Positions 1 through 64,000 of a stretch of DNA of 64,000 nt are shown here, piece by piece. The notes beneath the pieces are model-generated. The model saw only the letters and a list, made by a program, of their open reading frames with translations. It did no database searches and was not told the DNA's origin. A program made the position numbers and the translations under genes. Positions within the stretch are counted from its first letter, which is position 1; each line of letters begins with the position of its first letter. Source of the stretch: Basidiobolus meristosporus CBS 931.73 (Eukaryota > Fungi > Basidiobolomycota); contig MCFE01000011.1 in NCBI GenBank assembly GCA_002104905.1, positions 186,001-250,000 of the forward strand. Reading direction: 5' to 3'.

Positions 1-819
1 ACTTGATGTTACCTTATGATACGCTCATTCCTATAAGATTCCGGACCATAAGCCAACCAGAGCACTTTGCTATGCTGGAGATCATGCATGGGCGTGGTAT
101 GTTTTGACTTTCATGGTCTGGTGAAGACTGGTAGTAAAATATCATCATTACATACAACCTCAACTACGTTATTACTAAAAATACGCGGATAACTATTGTT
201 TGGTCGGGACTCGGCTGCAACAATGGACCTTAAGAGTCAGCTTTCACACGATGCATCCCTGACAAATTGATCTTCACGTTAGGAGTATTCTCTTCCATCT
301 AATTCGCCATACAATCGATTTGGATAAATATGCTTCAACCCTGCATGGATTTATAGGTTTCTTAATCTTGATGTAAGATCCCAAGGTAAGCCAACTTCTA
401 GGTTATACGCAGACTAATCATTGGCAGAGATATGCATAATAAATGAAATAGCAATGAATGAAAATCGAATTATACTTGTATCCATTATAAGTCATATTGA
501 AGTGACCAGTGCTGTGGTAAGAGGTTGATCTCTAAATGGATGTCACCCAAGTAGATGGGAGAGACTCAAACCTCCCTGTCTACTAGTCCACATATTTTCA
601 AGGAATGTGAAAAGAAGTAGGAGAATTCCTGCAAGTGGGAGAATATAAAAATCGAGGGATTGTACCGGTATATCATTTCAATAATCAATCCCACTCGTTT
701 TCTGACACTTCGTTTGAATCCCTGTCTTTCTTAATTCCCGGTGGCTGCTAATAGATAAAGTTACTCTACACCAAACTCTAGATCGACAAATCCCGGATTA
801 CTCATAGGTCTTCTGAGTC

Positions 820-1785
820 ATGAGGTGGTCTTGTCATCCATTCCTAACTACCTCTGTGCTAGTACTTTTCATTACAAATTGCAATGCGAACACCAGCAGA
901 TTCACTTTCGAAAAATCCTGGTCGCCACATTCCTTGAATTTGACCGAGTGGAATTTCCGTGGCGGCTCGAAAACCTCGTTTGGTAGCGTGTCAACGACAC
1001 AAGACCCCTTCGGCAAAAATAATGATACCTGTTACTCGATTTTCTACGCAAAACAAAGCTATGGAATAGAGGGTGGCAATAACAGTGGTGTCCACGTGAA
1101 CTGTAAGCCATTGGAGGACCAGCGTGCTAATCGAGCGATGCTCAGCTACGAGGTTGGTTTTCCAGCGGATTTCAATTGGGTTAAAGGAGGAAAGTTGCCA
1201 GGTTTATTTGGGGGATCGATCAGCTCGGGATGCACTGGTGGTCGTGAGGCCAATGGCGGAAACTGCTTCTCCATGAGACTAATGTGGCGTGGTGGAGGAG
1301 TCGGTGAAGTGTATGTCTATCTACCCAAAGTGCTCAACACTGACCTATGCGCAAGATCCGATGTTACATGCAACATGGAGTATGGCTCATCGATTGGCAG
1401 GAATTTCAAATTCAAGGCCGGTTCCTGGACCAAGATAGAGCTGTTCGTTCAATTGAATACGGGCAGCGAGCAAAATGGCTACTTGAAATTGTACATTGAT
1501 GGGGAGTTGCGAGTGGATGTAAATAAGCTCATTTATCGTACCTACGACGATATGTTTGTTGATACCATTGAGTTCAGCTCCTTCTTTGGCGGTTCAACTC
1601 CAAACTATGCCACTCCTGTGGACACCAATATCTTCGTCAAGAATATTCAGTTCCAGATCGATTCGGGACTTTTGAATAATAGCTTGATCGCATTAGACAG
1701 TTCTTCAGTTGTAGCAACTTCCCTCGGTTACACCAACCTTATAATGGCCGCAATTTTTGTATTACTAATTTCTACAGCTATATAG
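820..1785 (+). CDS. Polysaccharide lyase family 14 (alginate/glucuronan lyase-like), secreted, hydrophobic C-terminal tail (possible GPI anchor)
   Basis: Intronless 321 aa ORF. It has an N-terminal hydrophobic signal and PL14-type motifs (Y.V.FP.DF.WVKGGKLPGL.GG, CFSMRLMWR, G.WT.IEL.V.LN, FSSFFGGS). The C-terminus is Ser-rich and ends in the hydrophobic stretch LIMAAIFVLLISTAI. Confidence 0.85.
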   Translation: MRWSCHPFLTTSVLVLFITNCNANTSRFTFEKSWSPHSLNLTEWNFRGGSKTSFGSVSTTQDPFGKNNDTCYSIFYAKQSYGIEGGNNSGVHVNCKPLEDQRANRAMLSYEVGFPADFNWVKGGKLPGLFGGSISSGCTGGREANGGNCFSMRLMWRGGGVGEVYVYLPKVLNTDLCARSDVTCNMEYGSSIGRNFKFKAGSWTKIELFVQLNTGSEQNGYLKLYIDGELRVDVNKLIYRTYDDMFVDTIEFSSFFGGSTPNYATPVDTNIFVKNIQFQIDSGLLNNSLIALDSSSVVATSLGYTNLIMAAIFVLLISTAI

Positions 1786-3329
1786 AAGCGTAATTCATAA
1801 AGTGATCGACCGGAGAGCCCTTGTTTATTCCCAATCATAAAATGTAGTAAAATCAACATTTAAACACATCCCTGGGTTATTGTTTCTCTATATCATACAT
1901 GACTTCGCCAATCACGGCCGCCGCTTAGCCTGAAAGTTAGGGCTATGTTCTAGTCAAGATTGGAAACGAATAGAGAATACGGACATTGCTTGATCTTTGA
2001 GCATCTGTACCAGAAAAGTGGTTACACTACTTACCGATAGTCATCATAGAAATTGTGAAGATTTTTCGTAACGATGCGGGACATTTTTCGAGGTGGATAT
2101 TGCCATAGTTCTTTGGATCCGTGCGTTGTACAAAAAGTAAACGGATCCTGTTGGTCTTCTATCCTCCGAATTCCGAGTTTTTGCCGTGAAGAGTGAAGCG
2201 GTCGTGGCTGATACTTTGAATGGATAGAACGATAGAATCTTTGGGCATCACGTAGAAAGGAGGTAGGAACTTGCTGATGCGCCATGATAAGCAAAGCAAC
2301 CTTCAGATTTTTGAATGGGCAAATTAAGCTCCTGTTTGATATTCAGTGGTCAATAGGGGACACACATGCCATATTTAACTTTTTTGCTATGATGCGCTCC
2401 TTTTTGAAGGTCGGCGCAGCATAGGATATAGTCAAAATCATTGCGAACGTGGTGTTTGGAAGTAAAACCGAGGCTATGCTCAGAGGGCTGTCATCACCAA
2501 CCTGGGTCACCATAATCTTGGAGAATCTAATAGCTGTTGATTTCAACTCGATGGGACGTAGTATGTACCTACTATGACAAATCTCAACCCTTTCTCGGTA
2601 GCAACCCCATCACTTCGTTTACATGAGTTCATCGCCTTTGGATAGAAAGAAGTCTAGAACAGTTTGAATGGGTATATTGGTGTCAACATTGTAAAACGAG
2701 TCGTACAGTCTAAGCCACTTTTTTCAACTAATGGCTCTAATATCTGCCTCTGTAATACAGAACACAACCAAGATATAATAATCAGTTAGACATTAGCCAC
2801 CTAAAACAAGTGTTTTCTTGGGTCCCGAGTGATCGCCACATCTTGAGGGTAGAACAATTCTAGTGCCCTCCAATATGTGCATAAATGCATTCAGGGTTTC
2901 GGCTCAACCTGCTACAAACATGTGTATCTGATTCGTATGAAATCCAAGTAATAGATCAGCATGTGAAAAAATATCTCAATAATCGGAATCCCAAATCCTT
3001 TAATAATTGAGGGAACAAGCAAAGATTTCAAGTAAAATTAAATTTATTGATACCGATTGGATACTAGTAGACGAGCATTATTCCTTTAACCGTATCGATT
3101 CAAACTATTGGATAGGCTGAGCTGCTAAAACTGGTCCTGGATAAAACCAGAGTGTAGAAAAGTACACTTTATGTACTGAGGTATAAGAGGGTGAGAGCAA
3201 TGAAGTTTCTCTAAGAACGTTTGAATAAGCTCCCAGAGACTAAAAAGAATACTGCAAATCGGAATGGGTTTTGGTTATATAAGTGATATTGATGATTCGA
3301 TGTTGGCGATTCCTATATTCGATGAAGGC

Positions 3330-4086
3330 TTACATCGAGAAATAGACGAGCCCTAAGCTGAAGAGGCCGAGAAGTGCAGTCATAGTGGAACGGGCAGCGT
3401 TGCTAGTCTTGTTACTTGGTATCGAGCTGGTAGCAGATTTGGATGGGGGTAGAGGTTGGCTAGGTGTGCGAGCAGAAACCGAAGAAGCAGAAGTAGAGGA
3501 GCCTGATGATGAGGTTAATGCACTAGCCGAAGGTTTGCTTGTTCCAGATGAGCCACTAGTAGATGGAGCCACAGTTCCGGAGGAGCCTGATGGAGATGCT
3601 GTACCCGAGGCCAAGCCAGCACTTTTGCTAGGTGAGTCTTTTGAGGCACCGCTATCTCCACTACCTGCCACCAACTCAAAATAAGGACTATATGATACGG
3701 ATCCACCTACACCAGCTCTAATCGCATAATCTTTTCCGGGCTTCAGTGTTGCAGGGATTTTCCATTCATACTGTCCTTTACTAGAATCCACACCCTTGGC
3801 AATTTCCAGCACAAGTTGAAGAGCAGTAGGTGGTCCACTCATTAAGGCCAAATCAAATGTTGCCGCCATTTTAGGTTCTACGCCGTTGTCGGTCCTAATA
3901 ATCCAAATGAATATAGTGGTTTTGGTGGAATGTCCTTGTGGTAATAAGAACTTACCATGTGATAAATTGGGTAGTGCCCTCTTGCCATGACGACATCAAT
4001 GGTGAAGTAATTGCCACATCGCATGTGACATAAGTCATGGCCATAAAGGCGACAGTGGCAATCTTCGCAAAAGTCGTGAACAACAT
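3330..4086 (-). CDS. Ser/Thr-rich GPI-anchored cell-wall protein with Kre9/Knh1-like N-terminal domain (231 aa, 2 exons)
   Basis: Manual model: exon 4086-3956, GT-AG intron 3955-3895 (61 nt), exon 3894-3330. Joined protein MLFTTFAKIATVAFMAMTYVTCDVAITSPLMSSWQEGTTQFITW|TDNGVEPK..TFDLALMSG..G.YEWKIP..YAIR..YSPYF, followed by a Ser-rich stalk and a hydrophobic GPI-type C-terminus. Confidence 0.85.
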
Positions 4087-6598
4087 AACAGCGGTGCGTT
4101 TGTTCAATGGCAGTGTCAAGGTCAGCAATGATTTTTATCAGATCAGAAGAAATCTGCTGGTAATAAAATGGTATTGCTGGAGATCTGACTTTCAAGCGAA
4201 TTCCAGTGAAGGCTTTTATAACCAAGTGGTTGCATGGGTGAGCCAGCAATCTCTAGACCAAAGAGTAAGTCTTGCATTATTAGGAGGATCTATGACAAGT
4301 CATGCGAGTTTAGTACAAATTTCGCGGAATGCATTAATGTATAGCTCCCTCCTGCATCAACTCTGGTCGAAATGTCTTCGAACAATTATGTACTCCCAGA
4401 GTTATTTTAGCCTTATTCTTAAGTTTAAGTCCAATTCTTCTGAAAATGGGCATATTATGTTATACTTGGGATATACCCTTGAAATGATATTTCCGAGAAA
4501 CAATTATAATACTGGGGAGCGAGCCCTTATCGGTGCACCCAGAAGAATGCTGCCAGTTTTCAATACTTCTACGCGCAGCTTTATACCTATATTCACGAGA
4601 TGCTATGCAAAATTTCGTGTTTAGTTAAAGAGAACACATCGAATAAATATAATGGCATCATGTCTTGAGGAACTCACAATGTCAAATCTGTATCAATTAC
4701 GAATTACGAATAGTAGCCATCGATCTCCTTCCCAACTGAGGAAAGATGCTTAATGGTTTCAATTCTCCACAGTGAAGGCCACAGCGTCTACTCCATGCTT
4801 GATCGCACCTCAAACCGACGGTAATACTAAGACAACTCTATTTCGAAATAACCTCCTGTATTTTCTAAAAACCTCAAACCCCAACTATACTTTACAGATT
4901 TAGAATATTGTGCTGTGGCAAGATGTAAGATTTGGTGGGGGAACGAGGGGATTCCCCTGTTGATGCACCTTTTAAGGGATGTAGCTATTCCCATATTGAA
5001 ATGCGCCCATTTGCAAACCCTTTCCGTCATACTATTGCCTTAAGAGGCACGAATCAGCAATTATTACTCCGGAAGATACATGACGCAAGGCATTTCAGTA
5101 ACCGACCAAGGCCAAGGTAAGGCCAGTACTTTGTTTCTTGAAAACATGTCGAAGATCTTATAGACACCCTGTAGAAATCAATTTCCCACCAGTTCATGGA
5201 AAACATTCAGTCTTTGTTTAAATGCTAAATATATTGAAGTTGATGCCTAAGTGAGAACTGTATTGAGATTATCACCAAACTACTCACTATTCCATAATTG
5301 TCATGTATACCTGTTTCGCCGTTTTGTCACTCTAGTCAAATAGTAGTTGATTAAAAAGGGAAATAACCGATTGTTAGATTTGTGAGAGCAACCATACACA
5401 TACAACCTTGTGTACGCTTTTGAAATTCCAGATCTTGATAGGGGCATTCAGACGCCCGGGTCGTGGAGTCAGTGAATAGTGTGAATACAGGGTTTAATTT
5501 TGATGGATATGTACTGGGATCGAGCCGAGGGCAATGGCTATTTTAGGTCCTAATCAGCTACAAATAGGAAAGCGGCATTTCAAGTATGCTTGGAGTTAGC
5601 CTATGACCAAGGAAAAATCAGGGAGTTCCGAATTCAAGCGGAAAATACCGACTACGTCAGCGTTTTCGATACCAAATCTAAATGAGCATATTCTCACATC
5701 TTCACTTCGCACAAGTACATTCCCCTCCATGTGGTTGGTAATACTTGCCAACTAGACCGTAGCTGTTCAATTTGCAAGCAGGTTATTGCGAGTAGACGGA
5801 GTGGAAATGGGTACCAACCTATTAGAAGTTGCCTTATGATGATGTTTATTCTGAGATTCTCGTAGTGGTGATAATTGGTTGCTATCAGGCTACTAGGGGT
5901 ACTTGTGTAATTCAGAACTTCAAGAACCGTTTAGTCGAAACCAAATTAGTATTAATTTGATACGTAGCCTCTTAGGAAGACATTTGAGAGTGTAAGCCTC
6001 ATAACCAGCACCCCTCTTTACAGACGACCGAAGCGCATTCAATATCCCTTATTCAACATCGTATGCGCGCAATATTAGGTCTGATTTGGCACTGTGAAGG
6101 GAAACCATCTAGCTCAAATATTCTATTCCCTAGAATATAAGGTCAAATCAGCAAACTGCAAGAATAATGGGTTAGGGGTTTCTTTTTGGTCAGTACTCCC
6201 TACTTGCTCATAATTCTTATCTATAACAGATGACGTTAAACAGGAGCCTGTTCACCCAAGAGATACGTTTCTCATCCGCCCTAAGCTTGCTACTGGTTAT
6301 ACCAAATGCTTGTTTGGGGAAATTTGGCATCCAGCCAGTTTGATAGCATTTGTCCCGGATTCGAGAGCCACTAGTTCATGTGATATTGGGTACATCCATA
6401 TGACGAATATATCAGAAGATTTGAAATTGTGACTTTAATTTATTTTAAGTTTCGATTCCCACCTAATGAAATCTGTATCTGATGTTTCATCAGAGAAGAT
6501 GGAGCTGAACATTTATAAAGGGCCGTGACCTCAGAAGAGTTTCTGGACAGTTCACATTCCCCATTATTCAAAGATCTATTTAGAGCACAGAAAGTCTT

Positions 6599-7667
6599 AT
6601 GATTTATGAAGAAATTCTCCAGGTACGCCTGAATAATGAAGTAGTCGTCATGCATGGAAGTCCTGAGGATTCGGTCGGCTCAGTCGTTTCCGGCTTCGTG
6701 CTGTTTACTCCCTCAAAGTCAATCAAAGTCCGCTATATTTGTTTAAAATTACAAGGAACTTTAAGCCTAGAAAATTCGCAAGGTTCTATATTAGTAGAAT
6801 CCAGAATCTCAAGTGCCTGATGCTAACGCTCACTTAATTTCTGTAGAACTTTATGGAGCATATAGGACTCTGACACAGGATAAATTATTGCTCCTTGGTC
6901 CCGGCATAGGCTATCATTGCTTTGAAGCTCAGCAACAGTACCGATTTGATTTTGAACTACCACTCAAAGGGAGTCTTCCGGAAACGGTAGAGGTTCCATA
7001 CGGGAGAATATTATATCAAGTGTCAGTAACAGTAGTACGTCCGTTCCCTTTTACCAACATCAGGAGACACCGAAGTTTTCGAGTCGAGCGAGTGTATCTA
7101 CCAACTGAAGTCCCTGAAATTAGTAACCATTCATCGGGCATCTGGGGCAAATTCATATATTATCATATTAGTGTTCCACAAGCCATAGCTACCATAGGCA
7201 ATACACTGACAATCACCGCCAAGTATGTGTTCAAGTCGTATTCGTTAAAACTAGACAAAATCAGTTTACGCTTAATGGAAATCACCACATATCGCCATCC
7301 GACAACCATGATCGAGACTTATGAGTGTACGCAGCTGGCCCGCGGAAAGAAGAATTTTTCAGAGATGCGTAGCAAACACGAGCTGTGCATTAGAGAAAGG
7401 ATAACGATCAAGATACCGACGTTATCTGGATGCAACTGTGAAACGAACTTTATATCTGTGAGCCATAAGCTGATGGTCAAGACCAGGTTCATCGGCAACG
7501 ATAACCGAAAATGGTCGGCGATGGTTGAGATACCTGTAGTGTTACAAAGCCCTATACAACATGAGCTGTCTTGCAGCCCACCAAGATACTCTAACATAAG
7601 TGCCGAATTCTTCGGTGCTACTCCTCCACCTGCTTACGAGTCGAAAGAAACAATAACATGCACGTAA
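6599..7667 (+). CDS. Alpha-arrestin (ART/Rsp5 adaptor) no.1, 2 exons
   Basis: Exon 6599-6782, phase-1 intron 6783-6846 (GT..CTAAC..TAG), exon 6847-7667. Arrestin-N motifs: G.V.F....IKV..I.LKL.G, Y.F.F.LP..LPET.....G.I.Y. The tail carries the PY motifs SPPRY and PPPAY. Confidence 0.85.
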
Positions 7668-8732
7668 GTAGTTGCCACTTGGACGTACCCAACATGGTAT
7701 TAGATACACGAGTATTGCGGATATAATTAATTCATCCCGATAAGCCACCGCCTATTTGGAGAGCCATACCGATTGTTTATTTGTAAATTATAGTTACATT
7801 TCGTACTAAGCCCTCGTTTGAGGAAACGATTGCCCAAGCAATGTAAAGCCCTAAGTATTGTACAAACTGAATTAAACCTTTGATCATTAAGTCATCGATT
7901 TTTTGAACACCTAAGACAGTATCCCGACCCCGAGTTACAGATGTTTCCCCCAAGTTCCAAATCTCAAGCGCAAGTGCGGATGTATTTTCCACGTTGACCA
8001 AACACAAATCGATGGAAACTTGGCTATTCAGATGGCCGTATCTAACCACAGATATGTCCACCACTTGTAATCGGTAATTGCCCGCCCACCTAGAAAACAC
8101 CTGATTTCGAAACATTCCAGCAAAGAAACCAGGCAACAGCATGTAGGCGGCTTGACAACTGCGGTTCTTTGCTTCTACATTGATGGAACACCGTATGCTG
8201 TCATTCCTAATACTCCCATCCAACGTTAAATTCGCATATGATCGATCAAAAACGGGTATGGCTGAGAATAAAGAATATCATGCTGGTTTTTCCATTGTTA
8301 GCATGTGCAAAAATAGAATGACCAATATGAATCATATCGGAGAACAACGTGAATTACGTAGATAGTGCGCAGCAGATGGCTTGCTAATATCTAAGGTTTT
8401 ACTGGTGATGAATTCTGCTAGATGTGAAAGAAGACATACTCCTCAACCCCTTTTCCCTTCGGGTCCCCTTGATTTATGATCAGTTAGCGCGAACCAATTT
8501 ATCTCGTGGAAGCGGATTGGTAATAACATTGATTTCAATGCGAGATATCTGGAGAATTTCCAACAACGCGGTTTTTGCAACAAGGGGAAAGACAATGAGG
8601 AAATCAAGGGGGTATGGTAGTATAAAGAGCAGGAGTGGGAATATCTGTCAGTAAATTCCTTATTCTTTTACCGGATAGCACTCCGCTACGCTCAAATTAT
8701 CAGCCCAGATCGTATTCTTCAGTTCTCCAAGT

Positions 8733-9083
8733 ATGTTTGAATGGATCACAAGCCTCCTCTACCAGAAGAAAGTCGATCCCGAGGATGCCACCGCTATTGA
8801 TGAAGATTGGCTGTTTCTGAATCTGGACGGGAGCGTTTCTCAATTTCCGGTCAATACAGAAAAGAAGAAGAAACCCTTCACTAAGGCTGACTACGAAATT
8901 GTTGAGAAGCTATATTATCGCCTCCAGTCCAGCCACCGGGATATAACAAGGGAATACCTTCCGATGATTCGAGACCGTGAACGTAAAATGATAAAAGCCA
9001 ATCGACAACACGGCACGCGTGCGAGATGCTCCGATTTCTTTAGAAACCCTAGCCTGAGATCCTGGCAATTGAGTACTTTTTAG
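8733..9083 (+). CDS. Hypothetical 116 aa protein with an acidic W-x-x-L (AIM/LIR-like) motif
   Basis: ATG-initiated intronless ORF with TATAAA at 8621-8626. It contains DEDWLFL near the N-terminus and a basic C-terminal half. I do not recognise the family. Confidence 0.55.
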   Translation: MFEWITSLLYQKKVDPEDATAIDEDWLFLNLDGSVSQFPVNTEKKKKPFTKADYEIVEKLYYRLQSSHRDITREYLPMIRDRERKMIKANRQHGTRARCSDFFRNPSLRSWQLSTF

Positions 9084-9601
9084 ATAATGACAGGGCTAGC
9101 GGTACTCAGCTTTTTGGTGTCAAACATCCAAGAGCTTGTACTAAACTCTAGAGTCTATTTTGAACTATACACAATACCATCAAGAATGTATTCTCCAGTC
9201 ACCTATACATTGTTACATTCTTGTATTCTTCGTATACTTCATTAATTGTTCCAAATAAAGGCCATAATAAGAGATGCTGCTGGAGATTTGGAATCTTATA
9301 ACTGGTAGACGAATCCTTCTACAGCACACTAACAAATCACAAAGAAAATTCTATCCCAAATGCATCTAGCTATATTCTCTTCAGACTATTTCTTCAGGTC
9401 CATATATGTGGTAGGAGTTGCTTGAGGGCCAGGAATATTGGTTGAGCTGAATTGTAAGGAATTTTATTGAAACAAGCTTGCCCTTGTCAGCAAATAACAA
9501 TGTACAAGCAGTCATATTGCACCAGTTCACCTGCACCATAGATTGGGAGGTACTGTGATTAAAGGGTCATTTCTACTGTACTGCAGTATCCGTGGTTATA
9601 G

Positions 9602-9617
9602 ATATATATATATATAT
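9602..9617. repeat. (AT)8 microsatellite
   Basis: The run atatatatatatatat is read directly from the sequence. Confidence 0.8.
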
Positions 9618-11840
9618 TTATTTATCTAGTACAACAGCATAGTGCTAGTGTCTTCAAACTGAAAAGTATATGTTTGTAAACGCTTTACCTTGATATTGGA
9701 TTAGACATAATGTATACTAGGCGAGCCAAGAAATAATCCTCAAAATTAACAGGATCAAACGAGCTTGCATTCACCTGATGTCCTGAATAGAACGGATATC
9801 CTCAAAATTGAAGAGCTATGAGAAAATTACCTCAACCTTATTTTGAGATGGTGGTTAATTCCATCATCTATTGCCGTTTGAAATTAAGGTTCCGTTCCGA
9901 CATGGTTACTATCGATTTTAGATCAACCGGATCTCATACATTAGATAGAAGTGATTTGATGCCACAACCTTATCATTAGGATTGGGTAAGTTGTGAGTGG
10001 CTACAGCAATTAAGGGACTACACAACTTCAGAAAATGTGGTTAATGTCTAAAACAAGGACCCCAGTCGTATGCAGGTTACTTGTATGACCACAACTTTGT
10101 GTATTTTGTCGATAGGTTTGGAAGGAAGTTGATTACTCAACAGAGGATATAGAAATGTATTGGCACTCGGCTTTAAGAAAGCAATGGAGATAATTGGCTG
10201 AGTATTGTGGTGAATTAGTAATTTCCCTGAGATGCTAGTTCTGGTTGATTTGTACTGGTTTGAACCGTTTACTTGTGTGCGACAGGTTCAATGCTGACAG
10301 GTGAGAAAACGAATGTAGCCACAGACGAAGTGCGAGTTGATGAGAAGATTACAATGCCAAACTAAAGCACGTGTTTCCAGCAAAGGGGTTCAAATGGTTA
10401 TGAGAAAATTCTAGCACAAGGCTATTCATGTGGATAAAGCATCGCACTGAACAGAGACAAGACAGAGCAGATTTCACCATGAAAGAAAGGACTGCCCTAA
10501 GGGATTTAGTGAGACAAGGTCTCCTTGTTCTATCAGCTCGAGAGCCCCTTATTGAAGGAGAGGTGGTAAGGGACTAATGCAAGTTTACTATTCATCTCGA
10601 TTTAACTGATATATACCCTCAATTAGCTTTTCTCACATTTCATTTGAGTATTCTAAGCTAATGCATTAAGGGAAGGGAGAGACCTCGATTTCTATTCTTG
10701 TAAGTCACTGCATCAGCTGTCAAAATGTTTATTTTGAATAGAAACAATACTGTCTCAACAGTTGTTAAACGATCCGGTTTAGTAGACAGATTAAACCTGC
10801 AGAGAAGCTGCGCTCGGTTAATTTGTTCTACAAGCTTGTAATGTCAATGTGATCACGGCAACTGCTCACATGATAGGGTCGCTACGGTTAGATTCGAAAT
10901 AATTCAACTAACAGGTGATAAGATTATGAGGGATAATCCTATCACAACGCAACATCCGTATCACTAAGCTTATTGTACTCTTTGAAGAATTCTCATCATA
11001 TTGCCTTTCGGAATGAAATCAAGACACTTCAATATAGCCAAGTTCATTCCGGTTCAATTCCGTGACCGTCATTCAGATAAACCAAAAGCCTTTGATATTG
11101 AATCAGTTTTGGATTCACAGCTTAACTTTGACCACCCTAAATTCAGTGTGGTCGGATGGAGCTCCGGCGCATGTCAATAGTGGATGGGAAATCGCCAAAT
11201 TCACTGTGATTAGTCGAGAGATTGACAGTTGTCTGGTGAAACCACGCTAGGGTAATTAATTCAGGGAAGGCGGATGTGAAAGTTGTAGTATTGCCAGGGC
11301 TCATTCCATGAATCACAATATCCGCTCCTCCGGCTTCATACTGCAAAGTACGTGTTTTGATACTTCACACGAAGCTTTACTTGAAACGCGGGATCTTTTA
11401 AAATTCAGACTCAACACAATTTCTCCGCTCTCGTCCTGATTTATCCAGACTGATAAGCTCAAGTGTTTCTCTGCGTATTTAACCGCCTTGAGGAAGTCAA
11501 ATCTCGCCTGGAGTAATACCTTACCCACATTACGAGACTCAAGGTTTCATCAGAACGTCATTCTATTTGGCATTGTGCTCTCCACACTCAATCCGAAGTC
11601 GCATGTTTTAATGGGCGTTGTAAACCTGCCTATTTAAAATATGGGCTAGTCGTATCGTATTTCGCATCGACAAATCACCATTGTATTTTCGGTGGATTCC
11701 AGCACTTCTGTCAGCCTGGACTGTGAAAATGAACTGAACATGAATATTTATAATCAATGCGTATTACTGTTGAATTTTCCGCTCCATTAAGTCGTTGAGG
11801 CAACAAAACCTGTAAAACTCGCCTTCATATGATATTCCGG

Positions 11841-11850
11841 TATATATAAA
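11841..11850 (+). promoter_or_regulatory. TATA box of alpha-arrestin no.2
   Basis: TATATATAAA lies about 90 nt upstream of ATG 11941 and is followed by a pyrimidine-rich leader. Confidence 0.6.
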
Positions 11851-11940
11851 GGGTCATTACTTCCCCGGCGATGAAGCAAAATTTTCTAACTTAACTTTTA
11901 CCTAACTGTTTTCTTCTATTTCCCAACTTCGCCCCTCCCC

Positions 11941-12939
11941 ATGCCCGGCCCTTTCATTAAAATCCACCTTAACAATCCATATTTTTCCCTTTATGGTTGT
12001 CCATCGACCTCGGCTGGAAAGGCTCTAAAAGGAACGGTAGTAGTTCACTTGAAACGAGCCACCAGAATAAGGTCGTTGAAATTGAGCCTGCTTGGAGAAA
12101 GTAATGTTGATTGGATATATAGCGCAGCACTGTTGAATAGGAAGTGTCGATTTAAGAGTATATTGGCTGACATGTCACTGATCCTGTTAGAGTGCAATCC
12201 AAACTATCACATCCTACCTCCCGGAGAGCATGAATTCCCCTTCGAGTTCGCGTTGGATGGAGACTTGATGGAAACGATCTCTACTCAGGTTGTTAGATGT
12301 CACTATTTTCTTACGGCCGTTGCGGAAAGACCACATTTTCAAACGAATCTCACAACCAAAAAAGAGGTGTTAGTTAAGCGCTTCTATCCACAGGAAGATG
12401 ACCCAATAATATTATCTGAGGCCATTTCCAACCTGGTGAACATCGAGGTATTTGCTCATAAGAAGGTGTATGGTTTAGGTGATGTTATTCCCATCAACAT
12501 CCGGTGCATCCCATTGTCGAGTAACGTGGATGTCAGAATTAACTGCGCTATCAAAGAGATTACCACTTATCGCAAACCAGAAAGCTCTAAAACAAATGTC
12601 GAAAAACGATGGTATAGAGCTCTGTTTGAAAATGACTACGTGCCAGCGCTGTTTGACAGGTCGATCGACTTCCCAATTCACTCTCACAGTGTGAAATTTG
12701 ATTGTACTACCCCGTATGTTGAAACGAGGCATGAGATAGTCATCAAAGTCGAGGCCAAATCTCCCAAGGACTCCGATAACTATTTCCTCAAACTTCCGGT
12801 GTTCATTTTATCTGATTCATTTGACAAAATCTATGAGACCCTTCCTGAGTATCGCCCTTCAATTGATACGTCAAGGAATATGTATTCGCTATCTATCAAT
12901 CCCCCCTCATATACTTCCCTAAACCAAATTCTAGTTTAA
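11941..12939 (+). CDS. Alpha-arrestin no.2, intronless (332 aa)
   Basis: Arrestin N and C motifs (LKGTVVVHLKRATRIRSLKL.L.G, LPPGEHEFPFEF.L.GDL.ET, C.T..V...H.I.I.V). The tail carries the PY motifs LPEY and PPSY. Confidence 0.9.
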   Translation: MPGPFIKIHLNNPYFSLYGCPSTSAGKALKGTVVVHLKRATRIRSLKLSLLGESNVDWIYSAALLNRKCRFKSILADMSLILLECNPNYHILPPGEHEFPFEFALDGDLMETISTQVVRCHYFLTAVAERPHFQTNLTTKKEVLVKRFYPQEDDPIILSEAISNLVNIEVFAHKKVYGLGDVIPINIRCIPLSSNVDVRINCAIKEITTYRKPESSKTNVEKRWYRALFENDYVPALFDRSIDFPIHSHSVKFDCTTPYVETRHEIVIKVEAKSPKDSDNYFLKLPVFILSDSFDKIYETLPEYRPSIDTSRNMYSLSINPPSYTSLNQILV

Positions 12940-13955
12940 TCGTCTGTTGCTTTAACTGAATTGTACTCCTTGTATATATAATAATAAACTTTACTAATGA
13001 CTATGCCTCTGTATCTCCAAATCTAATGGCAAAATACGGACATGAGCGACGATATTGGCAAGGAATACCTTTCAAGCGCCAAAAGATACCAAATAGAAGA
13101 TTCTCAAGCGTTGTGGTCAAGGATCTTAGAGTAGAGCACCTTCAAATCAGATTGGTGGTGGAGTTCGTACAACTTCTAAGAAATGCATCTGTTAAGATGA
13201 AATATCATTTTCCAGTTTGACTCGTACTCTTGCTGCATATTATGCTCACATTAGAGTCTAGATTAATGGCACCAGTGGCGGATCTCACATATATATATTA
13301 TAGGGAATGACATCCTGAGCCATGTGAGAAACTTGTGTAATACATGTATCCATGATCTTATCAATCATGAATTCGTATGATAAAGCTTTGATAAGATTTG
13401 CACAACGATCACTCCCATAAGCCTAAATACACCAAATTTACCAGATTTGAAAATTAAATCATAAACGCTTAATTCAATGCCTGAGATATATAGGCGTCTT
13501 CGTCACTGTTACTAACTCGAAAATGCGCAGTAAAATTCATCATCAATGTTTCAATCGACATTTTGTGATAGGTTTCATCAATGATAGCAGTAGTGTTGGC
13601 TGATTACGAAGCGAGTAGAAGGCCAAATCCAAGCCTTGCATAGAAGCCAAGTACCATAAGAAATTAGCTTAGGTAAGGTCATCTGCTGCAGATCAGTAGT
13701 GTCCTAATTTCCCATGTACCAAGGTATAATTGGCTAATTTGTTCAGAATTATCTTGGACAGATATGCTATTATCCACATCCAAATTAACAAAGAAGCTTT
13801 GATTCTCATTTGGAGATAGATAGATAGATATACTATTTTGAGAATTTTGTAGATATTAGAAGTAACTAGAAGAACTAGTAGACTATGTAGTTCTTACTTA
13901 ATGCTTGATTGGATGTAAAAGTGATATTTATAATTTTACAAGGAAGGCTCCAAGT

Positions 13956-14147
13956 GTTGTAAATTTAGTAATTACGCCTAAATATTCCATTAACCAAGTC
14001 ACTTAGGTCATAGAGTATGAATCTTATGATATCTTGCCCAAATTCTTTGTTGGGATTTATCTCAATTTATTATCAAAATATCAGGTTCCCAAGACATGAA
14101 AATTATAGTTGATGTAAGTATTTAGGTGTAAATACAAAATTTACAAC
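13956..14147. mobile_element. ~190 bp element bounded by 31-bp terminal inverted repeats (MITE-like relic)
   Basis: 13956-13986 (gttgtaaatttagtaattacgcctaaatatt) and 14117-14147 match as an inverted repeat at 27/31 positions. The left arm and core have a diverged copy at 53376-53525. I saw no clear target-site duplication. Confidence 0.5.
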
Positions 14148-15084
14148 TGATTCTTGGAGAAGCCCAAGTTTCACAAACAAATTCTCATGACCTTATTGCT
14201 TTCTAGGATCTATCACTATATATAGTATGACAAACAACTGCTATTATAGAGTGCCCAAGACAGCTAAATGACCAAGCAGGTAAGATATGTTCTTCTTGGT
14301 TCAACTTGCTTCAATGAATACATAGTAGCGTGGTTCACCTTGTAAAATGCCAGCAGATGAAGGTGATGATAAACTAGTATGATAGAGGTGTGTACTATAA
14401 GACCGCTTTCAGTATTGGGCTTTGTAGCAGCTGAATAGCCGGAATGAGAGGTCTGACTATATAGAAATGACCAGGTCCTTTAATATATGTTTGAGCAGAT
14501 ATCATGTAAACAGACAAACTTGTAGAAAAAATAGGGCAATATTCTAATGGGAGGTACCAATGGCTGAGTGTATGTCGACCTTAATTTCAAAGTTGGATAG
14601 TCAACACGTTCTGTAAATATTACTTGCATCACAGCAACCAAACAATATTCTAGTATCCGCTACATGCATTAGCACGACATTATTTACATCATAAATACAC
14701 ACATGTCGAGGTTAGGCATAGCGTGTCCAGGAAAAACAGAGTCGAGCCATTTGGATCTTAACGTCAAAAGACTCAAACATTAGTATCTCCACATTCTTTG
14801 CGAACATTAATAGCGTATGAGTGCTTTAATTAAATGGAATTGGAAAGATATAGCAATGACATTCTTATCAGTTGGTCTTTGCAGCATGGTTCGAGTTACA
14901 TAATTGTGAGATACAAAGCTTATTCATGATTAAATGCTATAGTTGATTAGAATCTATTACTCTGGCAAACAATAGATGCAAAAAATGCATAACGACAACC
15001 ATATAAAATGACTTCTAGATGGTTCATAACGTACAATCCCATTTGATTTCATAATCATTTGCACTTCCAAATCAGACTTTCCTT

Positions 15085-16662
15085 ATGAACGAAGAGAAAA
15101 AGGTTGGGCACGACGTAAAGCTCACATCAGTTAATGATGAGTATGAGGATCAGACGGACCCAGCGGATATAAAGATTCGTGTTGCTGGGAAAATCCCCCT
15201 TGCCGCTTGGTTTATTATTGTCACTGAGTTATGCGAGCGGTTTGCTTTTTATGGAGCTTCTCTATTATTTCAGCCCTATATGATCAAAGTTCTTGGGTTC
15301 AACAAGGGGACAGCTACTGCTGTAAATAGAGGTTTCCAGTTTATGGCGTACCTTACTACCATTCTTGGCGCGATTATAGCTGATAGATATTTCGGAAAAT
15401 TCAAGACCATAGTTTTTTTCTCCATCCTTTATATGGTTGGTTTGGCCATCTTGGCGCTCAGCGCACTACCATCCTCTGTGGGAGGAAGCTTCGGGGTTGT
15501 TGGATTCATTCTCTCATTGTACATTTTCATTTCCTTTGGCACAGGTGGTATCAAGTCCAACGTATCCTCATTCGCCGCTGAACAAGTCAAGGATGGCCTG
15601 TATCCTACAAAAGCTGCTGGAGTATACACCGACTCTCAACTTACTGTTGAACGAGTATTTCGCTTCTTCTACTGGGCAATCAACCTCGGGGCTTTATTGG
15701 GCCAATTCATTTGCCCCATTATCGCTAACGACTACGGCTCCTACCCGATTGCTTTCTCTCTTCCGGCCATCATGTTCGTCGTCGGGATTATTATATTCGT
15801 TGCCGCCAAGAAACTTTACTTTGTCAAGCCTCCATCTGGCACAGTCCTTTCCAAAACCTATTGCTGTATCAAATATGCAGTGTCTCATCGTAAAGCTGCG
15901 AAGAGCAATCACAACTCCCGTGGGCCCATCGACCACTGGTTAGACTATGCCAAAGTTGATGGTGTGGAGTGGAACGCTGAATTTGTTGATGACCTGAAGA
16001 AAACCTTGCGTGCATGCTTGGTATTCTTATTCTATCCGTTTTACTGGGCCTTATATTATAATATGTCTGACAACTTCATCAACATGGGACTTACTATGGA
16101 GCGACCATCTTTTATTGGCGGCCCGGAACAGCTGAATCTCATCAACAGTCTTGTATTGGTTGTTGCCATCCCAATTTTTGACTCGGTGATTTTTCCCATT
16201 TTAAGAAGAATGGGATGTCGGTTAGGTCCAATAACACGGATTACCATCGGATTTACCATCGCTACCTTCACTTTTGTATACGTAACAGTTCTCCAGCACC
16301 AAGTATACAGTACTGGACCTTACTACGATTTCACCGATTTGAGCAGTCTGCCGCCCGGAAAGGAGCCAGTCAACAATATTTCGATTTGGTGGCAAGTCAT
16401 TCCATTTATTGGTATTGCCATATCTGAGATTTTCGCCTCAGTAACCGGACTAGAGTTTGCGTTCCGTCAAGCCGCGCCCGAACTCAAATCTGTTGTCACA
16501 GCATTATTCCTGTTTACGAACTGTGGTGGAAGTTTGATTGGATTGATCCTAGCGATTTGGAGCAACGATCCGTACTTTGTCTATGTGTTCGGAATCCAAA
16601 CCGGATTGATGGCTGTTATGACTGTTGTCTTCTACTGGTTGTTCAGGAAGTACGACAGTTAA
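15085..16662 (+). CDS. PTR2: POT/PTR2 family proton-dependent oligopeptide transporter
   Basis: Intronless 525 aa multi-TM ORF with the ELCERFAFYG (ExxERFxYY-like) motif, GAIIADRYFGKFKTI, GTGGIKSNVS, FRFFYWAINLGAL and GLEFAF..AP..LKS. Confidence 0.93.
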   Translation: MNEEKKVGHDVKLTSVNDEYEDQTDPADIKIRVAGKIPLAAWFIIVTELCERFAFYGASLLFQPYMIKVLGFNKGTATAVNRGFQFMAYLTTILGAIIADRYFGKFKTIVFFSILYMVGLAILALSALPSSVGGSFGVVGFILSLYIFISFGTGGIKSNVSSFAAEQVKDGLYPTKAAGVYTDSQLTVERVFRFFYWAINLGALLGQFICPIIANDYGSYPIAFSLPAIMFVVGIIIFVAAKKLYFVKPPSGTVLSKTYCCIKYAVSHRKAAKSNHNSRGPIDHWLDYAKVDGVEWNAEFVDDLKKTLRACLVFLFYPFYWALYYNMSDNFINMGLTMERPSFIGGPEQLNLINSLVLVVAIPIFDSVIFPILRRMGCRLGPITRITIGFTIATFTFVYVTVLQHQVYSTGPYYDFTDLSSLPPGKEPVNNISIWWQVIPFIGIAISEIFASVTGLEFAFRQAAPELKSVVTALFLFTNCGGSLIGLILAIWSNDPYFVYVFGIQTGLMAVMTVVFYWLFRKYDS

Positions 16663-17042
16663 TTGTTCGAACTCCACTATCTTATCCCCCATTATACCTC
16701 CTTGTATTTGGCATTATACAAAGTAATCAATAGACGAATCATTTTATGCTGGGGAGAAATATTCCTTGACAAAAAATGGATGTAGCAATACGCACTCTTC
16801 GGTTTGACATTGGCTGACGATTGGTAAGTTGGATTTCAAGCGCCCAGTGAAAGATAACAGACCACGAACTATCAAAGAGTAGAGATTGTCCCAATGAAGT
16901 AGCCTCAATAGAGTTGGATGGTCTGCCAGACAACATTATACATCTTGGGGTATTAGTTAGCTCAAATAGTTTATTGTATAAAACCAAGATGAAGTGAAAC
17001 CAGATCGATTTAATACACCACAAACCCCGTCCAAGGGCTGAC

Positions 17043-17459
17043 TTACTCGTCAGGCCAATGACGTGGAATTCCACTGTCGCGGGGTGCATTCGCGTGGGTG
17101 ATAATAATGGAGTCCTTTATACTCCTTCTCGGCGCAGAACGAGTTGCTTCAGTGTCGCCAGAAACGTCTGCTTGCCCCGTTGAATGCCCTCGATTTCCCT
17201 CCTCAGTCGCCCAATGCTTTGGGATTCCACTCCCTTCGGGTGCGTTTGCGTGACTAATAAATATGGAATCTTTTATACTAGGCTTGGAGGTTTCTTTTAG
17301 CTCTCTCCCTGCATGCTTCGAACTTTCTTTGGAAGATTCAGGGTGACTTTTGGAATCTTGCTCAGTGGTTTTGGAGGTGTGTTCGGTAGACAGAGGGTGT
17401 TGTGAAGTCGCTTCACCTGGAGCCTTGTGAGGGGCTAAATCTTTACCTGAGGATACCAT
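17043..17459 (-). CDS. Small hydrophilic protein (138 aa) with two copies of a 23 aa repeat
   Basis: ATG-initiated ORF with TATAAA at 17553-17558 (minus strand). Repeats: SIKDSIFISHANAPEGSGIPKHW (17211-17279) and SIKDSIIITHANAPRDSGIPRHW (17055-17123). Confidence 0.7.
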   Translation of the reverse strand: MVSSGKDLAPHKAPGEATSQHPLSTEHTSKTTEQDSKSHPESSKESSKHAGRELKETSKPSIKDSIFISHANAPEGSGIPKHWATEEGNRGHSTGQADVSGDTEATRSAPRRSIKDSIIITHANAPRDSGIPRHWPDE

Positions 17460-17602
17460 TTCTGGAGTGAAATATGGGCGGGTAGGTAAGAGGAATTTTA
17501 CTCTATAAAGATTGCTATTGTGCTTTACTTACCGCGTCATTCCTTGCAGGCATTTATATCAAATAGCACCCTCTTTCAAGAGACACTTCACTTCAGAAAT
17601 GC

Positions 17603-17616
17603 GGATGATGTCATCC
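17603..17616. promoter_or_regulatory. Near-palindromic CRE/ATF-like site upstream of the 17043-17459 gene
   Basis: GGATGATGTCATCC (core TGATGTCA) lies about 45 nt upstream of that gene's TATA box. Its function is inferred. Confidence 0.35.
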
Positions 17617-18250
17617 ACGAATGGCACATGTATCGAATCCTAACGCACAAGGAATAAATGATTTTTTGACTCATCAATCCAATTGCTATATGGTTAACAA
17701 ATGACTGTGCTGTCATTCCGTTGATTCGTATGATCTTTGGCTTTGCTCAGGTACAGGATGGATAACATCGATGATATCATTGCCAGGATTGTAATGACCG
17801 TCCATACGCAATTGAGTCAACACTTTCCGGGCGAGGACTACCTCATCTCTACTTGCACTCCGACGATATGGTTTAGTTTACGTCTTTATTGGTGAATGGC
17901 TTACAAACTCAAAAATGGTGCAGCTTTGATAACAGCAACATGGCAGTAATCGATATATGAGGAATATTGGCAAAAATGCGAGTAACTGGCAGGAGTGGAA
18001 GCAGGGGGAATGACGATAGTTATCTGCACCTGCTCTTTTTAAGCAAAGTTGATTTCCCAGTTGTAACTAACTACACTACTGGAGAATGGGAATTTCGTAG
18101 GTTCTTAGAATACCGGATAAATATGACTATGGCTGGCATGAAGGTATTCTGGGTGGCAGTTCAGTTTAGTCAACGGAACCAGGTCTTCCGAATGCTGCCA
18201 AGCACTTATTAAGGCCAAGCTGTTCGATGTCGAAGTGGGGTATCAACAGC

Positions 18251-19077
18251 TCAAATGGAGACAGTGACATTATCTGCATTCTTGATCGCCTCATCAATAC
18301 GACTGGTAATGGAAATGCATCGGATATTTTGGGTTGAGGGAAGTGAACTCAGGTCGAATTTTCGATACAGAACGGTGAATGTTACAGTAGAAGTGATGTT
18401 CACTGATATCAATTCATCCTCTTTGCATTTGCGAATAATCTGTCCAATGGCTTCACTTGAGCCACCACTTAGATCCAGCAACCAAGGGACCTGGAAAGTC
18501 TTATCGGCACTTTGTTGCGGAAAAATAGAAGTTTTCTCCGAGTACGTATACTTGAATATATGTGGAGATGATCCAACCGTTGTCTAAAATGGACCGTCTT
18601 CAGCATTAGAATTATAACTAAATATATTCTCGATGTACCGAGACTTACCTGGATGAGTATTTGATCACTCGAGATGGAGAAATAGTTTGGGTTCGATACC
18701 GTAGCACTTAAAATCATCGGTAATTCCAAAGAAGGGCTCTTGTTCGGCTCCAACCTCCAATTAGCAAGGTTCCCAGTCATCTTCCATGATACATCGCCAT
18801 GAGGGGCACGAGGCCAATAGAAGAAGCCAGCCAAAATTCCCGTCAAAAGGAAAATCCCCAGAACAGACACCCAAAGAGTTACCTTCAATGTGAAGAATCT
18901 GGTTAACTTGTTGACTAGACCTTTATTGGTCTCCACTGAGATTGGAGTAGCTTTGCTGGAGTCGAGTCCAAACACAATATGCTCCTTTTTCACTTTGATT
19001 TCGGTCTCCCAGTCGTAAGACTCATCCACATCTTTCTTGAAAGGCTTCTTCATCTTTGACTTGGCAAATCCCCTCAT
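18251..19077 (-). CDS. Single-pass membrane protein with LEA_2-like (NHL/HIN1-type) luminal domain (253 aa, 2 exons)
   Basis: Exon 19077-18649, intron 18648-18584 (GTAAGT..TTTAG), exon 18583-18251. A basic N-terminus and TM helix ending FFYWPR are followed by SATVSNPNYFSISSDQI, the typical V.NPN signature of LEA_2. Confidence 0.7.
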
Positions 19078-20795
19078 AACGCTCTTGAGGGTATACACAC
19101 TTGGAATCGGACAACGATAAATAGTCAATTTGGGATTATATATACCAATGAAGCTTAGGAACAGGGTCGACTGAAGGCGCACCGATGTATGTTGCACGTA
19201 AAAATCGGTGGTTAGGCGAACAGAAAAGATCAATATTAGATCAGTTGTCGGTAACACAGAAGTGAGTCCAAGAGAGATTTAGTTTTCAACTTTAAAACAC
19301 AAGCATGGTCAAGTCTCAGGCGCTCGATTTATGTATATTCACCTCCATATTATTGACCAAATTTCAGGAGTAGAATACATAGATGATGCAGCGGAACATG
19401 TAGCAACGAGCTAACTGATGCAGTATTTCTTCAGTCGCTCCTCGATTCTAGGAAAACAATAGGATCATGAAGAACGAAAGGGAAATGGAAAATGCATGTG
19501 AAAGGCCAATAGATCGGTTATTTGCGCGGAGTCTCACTTTCCTATTTGGTGGATCTGTTCGTGTTGCATATGCGAAGTAGATGTCAGAAATCCCCTTTTC
19601 ACTTGAATGTGTTCATCCTAAGTGATTGTTTGATAGTAGGCTGTTGATCACATTGTGGCTCCCTGCAAGGGAATACCATGATATCACGACAGTCCCCGTG
19701 CAACTCCCCACTATCGTAGTGGTATGCGGAATATTAGGATGGAGAATAGCATGTTGCAGTTTTACCAGAACACCGAAATTGCGGGAAGCAATCCGCAGCT
19801 TCATGAAATGCGTATGGGGAAAATATTCATTCAATCCGATGTTGGCACCATCAAGCTTCTGGGCTCCGCACGTTTCATGTTACGAATGCGAGATGTCTAG
19901 GTTCAACGACCTTAAACATGGATACCTATGTATAACCCATTCTCATTCAAATCTATGTCCCTTTGAATCACTAATGCGATGCTGGCCCGAACTTCCGAAC
20001 AACGATATACGCATCGATATCTAACAATTTGAATATCCTCATACGTAACCAAGTCACCACCAATTGACAAAAGAGCACATTATCCTCCATCACATTAATG
20101 TACCTGACCAATAATTGATTGCTATGCAAATCATGTATGGTCTTCACGTCTGGATTCATACATCTTGTGATTCTATATTCCAAAACGACAATCTTTATTA
20201 GGTCTCATATCCTATCTGAGATTATACATTTCACTGCTTCACTATGGATATCCCACCAATAGGCTCGTGTAGACTTATCTACCCAAACAATGACTTGACA
20301 ATTGTTATGGACGTGTACATTCAGGACACGCATTACCTCGTGCGCTTCGGGCTGACGCAGAAATGTCACGATACCACCTTGAACCAAACTGGTACTTTGT
20401 ACAAACCATTTAATTGTCAAGAACGCCAACACTAATTTGTACAACTAAAAATTCTAAAATATGAATACAAAGTTTACATACATGTTCTGAAAGTGTGGCA
20501 ATCTGCGAAGCGATATGTGTGAGCAAGGGTATTGTCTCGGTCATTCGTCTGGCCATGGCTCTGTGCATAGGCCAGATTTCTACTATAACTACTTGTTTGG
20601 AATCTATAGTGGTGTAGGCGGATATTGTGTTCATCACATGGCTAGTTCATCTTTCAACGGTGAATATGGGTGAGTTAGTACTAATGAGATAGTGAGAATC
20701 ATAGTCAAGGGCACGCTCTAGGTACGGGATTACACATTAGTGAATGTCTATGTTGAGGTAAGAAGCCTCTGCAAGTTGACAAGGTCCAGGCTTTC

Positions 20796-21925
20796 TTAGG
20801 CTGTAGATGTACGGCAGTATCTGTTTGTTTCTTCATATTCTGGAGTGCATGCGTCAAAAAGTGTCTCGTATGAGGGAGGCAATGAAGTCGATGTAAGGCA
20901 ACGTTCAATAGGTCGATAAGGCGGTAGATCTAGAAATATCTCCTGGCTGGACCCCGAAATAATGACAACAGGAATACCAACGTAGACAGCTTTAACCGCA
21001 CCAGGTGAAGTACGGAATTCAATTTTCACCTTCAGTTTGTGTCGAACGTAGATCAAATCGGTCACACAATCACATTGAATAGTGCTACTAGATAATGGAA
21101 TCTCCAGGCTAAGACTCTTCTCCCAATTACCTTGATTTTTAGGGAAGTCTACATTCGAAAGTCGACTGATCCAACGTGTTTGGAGCTTGCACCTTCCTCC
21201 CCCAGCGACCCTGTAAGTGATATATTCCTTTAACAAGCAGGATACTTTTCGTAGCCTTGTATCTTCAGACATTAGCAATATGTTGAAGTGGATGGGTATT
21301 ATCTCCCCTAGACCAAATGCTTTAGAAGGGATGTGGACGTCGTACGCAAGCTTATTGTTCCAAACTTCGGAAACGCTAACTGCTTGGATGAGTTCTGTTG
21401 AAGAAGGCAAAGCAAATCGCTTGATAACGATATCCCTCTCGATCGAATAGTTTGTACAAAAAGTAGGACGATCTATGGTTGCTTTCAGTGTATATTCAAC
21501 AGTGCCGAATTCGGTATGAATGGTTTCAGGTAGGTCCCCGCTCAATGCCACTTCGAAAGGATATGAATGCTCTCCTTTGCGCAGCACCATGGGCTTCTTG
21601 TGTGCTTCAATGAAGGTCCACGGAAAGGAAATCACCGTTCGAGTTTCATTCCTCGTTTTATTTTTTGAGCTCGGCACTAGGTGAAGAAAGCAGTCAATGA
21701 GTCAGTAAAACCAACGCCAGACGTAGCACGACTAAATTTACCATGATCCCAGAAAACTTTCATTTTGCCTTCCAAGAGAAGAGAAACACTTCTAACTTTA
21801 AGAGGCTCGGGGAGGTATAAACATAGGGTACCGCGTAACACGGCACCTGCTGATTCAGTGGCTGGACCATAGAAGATGACGCTCTCATTAGCTGGTAGGA
21901 TTTTAATGATAGGAGCTCGCGTCAT
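20796..21925 (-). CDS. Alpha-arrestin no.3, 2 exons (354 aa)
   Basis: Exon 21925-21742, phase-1 intron 21741-21677 (65 nt), exon 21676-20796. Motifs LRGTL.L.L.EPLKVRSV.L.LEG and G.HSYPFE..LSGDLPETI.T.FG.V.Y.LKA.IDRP. PY-type motifs LPPY, PPSY and TPEY. Confidence 0.9.
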
Positions 21926-23595
21926 GTTTAGTCTGGTAGGGAATGAGAATACGTGGTATTAGATTTAGGGAAGGAGAGCTCTTAAAAGTCACAGCCAAGA
22001 ATAGTCTGGTCCGAGCTTGGATATTTCTATATCTCCAAAAGAAAGGAACAAAATATAGAACAATTGTCAGATGGGTGAAATAGTTACGAAACTATTGGTA
22101 TCCATGAAAACTCTGGCGAACACGGTGTAACCGCGCTCGAGAGATGGAAGAATACTTATATGGAATTCAGAAATCACTGATATGTGAGATGTGATGCTGA
22201 CTGCAAGATTGTAATGTGGAATTGGTAAAGGTAATTAGCCGATTTCCACTCTGTGCAGAAGTGGGAAGAACCCGAATCGTTGGCTCGGTCTTTTTAGTAA
22301 ATCTCTGGACAGCAGGACATGATTGATGAAGGAAATCACCCATAGCTGGACGAAATTCGTATGCTAAGCTCGGAAAAAAGTTTTTAACCACAGATTCGAC
22401 TGGTCTTGACGAAAAGCATTCCTATATCCAGCTGCCTCCTTGCGCTGCCATTGGATGATGAGGAATACGTGCGTTCTCTTCTATTTTTATACCGAACTCC
22501 GGCATCCCCAATTGACGTACTTTTATCATCAACATGGAACGGATGATGCATGGTACTCCGCTTCCGTCGGTAAAATGAATCGTGATGGCCTTTTGCAGCA
22601 GTGCAACACAACCCAGTAGTGCAATGTGTGTGAATTCATCTTACTCCTGATGAGCCAATCAAATGGCACGCAGTAGACCATACTACCCTACACAATGAGT
22701 GTGTACATGTTCGCTCAACAACCTCAGCGGAAAATTAGGTGATTAGGTGGCTATTTTGGCAATCCACCCTCGCAGCATTTAGCATTGGGTGGGAGGACAT
22801 GACTCGCCCCATCGAGCTACGTGATTCTTCTAACAAACCATTCACACCGAACCTATATACGCTCATCAACCTTCTCTCAAAGCTTCGCCAAGTGAAGAAG
22901 CGCCTCCATTCACAATGGCAACTGTCATTGTCAAAAGTCTATCTGACGAGTGGCCCCAGATCACTTGACTCTGTTTCGTCGTCATACGCTATTGTATATT
23001 AGAAACCTGTATGGAATTGGGGCATCATTGTTGATGTTCTCATGATCAAAGTTGTGGGTGAACTAGGTGGGGGACATGCAAAACATTTGCTCAATTCCGT
23101 AGTCAGGTGAACTTCTCTCTTTCTCATAGTAAGGTAGTGGTGTCCAATATTCAGAATAACCACAAATGAAGTGCTAAGAAGACAAGGGCATGCGGTTTAA
23201 TCATTGTCTTACAATTCGAGACTTACCCAATTCAGATCAAACAAGAGTGTTAGGGGATGTGGGTTACCGTTGATCTACCTTGGTGTGATTTCCTATAATC
23301 AGAGCAATGCTGGATATTTTGGTTAGAACGCAGTCAGTCTAGTCTCACCAGTCCTCATTGATACTATCGTGCAATTGTTGATTTGCAATGAAGGGGTTCG
23401 TTATAAGATCCGTAATATATTGACGGTGCCAGATTACAATAAGAATCATTGGTTTCAAGAGAAGGCATTAGCTTGAAAACACATCTGATTGGTTTGAAGT
23501 GCCGGTCACATCATCCATGATTGCTTCAAATACCACTTGCCCGACTACTTTAATTTCACATTGTACCATCTTACCTGACCGTTATTCCTGATACT

Positions 23596-24489
23596 ATGGT
23601 GCGCGCACTATCTATTTTTGCTCAAGGATCTCTTATTGCTGCTCTTGTTCTACAGACCGCTCAGGCCATCTCTTTCAAGCAAGCACCTTTTAGTGCTCAA
23701 ACCCTGTACCCAAATGTTCCGGTTGACCTCTATGTTATGTCAAAATGTCCAGGTAACTTGCAAATATTTCGGTCAACCATTTGCGGTTTTATCTCACTAT
23801 AGCTTTTTCAGATGCTGTACGCTGTGAAGATGTCTTCGGACGGGTTCTAGATAAAGTCAGCAGCATCATTAATCTTAATGTGCACTATATTGGAGATGAA
23901 AAGGATGGCCAACTGGTTTGCAAGCATGGAGAGGCAGAGGTATACATCTCTACTCAAAAATCTGTTTATGAATATTCTCTTGCTGACTTTATGTTATCAT
24001 AGTGCCGGGGGAATAAAATGCAGCTCTGCGCTAAAGCCCTATATCGCTGGCACCAGATCCCCTCCGTTTGGTATAGGTTCATTCAATGCCAAAATGAGGA
24101 ATACCAAGAAATCGGAACAAACGAAAGCCTCGAGTATTGTGCTCTAATCAAAGATTTATCGTACAAGCGGCTCAAAGACTGTGCGGATGGACAATATGGC
24201 ACCCGGTTACTAAACCAATCCTTCACAGAGTCGAAAAAGAAAGGGATTAGGTACCCAAAGAATCCTCACATCATTGTTGATATTTGAATTTAATCACTCA
24301 ATTCTATCGATTAGCACGTCATGCACCATTGAAATCAATCAAAAGGTTCGCTGTATTCATGACTCCACCTGGAAAGAGTGCGATGGAGGCCATGAGGTTG
24401 AAGATTTTGTTCGTGATATTTGTGCAGCATATAAGATACTCTCCCCTCGATCTGTACTTCCGAAGGATTGTCCACAGGAACAAGCATAA
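23596..24489 (+). CDS. GILT-like (gamma-interferon-inducible lysosomal thiol reductase) secreted thioredoxin-fold protein, 4 exons
   Basis: Introns 23753-23811, 23940-24002 and 24251-24314 are all GT-AG and restore the frame. Signal peptide, then VPVDLYVMSKCP|DAVRCE, the GILT signature CKHGEAE|CRGNKMQLC, and W..F..CQN. Confidence 0.85.
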
Positions 24490-24720
24490 TCAAGTTTAAA
24501 CAAAGCAGTATTGGTAAAATCCCTTGTACTTACGGCCAAAGTCAAATATCAACAAATGTTAATAATCATGAGATTCATGCTGTAACTTCTCCAAATCGTT
24601 GAATCTACCACTAATAACCAACCCCAAGACCAATAAAGTCAGTTTATTTACCTTCGTTTGCTCTCAAATGGAATGTGTAATAAGGTAGCATCTATACACC
24701 TCCCACCAGGGAGTCGAAGG

Positions 24721-25338
24721 CTAACCTGGTACTTTGAATTCACAGCGTTGTTTGATCTGTGAGATACCGGTGAAGTTGAAGGTTCTATTGGCGTACTTTG
24801 CGGAATACTGTTCATCATACACCTCGACCCATTTCTGCGTGCATTCAGTGCATAGCTCGTTATCTGGTATATCAGTCAAGTGGGTATTTCTATTACCGAG
24901 TATGATTTTTCCTTCTTCTAAAAGACAGTAACGTTGTTGTGAGTCTCGGGTACATCCAACGGTCACAATTGGCTCGTAGTTATTGAGTACATATCCAATG
25001 ATTTGGATCACGCTTTGTGGTAAGTCACTAAAGCAGTCCTGATGAAGCTTCACAACCAATTCATTTGTTAAAGATTTAGCACATCGAGGAGCGGTGCACA
25101 GGGTGTCTAAGAGTGGAGTGAATTGCCCGATATTGCTTGAAGTATAGTTTTCCCAATCAATCGAGATAGCCTGTATCCAAAGCTGGCTAATGGGCAGACA
25201 AGTCACATCATCTGTCACAATGGAGAACAGAAATTGTTTGCAAATGGTTGAGAGCTGGCTAAAGATGGAATCCACTGGGGCGGCAGTTATGGCCAGCACG
25301 TAAGTTGTAGCTAGAAACGAAACAAAGAAAAATCTCAT
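24721..25338 (-). CDS. Secreted cysteine-rich hypothetical protein (~205 aa)
   Basis: The ORF from ATG 25338 has the signal peptide MRFFFVSFLATTYVLA and about 10 spaced Cys (CKQF, TCLP, LC.APRC, DC, GC.RD....YC, LCTEC, RC). It is intronless. Confidence 0.7.
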   Translation of the reverse strand: MRFFFVSFLATTYVLAITAAPVDSIFSQLSTICKQFLFSIVTDDVTCLPISQLWIQAISIDWENYTSSNIGQFTPLLDTLCTAPRCAKSLTNELVVKLHQDCFSDLPQSVIQIIGYVLNNYEPIVTVGCTRDSQQRYCLLEEGKIILGNRNTHLTDIPDNELCTECTQKWVEVYDEQYSAKYANRTFNFTGISQIKQRCEFKVPG

Positions 25339-26553
25339 GTTGAAGTTCAAGTGTTGACTTTACCTGGTTATGCTGGGATATATAGAAAAGCACACTATTG
25401 GGTATGAGAGGTAGCGGTCGTTGGGCTTATGAATTTTGCTAAATTTAGGTTAATGAGGCTTAGTAACGTGCCGGTGCTGGGCTAAGGTATCTCAATCTGA
25501 ATTGGCAATTGGGTTCTCGATAAAACTCCCCAATGGAATCTGTGACAGCGTGATCCTAATGAAGGTATAACAAGGAGGTTGTGAGCTGGAGAACAGCTCC
25601 GTAAATTCTAATTTGTTTGATAACACTATGATATGAAGCTCAAACCTTCTGGTTGGCACTGAAAGTCGTCTAAAAGTAAACATGGGTTGATTGCGTGATT
25701 TGTGCCGCTCTTGATCCTTGTATATCTTAGATTCAGAATGGCAATCCTATATTGTATTTGCTTTCTACGAACTGATCCATCGTGCTACGTGAAGGGCATC
25801 TGTCACTGGCCATTGGCGCATGCTCCCACTCTAGAAAACCATCACTGATCGTCGTACAGAACTTTATTCAGGTAGAAAGTAATTTCGAGCATCAAGCTAA
25901 ATTTGTACAAGAGTCACCGGAAGATTGTTTTGGTAACTCGGATATCGAGCCCTTTCATGAGAAACCATGATTCGGACAAGCTTAACGTCACCATAATCAG
26001 AATTTTGACTAAACTAATCATGAATCACCATTTGGGATTTGCTGAGTAATAGTACGATCAGATGCGAGTCACAGATGTTCATCAACGAGCTCACTTTATT
26101 ACCCAGCAATTCTGTAATAAAATATATTCACCATTGTAGTATATTTGTTACGAACATCGACAAGTGAAACTCGAAGTGTTACAATTCACAATGTTATATT
26201 TTCACCGCACAATGAGGACTTACTGTGGATCGTGTACTTAGCAGTCCTTGGAACTGACCTGAAAGCGGATGGCTTGTAATGCATGTGCTTGCAACGTTTA
26301 GTTTGGAAGCTGCCAATTTACCATATTGGGTATACTTGCAACCAGTCCAATCATAAAGGTTAAAAGTAAATATAACTACATCATACATCTCTGTAATCAA
26401 ACATATTGAATATCATAAATAGATGGTAAGAATACGTTGTCATACATTTTTTGTAAAAGCTGCAGTTTCCCAAGCCCTTTTTTTTTGCCAAGCTACCGAA
26501 ATTTGGCAAACGATAAATGTCTCGTTGCGCTTCTCCACTACTATCATAACTTC

Positions 26554-27853
26554 ATGGAGCAACCCGAAAACGCATTTTTTCTCAGTAGTTTAGTAGGAAG
26601 CTCTATTAGTACTGTAGCTAGTTTTCTCCTTATACTATGCTATGTGTTGCTTCCTGCCTGCCGGACATACCGACATCGGCTGATTCTTAGCTTATCTATT
26701 GCTGGTTGGTTCTTGACTTGTAAACTTCGTTTACCATTCTCTAATTACTGTAACTCTTTCCATTTCAGACTTTTTGAATGCTCTAAGCAACACAACGTCG
26801 GGCCTCAAAATGACCACTCAGGGGCCGCTAGAAGAGGGGGCTTTCTGCTCTGTCAACGGATTCGTGGGCCAGCTTACTGTCCAGGTTGCAAAGAAAGTTT
26901 CTTACTCTTTCTTTCAGTGATTAACCTTTCGACGTATATCTGGTCAAAACAGGCTCAAGACTTTTCCACTCTATTAATTGCGATAGTCACCTACACAGCT
27001 ATTTCCAGACCCTTACAATGGTTGCATTCGTTGAACTTTCTTCAACGGTATGAGGTGTGGCTTTATGTATGTGTGTGGGGAATATCATTCATAACTGCAT
27101 TGGTTGGCCTACTTGCTATAGGTTATGAGCCAGGTACATCCACTTGCGTTTACCTCCAACTCCAAATTCAGTTCATAATTTGCTCTCTTTCTAGTCACTG
27201 GAAATTGGTGTTGGCTCCCGGCCTACCCTGTCTGGGTTCGATACGTTCTGACCCATGGATTTCGCTATGCAATTATTCCCATAGTGTTTTTTCTATACAT
27301 TCGACTGTTCATCCTACTGAAGAAATCCAAACCAGCAGAAATTACTAGTGACGAGACATATGTCAATAATTTAAATGCAGATGGTATTCAAGAAAACATT
27401 GAGCTGGCCTCAAGCTACCATACATTTAAAAGCGACCCTTCCCTACACAATGGGGGCCTAGAGTCCGACCTGAATGATGAGCATGATAACTCCGATGATA
27501 ATTCAGCACATCATAGCTTCAAGCTCATGAAGTTGATGACTAAAATCGGCTTGAAGAAGAGAGGGCACGCCACCGAGGATATGGATAGTCCAAATCTCCG
27601 TAGAACTCCAAGTAATGAGAGGAGAGTGCATCGAGTAATGCTAAAAATGTGCTTGTATCCAGTTATCTACACTCTTTGCTGGTTGCCGGGCATCATAAAT
27701 CGCATCGTTGAAGCATCTAACGCACATAACGATGTTTTGGCCACTTTACAAGCTTCTTCACAATTCATTGGTCTGTTTGACGCTGTAATGTATGGACTAA
27801 CTGAGAATCTACGGCATGAGGTACGATCTAGACTTTCTAGAAGCTCAGCCTAA
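26554..27853 (+). CDS. 7-TM G-protein-coupled receptor (cAMP-receptor/Git3-GPR1-like), 4 exons
   Basis: Introns 26705-26768, 26885-26952 and 27134-27194 restore the frame. Motifs RHRLIL.LSIAD, FC..NGF..Q, TGNWCW, a long third cytoplasmic loop, and KM.LYP.IY.LCWLPG..NR. Confidence 0.85.
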
Positions 27854-28171
27854 GTGACTGACAATAGTCGCTATTAATTGTAACTTATATATACCTTAAT
27901 ACATCTGTGCTGTTACTGTGTTACAAACATTACTTAAAGAACCTTTGCCATATGTTAATAACAGCTTTCGTCGACAACACAATTACATAGATGAATAAAT
28001 CAATTTTACAACATGCCAGGCCGATGCTGATTCAACTATAGATTTGCGTAATAATGCGTCTGACAGATTTATATATATTTAGCAAGTTGAGCTACTTTGT
28101 TCGGATGTACATTCGCGGACTAACTTTACAGTTATCTTTGTAATAGATGACACACACTCAGGTAAATCTAG

Positions 28172-30267
28172 TTATTTTTTGATTTTCTTTATGTCTTTGG
28201 AGGATACTAGGGAAAGTCTCTTGCGCTGCATGCATTCAATAAGTACAAATGAAACGGTGGACATGTAAAGAAAATGACATCCTTACCCCTGGTGTGAGTG
28301 AGCCATCTGAAGAGGCACCGTTTGTCAGTTCTTCGATCTTGTGCTTTATAACTTTGAGTTCGTGTTCTAACTTCTCAACTTGCTTCTTTTGATCCAAAAA
28401 TGATAGGGTATCGTATAACAGTTCATCAAACTTATTGCACACTGTGGCCGTAGGCATGATAGGTCGTGATGTTTCTAGAGCATTAATAAATTAGCCAGGT
28501 TAACAATTGATTGTTTCAAGTACTGGTATTCGTCTACTTACTAATCCCATATTCCTCTAAAACGGCAGCAATCTTCTGGAATTGACTCTGTTTGATGGGG
28601 GCAATTCTAGTGCTGCGAAGATGTACTCCAGGTGGGAGTTTATCCTTCTTATTGGCGAAAGTAGATAATGAACCAGTGAGAGAGGAACCGGCGGCTAACA
28701 AATGCATTTCACCAAGTCGTTAGATTATATGAAAATATACATGGGTTTTGCAACTTACATTCTGGTGTAAGGGTGGTCTTCATGGGAGTCACTTTGGGTG
28801 TCGACACATTTTTAGGGAAAGTAGATTTGAGCGGAGTAGATATCTCATTTGGCTCTTGTTTAACAACAGTCACTTCTTTAGCAGTAGATGGACTCGCATC
28901 CAATGCATGCTCCTTGGAGGGCTTCAAATCTTTTTTTGTCAATACTTTCTTTTTCTTAGACTAAACGGTTGGTTTCAATTGTAAGTATGATACCCAAATA
29001 AATATATCTTGGGTCATTGCTATACATTTCAGACCACATTTTGGTAATAATTAAAATAAAACTGACTTTGAAAACGCCTTCAGGAAATGCAAGGGGATTC
29101 GGAGATATTGCAGTTGAGACTTCTTCTACAGGAGTTTTCGGGATGTGTAGCTCTTTAGTGTTGAATAGTAGCAGGTGATTTTCCCTTTCCTTATACAAAT
29201 TACGTGCATTTTGCTCAAATCTAAGGGACTCGAAAAATAAGGACTCCTCAGCCTATATTAAACATTTCTTTAGAGGGAAATCGAGAATAAGACAACCAAT
29301 TTAGCGAAAAAACCTCAATCTGTGTCTGGTTCCGAGCGTAAAGCTGTTCAAGGTTCTTTTTTCTTTGAGCCTCTTTCTCTGTATGCGATATGGATCGTCA
29401 TGTTACTAAACGCGAGGGATATTTCAAGGAAGAACTCCTACCTTTATCAAAACTCATTGCCAGAATCCGTTCTTGGTTGATCTTCTCGCCCCTTGCCGCT
29501 CGAATTGCCAGCATTTTACTTGTGACGCTATAATATCTTTCTTTCATATCCTAAAAGTAAAGTATAAATATCAAACGCACAATTGAATAGTGTACACGAA
29601 AACAATACCTCCATGGACTTTTCTGCACCAGGGAAATCGTATCGATCCGCAATTACGATAAAGCGCAAGTCGTACTGTTCACATAACCGAAAAAGGTAGT
29701 CGGTTTCCTCCTTGGACCAATTCTCCTCTAAAATAAGATTTCCAGTGTAAATACATGTAGATTAGGGAAGAGGCACACATCAGACGATCGACTTACGAGT
29801 TAAATATTGCTGATAATCTTCTTCAGTGTATTCTACTAGATCAACAATTTTGTTGAACTGAGCAAATTGGTAATCTAGATGGTTTGGTCAGTTGACTAAA
29901 ATTAAAGGATCGAAGCCCGCTTAAATAAAACCTGTGGCTTCTTCTGACGTTCTTGCCCAGTGGTGTAAAATAAGGTCGTCTCCTCGAGCACTACTAGTGA
30001 ATCCTTTCCATTCCCTGGCAATTTACTTGAGAAAAGGCGCGATAACAATTGATTTCAGACCTGCCTACCACTTGTCATCTTTGGCTCCACTATGTGAGAC
30101 TCGTTTTCTACTTATTGATATTGGGGGAACACCACCGGTTAGCTGAATAAGCTCCATATCTATGGAGAGACGGATATATTTATTAGGATCCTCAACCGTG
30201 ATCGCGGAAAACCACAAAACTGCTCACCAGTCTTTTCATCTTGTTCGAAGGTCTCTAGCAACATCAT
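28172..30267 (-). CDS. SWC4: SWR1/NuA4 complex subunit SWC4/EAF2 (DMAP1 homologue), multi-exon
   Basis: Manual splicing yields QLTGGVPP, WEWKGFTSSARGDDLILHHW, DYQFAQFNK, the SANT domain WSKEETDYLFRLCEQYDLRFIVIADRY, EDMKERYYSV, KLPPGVHLRS and PIMPTATVCNKFDEL..LDQKKQVEKLEHE. Stop at 28172-28174. The start codon is less certain. Confidence 0.88.
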
Positions 30268-30862
30268 AGATCTTCCCAGACACGAAACAGTATTTTTCAA
30301 TAGTCTGAAGGCAAGTTTGGATAATACTCTAAATCAAATCGGATAGCTAAGTATACTTGAGTATATTATAGCCTAAGTTAAGCCAAATAGAAAATGCATA
30401 CTTGAAGAAATTCTGCATTAAACTGTTACTTTAATCAATATTTAGCACACACCTTAACTACCGATCAAAATTGTTACAGAGCTTAATGACTGGTTCCACA
30501 TGGGATTCGAGCTCCTAGACCAAAAATAGTGCCTACTTATTACAGAGTAAATAATATATCAATAAGGTTAGCCCAATCTATGTACAATATTTAACAGTTT
30601 CCAGGCAAAACTGCTGGTGGCCATTCCTCATGAGCATGATCATGCATATCAATAGATTGGTCATAATTTATTGCTTTCAAGAACAGGAACCTCAAGTTCA
30701 GTCTAATACATACGTACATGGGGCAAGTTGATACAGTTTACTAGGTTGGCTAAAATATATGTTGAGTGAAATTGGATCAAGGTTGATTGTTTTACAAAAA
30801 TATGTCCGGGTTAGTGAAATCATGCACCAAGTTACACGTTCTATATACAAAGGTTGCTGCCA

Positions 30863-32164
30863 TTATTGAGAGCTGAGGCTCTGGATCCATTCATCAGCCA
30901 TTATCTCATCCATCGTGGCACGCATGTTGGGGTTGGGGTCCAGCATTCTTTTCAGTATTGTTGAGGCCACGGACGGGATTTTAGTAAAGAATCTGCCAGT
31001 CGCTAGATGCTCCAAATATAGCTTGTAGGATTTGTTGTTTGACCTGGCAATCTCCCATGGAAATTTCTGGAGAACCATAGTGATATAGATTATCGCCGCG
31101 GACCAAATATCTGCCTTTCTAACATCGTACGCCTCGCCGTTAAATATTTCTGGTGCAATGTACGGATCAGAACCGCATATATCCTCAACAAGTTTTGGCT
31201 GGTGGCCGAAAGTCTTGAATACTATCGCACACCCAAAATCAATGATCTTGATGTGATCGTTGGCGTTGACACATATGTTTTCTAGTTTCAGATCACGATG
31301 TCCAAACCCACGCTCATGAAGGTAGCCAAGGCCTTGGATGAGTTGAATGAAGTATTTGTTGGCCTGATCTATGGTCATTTCACCGGAGTTGACAATTCGG
31401 AATAGGTCAGTAGGGCAGTGCTCCATAACTTGATAAATCTCTCCATCTTCAAGGACGACATCATGAATGTCAATAATACAAGGATGCTGGACTGAAGCAG
31501 CAATAAAAATTTCGTTACTTAACCACTCATAATACTGGGCTTCACTTTCACCAGGAAAGCGTTGTCGAAAACTTTTAACCGCATACTATAATTAAGACGA
31601 GAAATGCAATATCCAAATGGTTAATTTAAATTCACACAACATCCACACTTGGGAGTCTACCTGCAAGCTAGCCTTCTTGCGAGTAAGATATATACTTCCC
31701 CCATTCCCTGAGCCTATCACGTCGACGAAAGCTCCGTAGCAGTCCTTTATTGAAGGTCCTTGGCGTTTTTCAAGGGCGTCGATAAGAGGGTAGGCTTTCT
31801 TCTTTTGACGTATTAGGACCTTCTTTAGTTGCGAGAATATGGTAAAGCGGCGTTTCTTTGTAGGGCTTGCTGTATGTTTTTTTATCTCAGAAAATACAAA
31901 GCGACTTGGAATCTGGGTAAGGTTGATGGAGGAGCATTCAAGCTCAGAATTAAAGCTCAAGGACGAATGTTCAGAGGATACTGTAGTTAAAGTAGAATAT
32001 TTGTCTAGAGAAAGGGAAGAGCTAGGATTAGAGAGAAGGTGGATTTTCTTCCCAATACCACCTGGAACAGCCTCGGGAGGCAAATGATATACTTGGACCG
32101 CATTATGCTCATTTTTGCCCAAGCAAGGAGTGACGACCACCTCGATGGGACTTGTGCCAGGCAT
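30863..32164 (-). CDS. Ser/Thr protein kinase, HAL4/HRK1/NPR1-like (408 aa, 2 exons)
   Basis: Exon 32164-31661, intron 31660-31586, exon 31585-30863. Motifs IGSGNGG, YAVKSF, VMEHC, HRDLKLEN, DFG, GSDPYIAPE, KADIWS and FPW. The N-terminal extension is Ser-rich. Confidence 0.9.
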
Positions 32165-33520
32165 TGTAAAAATTATCTTAATGAAGGTATTAGAGCACAA
32201 ATAGCAAAATCCGGCAAACCCCGTTGCAGCTAAGCCTGATGTACAAAGTTGTATTTACAAAATGATTCACCGAATAGAAGGAAATGCTGTCCACTTATAT
32301 ATTCAGGAGAGGAAGCTTAAAGAATAGCAATCCGTAAATTACATATTAATAGATTAATTAGTACGTTGGCGATTGTTTTTTTCTATTAATACCGGAGCAA
32401 TAATATGTCTCATCAAGATTCAGCCTCTACTGCCAGTCAGATGATAGTAGGCTTTTAATAGAAGCAGGTCAATGAACAGTTACCAATATAACCGAGTGCC
32501 TTCATGGGCTTGTTTCATGTCAGTATGTAAAAGGTTGGAGAAGCGCGATGACGAACTAAATTTGAAGATCATGATATAATGATGTATTTGGTCGGTAGTT
32601 TTGAATACGATACCAGCGACATTCTACCGCATAATACTGACCTCTTACGGTTTGTGTGAAGTGTGAATGGATGCATTTCCCATACTGAGATCAGGCGTAA
32701 CAAATGTCCGCGCTGAAGGTGCATCAAATCTCTTCATACAATAGTGATCACCTATAACTGTGTTGTTAGGCACACCACTTGCGTCAGTAACTCTGACGAT
32801 GGAGCAGTACTCGGGCATTTTCGATCCAAAACCCTGCTAGGAACGAGCCAAAGTGTTACGACGGTGATGTTCATCACGTTCAGTGTGATTATGGTGATCT
32901 GGAGTATGCTTAGCGGATTGTTCAGTGGTGTGGTGCAACAACTGAAACGATGAGCATAATAGATCACCAGATCGTCTAGTAGAAAACAGTATCTGATAAT
33001 TGTCTTATGACGACATTCGTAGCCATTTTGTAAGCCAAAAAGGATGCCACAAATACTAGATTATATATGACTTGTGTCAAGGGTTACCAAGTAAAAGGTT
33101 TTTTCTGCAAGTAAGGCTCAGTGGATAGCTTGGTACTTTAACTGCAAACGTATGTCCTATCCAAAACATGGTTCAACGAGCAATTAGGGGTTCATGATAG
33201 GCAGTAGCATGATTAAACATTGAATAAACAATATCCTAAGTGGAAGACATAAACCTATTCCCTAGCTATACTTCAAATACATTGCATAATGCTTGTTATG
33301 TTTTATGTTTATCCCTATGCTCAGCTTCTGGACTCCTGTTTTAGTATTCGTGTTCGTTGTTTTTACTTGGTCCATTGAAGATCTAATGGTTACTCACGCA
33401 CAGCGATGGATTTATTTATTTAATCTAGTGTTATTAAATACAGAGGAGTGGGTTGATAAAGCGAAAATGTAGCAGAGATTAATTTTCAAGGACGAAGAGT
33501 GATTACCTTGAGTGATCAAA

Positions 33521-34165
33521 CTAGTCGTAACCCTGTAGCAAGTAGATCAGCTCAGGTGCCCACTTTTCAAAGCACTCCTTTTCGCACAAACCATCAGCGC
33601 TATCATGAAAGTTTTTGAGGTCCTTCAAGTAGTCCACGCGAAGTTTCTCGAGTTGAGTAGAACTACTATCTTTGCTCAAAATCCTTGACACAGCGTCCCA
33701 AATGAGCTTGTCGTATTTTCCTTGTTCTACAGAATCCAATTTTATGGCCTCAACGACTCCAGCACGAGTTCGAGTTAGAACATCATCCAAGTAGTAGATG
33801 ATAGAGCCAGGTGAGCCGCATACTTCCGAGCAATAATAGTTGGGGCATCCAGGGAGTTCCACTTGATAGCAACGAGCATGATACTTGCCAAAAATACCGT
33901 AGTCTACGATATCATGCAACTTCTCTAACAAAAGTTGCTTAGATTTGTGGATAGCATTCTTCAGGTTCGCTTCTAAAGCAATGTGCGTTCGGATCTCATA
34001 GGATAATGTTGATTTAACATGCCCCTCGAAGCTAGTAAATAGTTCGGTTACCAAAGGAGTATATTTTTCAATGAAATCCCGGTCGGCAGCTTGTCGACAT
34101 TCGTTTTCACAAGCAGTTGCAAAACCTAAAAGCCCAACAAACAAAATCGACTTCAAGAGCTTCAT
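33521..34165 (-). CDS. Secreted hypothetical protein (214 aa) with CENEC and CPNYYCSEVCGSPGS motifs
   Basis: Intronless ORF with the signal peptide MKLLKSILFVGLLGFATA, clustered Cys, and a C-terminal CEKEC. Confidence 0.75.
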   Translation of the reverse strand: MKLLKSILFVGLLGFATACENECRQAADRDFIEKYTPLVTELFTSFEGHVKSTLSYEIRTHIALEANLKNAIHKSKQLLLEKLHDIVDYGIFGKYHARCYQVELPGCPNYYCSEVCGSPGSIIYYLDDVLTRTRAGVVEAIKLDSVEQGKYDKLIWDAVSRILSKDSSSTQLEKLRVDYLKDLKNFHDSADGLCEKECFEKWAPELIYLLQGYD

Positions 34166-36620
34166 CTTGTCAATTATAAGTCTTCGTGAGTAGATGCCTT
34201 GTCGGAAAAGCTCGGGAGAGTGCTCACAAGAAAAACAAACCGAAGTCTGAGATACTGATTAGGGAGGATGAATTCTTTTATACATCACGCTAAAATAGTT
34301 GGAAAGATTAAGGTCAGTTTTGTTCACCAGACACATTTCCCTTTTTGCTCCTTCATAAAACTTTGTGTGATACATCCTTGAAAAAATACGAATACCATTA
34401 GATAGGATATGTACTAAATACCATCCTCTTATTTATTGCTTCCAATGAATGATAGTTCACTTGTGACCATTATACCACTTTAAGGATTATTGCTTTTAGA
34501 TAGGAGTTAGCTGTTCGTTGACAACAAATACATCAGCCGAAGCCATGAAGCCAATGCCTAGATACATGGAGGCCGCTCTATTAGTAGCAATTTGTATCAC
34601 TTCTCACAAGACGTATGGAAAGAACAAATATGCAAGTTATAGGTGCTCGACGCTGAAAATTCCTTCCTAAACTCGTAAGGTAACCGAGCCAAACCTTGGC
34701 ATTCCATACTGGTATTCGTAAAATTGAAGTATTATACCTTTAAGGGGTTTAAACAATTGAGGGACCAGGCATGAAGGTTAATTGATATCTGGATATACAA
34801 TCAAGTACAACATCCAATTTCACGGCGTTATCCCAATATAGTAAGAGGACCACTGTTGAGTTTCAAGCTGGTAAACTTAACTTGAGCAGTTTCTGAGCAA
34901 TATGGTAGTCCAATAGAACCCTGCATCTTCCAGAGCAGGGTTGGTGATGTCATGATTCATGGCCATGCACGGTTTGGTTATGAAAATTACATCAATTGAA
35001 TAATATTTTGATTAATATTTTGCTAAGAGCATTGAAGTAGATGCCATGAAGTTTAACCAAACTGTATTACTAACTAGATTACAAATTCCCTCGTATCTAG
35101 TCTGAAAGTATACATTGGGACAAACCCTCTTACACCCTTTGTCGTAAATTTGTAATGTGTTGTGGCTACCAGCCTTTGCTCACTTTATTCAATGATCTTG
35201 GTCCAGTCCCTTTGAATTGTGCTTAGGCGCAGTTGATTTTATCAAACTTAACTCCTTCATAAAATTTGAATAGCCTAATCAACGTATACTTGGTATATAT
35301 CTAACTTATACACCAAGCAAGAGAGTAGCAAGAGTACATTAATGTAGTGCATATCGGGCTCGTCAAACGATATTTTTTGCTTGAAAGGTACAATATAGTT
35401 AATATTAGTCTGGGTACCTTCCATCTAAACTACGATGCATACTCGACTACTGTGACAGGAATTCACATGCTTTCAACGTTTATGAGAAATATAGATGTTT
35501 ATCTCATGTTTGAAGTTACATTAATTGATACTATTTTACTAGATGACATCAAGTATCGTGATATCACACGACACCACATTGCTAGGAAATGCTTACGATA
35601 GTTTTCACACTCCTACGCTTTTGCAGTTCATTATACATATTGATCAACTCTTGTACATGCAGTACCAGCTTGAGGTATTAGAAATAGATTAATGAGACTG
35701 TCCAACGTTGTAGGGATCAGGCGTAACCTAGCTTAAGCAGTTGCCACCAACGCATAAATACGGCTTCAATTCTATATTCTTGCAGCTATGAATATAAGGA
35801 AGTCGTCAGAATCGAAACGGTATACTTTTGGTGCATAATCGGAATGTTCTCACTATAGATGGAAGTGGGGTAAATCCATTAATAGCCTCGCAGAAAATCC
35901 ATCACTTCTGATTTTCAGCGGCTTGTATCCAACTGGGAGTCTATTTTTAATGGATTTGACAAATCTACTTGATCTGGAATTTGCGGCTATTAATAGCGTT
36001 GTAATAAATATGTTCAAATGCCCATATTTGATGAATTCTAGCTCTCATTATTCGATATTTCAAGTAATTTTCAATAGTATGGTCATAAATTAAACGGCTC
36101 AGTCTTACGTTGAAAAGCGGTCCATATATGAAAGGTTCGACTCAGGCTTCTGCTTCATTGGTTGTAGGGGGCTAATGTCAGTTGCAAGTGAATGAGAGCA
36201 AGATGCTAACCCATGTCGAGTATCCAGAAAAGAAGATCAGCTTATACAGGACGCGGGATCCCATTTCTGGCTCGTGTTACCATCAGATTCCTAGATTCCT
36301 AGATAGATATAAATGCAATACTGTGCCTCTCCCCCTTCTCCATCTTGCACGCTAATTAACTTTCGGGTGAATATCTCCTACATTTCCTTGGTATTACAGT
36401 TGAAACAATCCTATGCAATAGAGATCATATCAATCTTTGACTTGATTTTTGTATCTATTGACTCCGATTTCTCAGTGTTAAATATTCGACCATCCCAGTA
36501 ACTTGTAGCTTGTTTGGAATACTTCCATTCTTTATACTTCGATCCCATTCCTTCCCTTTGGTTGGTTAATCCAAAGCGCTTATACCATATATTCGGGACT
36601 CTTTCTAAAAACCCACCTAG

Positions 36621-37412
36621 ATGCCCTCTGAAATTACCCTTCCGCCACCTACTCTAAGCCTCAAAAAAGCGACACATAGCTATTTGACGGGTCTCACTCC
36701 ATTGAGCGCTTACGAGTTAGAAAAAGACACCAAGCTTGACATATCAAATGCTCCGTTTAATCAAATGGATATTACTGGTTCTACAGACGTTGCAGCGCCC
36801 AAAACCAAAGAAACTAGAGCCTATACACTAAAGCAGTTGTTTGCTGGTCTGAGACTTTTCACTACCACTGCAGAGGATAAGCTTTCTTCTGAGGAGAAGC
36901 TTTTTGAGGAATTTGAGAATGAGGGGCAAACCCTAGGGGACGACATGTTACACCTGGCATTGAATGCCGACTTGCTCGAACACCGCCCCGATTACTCGCC
37001 GGTTAAATCAGCTTATATACTGAGTTTAGAAAAGCTACGTAACTGTAAAGAACGACCTATGGTGCAAGTACTTCTAATTCACCAGACCATGACGAGGCTT
37101 CAATGTTCGGTCACAGTTAACGGCCTACATCCTTCACTTATTGAGCGTCGAGTATTGGAAAAAGCAGCATTCCTCAGGCGCGTAGGAAAGGCAACTTATT
37201 CCCAGGTTGCTCCTATTTCTACGCCTACGCTCTCTAAGCAACATTATATTCCTCCACCACCACCTTATTCTCGCTTCGAGAATGCGGAAGTCGTAAATGC
37301 CGAGGAAATTATTGACAGTGGGGACGATAACGACGATAGTGATGACGATGACGATATTCCACTGGGCCTCTTACAAACCTACTTCCAAAATAGACAGAAA
37401 TTCACACTCTAG
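36621..37412 (+). CDS. Hypothetical protein (263 aa) with Zds1_C-like motif, PY motif and acidic tail
   Basis: Intronless ATG ORF. The segment SAYILSLEKLRNCKERPMVQVLLIHQTM resembles the Zds1_C consensus (AIY.LSH.KL.N..RPL.QQVL.SN.M). It also has PPPPPY and DDDDDIPLGLL. Confidence 0.7.
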   Translation: MPSEITLPPPTLSLKKATHSYLTGLTPLSAYELEKDTKLDISNAPFNQMDITGSTDVAAPKTKETRAYTLKQLFAGLRLFTTTAEDKLSSEEKLFEEFENEGQTLGDDMLHLALNADLLEHRPDYSPVKSAYILSLEKLRNCKERPMVQVLLIHQTMTRLQCSVTVNGLHPSLIERRVLEKAAFLRRVGKATYSQVAPISTPTLSKQHYIPPPPPYSRFENAEVVNAEEIIDSGDDNDDSDDDDDIPLGLLQTYFQNRQKFTL

Positions 37413-39118
37413 ACAAAAGTGAAACGATCTAATACTGACCAACTTAATTGAGCACCCTCTTTCCCCAAGACCTTCGCCCATCACTATTACTTCATGAACC
37501 TAAACCATAATAACATTCGAAACGCATATCTCTTAATACTATTATTATGCTCGTACCTCATATCAAATATCACATTTCTCGGAACAATTACCCTTAGCGT
37601 GTAGTAAACCATCCCACCTCTCATCAGAAGATTCGTCCATCAGAGCCACCGTTATCTAACTGAAAAGCTAAGATTGGATCCAACAACGCATATCAACACT
37701 TGGCATTGTATATAATCGAATAAAGATCCCTTTGAGGAAAATGCACAATACGAAGCACTTGTAGTACGCATTTTTATCAGGTGACACGGTTTAAAACGGC
37801 GATACTCACTGCGAACCCTTCTATCTACTTCCAAGCTTTCGACTCTAGCCCCATTTGCAAATACTAATCTGTAAAGCCCCAAATACATCGAATATACTTA
37901 TCCGGTAGATATCGATTGATATGACCTGAATTCAATTTTGTGAAATAGATTTTCCATCGATCCAACCTTAAAGTTAGCTTGATCCATCCTTGAGCCAGAA
38001 ATCGAACCATCATGGTGATACGATTTTTCTCGGTGTCAGTCATAGCATCCCAAACGAGTGATTGATGGACAACAATATTTTCGTTGCTGAGCACAACCTC
38101 TGAGAAGATTCGGCTATCACTCAGAATAACCTAGTCAAGGAATCACAAAATTCCTCATTTCCAAATATAGGTTGATTGTCCCATGGAATTCCAAGGTGCA
38201 GATATTAACTATCCAAATATGTATCCTGACTTAATTGAAGCCTCGGAGATTGTGGTCTAGCGAAGTATGTGCACCAACTGGCGTTTGTCAAAACGGTATC
38301 CAGCTCAACTTGATTTTTTTACTGGTTTTTTCATTCACTGTCCTTTTTTGTTAGACAACACCTCGCAATGTTTCACTATCAAATCACCTCAACCCACCAG
38401 ATACACATGGCAGTGACAAAAATAAACCTCGATCGCAGGAGGAATACCTCATTTTGAGTGGATCTTATCGATGCCATATCGGATTAGTACTGGCCATTTC
38501 GATTCCTGAAGCGTGTGCACACTTGGATCACTCAGCAGTCGTGCTTCCTGGAAAATTAAGCAAGATGTGTAGTTGAAAACTGCTGCTATGCATTGATATA
38601 TTTATAGTAGCAAGCAAAAGACCAAAATACTACGGAAAGCCTAGATAGATATTGATAGAGATGATGATCCCACTCGAGTTGAAAAGGCGATTCTCTAGTG
38701 GACGGAGCGGAGAAGCAGGTCCTCTCTAGAGATTTACCACACTTACATTTTTACTCATCGTTTCTTTATTAACTAGTTGTGTTGTTTATCGTTGGTATCA
38801 TTTCTGATAACAGATCTATTTCTACATATGTGTTGATTATGGGGGTGACAGTATGGTTGTCCTCATCATATACGTGAGTATGGCGGAGGATCCTGCGAGA
38901 AATAAGACATTTGATCCAGTCTATCACAGGAAATACGCAAATTTAATGTCCAGAGTTTATCTCATCAAGCTTACTGAGGTTCGGGAAAATTCATATATAT
39001 AGCCTTTTCACGTGAGCCACCCAGATCATAAGCTCAAGCCACATTACCTTGTGTTTATTTAGGAGTACAAATTATTTTAAACTGGTGAACTCGATTTCTA
39101 AGGCAATCCGCAGTAGCG

Positions 39119-39346
39119 TCAATGGTTATGGGTAAGTTGTTTTATCAAGGCTTCGTGTTGATTAGCCATAGTGTGATGATAAATTGCTCTTTTAATACTC
39201 AACGGTTGACCAATTGTCATAGGATGAGGGCTATGTATATTTTGGCTTTTGGTGCAACCGTTGGAGTTGAATTCGTATTGTGTATGGGATGGAATCTCGC
39301 CTGTGGAGTTTTGAGCTTCACTCGACGGGGTGTATTGGTTGTACAT
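39119..39346 (-). CDS. Microprotein family member A (75 aa)
   Basis: ATG ORF with TATATATA at 39419-39426. The C-terminal GQPLSIKRAIYHHTMANQHEALIKQLT aligns without gaps to three paralogues. Confidence 0.7.
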   Translation of the reverse strand: MYNQYTPSSEAQNSTGEIPSHTQYEFNSNGCTKSQNIHSPHPMTIGQPLSIKRAIYHHTMANQHEALIKQLTHNH

Positions 39347-40006
39347 ACTAATTTCAAACTAGAATCCAACTCGAGTCAAGAGGATTGGTATGTAATCAAG
39401 AGATTGCGCACGCTTGAGTATATATATGAAAACCACTTCACTATGTGACCAAGCTACGGTAATCTTTACGTCAATTGAGTCAGAGGACGCTATTTATCTA
39501 TTTGTAGCGGCCAAATGAATGTCATACATGGGAATCTGGATCGTCATTTGTTTATATCAAAATTTAGTATTTAAGCGCAGGAGTGAAGCAAATCAGTACT
39601 CAAGGTTCACCATGAAACAGTGATTAACAATCCGTAACGAAGTAACATGCGAAGGTCAAATAGCCAATATACATAGAGGTAGTGGACTGATGAAGTGAAC
39701 GGGAAGAGCGATAGCATAGGTAACATCGCCTTAGAAGTCGTCGATATATAAAAAGCAGCAACCAAGTGTGTTAGGCTATGTGATTGCTAATTCTCTTGCA
39801 TACTCATCAACCATGCTCCACAGAAAATGTATGCGTTAAAGTCTCGTTACGCCATAATTACATCAATTCCTAGAGTAATTATGACGTGGATGAACTAAAT
39901 ATTCTGCTCACGACTCATATAAACCAACAAGCGGCCATCGCTTGTTAGACTCAATTTCTAACCATTGACATACACACCAATCACTATCTGAAGTTCCTTT
40001 AGGAAT
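39347..40006. promoter_or_regulatory. Divergent promoter region shared by microproteins A and B
   Basis: TATA elements at 39419-39426 (for A) and 39918-39923 (for B). CRE-like TTACGTCA at 39466-39473 and TGACGT at 39882-39887 each lie a few tens of nt upstream of their TATA. Confidence 0.5.
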
Positions 40007-40240
40007 ATGACACAACCTTCTCAAAGTATTCTGGACGACTTGAACTACCACTACTACCCATCCAATCATTCAAATATCCTCACCAGACATAACAACACAC
40101 CAAAGTCTCAATGTACCTGGAATGGACGTTTAGTTAGTGTAGAGGAGATGGAATATCATCACAAGATGAAGTGTAAATGCCAAAACTTGATGAGAAAGAT
40201 TACTGACGAGGGCAGATACTCTGACTCGAATGAAGGATAG
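40007..40240 (+). CDS. Microprotein family member B (77 aa)
   Basis: ATG ORF with TATAAA at 39918-39923. Motif TWNGRLVSVEEMEYHHKMKCKCQNLMRKIT. Confidence 0.7.
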   Translation: MTQPSQSILDDLNYHYYPSNHSNILTRHNNTPKSQCTWNGRLVSVEEMEYHHKMKCKCQNLMRKITDEGRYSDSNEG

Positions 40241-40464
40241 CCCTTTTTAGGCTGACTTTGTAACGAATAAAGTGTTAGATTACTTCATGATAATCTGAAG
40301 AATGATTTTATTCATGTCCTTCACGAATGCTATTTTCACCATTATTCCACATGGATTATAATAATACATGGAGCTATGTTTGATTAAACTTCTAGGCAGT
40401 AGCGTTTTATGTAAGGTTTGGTTGGTAGTGGAAACGAAAGGTATGACGAAAATCTTGAGTCATT

Positions 40465-41743
40465 TTACTCGATTAAATTTAAGTTACGTTCAGAAGGTAC
40501 TTGGGCTTCAGCCATCTTTGCAGTTGTATTCACTACAGCACAAAATGTTAATACCAACTCTACTATTTACCAAAAGCAGGTAAAACAACTTACAATGGGA
40601 TTTCAATCCCTTTCCAAAATTAAGGTAACACTGAATAGTCATGATGATAGTTATGAAAATCATGACCAAGGATAACGAAGCTGAAGGTAAACTCTCGGTT
40701 AACGGAATTTCTGGGAAAATTATAAGAGAAAACTTTACCAAAGAAAGATAGGAAAATGATGGTCGATTTGTATTTCCTCTCTGTTCTCTTCTGTTGTATC
40801 CGTATCAGCTTGAAGATAAAGTACCCTGCACCACAACACAAGCCCAACAAGAAGAATACTGTAGCAACTCGGTTCTCACGTCGAATACAGTATATTGCCA
40901 AGACTAGGGTAATTATAATAATAGGAAGCGAGGCTATCGTGATGGGTGTCTCTGGATCGCTATCGCCTAGGACCAATACCAAGAACTGAATACAGAAGCC
41001 GAGGAAGAAAAACACGTCAAGCTTCACCAAAGTGAGGAAGATCTGATATGTGCGATATCGAGCTTCATAGAGCATTTGTTAGGTACTTGCATCAATCCAG
41101 GAAGCCATTTGAAGAAACTTACATTTCAATCTAACATCTGCGCCGATTCGCTTGTAAATATTCCATCCGAATTCCCGGTAAAGACCGTATCCAACCCATA
41201 GATACAGAAGGAAAAAAACGAACATAATAACCGCAATAGAAATGGTCAGATTCTGACACATCTTCCCTGGAGCCCCCTCAATGCCTGAAATTTGGCTCAG
41301 CTGGTGGTATTGGATCAGCGAGTAGCAGAAGCACGACAGGTTGAATAACATAAGTGCAATGATCTGGATTGTGTTTTGGTGTCGCAACTAAATTCAAGGT
41401 CAATCAAAAAGCACTTGCCCGTAAAATATAATGACAACACTTACAGCATCCCATACCAGTACAACCTGGAAAAGTTGTGAGCTAATGAAAATGATGAAAT
41501 ACACTAATAAGGTGTAATTATCAGAGTTGTCATGATAGAGTTTATTTGCGTAGGTATACGCTATAAGGGACTCCAGCACCACTACGACCACGGTCTCCAA
41601 TATCGACAGAACTAACGAAGCTTTGGGGTAGTTCACTTTGAAATTCTAGTGCAGAAAACGGAAGTAACTGAAATATTAACCACTGAGAGCCGCATAGAAT
41701 TGTAGAGCAGTACCAGAGAAGACATGTTCTTAATTACCTTCAT
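40465..41743 (-). CDS. UPF0658-like fungal multi-pass (Golgi-type) membrane protein, 6 exons
   Basis: Introns 41737-41646, 41444-41388, 41122-41063, 40738-40681 and 40593-40533 restore the frame. Motifs QVVLVWDALRHQNTIQII, LYREFGWNIYKRIGAD, YQIFLTLVKLDVFFFLGF.IQ, CIRREN and NFGKGLK. Exon 1 (6 nt) is tentative. Confidence 0.8.
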
Positions 41744-42701
41744 TTTCAAGCGCCTTACAAGCACATATTCCGGGATTTGGTTGGCTTTGAGGAAAATACC
41801 AAGGCAAGGTATGTGATGACTTGTTATGAGAATGAGTTTCAACAGAAATGTACCTCACGATGTTCTTATTAAGGATATTGGGCTAATATGAAAATGGGCG
41901 CATATCCATATTAGAGTTATCATTTTCAAATTGAGACAACCCCCTACTATGTTTTGATTCAAGAGAGCCTGATTGCGAGCACATCAGTACTATATAGAGA
42001 AGCTGTAAATGCTCGATTCATAAACACTTTCACAAACGGTCCTCATGTGAATAGCCAAAGCGCAATGAGATTAGCTGGTTTCCACTGAAACTGAATGCAT
42101 ACACCATGACTTGTGTCGCTTCTATCACAATTTCCTAAACTGTCAGTATCATCTAAGTTGCCACTATCCATATTAGAGCGGCCAGGTCCCATGCGCACTA
42201 TACTATGTCTGGGCTAGGGCATACGGGTTTTTTCAGGAATATCGTTGCCAATGAAATAGCATCGTAATAGCCTCAAACTAGCCCCTACATCTTTGCATCT
42301 CAACTATCTGTCTTAAATAGCACACTTGCCTTTTATACTACTCCAGTCCCATCAAGCTGAAAGCTGAACCAAGCCCGCTGATGTATCTCATGAAAAGCAG
42401 GTTTCAAAACAAGCTATATCAAGAGAAGGAATCATTTTACACTCAATGGCACGCTGTATTCGCTACATGAAGGGCTGTATGCACTCAGTGGTAGAAATAA
42501 ACCAGACCTATTTGCAACATTTCACTAGTTGAAAATCGACTCACAGCACATACTTTCATGTAAGAAAAGACTTTAATCCAGCTTAAACCAGCATGATGCT
42601 TCACCATTTACCAAGCGGACGAAACGAGACTTTTTTAATGTGTGTATTTTCATCGACGATGTGTGACAGACACAACAATGGCCAATTTAGAAATGTGATA
42701 T

Positions 42702-43067
42702 CTAGTTATCTTCGACGACTTCGGTTTGGAGACCCTTGTAGGAAGTGACAGGAACAAATGTCACGTAAGTGTAAAGCTTCTCCTTAGCATCCTCATCGTC
42801 GTTACGTCTACGAGCAAGACGAACACGGATACGACGTTGGACGTTACGAATACCGTGGCTCCATACTTGCTTGTTTACAGAAGGATCCAAGCGGACATCA
42901 ACAGTGCCCATTTGCTTAGTAGCAAAGGCCTTGATGGCCTTCACAGCAGTGGGAGCCTTCTTCTTGAAGGAGCGGTCATGAATGAGCTTGTGAAGATGGA
43001 TAGTGTATTCTCTGGTGACAACGTCAGAAAGAGTAGAGCGCTTGGTACCCTTTTGTTCCTTTGCCAT
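42702..43067 (-). CDS. RPL31: 60S ribosomal protein L31 (eL31)
   Basis: 121 aa intronless ORF with [63 protein letters not shown]. Confidence 0.97.
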
Positions 43068-43677
43068 TGTCTAATGCGACGATGGATGGACAATAAAAGT
43101 AATTCGATGTAAGAAACTGCGCTGCTCTATATTACATTCAGTCGAAAATTTGAAATTCTTACCAAGAATAATCGCTTGGTTGGAAAACTGCGAGAGAAAG
43201 GAAGATGGGAAATTCGTGCGATGGTATTAATTGAATGGAATTCGAATGGCCTTGATCGGAATGAACCAATAGAATACAGTGTTCATTCCCTTTTCAATCA
43301 GGTTGAAAAAAACCAGCACTTATCTTAAATTCACATCATGATGAATACAACTTAACACGATTATTCTGCATTGTATCACGAGTTAAACTAATTACAATTT
43401 CTAAATGTATTTTGTGGTGTTCTCTTAAATTGGGGAATATATGCATTTAGAATGTGGCTTTGATGTTTACAGACATGGTGCTTGTAATACGAAATATTGT
43501 TCCAGATATTTTAGATATTTCTCATGAACAGGTTTGGCTAAACCAATATTTCTTCTCTCTAAAGATTCATAACATCAAGAGCCTTTCGGCACTTTTATCT
43601 ATATTCGCGTTTTTATTTCTTATTTCCTTATACGACCCAAATCCATTTCATTCGGCTGACTTTCTCGAAGACAGTAA

Positions 43678-46600
43678 ATGTCTGATCCACACCAATCAAA
43701 CAAAAGCCTTGGTAATGAGCCTTCAAATGCTTCCGAACTACTGAACAATCTACAGGGCAGGAGGACTGGAAAACTCCCAGAAAAATCGTCTGGTTTTAGT
43801 GGAATTGCAAACTCTACTCGTTCTCTATTTCGTAGCATACTGGGTAATGGTGTAACCAACGGAACAACATCAAACGCTAATCTTGCAAACTTACTTTCCA
43901 ACAAACCCGGAAACTCGACTTCAGTCAACCGAGATACTTCTGGTCCGTTGGAAGGTTCTAGTCAATGGGCAGAGGCCATTAACAATACTTCACACCCTGT
44001 AGCTTCAGGTGGCTCTTCGACTCAATCCAATTTCAACACAATTATTCAACGGGAGGTTACTATACCGTCCCTTGAAGATGAGTTAAATCGTTTCACGGAT
44101 GTCGGCACTTCCTCCAATTCAGGAGAAGGAAATGAATTCGAAAGTATTCATGAAAATACTTTGGATATCTCGCTCGCATCCGAACTTCCAAACTTTTCTG
44201 TTCATAGCGAAAACTCTATCGGGGCCAGATTTCCTCTTAATCGGTTTTCATTGAAATCTGCCCCACATGTTGGTCTATGCGTAAATAGCACTGAACCTTC
44301 GTTAATCACTTCAGACAAAAACACCTCACTCATTGCTGAGAAGAGAGCTTATGCCTGGGCCGATGAATTCCTGAGTCAGTTCAGTGAGAGTTCAGGTGAA
44401 AGTCATACGACGGAGAGTATTGGCAAACACCGCGATGCCCCTAATCTTAATGAAGATACATCAAGTGCCCAGGGTGAGCAATATCTTAACGAATCGCTCG
44501 ACATCCAAAGGAATATTGACGACAAACCATCAAATTCAAATGCACACATTTCATTGGAGAGTATGATCCAAAGCCCAGATTTCTCTACATCTGAGCTGAC
44601 TGTTCCCCTACAGGATGATATGGCTCTAGAAGAAACCTGGCGACAAACAGATTATAATGATGGTATAGACGCTGGGAGCAGCTTGACCCGTGAAGATCCT
44701 CTGAGAGATTATAGTGAATATTCAGACGGTGCTGACATTGTGGCACTCTTGAATGGGGGAAGCTTTCCTGCAGAGTTATTACCGACACCTTTCGATATAT
44801 CTGTTGTAGAGCAATCACCAACGCAAGCCAATAACGTTCACAATGACTCAGAATGGATAGCTGAGTTTAATCAAGAAGATAAAGGACGCCAAGTCGATTT
44901 ATTAACAGAGGCTGAAGGACAGGAAGCAGTAGATTCTTGGGCTTGGACGTCTGAATTTGAAAGGCAATTATCAACCGAACCCGAAATGCCACTTTTCGAA
45001 ACTTCCGAGGTTAACGATGGGGCTGATGTCATTTCATTCCTGAACAGCACAGAATTCCCAGAAGAGCTTTCAGTGCAGCTGGATGAGGCTTCCAATTTCG
45101 CCAACGCGTGGCACGATTCAACCACAGATCAGGAAAATAACTTTGACTGGTCCAGCGAGTTTAATTGTGACCAAAATGTACCCACTAACGAGAGCTGGGA
45201 TGATACAGAGTTGGAGTCTGCTTCCGACAAGGTCTTCGATGAGGCTCAGGCTCAATTCATTTCAAAGCAAAGTGGTGTTTTGCATAGTGGCAATAGCAAG
45301 GATCTTTACCTTGACAATTCTGAAGTAGTGGATGGTGGAGATGTGATCGCTTTCCTGAATAGTGAGCATTTTCCTGATAGTCTTATACCCAGCGAAGACG
45401 CGCTACTATCCGAAGGAATGTCAGAGTTCGAAACCGAGCTGGAGAAAGACACTACAGCAGGCTGGTTAGCAGAGTTTAATCACGCTCACGCTGATATCGA
45501 AGAGAGTGACGGCAATGATGTGGTCGCTTTTCTTAACAGCTCAGATTTCCCCAAGGAACTTACAAGTAATCCTGAGGATATGGCAGATATGGAGCGGGCA
45601 TGGAATTCTTCCCTGGAGGCAGATTGGTCGACTGAGTTTACGAATGCCGACACAGAGGACGATGCTATTAATGATAAATCAATAGGCTCCCCACGTTCAT
45701 TAGACAAGTGGCTAAAAGAGTTCAACGGAAGTGAAACAGAAGACGACTTCTTGAAGCCAGCTATTGCTTCTAACCGTTCAACAGATGTAAATACGTATTT
45801 TGGAGATGGTTATTTCAACTACATTAAGGAAGAAGACACAGGTCTCATTGTGGACGGAGCAGAAGTGGTTGAATTCCTAAGTGCAGGTGCATTCCCTTTG
45901 GAGCTCACTCCAGATATCACAGATTTAGACGAGGTATCGGAAATGGAAGTCAAAGTAGTTGAAAGCTGGTTCAACGAATTTCAAAAATACGATCCAGACT
46001 CGCAAAATTTGGTTCGTGATATCGCTGGAGACAATTCAGACCTTACAGAAGACGAGATGAACCTTCAGTGGGATCACCAATTTCTTCGCCCTCCCTACCT
46101 GGATGAAGATTTAATTTCGGAACTGAGCGAATCCCGCCCACCTACTCCGCCTGATGGTTTTGAGGTGGTGGCATTTCTAAATCACTCTGATTTCCCGACA
46201 GAACTGACAACTAAGACGCCGGTACTCTCCACTCATGACTCAGTCAAAATCCATTCGTTTACGGAGGACCAGGTCAACCAGTCCCATTTACAGCGTTGGC
46301 TTGATGAATTTGAAGACGGCCAAGACGGTACTAAAGAGAATCCAATTGCTGGGTGGGTAAGCGAATTCTCAGAAATCCAGGATCTAATACGTCAGGAGAT
46401 AGATCAGATTGACAACATTGACAATGAGGAGTTGAGTTTCGATACCTATCATGAGTATACATCTGTATTCTCTCCCAGAAATCATGGGTTTTCCATGTAT
46501 CACGGCAGTAGTGGTCAAACGCAAGCGGCCCTGGATTCCTTCGATAGTTGGACCCGTGATTTCCTGCAGGCCGAGTTCGAAAACAAAATCACAGGTGATA

Positions 46601-46950
46601 ATGAAGGGATTTATTCGGAATCTTCTCCATTGAGCGTTCAGCGCTCAGACAACTTGGATGGTACTTCCGATCACATATATATGCTGGACAAAAAGGGATC
46701 AATTGGATCCACAATCAAGGACCTTATTCAGGAGATTGCTAATGAAATTTCGGCAGAGGATTTCCTATATAACTTCGATTATCAAGAGGAGTCTAACAAC
46801 AAGCCCATCACGACGCACCCGACTGTCCAAACGTATGCTTCTGGCGACATCAGATACGAGTTTACAGAGAAAGTTGGCTTTAACTCGGAGGTTACCAAGA
46901 AGAACGCTCTGGATAGACTTCAACAGCTAAGGAAACATATTCTTGGCTAG
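43678..46950 (+). CDS. 1090 aa acidic repeat protein with 12 WxxxF motifs and six DG-x-[DE]-V-V-x-F-L-N-x3-FP-x-EL repeats (peroxin co-receptor-like, no TPR)
   Basis: 3.27 kb stop-free ATG ORF with motifs counted directly in the translation. It ends in the basic amphipathic ALDRLQQLRKHILG. Function is inferred only from the motifs. Confidence 0.85.
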   Translation: MSDPHQSNKSLGNEPSNASELLNNLQGRRTGKLPEKSSGFSGIANSTRSLFRSILGNGVTNGTTSNANLANLLSNKPGNSTSVNRDTSGPLEGSSQWAEAINNTSHPVASGGSSTQSNFNTIIQREVTIPSLEDELNRFTDVGTSSNSGEGNEFESIHENTLDISLASELPNFSVHSENSIGARFPLNRFSLKSAPHVGLCVNSTEPSLITSDKNTSLIAEKRAYAWADEFLSQFSESSGESHTTESIGKHRDAPNLNEDTSSAQGEQYLNESLDIQRNIDDKPSNSNAHISLESMIQSPDFSTSELTVPLQDDMALEETWRQTDYNDGIDAGSSLTREDPLRDYSEYSDGADIVALLNGGSFPAELLPTPFDISVVEQSPTQANNVHNDSEWIAEFNQEDKGRQVDLLTEAEGQEAVDSWAWTSEFERQLSTEPEMPLFETSEVNDGADVISFLNSTEFPEELSVQLDEASNFANAWHDSTTDQENNFDWSSEFNCDQNVPTNESWDDTELESASDKVFDEAQAQFISKQSGVLHSGNSKDLYLDNSEVVDGGDVIAFLNSEHFPDSLIPSEDALLSEGMSEFETELEKDTTAGWLAEFNHAHADIEESDGNDVVAFLNSSDFPKELTSNPEDMADMERAWNSSLEADWSTEFTNADTEDDAINDKSIGSPRSLDKWLKEFNGSETEDDFLKPAIASNRSTDVNTYFGDGYFNYIKEEDTGLIVDGAEVVEFLSAGAFPLELTPDITDLDEVSEMEVKVVESWFNEFQKYDPDSQNLVRDIAGDNSDLTEDEMNLQWDHQFLRPPYLDEDLISELSESRPPTPPDGFEVVAFLNHSDFPTELTTKTPVLSTHDSVKIHSFTEDQVNQSHLQRWLDEFEDGQDGTKENPIAGWVSEFSEIQDLIRQEIDQIDNIDNEELSFDTYHEYTSVFSPRNHGFSMYHGSSGQTQAALDSFDSWTRDFLQAEFENKITGDNEGIYSESSPLSVQRSDNLDGTSDHIYMLDKKGSIGSTIKDLIQEIANEISAEDFLYNFDYQEESNNKPITTHPTVQTYASGDIRYEFTEKVGFNSEVTKKNALDRLQQLRKHILG

Positions 46951-47994
46951 TCCCCTGACGCATGTTCCCAATCAGCCATATCCATCATCACACAATTTTC
47001 AAGTTATACGTTGCACTATTCAAACATCATGCCTATCTTCTATTTGTACATAATAACAGCTATATGTGAGTTTTCTTCAGTGGCATGTATCTTCAAGTAC
47101 TCACCAACAGTAAAGATCAATGATTGTTGGGAAATCATTCAGACTCCCAGTCAAAGTGATAACGATGCGGATATCCATGGCTATAATGCATTGCATCAGG
47201 GAATAGATCTGGAGATTCGCTGAATCCTTGTGCACTTGAGCCGATCAATTTATCCAAGCTGAGCTTAGGGTGAAACTCTCCTTGCTTGCATGTGGTGCTC
47301 ATCAGCAACCGTGGAATCATGGATGTGGCTGCTTCAGTCGTATATTCAATAATCCTTAACAACAACTCGGAAATATATCGACTTAATAGCATCCCCACAT
47401 ACACTTGCCATTGCACATGCCCATGAAGATACTGCTGGTTTTCGGTGCCACTCTAGCTGGATTGGAATGCCTATGGTGCTTTTCGTATATGAGCTCACCC
47501 ATAGAAAGTTCTGAACTGTATCGCGAGATGCAATGCACTTTATCCGCAACTGTGCACCTACCACGAATACGAGTACGTTGACCTCTGAACATGACTCGGT
47601 AAAACCTGGTTGCAGCATATCACAATGTTTCGCCCTTCCAAAAATGCGCATTTTACGCCACCATTCCGGACTTTTCATATTGGAATACTTGGTTTAATAT
47701 AAACCCTAGAAAGTTTCATATCCTTCGATGAACCAGAGACTAAACAAGTTTGTCAGAATCTCAATAAGCACACCCCTTGAAGTAAACCCTGCACATTTTG
47801 CAGTCTCCAACCTCAAACTCACGTTACCTATTTTAATTACTGATATGGATGTAGAAGGTCGAGGAATCAAACAAAAGGACCATGAGCCCGTCAGAAGAAT
47901 GAAAACATCGTTCCCCCTCCACCCTTGATGAAATCTTGTAAATAAGAGTTATTCTTGTTTTTGCGTTTCTTGTCTCACCATTCACCACATAATT

Positions 47995-49628
47995 ATGGGC
48001 GTAAAACAACATTCGGAATATCCCTCCACTGTTGAAAAGGGGTCCAACTCAGAAGACCAGGATTCCAATCCTTTCACTAGATTGCCCGAGACTGATCACG
48101 TCGCTCTACTGTCCACATCCAGCTCCCCCAGAGAGCTAAATGAAGATTCATCCAAAGCTCGCTTCACATCACCCGATATCTCGTACCGTTACCATCCAAC
48201 TTCAATGGAAAAGCCTCGAAGCGCTTCTGCCTCATCGGGAGAAGGCGAGACTTTGCTGAAAAAAATCTGTCTCAATCTGTTTTACATCCTCACCTGGTGA
48301 GTTCACGACCATATTAACAAATGAACCATCCAACTAATTTTCCTCACAGGTATATATTCTCGACCGGGATCTCCTTATACAATAAATGGATGGTAGATAA
48401 AAATCATTACAACTTCCCCTACCCATTGTTCATCACGTCGATGCATCAAGTAATGCAGTTTGTGTGCTCTGGCTTGTGCTTGCTCATCTTCCCAGCTTTA
48501 AGACCCACTATATATCCATCAAAAAAAGACTACACGTAAGTACGAGCGTATGTACGTTTCCCAATCGAATCACCTAACCTTTCCACCCTTGATAATGCAG
48601 AACCAAAATTGTTCCTTGTGGTGTGGCAACTGGGTTCGACATCGGACTTTCTAACTCCAGTCTCAAAACCATTACCTTATCTTTCTACAGTAAGTTCCTG
48701 ATATGCCTCAGAATAATGCTCCACTCGGTCGCTAACCACGAACGTCAACAGCAATGTGTAAATCATCGTCGTTGGCGTTTGTATTAATGTTCGCTTTCAT
48801 GTTCAAACTTGAAAGACCTACGTTCTCTCTGATTGGAATAATATTTATAATATCATTTGGTGTCTTGCTAATGGTCACGACGGAAACATCGTTCGCACTT
48901 GTTGGGTTCGTAATTGTGTACTCGGTTCTTGATATTGGAATCTAACACTCCATCTTTTCATATAGATTCATTCAAGTCATGACAGCTGCACTACTTGGTG
49001 GCCTTCGGTGGTCCTTAACCCAGATCCTACTAAAGAAGGATTCAATGGGACTTCATAACCCAATTCTCACCATCTTTTTCTTGGCCCCCATCATGTGGGG
49101 AGCTTTGCTGCTGTGTGCGTTCTATACCGAAGGCCTCGGAGATATGCTAAACTCTCCATTCTTTAAGGACTTCATCACCTCATCTCACACAATATGCGCC
49201 ATCCTCCTCGGTGGACTGATGGCCTTTTTGATGGTTTCCGCCGAGTTCATGCTAATCTCTCGCACCTCAGTGGTGACACTTTCAGTGGCAGGTATCTTCA
49301 AGGTAAGAAAATTCCTGGGTGTGTAGGTCAGTTCTCAAATACCTAACATGACGAGAACTTTTAGGAAGTCCTTACGATATTTGTTTCGATCGTCACATTC
49401 GGTGACAAAGTGACTGGAGTCAATATTATTGGCTTATGTGTGACTTTATTTGGTATCGGGTTGTATAACTGGCTAAAGATGCACCAAATGAAAAGAAAGA
49501 CTGCCGACGCCGAATATAGCAAAATTAATGATATGGCTCTAGGGGAAGATGGCACGTTTATGCCTAATGCCACCGCAGAATGGGATGAAGAAACGCTAGA
49601 GGTGACTAAAACACAGTGGAACCATTAA
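47995..49628 (+). CDS. Triose-phosphate/nucleotide-sugar transporter family protein (SLC35C2-like), multi-exon
   Basis: Spliced ORFs give ILTW|YIFSTGISLYNKWM, FPYPLFITSMH, VPCGVATGFDIGLSN.S, MCKSSSLAFVL.FAF.FKLE, GGLRWSLTQILL, RTSVVTLSVAGIFK|EV and GL.VTLFGIGLYN. The first introns are 48297-48349 and 48536-48600. The 3' end is uncertain, with a possible further short intron near 49602-49647. Confidence 0.85.
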
Positions 49629-50031
49629 AGCTGACTCAAACAACTAGCCCATCATGTTGGGCGTTGAAAGTCTACTATCACCATACAGACTGTCAGCTTA
49701 CGACCAAGTCCTATTACTGCTACTTCACATGAATTGACTGCTATCATGACTTGTACCTTGCCTGTTCAATTGCCCTCTTTTTATTAAATGTTTAGACGGC
49801 ATATTGCCATTAAACGATCTTCTGCAGAATCCCTTCCGAATCGGGGTAATTCTCCATTTGGATGGATTGCTTCATTCATCGAGAATTCAAAGTGGTCGTT
49901 ACAACATTTGTTCTTTATTGTACATTGTGGTATTGCTAACATAGTGTTCACTTTGGATTATGTTGGATGTGTATGTACATGGGATTACGAAAACCAGTAG
50001 ATCATGTGGCGGATATTTATATAGAGGACCA

Positions 50032-50268
50032 TCAATCGTCACCAGTAAGCTTCATCACGACATACTTGCATTTCATGGCCAGACTGCGATGGTAGATGGC
50101 TTCTTCAACGCTCACGCGTTTGCCGTGGAGGGTGTAACTGACCTTGGAAGAAGGAGGTTTGGTTTGCACAGTCTTAGTGGTTTGTTTGTTTTTGTGGGCG
50201 TTGTAGAACTGGTTGACACTCTGCTGAGCGCAGGAAGTGTTGTTAAAGGATTTACTTTGTTGAGTCAT
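50032..50268 (-). CDS. Microprotein family member C (78 aa from ATG 50268)
   Basis: The ORF track starts at a TTG at 50355, but TATATAAA at 50323-50330 lies inside that extension. The first ATG (50268) gives MTQQSKS, which matches member B (MTQPSQS). Motif KVSYTLHGKRVSVEEAIYHRSLAMKCKYVVMKLT. Confidence 0.72.
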   Translation of the reverse strand: MTQQSKSFNNTSCAQQSVNQFYNAHKNKQTTKTVQTKPPSSKVSYTLHGKRVSVEEAIYHRSLAMKCKYVVMKLTGDD

Positions 50269-51752
50269 GAATAGAAGAACGTGAGATACTTGTGTGTTGG
50301 GAACGGTCAGGGCTTCGGTGGATTTATATATTTGTTGGAAAAAGCTTAGCTCCAATAATGGTGAAGTGTAAGCCCAAATAGGGATGGGAATACCAATGAT
50401 TTCGGTATTTTAGTCACAATCGCTCTATTAAGAAATGCCATGACATCCATTTGTGGATCATGCGTGAAATCTAACTTGTTCACACAGGTAATCACTCACC
50501 ATGTCTCGCACTGGTGGGTGGTTACTAGGGAGATCATGCTGGTGCATAGCGACAATATGACTGGGCTGTATGATGAAAATTTATCCGCTACTTGTGAGAA
50601 AATGACCTCATATCCAAGTAAGGGCTTGGCTTGACTGTAAACAGCCTTTTCGGTAACATTCTGAATGCACCACCCTAAGGTACGGATATTACAAAAGAAC
50701 CCACCAATTTGTCAACTCATGAAACATGGTTAAACCAGTCATGAACAAAAATCGCACCATAGGATAGGTGACTTTTGAGTGCTACTCCCAGACCACTAAC
50801 TGTGGTCAAGATTGTCCATATGGTAAGTATAACGCGCCGCCGACTACTCAATACGCAGAATTCCCCATGCTACCAACATACTTGTTTTCCTTGTCCATAC
50901 TTAGTAACGATGAGTTACACTGACGCTGATATGTTCAAAAGAGTGAAAGGAAATCATGTCGAAAGGAGAATGGTTGGCTATAGATGGTGCACAAAATCAG
51001 CTCAGCCTTATTTGAAGGAAATCCTGTCTCGTGCCATGATTTCGTAAGTATGCCCCTTGTGAGCTCATGGAGTAGTACAAACTCTGCTTATGTCTTGCCT
51101 GATGGCCCAAGTCGAATTCTCCTTCTATTAGATTTACCAGCTTGCATAATCTTCGAATATTCGCAGCAGTTACGGGCCAGATCACGAGGGGCTGGCCTGC
51201 GGATGATCGATACTCAAAGCTTGGCTTTTGCCAATTAAGATTATCCAATCAGCAGGATCCAGACATTAATGGGGACTAGAATGGTTCTGTGCCAATTATC
51301 TACGTGTGAACAGTTCCTTAGACATTTCTAAGGACACTTGGCCTAAGCAAGCCACATATCAGATAAGTGGCTTGAGGACTAAACTGTGTTTCTCCACCTG
51401 GCCCTATCCCGTTCAGATCCCATCACAACATGTCTTATATCGCCAAGAGACAAGAGTTCCAAAGTCGATTGAAGACCCTTTAGCCTATCAATAGTCCAAT
51501 AGTGAACAATGCAAAGCATTTCTCGCAAGTTGGAAAGTTGTTCAAGTTTACCAGTTACAGACAAATCATATCCGATCAATGCATACTAGTGTCCAATTGG
51601 ATGGTAAATCAAATAATATTCTTGGCAATCACTGGTAGATTCAAGGCAATTGTTACGGTAAATGTTATCACAATGATATGGGCTTGACAGAAGAGCTTCT
51701 ATATAAACCTTAGGATTCTCCGTACCTTGGGAAGAAGCACACTCATCATACA

Positions 51753-51980
51753 ATGACCAAGATGGACCTAATCCAGCAACCTTGCACTCACCCTGGCTAC
51801 TTCACAAAGCAACCATGGCTGACACCGGTCAAAGTAGCACCACCTGCTAGCATTTCCGATCTAAAAGTTTCATACACGCTTCGCGGGCAATCCTTGAGCA
51901 TAGACGAGGCGATGTATCATCGCAAGCTTGCATTGGAATATAAAATTAGAATGGTCATCCTGACCCAGAACTCATCTTGA
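51753..51980 (+). CDS. Microprotein family member D (75 aa)
   Basis: ATG ORF with TATATAAA at 51700-51707. Motif KVSYTLRGQSLSIDEAMYHRKLALEYKIRMVILT. Confidence 0.72.
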   Translation: MTKMDLIQQPCTHPGYFTKQPWLTPVKVAPPASISDLKVSYTLRGQSLSIDEAMYHRKLALEYKIRMVILTQNSS

Positions 51981-53375
51981 TTCGAAGGACTAACATCTTA
52001 AATCAAAACACCTCAATGGACACTAGTAGATAAAAGCTAATAAAACTCATTACACTTACAATTACGCTTCCGACAGATTACCACTGCACCCTACGAAACT
52101 GCAAATAGCAGTGTTCTCAATGGGTGCTTGCATTTATGGAAAGCAAAGCTCACGAGACCAGACGTTAAAATAGTAACGGCAACAACCATTAAATTAGGAT
52201 ATACTAAATGTATGTTAATTCATACTTGAAGACTGTTAAATGGAAACCAGCTTCAGCTTTAAATATTCAAATTTCACACACATCATTAATTGGTGCGGTA
52301 TCTTGGGTAGAGGCGGGCGCACACGGTATGAAACAATGGTATGTATATCCAGCTCAAACACCCAGATATCAACTGGAATTGGTTTTGTTGAGGTAGTATG
52401 GTTTCTCTTTACTCAGTGGTTTCACTGATTATCCCAAAATGAATCTATACTTCGTACAATTACGTTGCCTTTACAGTTGGGTAATACAACAGGAGGCATT
52501 GATACCATGTCTTGCAAAGCCGCATTGGACCTGGCTCTATGGTGGTCCAAAAAGAGGGCTACAATGATTGCTTTCTTGAAACGTCAATATATATCAAGTC
52601 CAATCCAAAAAAAAAACCAAGTGGCATATTTAGATATAAGTGACGACTAACTTCGGGACATCCAATCTATTGAGATACACCCACCTGAAAGATGTTTATA
52701 ACAGGTAGCTGTTATAGCGTAGCAAATAATCAATTTGGCACCTAATTATTTATTGACTATTTGGTCAGAAAATTCGTATTGTACTAGATACCGTGAAATT
52801 CATCATATATAGGGAGATACTCGAAAGGCGTCCAGCAGCCCCTAAACTTTACATACATAATTATAGGGCCTCTCTCAACACGTCTATATCATCGCCTTTG
52901 TAAAGTAATGCAAAAATTTCTTTTAGGTCCCCAGTTCTATTTGTTATATTAATAACCAACAACGATAATGGTACAGTTTCAAAAAGTGTCATCAACCTTG
53001 AGATAGCAATATATTGATAGGAAATAGCATTGCTCTGCTTCCAAATTGAATTTCTCCTCAGTATTAATAATACTAACATGATGGCCAGACGCATTAGCTA
53101 TGGAGGGATTTCACACAACATCACACCCATTAATAAAGATTCATTGATACCTGATATTTTGACAACTTTATTCCGGGAAGTGCAGCCATTAATTATCTTG
53201 ACATTTTATTTTTGCATTTGCATTGGAAATTTACAATAAGCAAATAGGTAGATTATTGATGGAATACTTAGCTCACATAATATTTGTTGACTGCTTTGAT
53301 AAGTGGAAAACCTGGGAGTGGGTAACCAGCAAGCTAACGTCATACAACTATTCTGTTTCTTCAATCTACTTTATA

Positions 53376-53525
53376 TTGTAAGCTTCGTAATTACACCTAA
53401 ACATTCACTTAACTTGGTCACTTAAATCATAGTCTACAAATCTTGGAGAATTCTGGCCAAATGCCTTTTCGGGATTTACCTGGAATCTTCTCACCAAACC
53501 ATCAGGTATCCAGAACATAAAATAT
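53376..53525. repeat. Diverged dispersed copy of the 13957-14105 repeat
   Basis: A manual ungapped alignment of 13957-14066 to 53376-53485 gives 78/110 identities. The match continues to atcaggt..cat.aaa after a short gap. Confidence 0.65.
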
Positions 53526-56500
53526 CTCAAAGTAGTCCAAACAGCCCCAAAACTTGCATACATGTTTTTGAGACCTACCTAAACATATTATAGGTGTTTG
53601 TTTTGCCAAGACCATATAAAAGTATAAATATTACTTCTACATTCAATAAATTATGTGAAAACCACATAATCTACTTCTTCTCCTAATCACTCCCAATATC
53701 TCCAAAACTCTTACAACACTTTAAACCCCCCTCCCCCTCCCAAAAAAAAATGTCGCAACAGAACTCCACCGCACTCAGATGTCTCAGCATTACAAATGAC
53801 ATACCTACATACCCTAACAGAATCCAAAATATGCCTATTAGCCGTTAGCACACTCAGTAGAACCGAACAATATCAAATCTATAATTGCAAAGTGTATTAC
53901 CATCACTACAACAATAGAAAAGGATAATTACCTGCAATCACCAGAGGTGATACCTAGTTTGGAATCTTAAATATAAATTTCTTGGTATTCTGGTGGTACT
54001 GCATTTCAATTTTGCTAACACGTTGAGTGCACATCAGCTTGGTCACCTTGCAATAAGGCTCAGACACTTTGAAGTTGGTTGACGTAAAGTTCTCGGTATA
54101 TTTCCCTTAGTACTGAACCATCAGTATTGGTAGGTCATTCAATGTTGAGACTTTCTTCTGGGAGAGATTTGTTGATAATAAGTGAGGAGTGAATTTGTCA
54201 CCTGTTGGTATATCGAGTCACAGTAAAATGTATATATCTTTTGTGCAACTTGGTGAGGATATCTGCTAGAATATGTAGTGAAAGATCGTGAAAAGATATG
54301 TGCAAATGTGAGTTTTGGAACAATATTCGTATAACTTCCACCATTTCCACAACCCTGAACGGTCGATAAATGATGTTGCGAAATTGTTCAAATTGCATTG
54401 ACCAGGCCTCAAACTATATACGAATGACTTGATGTTGAACTAATTAATTGCAACAGCTTCTGGATACAGAAGTCAAAAATGTGAGGTATCCATAATTCAT
54501 TCCTAGTGTATCCTATGCTGTTTGCAATCCCTCTACAGCCACCATATTCGACCGTCATGACACGGTAGAACTTCCAATAGCTTGGGGCACTTTAAAACCA
54601 CTGTAAGATTGGTATGTACAGTCGATCTTGAAATATATTTCCACGGATTATCTGCAGTGAAAAGGTGTCTGGCTATCACTTAGAAATATTGCCTAAATAA
54701 CATGAATATGATATGCATTGATAATTATAGGAACCTGCTAAGTTCCAGTTTCCACAATACTTCCCTTCCTGGGCTCATAGGAACACTAAATATGGATGGC
54801 GGTCTCAAAACCTAGCACATACCAACCATGAAACCTTTTAGTGAATCAATCCATAGGAGTAGGGTATGGAATAATCCCTTGATGCTCATTTTGTTGATAA
54901 TATACTTGCATTTTCGCCATCGCCAATATGAACATGTCTGAGCATTCATCAACACACATGTGCATAATTTCTACATCTTGGTGGCCATTAGCCCCACCTA
55001 AATCCCCAAAACACTGGTTTGATACCTGTTGTCGCTTATCCCGATCATACAACAACCTAACAAACAACATTCGTTCCTGCTAATATCAAACATCAACAAA
55101 GATATCATCGCGCTCACGGATCCTGTGCTTAGTTGCCAAGATAGATCACAATACAACCAACGCATCCCGTTTAGACCACCAAGACGGGGAAGTCAGTGTA
55201 TGTAGTATTTCTGACCACTTATCCGCCGTTGTTTGGTATGATTGGTACAATTGGGAGCTTATGAGGTAGTCTTCGCTGGCGGCGGTATCCTTCCGGGTCC
55301 TTTTTGTCATGTGTCGAATACACGCAGATATCCTTGGCATTTCTCAAGAATCCTGAGAGCGACCAGCTATGTGCCGAGCCAAAACATTCGCTGATGGAAA
55401 TTTAGATACCAATCTACATACACACTGAAACCTGTCAATATTGAAGATCATGACATGACATCCATTTACTAGCCTATCCTTATGAACCGGTAGAATTCCC
55501 TTCGAATAAGTATACCGCCAGTATCACATGGGCATCACTTTTAATGTGCTGAGTGAGCAGTAATCAAGTATGTTGCCAGATTATAGAATACGCTGAGGTC
55601 TGCACAGCATGATTATAATATGAACAATGATGTATGACACCTATATACGTCTGATTCCACATCACATACAACCTATACTATTGCTGGACTACTGAGCAAG
55701 ATTCGCCATTACGATTGATTAGAACTCTTGATAAAATAGGCCATCAATCTATTTCAGAGAATCCCTATTGATTGGCCAGGTGGCCGATTTGTGACTGGCA
55801 TTTCCAAATCCTTCACCGTGACTGAGCTTAGCCACTCTACCCCAGAGCCACAGTTGCATAAATGGGGTCCAACTTACCCAAGAAGTGCCCTCCAGTCACC
55901 AGTTGCGTGGACGCCAATCATTCTTTAATAGAGCGCAGCAGTCATGTCACTTTTAACATGCCAGAAACAATACCTGTTGGCGGAAGAGGTTGGTGCAAAG
56001 AATTGTGATGTATTAATAGAATGTACTTGATAGCATCGATATAGCTTAACTGTTGTCTGGCTCCGTGTTCTTCGCTTTCAATGAAGCACAGCTTTATTGG
56101 GTTTCACGCATTCAAATTGATTTGGCTCCATGAGCAGCGTGATTGGTTATCTGCCGCCCCTTCCCTCCCTATTTCCTCTGGATGCTCCGAAATATCCATT
56201 CTGCACTGCCCCAATCCATAAGAGCCGTGGTTTATTCATCTGGAACCTTGTGCCACATGATATATATAGAACGTCGTAATGGTGGTGCCGAGGCTCTGAT
56301 TGGAGTTCGATGTGCCATAGATTGGACCTTGTAACTTCAAGTGATTTGCATCTCCACTTCAGCTGCCTATTGGATTCTACGATACTCTAGGCAAATCTCT
56401 GTAAACTCTTTGAGAAAGATTGCCGCATGTCACTTTTGCTCAACAAACTGGATAAACCATGTCCACACAGTGCCGGGGAGTAGAGGGGATGGTGAATTCG

Positions 56501-56827
56501 GTATGAGACTTGTGTTCATCAAAGGTTTACTGATCAAATATAACCCGGATAATTGTGTTGACATCATCAAAAGCGCCAGGAAGGTGGTAATCAAATATTA
56601 TGAATAGGGGAGGGGAATTTCAGCACGAAACAAGAACGAGGTATTAAGCAAATACTATTATGTATCTTCAAAAAACATTATTTATCCTGACGGGGAAGCG
56701 AAGGGATTAGATCTTCGCAAATAAAATTTTCATGAAGGAATGAAGATGTACTGGGGTAACTGAGTGGGATGTATAGGAGATGTTGATGAACAAGTGATCG
56801 CAAGCAACAAAAACCTCACAGAGATGC

Positions 56828-58363
56828 CTAACGACAGAAGAGCATACAAGGTGCAAAAATAGACGACGCGATACTGTACCACCAGGAGGTATTCTCGGGT
56901 GGCAGATACGCCGGTGTGAGATCAGAAGAAATGGGTAATTTACACATAGGACAAGTACCGGACTTCGTGGTCAACCAAGGATCAATACACTCGAGATGAT
57001 AGTAGTGACAGCATGGCAGTTCACGGACTTCTTCCCCATCTTTAAAGTCGTCCAAACAAATGGGGCAAACGCTTTGAGCAGTCTCTTCGTCGTCGGATTT
57101 GAGTTGATGGGGGGAAATCATACTCTTGGGGTCGTATGCTGGCGGAGGTTCCATAACAACAGTGAACTGGTGATTTTCCTCATTTTTGCCGAGGGCAGGG
57201 CGAGCACGTAGGTCTCCTTTGGCGTGCCATACTTTGATGGGAAGCTTGCCCAAGGCACTCTTATGGATGACCATCATCTCAGTACCATCGGGAATATTGT
57301 TACGGAGTGCGTAGTTGCGGCGAAGTCGATATAGGTGGCAATGCATGGCCACTACGGATTGGAAGTGTTAATTTCATGTAGACCTTGAGCTGTAACTGTA
57401 TCGGCGATCTTGTTAAGAACTTACCGGATATGACCAGCGAAAGGAACAAAAGTACAACAACAATTATCAAGGTAAATTCCCACACGCTTGGGAATGATTT
57501 CTCGTTGGCCAACAAAGTGAATCTGATTTGTCTTTGGGAAGCACTTGACACTCCAGCGGGCTTCAGTTGGCTGCTGGCAATATTTTGACTCATTCGAAGC
57601 CCGTCATTCGAGGAGATGGCAAAGGCTGGGATGACAATTGGGACCGAGAAATGAAGGTTGTCGAAGCTGACATCATCCCCGTTTGGTGAGTAGATGATGA
57701 CCCCACTTGCATGGTCATTTTGGGCACGAGTAATCTTCCAATCAAGGGTGCAGTTGTCCAAGGAGATCAACGCAATTCGAGCGTATGTTGTGCGAACATT
57801 GTTATTTGCTGTATTGCTGTTTGGCAAGCCAACACATGGAGCGTCTAGAATGTATCCGATTCCCTAAATATGAATGTGATTAAATTTAGATCCTTGGGAG
57901 TGTTGTCACAATCACTACGAATAGAAAGAGCATCTATGCCAATGAATGGTCATAATTCAGTGGCGTGATCTATCGTACAACTAGAATGGAACATATGGCA
58001 TATAGCTAACGAGAAATGAATTGAGAATTTGGCTAGATGTGCATTGAGTAGCGAAAGGTGATTGCTATAACTATATAGAGACAAAGTAAAGCTCATTACC
58101 TCCAATCCTTTGTCGCTCACTGCTGCCGTGTTAGGAACAACACGAACTCCAGAAGTAATTTCGGAGGAGGCGGCGGTATTATCAGCGGATATGCTGAAAG
58201 TACTGGTATCCAAATAAACATAATCTTCGCGTATTGAAGAGCTTTTCCCACCGAATAAGCCAGCAGAAGTCAACTGAATGTGGAAACAAGCCAACAAGAG
58301 GGTAATGATAGACAACCAGCGCCTGGTTGACCACCCAGTGGTCGCTGTGCTTGTTAAATACAT
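56828..58363 (-). CDS. PA-domain / TM / RING-H2 E3 ubiquitin ligase (RNF13/GOLIATH/RMR-like; ~408 aa, 3 exons)
   Basis: Exons 58363-58100, 57863-57425 and 57351-56828. Signal peptide, PA domain (RIALISLDNC....KI..AQ...ASGVIIY), TM helix VWEFTLIIVVVLLFLSLVIS, and RING-H2 CPICLDDF..GEEVRELPCCHYYHLECIDPWL..KSGTCPMC. Confidence 0.88.
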
Positions 58364-61300
58364 GACGTACTAATATCGAGCAATAATAAGTAGCATTAAA
58401 TTAGTAAAACGACCGTTAGTGCCTGAGGAAATTGATGTCTAAAGTACGTTATAACAACCTAGGGAATTGCGTCAAGATGGTGTAAACGCAGAATGAAGGG
58501 TAAATAGGTAAAAGAAATAAGTAGAGGGAAGCAAAACAAGTCGGTCGAGGCAGAGGCAGGTTAAATATATAATCTATTGTGCTGGTGAAAAAAATCACTG
58601 TCCTCGCAAGAAGGGGGATAATTTAATCACTGGAGATTGGTGAACAAAAATAGGTCAATTTCTCTACATTGTTGTAACTGAATTGTGTTTTCGAAGTGAT
58701 CACACTGGAATGGGGACATCCATTGTAGGACAAGTTGGCTCATCAAAAGAGTGGCAAACAAAAATAGAACCGACCTATTTAAAAGCATTAAATTATATTT
58801 AATTGATTTGGGTCGATATTGGTGTGAATCTTTGGATCCAGCTTCACGAGTCAAGTACCTTCAACCTTTTCTAAAAGAGTAGTTATCTTTAACAATTGTG
58901 TCTATCATATAATGAACTTGGGTACTACATCAATTCTTCGAGTTAAATCAACTAGGGCTGAATTGAAGATGGAGGTATGTTACACGAAGACATTGAGTGG
59001 TGTTATTGGTGACATGGGTGATATTTGGTATTCCATAAGTGGCTTTGAGATACCATATATATACAAATCAAGCTCAGACGTTTATTCCAACATTAGACTA
59101 CTGATCAAGTTTAGTCACATTTTCAATTAGTTTGGCTGTATGTATAAATTAGTTATAAGAAGCCTCCCCCCTGAAGGTCCGAAATAATACATCAGACATT
59201 TTCACCCAGTTTTCTTCAGTCTAGTTCATTTAGTTTTACCAGAACGAGGTCATACAAAGCTCACAGCGTTAAATGACACTTCATCAACTATAAATTGAAA
59301 TCACTACGAGTTTCCTATGTATTTTGATGGTAGCAAGCCAATGAATATATGTTAGGAATCTCCGTCGATTGATCCAGTCTACCTTCAGGCATAGTGATTA
59401 AAGGTATGTATTACTTGTGGGGTTTCGAAGCACCTTGGAATATAAAGAGAAATTTGGATAAGTACTGGGGGCCGGGGCGTAGGTGCTGGTACTCTATATC
59501 CATAGAGTCCTAAATTTGTGTCCTAGTTTGATGAATGGTGTGCCAACCTTGATATATTATGTAATTATAAGGAACCTGTGACAATTTGGGTATTTATGAT
59601 TTAAAACCAATGATTCATTCCATCTTGCAACTTGTGAAAGATACACAAAGATTTCCTTGATATTACCAAGTTACAAGAAAGTTAACGAGGGGTTATTGCA
59701 AGCAGTTAGTTTAGCTCCTAGTTATTCGTTTATTATGAATTTGTACCTTACAATTGTTTTGAAACTCAGCTATTGTCAACCAGTCAGAGTTATAAAAAAG
59801 CTGAAGCACTTTCAAATGTCTTTTTTCAGCCTACTAACTTGGCACATACCCTCTCCATGACCCTCCACAGCATATTCTAGAAGATATTTTCTCGAAGCGC
59901 CACAGAAGTAAAAAGCTATAACGATTATTAGCTAGACAGAGTGAGGAATCATTAGAAAGACTGAAATTTCAAAGGCCCGAAAGAACCTGCATTTATTAGA
60001 TATCTCTCCATGACCTTCCAAAACATATTCCAACTGTTATTTATATGGATTATCACCGAGTAGATAATACTTGACCATTGCTCAGCTTACCAACTGGTGA
60101 ATAATTCACTTCTGACCAATTAATACTTAATTGCTTCCGAATCATAATTCAACTTCCAAAAGCGGCTATCAAGCAATCACTCGGAAATTATGGCATTGTG
60201 CCAGTCCAAGAAATTTATCGGGTACCAGAATCAACTGCCTGATGGACCTCGTCCCATATATTGTAATTTTTAGTGTTAGAAACTCGGAGTCGTCGCATAT
60301 TGTATATACCTAAGATGGATAGTGCAAAATCCATCATGCAAGGTGACGTCTCATAACTCTAGACTTTCTCAACACATATAGTTGCTATACATCAATACGG
60401 GTATTAATCATTAGTATCAGCTTGATTGACTAGATGAGGAAAAGCTTGGTATATCAGTCATGAAATGAGTGAAAATGGAGATTGATAAGGATGCAATTTT
60501 AGTTCGGATATAATTTCCCCGTATTTTGATCTGGGTGATTGTTGTAACCTGAGTGGTAGATATCTGAGTTCCCAATTCAGTTCAACAAGAAAAGTATAAT
60601 TTATTGACCCATCAATTACATTCCAATACGATTATAGGACTAGTGGTGAGAGTATGTAGACAGCGGGATGACTCTAAACTTCCATCAAAAGATCTCATTG
60701 CTATTGCCGGCTCATCGCTGAGTCAGGGTTTGGAAAAGACGAAGTGACGTAGCGTATAACCACGACTTGGAGCATCAAACTGCCTCAAGGTGGAACAGAT
60801 AGCAGTTCCGGAATTTCAAAAGCTCTTTCAGTTGGAACCTCATCGCGCTTTCTATACTAAAGATGCTAGAAGAACAGCACAACCCTGTATATTCTTAGGA
60901 TATGTATGTTTCGATGTGCCAAAGGCATCATGGTGAAGCTGTAAGCGATATAAAACAATTATAAGAAAAGCTCATCAAGACAAGAATAATTTGCTAAGGG
61001 TGCTTGAGCCCAGAATACTGGATGTTAGTAAGATTTCGTACACACTCGATATAACTGAAGCCAAAATACATTAACTAGTAATAATAACAGCGGTGTGTGG
61101 CAAGGGGAATGGAAGTATAGCCCAAGTGATGAAACGAACCTAATTAGATTCAGGTGCTCAGCAACTTCGATATGTAATGCCCTTTCCCATTGGATGAGGA
61201 TCTTCCACTCTGACAATCATGACCAATAAACCCAAGTTTCTAGCCTATTTGGCACGAATGCCCCGAATATCCGCAATCTATATAGGGAGGGAAATTGAAA

Positions 61301-61755
61301 CTATACGCACGAACTTCAATCTAAGCGGACCGGTGAAACTAGGTAACCTGAGTGGTGTAAGTAGATTATTCTGTGAATACTAGTTGGTCTAGCGGCTTCT
61401 ATTCGAAATATCCTATTGTTCCACCCTGACTAACCCTAAAATACTTTGAATTGGATTCAAGAGACAAAGCGGAATCTGTCGTGATATATGAGGAATGATC
61501 TGTTTTCCAGTACTCTCCATGATGGTCGGTTAATTAAAAATTTTCACATTGGTGCAATTTGACGAGTCTTAGAGTCCTAGATCAGTCCTGGTACTATCTT
61601 TCTTTAAAATGATGAATTCACCACGATTTTGTCTGATGTTTCCTCTTGATGCTCATCTAGTTTGATCTCTCTGTATTAGCCTTTAAACTTGTTCTTGGGG
61701 TATATATACTTTCAAGTTCGGCTTTCCAAAGCAAGTCCAACATAAAGATTACATC

Positions 61756-62397
61756 ATGCCGGTTATCGAGGCAATTGGTGGTGTCATAGGAGTCGCTATA
61801 TTTTGCTCAGTTATCGTTCGTAGAGTCCGTATCAAAAAGCGACAGCAAAGAGCAAATAAGGAAACAAAGGCATTGTGGAAGCGCCGAAAGTTTGTTTATG
61901 GCAGTCCACAGGTAATCCGAGACTCGATCAATACACCGTTCAGTAATACTGACACTGAGCCACCAATTGCTACTGTCAACTACTACCCAAGTGCTTCTGC
62001 TGTTGTGACTCCAAACATCATATTACCTCCCATCCATTTTCGTGGAGATAATGTCTTTTGCTCCTATCCTTCAACGGTTCCGGTCTCCCCTATTCCACCT
62101 CTCCCCAATCAACAAATTGATCAGTATCCTGTACAGTCTATCAACGGTTCAATCGAAGGAAGGGAGAATGATGTGGAACTCGAAGATTTAAGCCCTCCAG
62201 CACCAACAACCCCCAACTTATATGAGGAAATACCCTCCGCTCCAAGTTTAGAAGTTCCAGAATTTGCTGAGAATGACTTCCCAGAATTACCGGCTTCACC
62301 CTCTTCAAGGCAAAAACCAAGTGCACCTGCACTGGACGATTTGGAGTTGACAGCCGCTTCTGTTACAACAAGTACGCCCGGAAGAAGTACAGAATAG
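61756..62397 (+). CDS. Single-pass membrane protein with N-terminal TM and Pro-rich cytosolic tail carrying two PSAP motifs (213 aa)
   Basis: ATG ORF with TATATATA near 61701. Hydrophobic IGGVIGVAIFCSVIV is followed by a basic stop-transfer RRVRIKKR. PSAP occurs at 62233-62244 and 62317-62328. Confidence 0.7.
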   Translation: MPVIEAIGGVIGVAIFCSVIVRRVRIKKRQQRANKETKALWKRRKFVYGSPQVIRDSINTPFSNTDTEPPIATVNYYPSASAVVTPNIILPPIHFRGDNVFCSYPSTVPVSPIPPLPNQQIDQYPVQSINGSIEGRENDVELEDLSPPAPTTPNLYEEIPSAPSLEVPEFAENDFPELPASPSSRQKPSAPALDDLELTAASVTTSTPGRSTE

Positions 62398-62883
62398 AGC
62401 AGCTTTTTGGTTGGGCTACAAGTTGTATTTTTTTACGCAAGCCAGAAAAATCGGCACTTTTCCGTTGGGAAATATTGAATTTACTTCTGGTAAATCCTAC
62501 TGCTCTACCGTGTTTCCTTCATGCGTTAGGCTGCTTATCCCTTCTATTCTATCGCCAACGGAACCCTATCGAGGGAGCTGATAACTACCTGCATCGCACT
62601 GCCATGACAACTCCTCGTCAGGCTCAGAGTGTCATCGATCCATTTTTCCTGCGGAACCTCTATTGGTACTCCCCATTGTGTATACTTACCCTTGGCAACA
62701 ATATAACGTAAAACGTCCCAAACCTATTCACACTTGTATACAATTAGCAACATTCAAAAATAAATCATATTTAATAATAGTGATCAGCATTTGAATAACA
62801 ACAATGTAATATAGGATTACTGTTGTAACAGATATATACAAAGGGTTCAATTGGGAATGGTTTACGATGACTGATGCTTCTTT

Positions 62884-64000
62884 CTAGACAGCGCTGTTAA
62901 ATGTTGCAGATGCAAACCCAATCGTAATCACACCTGTTAAAAACCATGTGACAACCATGTTTCCTTTAGGGTCGTATTTGAACGCGGAAGGTAACATGCC
63001 TTGTACCACAATCACTGTCATCAGACCGGAGACTATGCCAAATACAATCCCATACACAATGGATTGATACGTGGATTGCATATCACTAAGCAGGATATAT
63101 CCAATAATAGCTCCTAAAGGTTGCGACAGGCCACCTAATATCCCAGCATACAGAAACGCCTTGAGGCGGGATCCCGTAGATGCGTAGATTGGAATGGAAA
63201 TCATCAGCCCCTCAGGAATATTGTGGACGGCGATTGCGAAAAAAAGGCCCAATCCCACTGAAGACGAAACATGGCTTCCAAGATACATAATCAAGCCCTC
63301 TATGTTGTTGTAATGCTTGGTTAGCTGAAGAATTATGATCCACTTCCAGAAAGTCAATCTTACCGGGGAATTTGTGAATGGAGATTGCAATGGCGGTTTG
63401 AATACCCAAATTTAACAGTTGCAATCTTTGTTCAGTTTCCGTTTCCACTGCTGCTACATCTGCCATACAAACTATATCATGGCAATGTACAGATGTGATT
63501 TTGTGCAACGTTTCACATTGTTTTTGCTCCTCTTGATCATTATGGTGGTGATGGTGATGGTGGTGCTGATCCTGCTCGTGGGAGTGAGGACTATTGTGTG
63601 GTTCAAAACCTTCAATAGATTGGCTTGCGTGAGTGCCTGGACAAGTTACATCCTGTGTATATGAGTGACAGCGCTGAGGAATACAGTGCTGAGAAAGTGC
63701 ACCATAGCAGGCGACAGAGGAGTGTTCAGATACTAATGGTGCACTACTAGCTTCATGGCAATGGACACTGTTTTTGTCATTCTCGCTAGGAGACAACCCT
63801 ACATCTGCCTCTTCATCTGGCTCATCTATTGAAGGAGTATGGCAAGGACATATATCATGCGGGGAAATCCATCGGATCAACTGGTTTAGTACAAACGCCA
63901 ACGCTGTGCCGAGGGTGAACATGCACATTAGTACCAAGTTTTCATAGTGGTTTACTAGTTTCGAGGCAATAATGAATCTTCTCGATTCAGGCAGCAGTAT
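62884..64000 (-). CDS. ZIP family (ZupT/GufA-like) metal transporter, 5'-truncated by the window edge
   Basis: The frame is open to the window end (ILLPES..). Intron 63363-63300 joins HKFP|EGL. Motifs GIQTAIAISIHKFPEG, AIAVHNIPEG, GGLSQPLGA and SGLMT....GMLP. A His-rich cytosolic loop is present. Confidence 0.9.

Follow-up and report, generated by a model that had tools for sequence, protein, structure and literature searches.

Four short ORFs in a stretch of 64,000 nucleotides of Basidiobolus meristosporus CBS 931.73 DNA, which was analysed as a whole and is referred to here as the window, raise the question whether they are accidental reading frames or members of one gene family and, if the latter, what their products may do. 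None of the four, designated A, B, C, and D, is called in the public annotation of B. meristosporus. Results of our analysis indicate that A-D are very probably intact, intronless, and independently promoted protein-coding genes of a microprotein family (61-91 aa) that is so far limited to Basidiobolus.

The coordinates and lengths of the four ORFs agree exactly with those given in an earlier, sequence-only reading of the window (Table 1), and the C-terminal block described there as shared without gaps and with identical spacing is indeed present in A-D. The ORFs are arranged in two head-to-head pairs, A/B and C/D, the divergent partners being separated by 660 bp and 1,484 bp, respectively, from start codon to start codon. 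The ATG start of C lies inside a longer TTG ORF. Additionally, A and C have long antisense ORFs (108 and 104 aa).

Table 1. Positions of the four ORFs and of putative regulatory elements in the window, and of the orthologous ORFs in B. ranarum
Feature	Position	Strand	Remarks
Gene A	39119..39346	-	75 aa, single exon, stop codon included
Gene B	40007..40240	+	77 aa
Gene C	50032..50268	-	78 aa
Gene D	51753..51980	+	75 aa
TATA box of A	39419..39427	-	~80 nt upstream of ATG; B. ranarum orthologue: -89
TATA box of B	39918..39923	+	-89
TATA box of C	50323..50330	-	~-62; B. ranarum orthologue: -63
TATA box of D	51700..51707	+	~-53; B. ranarum orthologue: -64
Conserved upstream element of A	39445..39487	-	TGACTCA then GACGYAAANATTACC; core 39458-39472
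Candidate AATAAA-type signal of A	39054..39059	-	60 nt past stop; consensus match only
Candidate AATAAA of B	40266..40271	+	26 nt past stop; consensus match only
Candidate AWTAAA of C	49914..49919	-	113 nt past stop; consensus match only
Candidate AATAAA of D	52039..52044	+	59 nt past stop; consensus match only
Orthologue of A	L004:10733-10957	-	annotated, K7432_001789; 49% aa identity, no indel
Orthologue of B	L004:12060-12284	+	unannotated; 55% identity, residues 1-13 identical; 70% DNA identity, limited to ORF
Orthologue of C	L002:10817-11050		unannotated; 62% identity, no indel
Orthologue of D	L002:8750-8995		unannotated; 47% identity, indels are multiples of three

When the window was translated in all six frames, the strict motif G-x2-[LV]-S-[IV]-x4-Y-H was found four times, exclusively in A-D. 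The earlier reading had left room for the motif being frequent by chance, and this is not the case: its expected count in first-order Markov simulations (300 runs) was 0.007, with a maximum of one per run. Since the motif was derived from the data themselves, leave-one-out profiles were also run, in which each ORF was compared with a profile of the other three, and the targets were all 1,576 stop-to-stop segments of the window that have 25 aa or more. The E-values obtained for A, B, C, and D were 1.3e-5, 1.6e-6, 7.4e-12, and 1.3e-8, respectively, and those of the next-best segment were about 0.2-0.6. Pairwise BLASTP comparisons yielded E-values of 1e-12 (C-D), 1e-8 (B-C), and 6e-6 (A-D). No DNA-level repeat connects the A-D loci, and the identity of the C and D blocks is 0.67, 0.77, and 0.37 at the first, second, and third codon position, respectively.

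Orthologues, family size, and selection

Each of the four ORFs has a B. ranarum orthologue in conserved synteny and orientation. The order of genes in the relevant B. ranarum regions is 257aa - E1 - A' - B' - DUF7789 - RPL31 (L004) and RING - D' - C2 - C' - TPT (L002), with orientations as in the window, and the orthologue of C is adjoined by an older paralogue of C type, P0002 (KAK9719957.1). While A-D are all related, as had been proposed, the number four applies to the window only; the family is genus-wide, and at least 15 members were found, of which B. meristosporus has 5 and B. ranarum has 10. The paralogous blocks L008 and L011 contribute Bm_F, Br_F, and Br_C3, and the fifth B. meristosporus member, which is encoded on another contig, is likewise absent from the public annotation. 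At least five ancient lineages can be distinguished in the family, namely A/F, B, C, D, and an 'E' type, the last observed in B. ranarum alone; these lineages are older than the split of B. meristosporus and B. ranarum and than an older duplication of the whole RING-TPT-RPL31-DUF7789 block.

Half of the B. ranarum members are missing from the annotation of that species (GCA_040143965.1), and the other five (KAK9719957.1, KAK9759596.1, KAK9759595.1, KAK9727456.1, and K7432_001789) are deposited as hypothetical proteins with no name, domain, or function attached. These proteins of 69-91 aa belong to the same family as A-D; they are encoded by single exons, start with M-T-x, and have a polar tail followed by the G-x3-S-x5-Y-H...A...[LI]-T block. 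Their presence in GenBank makes the family unnamed rather than unseen, and the view of it as undescribed holds only in so far as it has no name and no match in Pfam, PDB, or fold libraries, at the level of either sequence or predicted fold.

The genes neighbouring the family members across the loci encode TPT, RING, RPL31, DUF7789, and UQ_con proteins; TPT, RING E3, RPL31, and DUF7789 point to no pathway. On the far side of C/D are genes of a PA-RING protein and a ZIP transporter, together with an unassigned ORF of 213 aa. A sex locus of the Mucoralean type (TPT - HMG gene - RNA helicase) was considered and rejected, as neither an HMG gene nor a helicase gene flanks TPT.

In the orthologue pairs of A-D, synonymous differences are saturated (pS 0.71-0.85), and pN is 0.24-0.38 (0.71 and 0.28, respectively, in the case of A). 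The C-terminal block is more conserved than the N-terminal half (pN 0.06-0.28 vs. 0.25-0.54), and in the block of the C pair pN is 0.06 vs. pS of 0.69. The values for RPL31, which served as a control, were 0.51 (pS) and 0.01 (pN). With only two species and saturated dS, the dN/dS ratio can be bounded, at roughly <0.2. The cross-species blastn signal is limited to annotated genes, the A-D ORFs, and one promoter block. Of all frames, the sense frame alone is open in every one of the 12 members tested, the positions of start and stop codons are conserved, and the M-T-x starts are kept across lineages. Judged from these sequence comparisons, purifying selection acts on the A-D proteins between the two species, and orthologues with intact frames at saturated synonymous sites bear out the earlier claim of real genes under selection.

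The TATA box claimed upstream of each ORF could be found, in TATA-like form, in all four cases. In the whole family, TATAWA is present at -51 to -91 in 13 of the 15 genes, as compared to 5.4% of random positions, and its distances match between orthologues. The TATA box of B is included in 14 nt (CTCATATAAACCAA) that the B. ranarum orthologue shares without any difference, at -90. The upstream element of A (~44 nt) is the sole intergenic DNA that can be aligned between the two species at the A/B locus. Its 15-mer also precedes B. ranarum A1 (L004:11106-11120) and the paralogue Bm_F (L008:12666-12680), with no further copies in the ~190 kb of loci examined.

Predicted fold and searches for named relatives

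We define members of the family as single-exon, stand-alone ORFs that span 61-91 aa and start with M-[TQSY]-x. By this definition, their N-terminal half is polar and poorly conserved, and their C-terminal block, G-x3-[SN]-x5-Y-H-x3-A-x9-[LI]-T, leaves 3-13 residues to the stop. The products of A-D start with MYNQ, MTQP, MTQQ, and MTKM, respectively, and the fraction of Q/N/S/T/H/P in their N-terminal halves is 0.42-0.64. All four fit the block definition, with profile E-values of 1e-25 to 2e-29 (12-sequence model); in B, the near-invariant Ala is replaced by Lys. Only Gly, Tyr, His, and Thr are invariant across the members. The seemingly invariant Ser is replaced by Asn in lineage F of both species (Bm_F and Br_F), which suggests that it is probably a helix N-cap and not an obligatory phosphosite. 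The Thr reported to precede the Gly by 2-3 residues is present in A-D but not in every relative found later.

AlphaFold2 models of C and A, built on 12 sequences from a single genus, comprise a disordered polar N-terminal tail (pLDDT ~50) followed by a beta-hairpin and a helix of 22 residues, with pLDDT of 84-94 across the block. Column-by-column conservation reveals a hydrophobic stripe on the helix (positions 54/57/60/63-64/67/70-71/74). The constrained block of about 35 residues is thus predicted to form a beta-hairpin with a tight two-residue turn and a 22-residue helix. The invariant Gly would form the turn of the hairpin, the N-terminus of the helix would be capped by the Ser (by Asn in lineage F), and Tyr-His, Ala, and [LI]-Thr would be located on or beside the continuous, 3-4-spaced hydrophobic stripe. 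These models agree with the previously suggested strand-turn and amphipathic helix; the helix is, however, not consistently basic, as the pI of the block ranges from 6.8 to 9.8.

The topology of the block, a two-stranded hairpin and then a helix within ~30-35 residues, is like that of C2H2 zinc fingers. In contrast to them, the family is devoid of Cys2His2 ligands, its helix is about twice as long, and no match was found in the fold search. The C2H2-type beta-beta-alpha assignment was rejected, because there is no conserved Cys and a single invariant His in place of the Cys-x2-4-Cys...His-x3-5-His pattern.

When 1.84 billion proteins were searched exhaustively with a profile, four true matches were obtained, all of them small B. 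ranarum proteins and none from outside the genus, and the search of 5.8 billion with a 12-sequence profile yielded one extra match, again from B. ranarum. In the case of Pfam-A, no family matched more than one of the 12 members tested and no score reached the gathering threshold. The similarity of a helical stretch of C, and of no other member, to SF1-HH (PF16275; E 0.082, 13.7 bits vs. the threshold of 29.3) was treated as noise; an SF1 structure was at rank 4 in Foldseek, with E of 9. CaM-KIIN (PF15170) was rejected as well, being matched by C only at 12.2 bits vs. the gathering threshold of 27.

Alternative explanations

The predicted N-cap is also the residue on which an explanation centred on kinases depends, namely, that the proteins are substrates or pseudosubstrate inhibitors of PKA or another basophilic kinase, recognized through an R-R-x-S-[IV] site. 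The consensus of PKA is a Kemptide-like R-R-x-S-hydrophobic sequence or R-R-V-S-V of RII type. About half of the members have the textbook site: R-R-x-S-[IV] or K-R-V-S-V occurs in 6 of the 15, R-[RK]-L-S-N variants lacking the hydrophobic +1 residue in two further ones, and R or K at -3 in 10 of the 15. However, the motif is not family-wide. The D lineage has Q-S-L-S, A has Q-P-L-S, lineage F has Asn for Ser in both species, and the site is absent from A, D, and Dr. Helices are preferentially N-capped by Ser as well as by Asn, and capping-box Glu or Gln is present at +3, so that conservation of the Ser can be explained structurally. There is also no match to Pfam PKI or another inhibitor family and no homology to R subunits, and we consider this explanation improbable.

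The layout of the proteins, with one conserved end and a variable polar half, would also be compatible with precursors of secreted or processed peptides (RiPP, pheromone, or effector-like), in which the conserved block is a recognition sequence and the variable half is the product. The birth-and-death type of family turnover and the unusual secondary metabolism for which Basidiobolus is known (PMC7466969) count in favour of this possibility. Nevertheless, the polar N-termini contain no signal peptide, we found no conserved Cys, Kex2-type or CAAX motif, or repeated cores, and no gene of a tailoring enzyme, peptidase, or dedicated exporter is present beside either locus in either species. The constrained part, according to the models, resembles a folded mini-domain, and we regard such precursors as highly improbable.

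Slightly less credible still is the assumption that the ORFs are terminal exons, fragments, or relics of larger, mis-annotated genes. The frame of C is open for 47 codons further upstream of its ATG, and there is an overlap between the Br_F ORF and the 3' end of a gene model (359 aa) annotated in B. ranarum, but such upstream extensions are not conserved, whereas the M-T-x start is. The TATA boxes of 13 of the 15 genes are 51-91 nt before this ATG, five B. ranarum members are modelled in GenBank as single exons, and cross-species DNA similarity ends at the ORF edges, the 44-nt promoter element being the only other conserved sequence within 1-2 kb.

The long antisense ORFs of A and C could be taken as a sign of conserved non-coding DNA, of a non-coding RNA with incidental ORFs, or of transposon-derived sequence. 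Third codon positions are randomised and first and second ones conserved, though, the antisense frames are closed in orthologues, no Rfam family or tRNA was found, and the syntenic positions in two species are accompanied by neither flanking repeats nor multiple DNA copies, which leaves these possibilities a very slight probability. Chance similarity of four noise ORFs, to which their small size and the weak A-B and B-D similarities (2.5e-5 and 0.018, even in the pairwise search space) might point, is effectively refuted by the syntenic orthologues with intact frames at saturated neutral divergence, as well as by the excess of the strict motif and by leave-one-out scores 14-34 bits above the best noise.

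Possible function and significance

The explanation of A-D as genes of one family with the predicted fold is the best one overall, and we consider it likely; the mechanism outlined below is more doubtful. According to it, each protein would consist of a fast-evolving, polar, disordered tail and the strongly constrained block that follows it. As the module is too small to bury its own hydrophobic stripe, it would most likely work by pairing, and its partner may be another copy of itself, the product of the adjacent paralogous gene (A with B, C with D), or some other cellular partner. We tentatively propose that the hairpin-helix is a partner-binding or dimerising module and that the proteins are small intracellular adaptors or regulators rather than enzymes or secreted peptides. 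The near-universal TATA boxes and the conserved bZIP-type element upstream of A/F genes suggest that expression is under tight control, perhaps specific to stress or to a particular stage. The R-R-x-S-[IV] motif of about half of the members might, although this is doubtful, provide optional control by a basophilic kinase. It is somewhat more doubtful whether neighbour paralogues could be co-regulated and form obligate heterodimers via their hairpin-helices, being switched on by a bZIP-type stress or developmental signal and some of them tuned by phosphorylation of the helix-capping Ser. If true, this would represent a previously unknown, Basidiobolus-specific class of two-subunit microprotein regulators.

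The importance of the finding is moderate, as the family touches no long-standing question. It may serve as a clean example in which microprotein genes are validated without expression data, by comparing species whose neutral divergence is saturated, and it provides a concrete set of targets for RNA-seq re-annotation, interaction screens, and structure determination of a 35-residue autonomous or dimerising fold. What is well supported is a family, so far restricted to one genus, whose sequence motif is new and whose predicted hairpin-helix module is minimal; it is an addition to a lineage of fungi in which small genes are for the most part unannotated.

The shared C-terminal block

The four microprotein ORFs, A to D, lie exactly where the sequence-only reading had placed them and form two head-to-head pairs, A/B and C/D, the start codons of which are 660 bp and 1,484 bp apart, respectively. 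Public gene calls in this stretch of the window comprise a 263-aa gene, a DUF7789 membrane protein, RPL31, a 1,090-aa protein, a TPT transporter and a PA-RING protein, and none is placed at any of the four loci. The A-D sequences were also absent from a collection of 15 billion proteins in an exact-sequence look-up. The 1,090-aa protein is encoded by a single exon, has no Pfam domain, forms a singleton cluster in the protein collection and has an orthologue at the matching position in B. ranarum. Between D and the PA-RING gene, neither a called gene nor any ORF of at least 90 aa is present; this interval falls inside a 7.2-kb uncalled stretch separating TPT from RING.

Features of the window and of related loci
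Feature	Sequence	Position	Strand	Length	Amino acid identity to B. ranarum orthologue	Indels relative to orthologue
ORF A	window	39119-39346	-	75 aa	49%	none
ORF B	window	40007-40240	+	77 aa	55%	none before C-terminal tail
ORF C	window	50032-50268	-	78 aa	62%	none
ORF D	window	51753-51980	+	75 aa	47%	multiples of three only
Antisense ORF wholly over A	window	39122-39448	+	108 aa		
Antisense ORF wholly over C	window	49960-50274	+	104 aa		
Helix-like stop-free segment	window	38811-38999	+			
1,090-aa protein	window	43678-46950	+	1,090 aa		
Stretch from D to PA-RING gene	window	51981-56827		~4.8 kb		
A/C-rich element	window	53527-53721		~190 bp		
Block-like segment	window	53957-54106	-			
Br_F ORF	L011	13112-13342	-			
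Gene model overlapping Br_F	L011	13216-14360		359 aa		
Matches of A/C-rich element	L002	near 1000-1171, 7944-8133, 12243-12367, 12955-13063				

The C-terminal block proposed to unite the four ORFs was confirmed by a regular expression, by simulation and by profile searches. The expression matches only at A-D in the six-frame translation of the window; these four real matches compare with 0.007 per window in simulated sequences of the same dinucleotide statistics. Since the block pattern was derived from the data themselves, leave-one-out profiles, each made from three of the members, were also run against the complete set of 1,576 stop-to-stop segments in the window. The omitted ORF was the top new match every time (A, 1.3e-5; B, 1.6e-6; C, 7.4e-12; D, 1.3e-8), and the best unrelated segment gave E values of 0.2-0.6. 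No DNA repeat linking the A-D loci was found, and the identity of the C and D blocks is 67%, 77% and 37% at first, second and third codon positions, respectively.

With several profiles, the best-scoring non-member (E 0.1-0.4) is a block-like segment in the gene-poor stretch after D. It has R-V-S-x5-Y-H at the family spacing, lacks the Gly, is preceded by a stop and may represent a fifth copy that has degenerated. Another segment, stop-free and convergent with A, ends in Y-H-R-K-x-A ... L-T and resembles the family helix. It lies at the site of an extra E-type gene of B. ranarum (P0006), has no hairpin and scores non-significantly (E about 0.5-2.4); it may be a decayed relic. A search for relics of the extra B. 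ranarum copies (an E-type gene next to A; C2 in the interval from C to D) gave nothing significant, these two segments being weak candidates.

Orthologous and paralogous loci

Synteny between B. meristosporus and B. ranarum is conserved around A-D. In the B. ranarum locus L004, a 257-aa gene (+) is followed by E1 (P0006, +), A' (-), B' (+), DUF7789 (-), RPL31 (-) and the orthologue of the 1,090-aa gene, where primes denote orthologues of the window ORFs. In L002 the order is RING, D', C2 (the C-type paralogue P0002, KAK9719957.1), C' and TPT, with relative orientations as in the window. B', C' and D' are likewise without annotation in B. ranarum, and a small contig of this species, L003, carries a second, convergent E/A-type pair. 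The A/C-rich element of the window is 67-72% identical to four separate places in L002 and has no tRNA or Rfam match; it looks like an interspersed repeat common to both species.

A paralogous copy of the entire block, with Zip, RING, UQ_con, TPT, RPL31, a DUF7789-like gene, a 245-aa gene and a 215-aa gene, is located on B. meristosporus contig MCFE01000404.1 (L008). It carries Bm_F, a fifth B. meristosporus member of 61 aa (E 1.4e-12), and its B. ranarum counterpart, L011, carries Br_F plus an additional C-type gene, Br_C3. The presence of both subfamilies in both paralogous blocks indicates that the family predates the block duplication. The order Zip, RING, TPT, RPL31, DUF7789, 245/263-aa and 214/215-aa genes is common to the window (~36.6-64 kb) and L008/L011, the 1,090-aa gene is missing from the paralogous block, and RPL31 occurs at at least five loci in B. 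meristosporus. The large paralogous blocks and the RPL31 copies fit extensive segmental or whole-genome duplication. In L011, the 5' part of the Br_F ORF is overlapped by a 359-aa gene model. The B. meristosporus counterpart of this model is a 245-aa gene that stops ~760 bp short of Bm_F, and the B. ranarum model probably extends too far.

Coding evidence and promoters

In the orthologue pairs of A-D, saturated synonymous divergence (pS 0.71-0.85) is accompanied by a pN of 0.24-0.38, which amounts to 0.06-0.28 in the C-terminal block and 0.25-0.54 in the N-terminal half; the RPL31 control gave a pS of 0.51 and a pN of 0.01. At this divergence, blastn matches between the syntenic loci are confined to annotated genes, to the microprotein ORFs and to a single intergenic block of 44 nt. 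The sense frame is the only stop-free one in all 12 members tested. Although long antisense ORFs lie wholly over A and C, they are closed by stops in the B. ranarum orthologues, and were therefore rejected as true genes and regarded as by-products of sense codon usage. The start M-T-Q/K/N/E is kept in 11 of the 15 members of the family alignment, B and B' share identical first 13 residues, and the open frame 5' of the ATG of C is not conserved. No Rfam families or tRNAs overlapping the A-D region were found.

In 13 of 15 genes the ATG is preceded, at 51-91 nt, by a TATAWA element, compared with 5.4% of random positions; the distances are nearly equal in orthologues (A, -80/-89; B, -89/-90; C, -62/-63; D, -53/-64). 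AWTAAA occurs within ~110 nt past the stop in 14 of 15. The window contains 62 ORFs of 60-95 aa that begin with ATG, and only 4 of them, presumably A-D, combine the two signals. As proposed in the sequence-only reading, A-D are thus very probably real genes under selection, each protein-coding, single-exon and independently promoted, judged by their saturated pS and low pN, single open frame, conserved starts and syntenic orthologues. On this gene evidence, readings of A-D as chance ORFs, as exons belonging to larger genes, as conserved non-coding DNA or as transposon-derived sequence were rejected or considered unlikely. RNA-seq data for B. meristosporus CBS 931.73 are publicly available (PMC7466969).

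A search for a promoter motif common to all members yielded TATA as the only general one. The sole conserved intergenic block upstream of A includes TGACTCA, a candidate AP-1/Gcn4-type bZIP site, followed by GACGYAAANATTACC. The block was defined from A and A' before its 15-mer was found at an equal distance upstream of the paralogue Bm_F; this 15-mer has no further occurrence in ~190 kb of fetched loci, which points to a putative shared regulator of the A/F lineage. TGASTCA itself is at background level in the window (13 observed, 11 expected), and TGACTCA in the first codons of C and P0003 was dismissed as a promoter element, since it simply encodes Met-Thr-Gln. In yeast, promoters that contain TATA typically drive genes whose regulation is tight and whose expression often responds to stress. 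By analogy, the TATA promoters suggest condition-specific expression of the family.

Predicted module and apparent genus restriction

AlphaFold2 was run with a 12-sequence alignment on C and on A, the most divergent member. In both models residues 1 to ~40 are disordered (pLDDT about 50) and are followed by a confident module (pLDDT 84-94) made up of a two-stranded hairpin, the turn of which has two residues, and a helix of ~22 residues. The strand-turn and amphipathic helix anticipated from the sequence thus stand in outline; the description of the helix as basic holds for the C/D clade only (block pI 6.8-9.8). When the family alignment is read on the model, the invariant Gly takes the second place of the turn (mostly Asn-Gly or His/Arg-Gly), the inward side of the strands is formed by Leu47 and Val/Leu52, and Ser53 is at the helix N-cap, with Glu/Gln at +3 forming a capping box. 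In lineage F of both species Ser is replaced by Asn, which is also a favoured N-cap residue and so supports a structural role of this position. Conserved hydrophobic or small residues occupy positions 54, 57, 60 (an invariant His beside invariant Tyr59), 63-64 (Leu/Met and a near-invariant Ala), 67, 70-71 and 74, next to the invariant Thr75, and their 3-4 spacing makes a single continuous stripe over six helical turns. No signal peptide, transmembrane segment or conserved Cys is present in the family.

The hairpin, of two times three residues, would be too small to cover this hydrophobic stripe. The module would therefore be expected to form pairs with a second copy of itself, with an adjacent paralogue or with another protein, and to carry the disordered tail as a variable appendage. 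Such pairing is a tentative proposal. Heterodimers of neighbouring paralogues (A/B, C/D) would be its natural version because the divergent arrangement of these genes is kept between species; we consider them unlikely, and the unchanged gene order could equally reflect simple inertia. The textbook PKA-type consensus R-R-x-S-[IV] occurs in 6 of 15 members; two more carry R-[RK]-L-S-N, in which a hydrophobic residue at +1 is lacking. The consensus is missing from A, D and D', lineage F cannot have it, and it may thus be an optional regulatory layer at most. A RiPP or pheromone precursor was rejected, as signal and processing motifs are lacking and no tailoring genes adjoin in the four loci, and so was a mucoralean TPT-HMG-helicase sex locus, as neither an HMG gene nor a helicase flanks the TPT gene.

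The view that the family has no recognised name was borne out, since Pfam, PDB sequence profile, Foldseek against PDB, VIA-align wide (best Z 3.1), and ESM Atlas fold and feature searches gave no usable match; the sole sub-threshold score was SF1-HH (E 0.08, in 1 of 12 members). The profile of the C-terminal block, scored against each of 1.84 billion representative proteins without length restriction, gave five matches at E <1e-3, four of them B. ranarum hypothetical proteins of 69-91 aa. The fifth, P0005, an 842-aa coiled-coil repeat protein (E 2.6e-6), was rejected as a compositional or coiled-coil artefact, its seven repeated partial matches covering the helix only. A 12-sequence profile retrieved only B. 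ranarum proteins from 5.8 billion and newly added K7432_001789. A word-based search with C as the sole query gave no match, and two metagenome scans, with the C-type and the A-type alignment, gave no relative.

The family numbers at least 15 members, five of which were already deposited in GenBank as hypothetical proteins. In its tree, the C/D group stands apart from the A/B/E group and the B. meristosporus genes are each placed beside their B. ranarum orthologues; the deep branches are weakly supported. As far as these searches indicate, the family has no name, domain entry or literature, and no detectable relative outside Basidiobolus. Small-protein families restricted to one lineage are a familiar phenomenon, and A-D represent a well-supported new family.

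Follow-up and report, generated by a model that had tools for sequence, protein, structure and literature searches.

The locus described here raises the question of whether a long, acidic protein of Basidiobolus meristosporus, in which WxxxF pentapeptides are interleaved with copies of a DG..VV.FLN...FP.EL repeat, has a role in peroxisomal import, and whether it belongs to one of the known receptor families. The initial annotation, made from a window of 64,000 nucleotides (the whole stretch of DNA that was analysed), had proposed a multivalent peroxisomal docking scaffold or a non-canonical import receptor. Positions 43678-46950 of the window are occupied by one uninterrupted open reading frame on the forward strand, with an ATG start and no internal stop. 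The gene and its main parts are as follows.

43678..46950, + strand: single-exon gene, 1090 aa plus stop, annotated as one gene on GCA_002104905.1 MCFE01000011.1
43678..44355, + strand: N-terminal Ser/Asn/Thr-rich, near-neutral region, aa 1-226 (22 acidic and 17 basic residues)
44356..46563, + strand: strongly acidic motif array, aa 227-962 (168 acidic and 35 basic residues)
46564..46947, + strand: C-terminal region, aa 963-1090, with two conserved helices (aa 1005-1031 and 1071-1089)

Overall the protein holds 212 acidic vs 65 basic residues (pI 4.1). Its start (MSD.H) and end (KHILG) are common to it and to an orthologue in B. ranarum, which lies split across two contigs. The N-terminal region is 55% identical between the two species, with conserved islands at FSGIANSTRSLFRS, LSNKPGNST, PSLEDEL and RFPLNRFSLKSAP, and its pLDDT in the AF2 model is below 50. 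The array, 736 residues in length, contains all of the W motifs and DG repeats. Identity across the C-terminal region is 53% overall and includes the near-invariant stretches MLDKK.SI.STIKDLI.EIANEI and TKKNALDRL.QLRKHILG, the two helices there being predicted with pLDDT values of 65-69. No membrane span, PTS1 or PTS2 is present in the 1090-aa protein.

The twelve W-x-x-x-F motifs reported in the initial annotation were all found, ten of them being WxxEF and the other two WDHQF and WTRDF.

44356..44370, + strand: W motif 1, WADEF, aa 227; before the DG array, identical in B. ranarum, in a predicted helix (215-237)
44854..44868, + strand: W motif 2, WIAEF, aa 393; B. ranarum WAAEF
44944..44958, + strand: W motif 3, WTSEF, aa 423; B. 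ranarum WSTEF
45148..45162, + strand: W motif 4, WSSEF, aa 491; B. ranarum WSAEF
45463..45477, + strand: W motif 5, WLAEF, aa 596; B. ranarum WLTEF, helix 592-606
45625..45639, + strand: W motif 6, WSTEF, aa 650; B. ranarum WASEF, within the long helix of the AF2 unit model
45709..45723, + strand: W motif 7, WLKEF, aa 678; B. ranarum WLEEF
45967..45981, + strand: W motif 8, WFNEF, aa 764; identical in B. ranarum
46069..46083, + strand: W motif 9, WDHQF, aa 798; the sole motif lost in B. ranarum (WGHQL)
46297..46311, + strand: W motif 10, WLDEF, aa 874; identical in B. ranarum, helix 863-880 with pLDDT of about 65
46354..46368, + strand: W motif 11, WVSEF, aa 893; overlaps a conserved LIR-like EFSEI (B. 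ranarum WMSEFSEIQDL)
46549..46563, + strand: W motif 12, WTRDF, aa 958; B. ranarum WTKDF

Twelve of the protein's 18 Trp residues lie inside these motifs, and 5000 shuffles of the protein gave a mean of 0.91 W...F occurrences and a maximum of 5, as against the 12 observed. With a local Glu frequency of 0.114, the occurrence of Glu at motif position 4 in 10 of 12 cases has a binomial probability of 2e-8. All 12 motifs fit the grammar W-x-x-[E/Q/D]-[F/Y], and a helix is predicted by AF2 over most of them. The resemblance to the peroxisomal docking signature was thus well observed, as the di-aromatic grammar of PEX5 is matched down to the Glu at position 4.

Six DG repeats were located between 44725 and 46209, just where they had been described, and each of them is followed by one to three WxxxF motifs.

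44725..44781, + strand: DG repeat 1, aa 350-368; best match is repeat 1 of B. ranarum
45016..45072, + strand: DG repeat 2, aa 447-465
45331..45387, + strand: DG repeat 3, aa 552-570
45508..45564, + strand: DG repeat 4, aa 611-629; short helix in the AF2 unit model
45853..45909, + strand: DG repeat 5, aa 726-744
46153..46209, + strand: DG repeat 6, aa 826-844

The DG element consists of a short helix, DG-x-[DE]-V-V-x-F-L-N, and an F-P-x-E-L turn. Together with the W motifs, these elements form six bipartite units in which the DG helix is followed, 34-48 residues on, by an invariant WxxEF within a longer helix, and extra W-x-x-[EQD]-F motifs occur between the units. When the 12 units of both species were aligned, the residues D, G, L, F, P, L, W, E and F were invariant, with Glu at position 4 of all 12 unit-first W motifs. 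No tandem repeats were found in the DNA of the gene, and the repeat units are old. The repeat had been called unrecognised, and it stayed so: a Pfam scan and PDB searches with DG and unit profiles gave no significant match. Kinesin W-acidic, PAM2 and SUMO-interaction motifs were compared with it by eye and their spacings do not fit. A likeness of its VVAFLNS segment to helix 1 of the PEX14 N-domain was considered, but is left unsupported by the Pfam scan, which included Pex14_N and gave no match at E<=10. As judged from its sequence, the DG motif is new and the protein is in no known receptor family.

An exhaustive HMMER search with phmmer against 1.84 billion representative proteins yielded, apart from the query, just two fragments, both from B. 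ranarum. Only a self-match was found in a word-index protein search with aa 340-1090, and an ESM Atlas feature search gave no usable match with the whole protein or with aa 585-920. As no homologue is found outside one genus, the protein is not a core peroxin. The copy number of the DG repeat in homologues, which the initial annotation had suggested recording, is six in B. ranarum as in B. meristosporus, and 11 of the 12 W motifs are also kept there, in register, between linkers that diverge. It is because of this register that the W and DG features cannot be put down to chance. The initial annotation had also named a homologue with the DG repeat but without the WxxxF motifs as a case that would count against it; none was seen, the only homologue keeping both. 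Each DG repeat of B. meristosporus is closest to its positional orthologue in B. ranarum, and the array therefore predates the split of the two species. Between them, pN is 0.106 in the W motifs, 0.125 in the DG repeats and 0.378 in the linkers, with synonymous sites saturated; linkers within aa 227-962 are 40% identical.

In both species the gene lies in conserved synteny between RPL31 and a TPT transporter gene (RPL31 <-> gene -> TPT), and in both there is a paralogous chromosome segment in which RPL31 and the TPT gene are adjacent with the gene absent between them. No relic of it was found by tblastn in the paralogous segments (L002 and L005), and no peroxisomal genes lie near the locus. 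The absence from the paralogous segment is what might be expected of a spurious or decaying reading frame without function, an explanation to which we give almost no credence. The frame is open for 3.3 kb in a genome where long ORFs are rare, and it has been kept open in B. ranarum at saturated synonymous sites, while pN stays far below pS and takes its lowest values in the motifs; judged on sequence, this conservation pattern effectively refutes such an explanation. The gene is real and selectively maintained, is restricted to Basidiobolus, and has a product that is soluble, intrinsically disordered and strongly acidic.

The full-length AF2 model has a mean pLDDT of 33 and shows a disordered chain with local helices over the W motifs. 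When the 12-unit alignment was used to model a single unit, the mean pLDDT reached 74, far above that of the same stretch in the full-length model; the unit model runs from a short helix through a turn into a long one. This gain is one of two observations that would fit a structural repeat protein, built of helical modules of about 60 residues in which the V, F, L, W and F side chains make intra- or intermolecular hydrophobic contacts through fold-back or self-association, the W motifs then being core residues and not free docking sites. The other is that the distance from the DG helix to the first WxxEF is held at 34-48 residues despite the divergence of the linker sequence. However, the pTM of the unit model is only 0.36, Foldseek found no match to it, and VIA-align returned generic long helices only (Z <= 4.3), and the unit is therefore taken to be an extended helix and not a compact domain. 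Linker lengths also vary between orthologous units (for example 44 vs 34 residues in unit 3) and there are extra W motifs outside the units, so that a structural repeat is considered unlikely. PDB sequence searches with the whole protein, the DG profile and the unit profile gave best E values of 0.26-0.55, all to unrelated proteins, and did not return PEX5.

With respect to the known receptors, each W-x-x-x-F/Y motif of PEX5 constitutes a PEX14-binding site of its own within an N-terminal region that is disordered and in part helical, and in human PEX5 Glu121, at position 4 of WAQEF, forms a salt bridge with PEX14 Lys56 (PMC8086558). The SH3 domain of PEX13 is reportedly also bound by such motifs (PMC11024197). 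They are required both for crossing the YG phase and, by way of lumenal PEX14, for directionality (PMC12173945). PEX18/20/21 are TPR-less receptors bearing these motifs (PMC12173945, PMC8172628), and three features define the family of PEX20, namely a Cys motif at the N-terminus, WxxxF/Y in one or a few copies, and a domain for PEX7 binding (PMC8172628).

The present protein shares with PEX5 the multiple W-x-x-x-F/Y motifs, 12 in number, along a chain whose pLDDT lies below 50 and which forms helices locally. Membership in PEX5 was rejected, since no TPR was found and AF2 shows no folded domain, the downstream gene is the TPT transporter and not a set of TPR exons, the conserved N-terminal Cys is absent, and the exhaustive search detected no homology. 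That a TPR domain is missing, as was initially stated, follows from the Pfam scan of the 1090-aa protein, which gave 0 families at E<=10. The statement that there is no Cys near the N-terminus likewise held: Cys occurs at positions 201 and 497 only, neither is conserved in B. ranarum, the first 200 residues are without Cys in both species, and the N-terminal half of the B. ranarum protein is Cys-free altogether. Membership in PEX20/18/21 was rejected on the lack of the N-terminal Cys motif in both species, although W motifs of the type are present. A PEX7-binding domain was not recognisable with Pfam, which is without a model for it, and no PEX20 was found in the exhaustive search, which argues against one as far as a search of that kind can speak to so short a domain. 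The earlier judgement that this is neither PEX5 nor a canonical PEX20 is thus upheld by the lack of TPR, of conserved Cys and of any sequence relative outside Basidiobolus.

The reading that we favour, tentatively and at a little short of an even chance, is that of a multivalent ligand for the docking machinery formed by PEX14/PEX13, restricted to one genus, which would work like the N-terminal region of PEX5. By analogy, the relationship is most likely one of functional likeness to that region, without membership in the PEX5 or PEX20 families. The WxxEF helices would dock on the N-terminal domain of PEX14, with Trp and Phe in its two pockets and Glu paired with the conserved Lys; they would also interact with the SH3 domain of PEX13 and partition into its YG phase. 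The protein as a whole would then be a ligand of the peroxisomal import machinery with a valency of 12, while up to six copies of a second partner would be held by its six DG helices. Lacking a conserved Cys and a TPR, the protein would neither be recycled nor recognise PTS1 in the manner of PEX5; it could be imported and remain bound to lumenal PEX14, bring a partner in with it, or compete with the receptors. A bolder form of this proposal, which we consider quite improbable, would add a third class to the peroxisomal import factors, one that arose within a single fungal genus. With 12 WxxEF valencies and neither TPR nor conserved Cys, the protein would ferry itself across the PEX13 YG phase to lumenal PEX14, its six DG helices importing or anchoring up to six copies of a partner devoid of its own targeting signal, as a non-recycling "piggy-back" carrier or lumenal scaffold.

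The scaffold or receptor role first proposed is not directly borne out, there being no peroxin nearby. Complex prediction of aa 860-915 (motifs 10 and 11) with residues 1-70 (N-domain) of the Swiss-Prot entry PEX14_YEAST scored 0.23 and 0.24 against a mark of 0.34, which for this cross-species pairing with a disordered chain, a class that the tool counts as without validation, is no verdict either way. For this reason, we infer a peroxisomal role from the motif grammar only. A literature search did not find the string "WxxEF", and the Basidiobolus papers held no useful information on its peroxins.

It is also quite possible, though we are somewhat more doubtful of it, that this is a multivalent motif scaffold unconnected with peroxisomes, whose WxxEF and DG helices dock other partners, such as a coactivator or Mediator-type surface reading acidic-aromatic activation motifs, a trafficking adaptor or the selective-autophagy machinery; the likeness to PEX5 would then be convergent or coincidental. 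Aromatic residues in acidic disordered chains serve other systems too, an example being the acidic activation domains, which are acidic disordered chains with W, F and L residues, Gcn4 using W-x-x-L-F. The very acidic composition of the disordered chain and its W, F and L residues agree with this, as do the single conserved LIR-like EFSEI and the status of the gene as a genus-restricted orphan with no link to peroxins by homology or neighbourhood. Against it, the strict i+4 spacing of W to F and the position-4 Glu, present in 10 of 12 motifs and in all 12 unit-first motifs of the two species, indicate one defined pocket geometry, that of the PEX5 grammar, and not fuzzy acidic-aromatic binding. 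Pfam found no DNA-binding or other domain, and a motif scan of the whole protein showed the AP-2/EH motifs (NPF, DPF, FxDxF) and the clathrin box to be absent; KPWE and FFAT were absent as well.

Binding of the WxxEF array to PEX14/PEX13, if it occurs, would make this protein the first one apart from PEX5 and PEX18/20/21 to be constructed on that motif. It would then offer a natural test of import models, namely of the number of motifs required for crossing the YG phase, and would show the fate of a motif-bearing protein that cannot be ubiquitinated on Cys and recycled, and its six-fold DG motif would be a pointer to a new partner. Without such binding, the case would show that a pentapeptide grammar of the PEX5 type may evolve and be maintained for some other function, a caution for motif-based annotation. 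Either way, the locus presents a clean case of a young gene, confined to one genus, in which short helical motifs are almost the only targets of selection.

Among known systems, Atg30 and Atg36 are lineage-restricted selective-autophagy receptors, fast-evolving and disordered, with short motifs that bind peroxisomal membrane proteins. They are not known to use WxxxF arrays. The Basidiobolus protein has only one conserved LIR-like site and no evident Atg11-binding site. The proximal FxxxF of PEX13 and the aromatic motif of PEX19 are likewise short aromatic i/i+4 helices, which reportedly bind at the PEX14 N-domain or PEX13 SH3 site (PMC11024197), but are single regulatory motifs in conserved peroxins, in contrast to a multivalent array in an orphan protein. 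PEX20, PEX18 and PEX21 are similarly TPR-less, largely disordered and fungal, and use WxxxF/Y to reach PEX14/PEX13; the Basidiobolus protein differs in lacking the Cys, in having 12 motifs and not one or a few, and in having no recognisable PEX7-binding domain. With the N-terminal region of PEX5 it shares an acidic disordered chain in which transient amphipathic helices bear many W-x-x-[EQD]-[FY] motifs and other short helices are interspersed. It differs from PEX5 in being without TPR, conserved N-terminal Cys or detectable homology, in being about three times longer than the PEX5 N-terminal region, and in its DG repeat, which by the searches is absent from PEX5. Human PEX5 has 7 motifs and one LVAEF (PMC8086558), whereas the Basidiobolus protein has 12, the highest count in this comparison.

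The gene at 43678-46950(+) appears in the ORF listing of the window as a single unbroken frame of 1090 codons, and in the annotation of GCA_002104905.1 it is a single exon with no Pfam hit. The window, part of contig MCFE01000011.1 of Basidiobolus meristosporus CBS 931.73, is intron-rich and long ORFs are rare in it, the second longest being 525 aa. The initial annotation had reported 12 W-x-x-x-F pentapeptides and six copies of a DG..VV.FLN...FP.EL repeat in the product, and a direct check of the protein recovered every one of them in place, confirming this motif observation in full. The W-x-x-x-F motifs hold 12 of the 18 Trp residues, while 5000 shuffles of the protein gave a mean of 0.91 motifs and never more than 5. 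Glu occupies motif position 4 in 10 of the 12 (binomial P = 2e-8 against a local Glu frequency of 0.114). The protein is organized as follows:

Residues 1-226: a near-neutral part rich in Ser, Asn and Thr, in which a few islands are conserved
Residues 227-962: strongly acidic, with 168 acidic and 35 basic residues; every motif is located here
Residues 963-1090: a pair of conserved helices, of which the final one is basic and amphipathic

No hydrophobic span was found (maximum Kyte-Doolittle-19 score 1.36), nor any PTS1, PTS2 or conserved Cys in the 1090 aa, where Cys occurs only at positions 201 and 497.

A word-index search returned no match beyond the protein itself, and an exhaustive phmmer search of 1.84 billion cluster representatives had three hits: the query, P0011 (522 aa), which aligns with its N-terminal part, and P0010 (448 aa), which aligns with residues 635-1090, the latter two from B. 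ranarum GCA_040143965.1. Because two contig ends interrupt the gene, these are annotated as two unrelated partial proteins. The first 544 codons of the orthologue lie on one contig (L007:1-1632(-), running off its end) and the last 562 on another (L008:3-1691(+)), with the frame open to the contig edge in both and only ~16 residues unseen in the gap; the tail of P0011 (...SSRV) is spurious and P0010 starts at an internal Met. The orthologue is divergent from RPL31 on L007 and followed by the TPT transporter on L008, both as in the window. Near it there are also two short called genes, encoding 75 and 76 aa (L007:7670-7897(+) and 8396-8626(-)). A search of the ESM Atlas gave no usable hit, and neither PDB sequence searches nor profile searches with the repeat gave a significant match. 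Within the reach of these searches, the gene family occurs only in the genus Basidiobolus, the DG motif is novel and the protein is an orphan. It had also been proposed to be neither PEX5 nor a canonical PEX20, and this was upheld, with no Pfam family (TPR included) detected even at E<=10, no N-terminal Cys motif, and no homology to PEX5/PEX20 in the exhaustive phmmer search. On these three features, it is not a member of either.

In pairwise alignment of the two species every one of the six DG repeats stays in register, as do 11 W motifs of the 12; only WDHQF does not, B. ranarum having WGHQL in its place. Synonymous sites are saturated. In this two-species comparison pN was 0.106 in the W motifs and 0.125 in the DG repeats, against 0.378 in the middle-region linkers and 0.27 and 0.30 in the N- and C-terminal regions respectively, a pattern that shows function residing, as judged from sequence constraint, in the short motifs. 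In-register conservation together with the lowest pN in the motifs rules out a spurious frame, leaving a non-functional ORF with practically no probability. The closest B. ranarum match of each DG repeat is the repeat at the same position and there is no tandem repeat at the DNA level in the gene, so the six-fold array is old. Aligning the 12 units of both species reveals a bipartite module with invariant D, G, L, F, P and L, then W, E and F, in which the first WxxEF begins 34-48 residues after the DG start in every unit although linker sequences differ. Additional W motifs lie between units, and WADEF lies upstream of the array. In units 2 and 4 a second conserved Trp precedes WxxEF by 8-13 residues, so that some units may carry a longer helix of the form W...W..EF:

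Unit 2, 45111-45125 (aa 478-482): AWHDS / IWKQS in the two species
Unit 4, 45601-45615 (aa 642-646): AWNSSL / LWNDSL in the two species

Elsewhere, RFPLNRFSLKSAP (44236-44274, aa 187-199) is nearly identical across both species within Ser-rich variable surroundings, and looks like a candidate basophilic kinase site or 14-3-3-type site. EFSEI (46363-46377, aa 896-900), conserved in B. ranarum, overlaps W motif 11 and, with acidic residues ahead of it, matches the core LIR/AIM pattern [FWY]xx[ILV]; it is the sole conserved LIR-like site.

The full-length AF2 model has a mean pLDDT of 33.5; it places short helices across the majority of W motifs and also C-terminally. A single unit modelled from the 12-unit alignment (pLDDT 74, pTM 0.36) begins with a short helix spanning DVVAFL, turns at FP and continues as a helix of 33 residues with the W motif inside it. 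Foldseek found no match to this model and VIA-align matched only generic long helices (Z <=4.3), so that the units look like pre-formed helical motifs within a disordered chain rather than a known compact domain. Alternatively, each unit may be a small fold-back module. That the array is simply a structural helical repeat is considered unlikely.

The gene is neighboured by RPL31, a DUF7789 protein, the TPT transporter and a RING protein. This RPL31 groups with protein entries already assigned to Basidiobolus. The rest of the window carries arrestin-like ORFs, a POT transporter and a PL14 lyase:

820-1785(+): polysaccharide lyase family 14, full-length domain (E = 9e-66)
6813-7667(+): arrestin N and C domains
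11941-12939(+): arrestin N and C domains
15085-16662: POT-family peptide transporter, between the arrestin ORFs
20796-21677(-): arrestin N and C domains

The three arrestin ORFs, within 15 kb, may be a local gene cluster. A paralogous segment shares the order RING - UQ_con - TPT - RPL31 - DUF7789-like with the window:

L002:7687-10366: B. meristosporus, MCFE01000404.1
L005:7332-10425: B. ranarum

In both species TPT directly adjoins RPL31 there (spacer 650-940 bp) and tblastn found no relic of the gene, which is therefore either dispensable in one paralogon or younger than the duplication. RPL31 is present in at least three copies on different contigs of B. meristosporus, which fits large-scale duplication.

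The motifs of the import receptor PEX5 bind the N-terminal domain of PEX14 independently of one another, with a pairing between Glu121 of WAQEF and PEX14 Lys56 (PMC8086558). They are also reported to bind the PEX13 SH3 domain (PMC11024197). Both transit of the PEX13 YG phase and directionality by way of lumenal PEX14 require them (PMC12173945). Here, strict i/i+4 spacing and a near-invariant Glu argue for one defined binding pocket, not fuzzy acidic-aromatic contacts, and the protein is therefore read first, if tentatively and at slightly under an even chance, as a PEX14/PEX13 ligand. The main rival, a scaffold whose motifs serve a non-peroxisomal partner, is a real but lesser possibility, ranked ahead of the structural repeat; it draws on the motif being the sole tie of the gene to peroxisomes, while the same spacing and Glu, fitting one pocket, count against it. 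The make-up of the gene neighbourhood and the lack of the gene in the paralogous segment also weigh against the ligand reading. Complex prediction of residues 860-915 with yeast PEX14 1-70, a cross-species pair, scored 0.24, under the mark of 0.34, which by the rule of the tool counts neither for nor against binding. As a PEX14/PEX13 ligand without conserved Cys and recycling signal, the protein would be expected to enter and then stay bound to PEX14, or else to carry in any cargo held by its DG helices or compete with import receptors.

The case is one of motif grammar in a little-studied genus, and is of interest to peroxisome biologists. Among fungal receptors, PEX18/20/21 use such motifs and lack a TPR domain, and the N-terminal region of PEX5 shares with this protein the W-x-x-[E/Q/D]-F grammar, transient helices and an acidic disordered chain; as a ligand the W motif is of a kind already known, here in a new and extreme arrangement.
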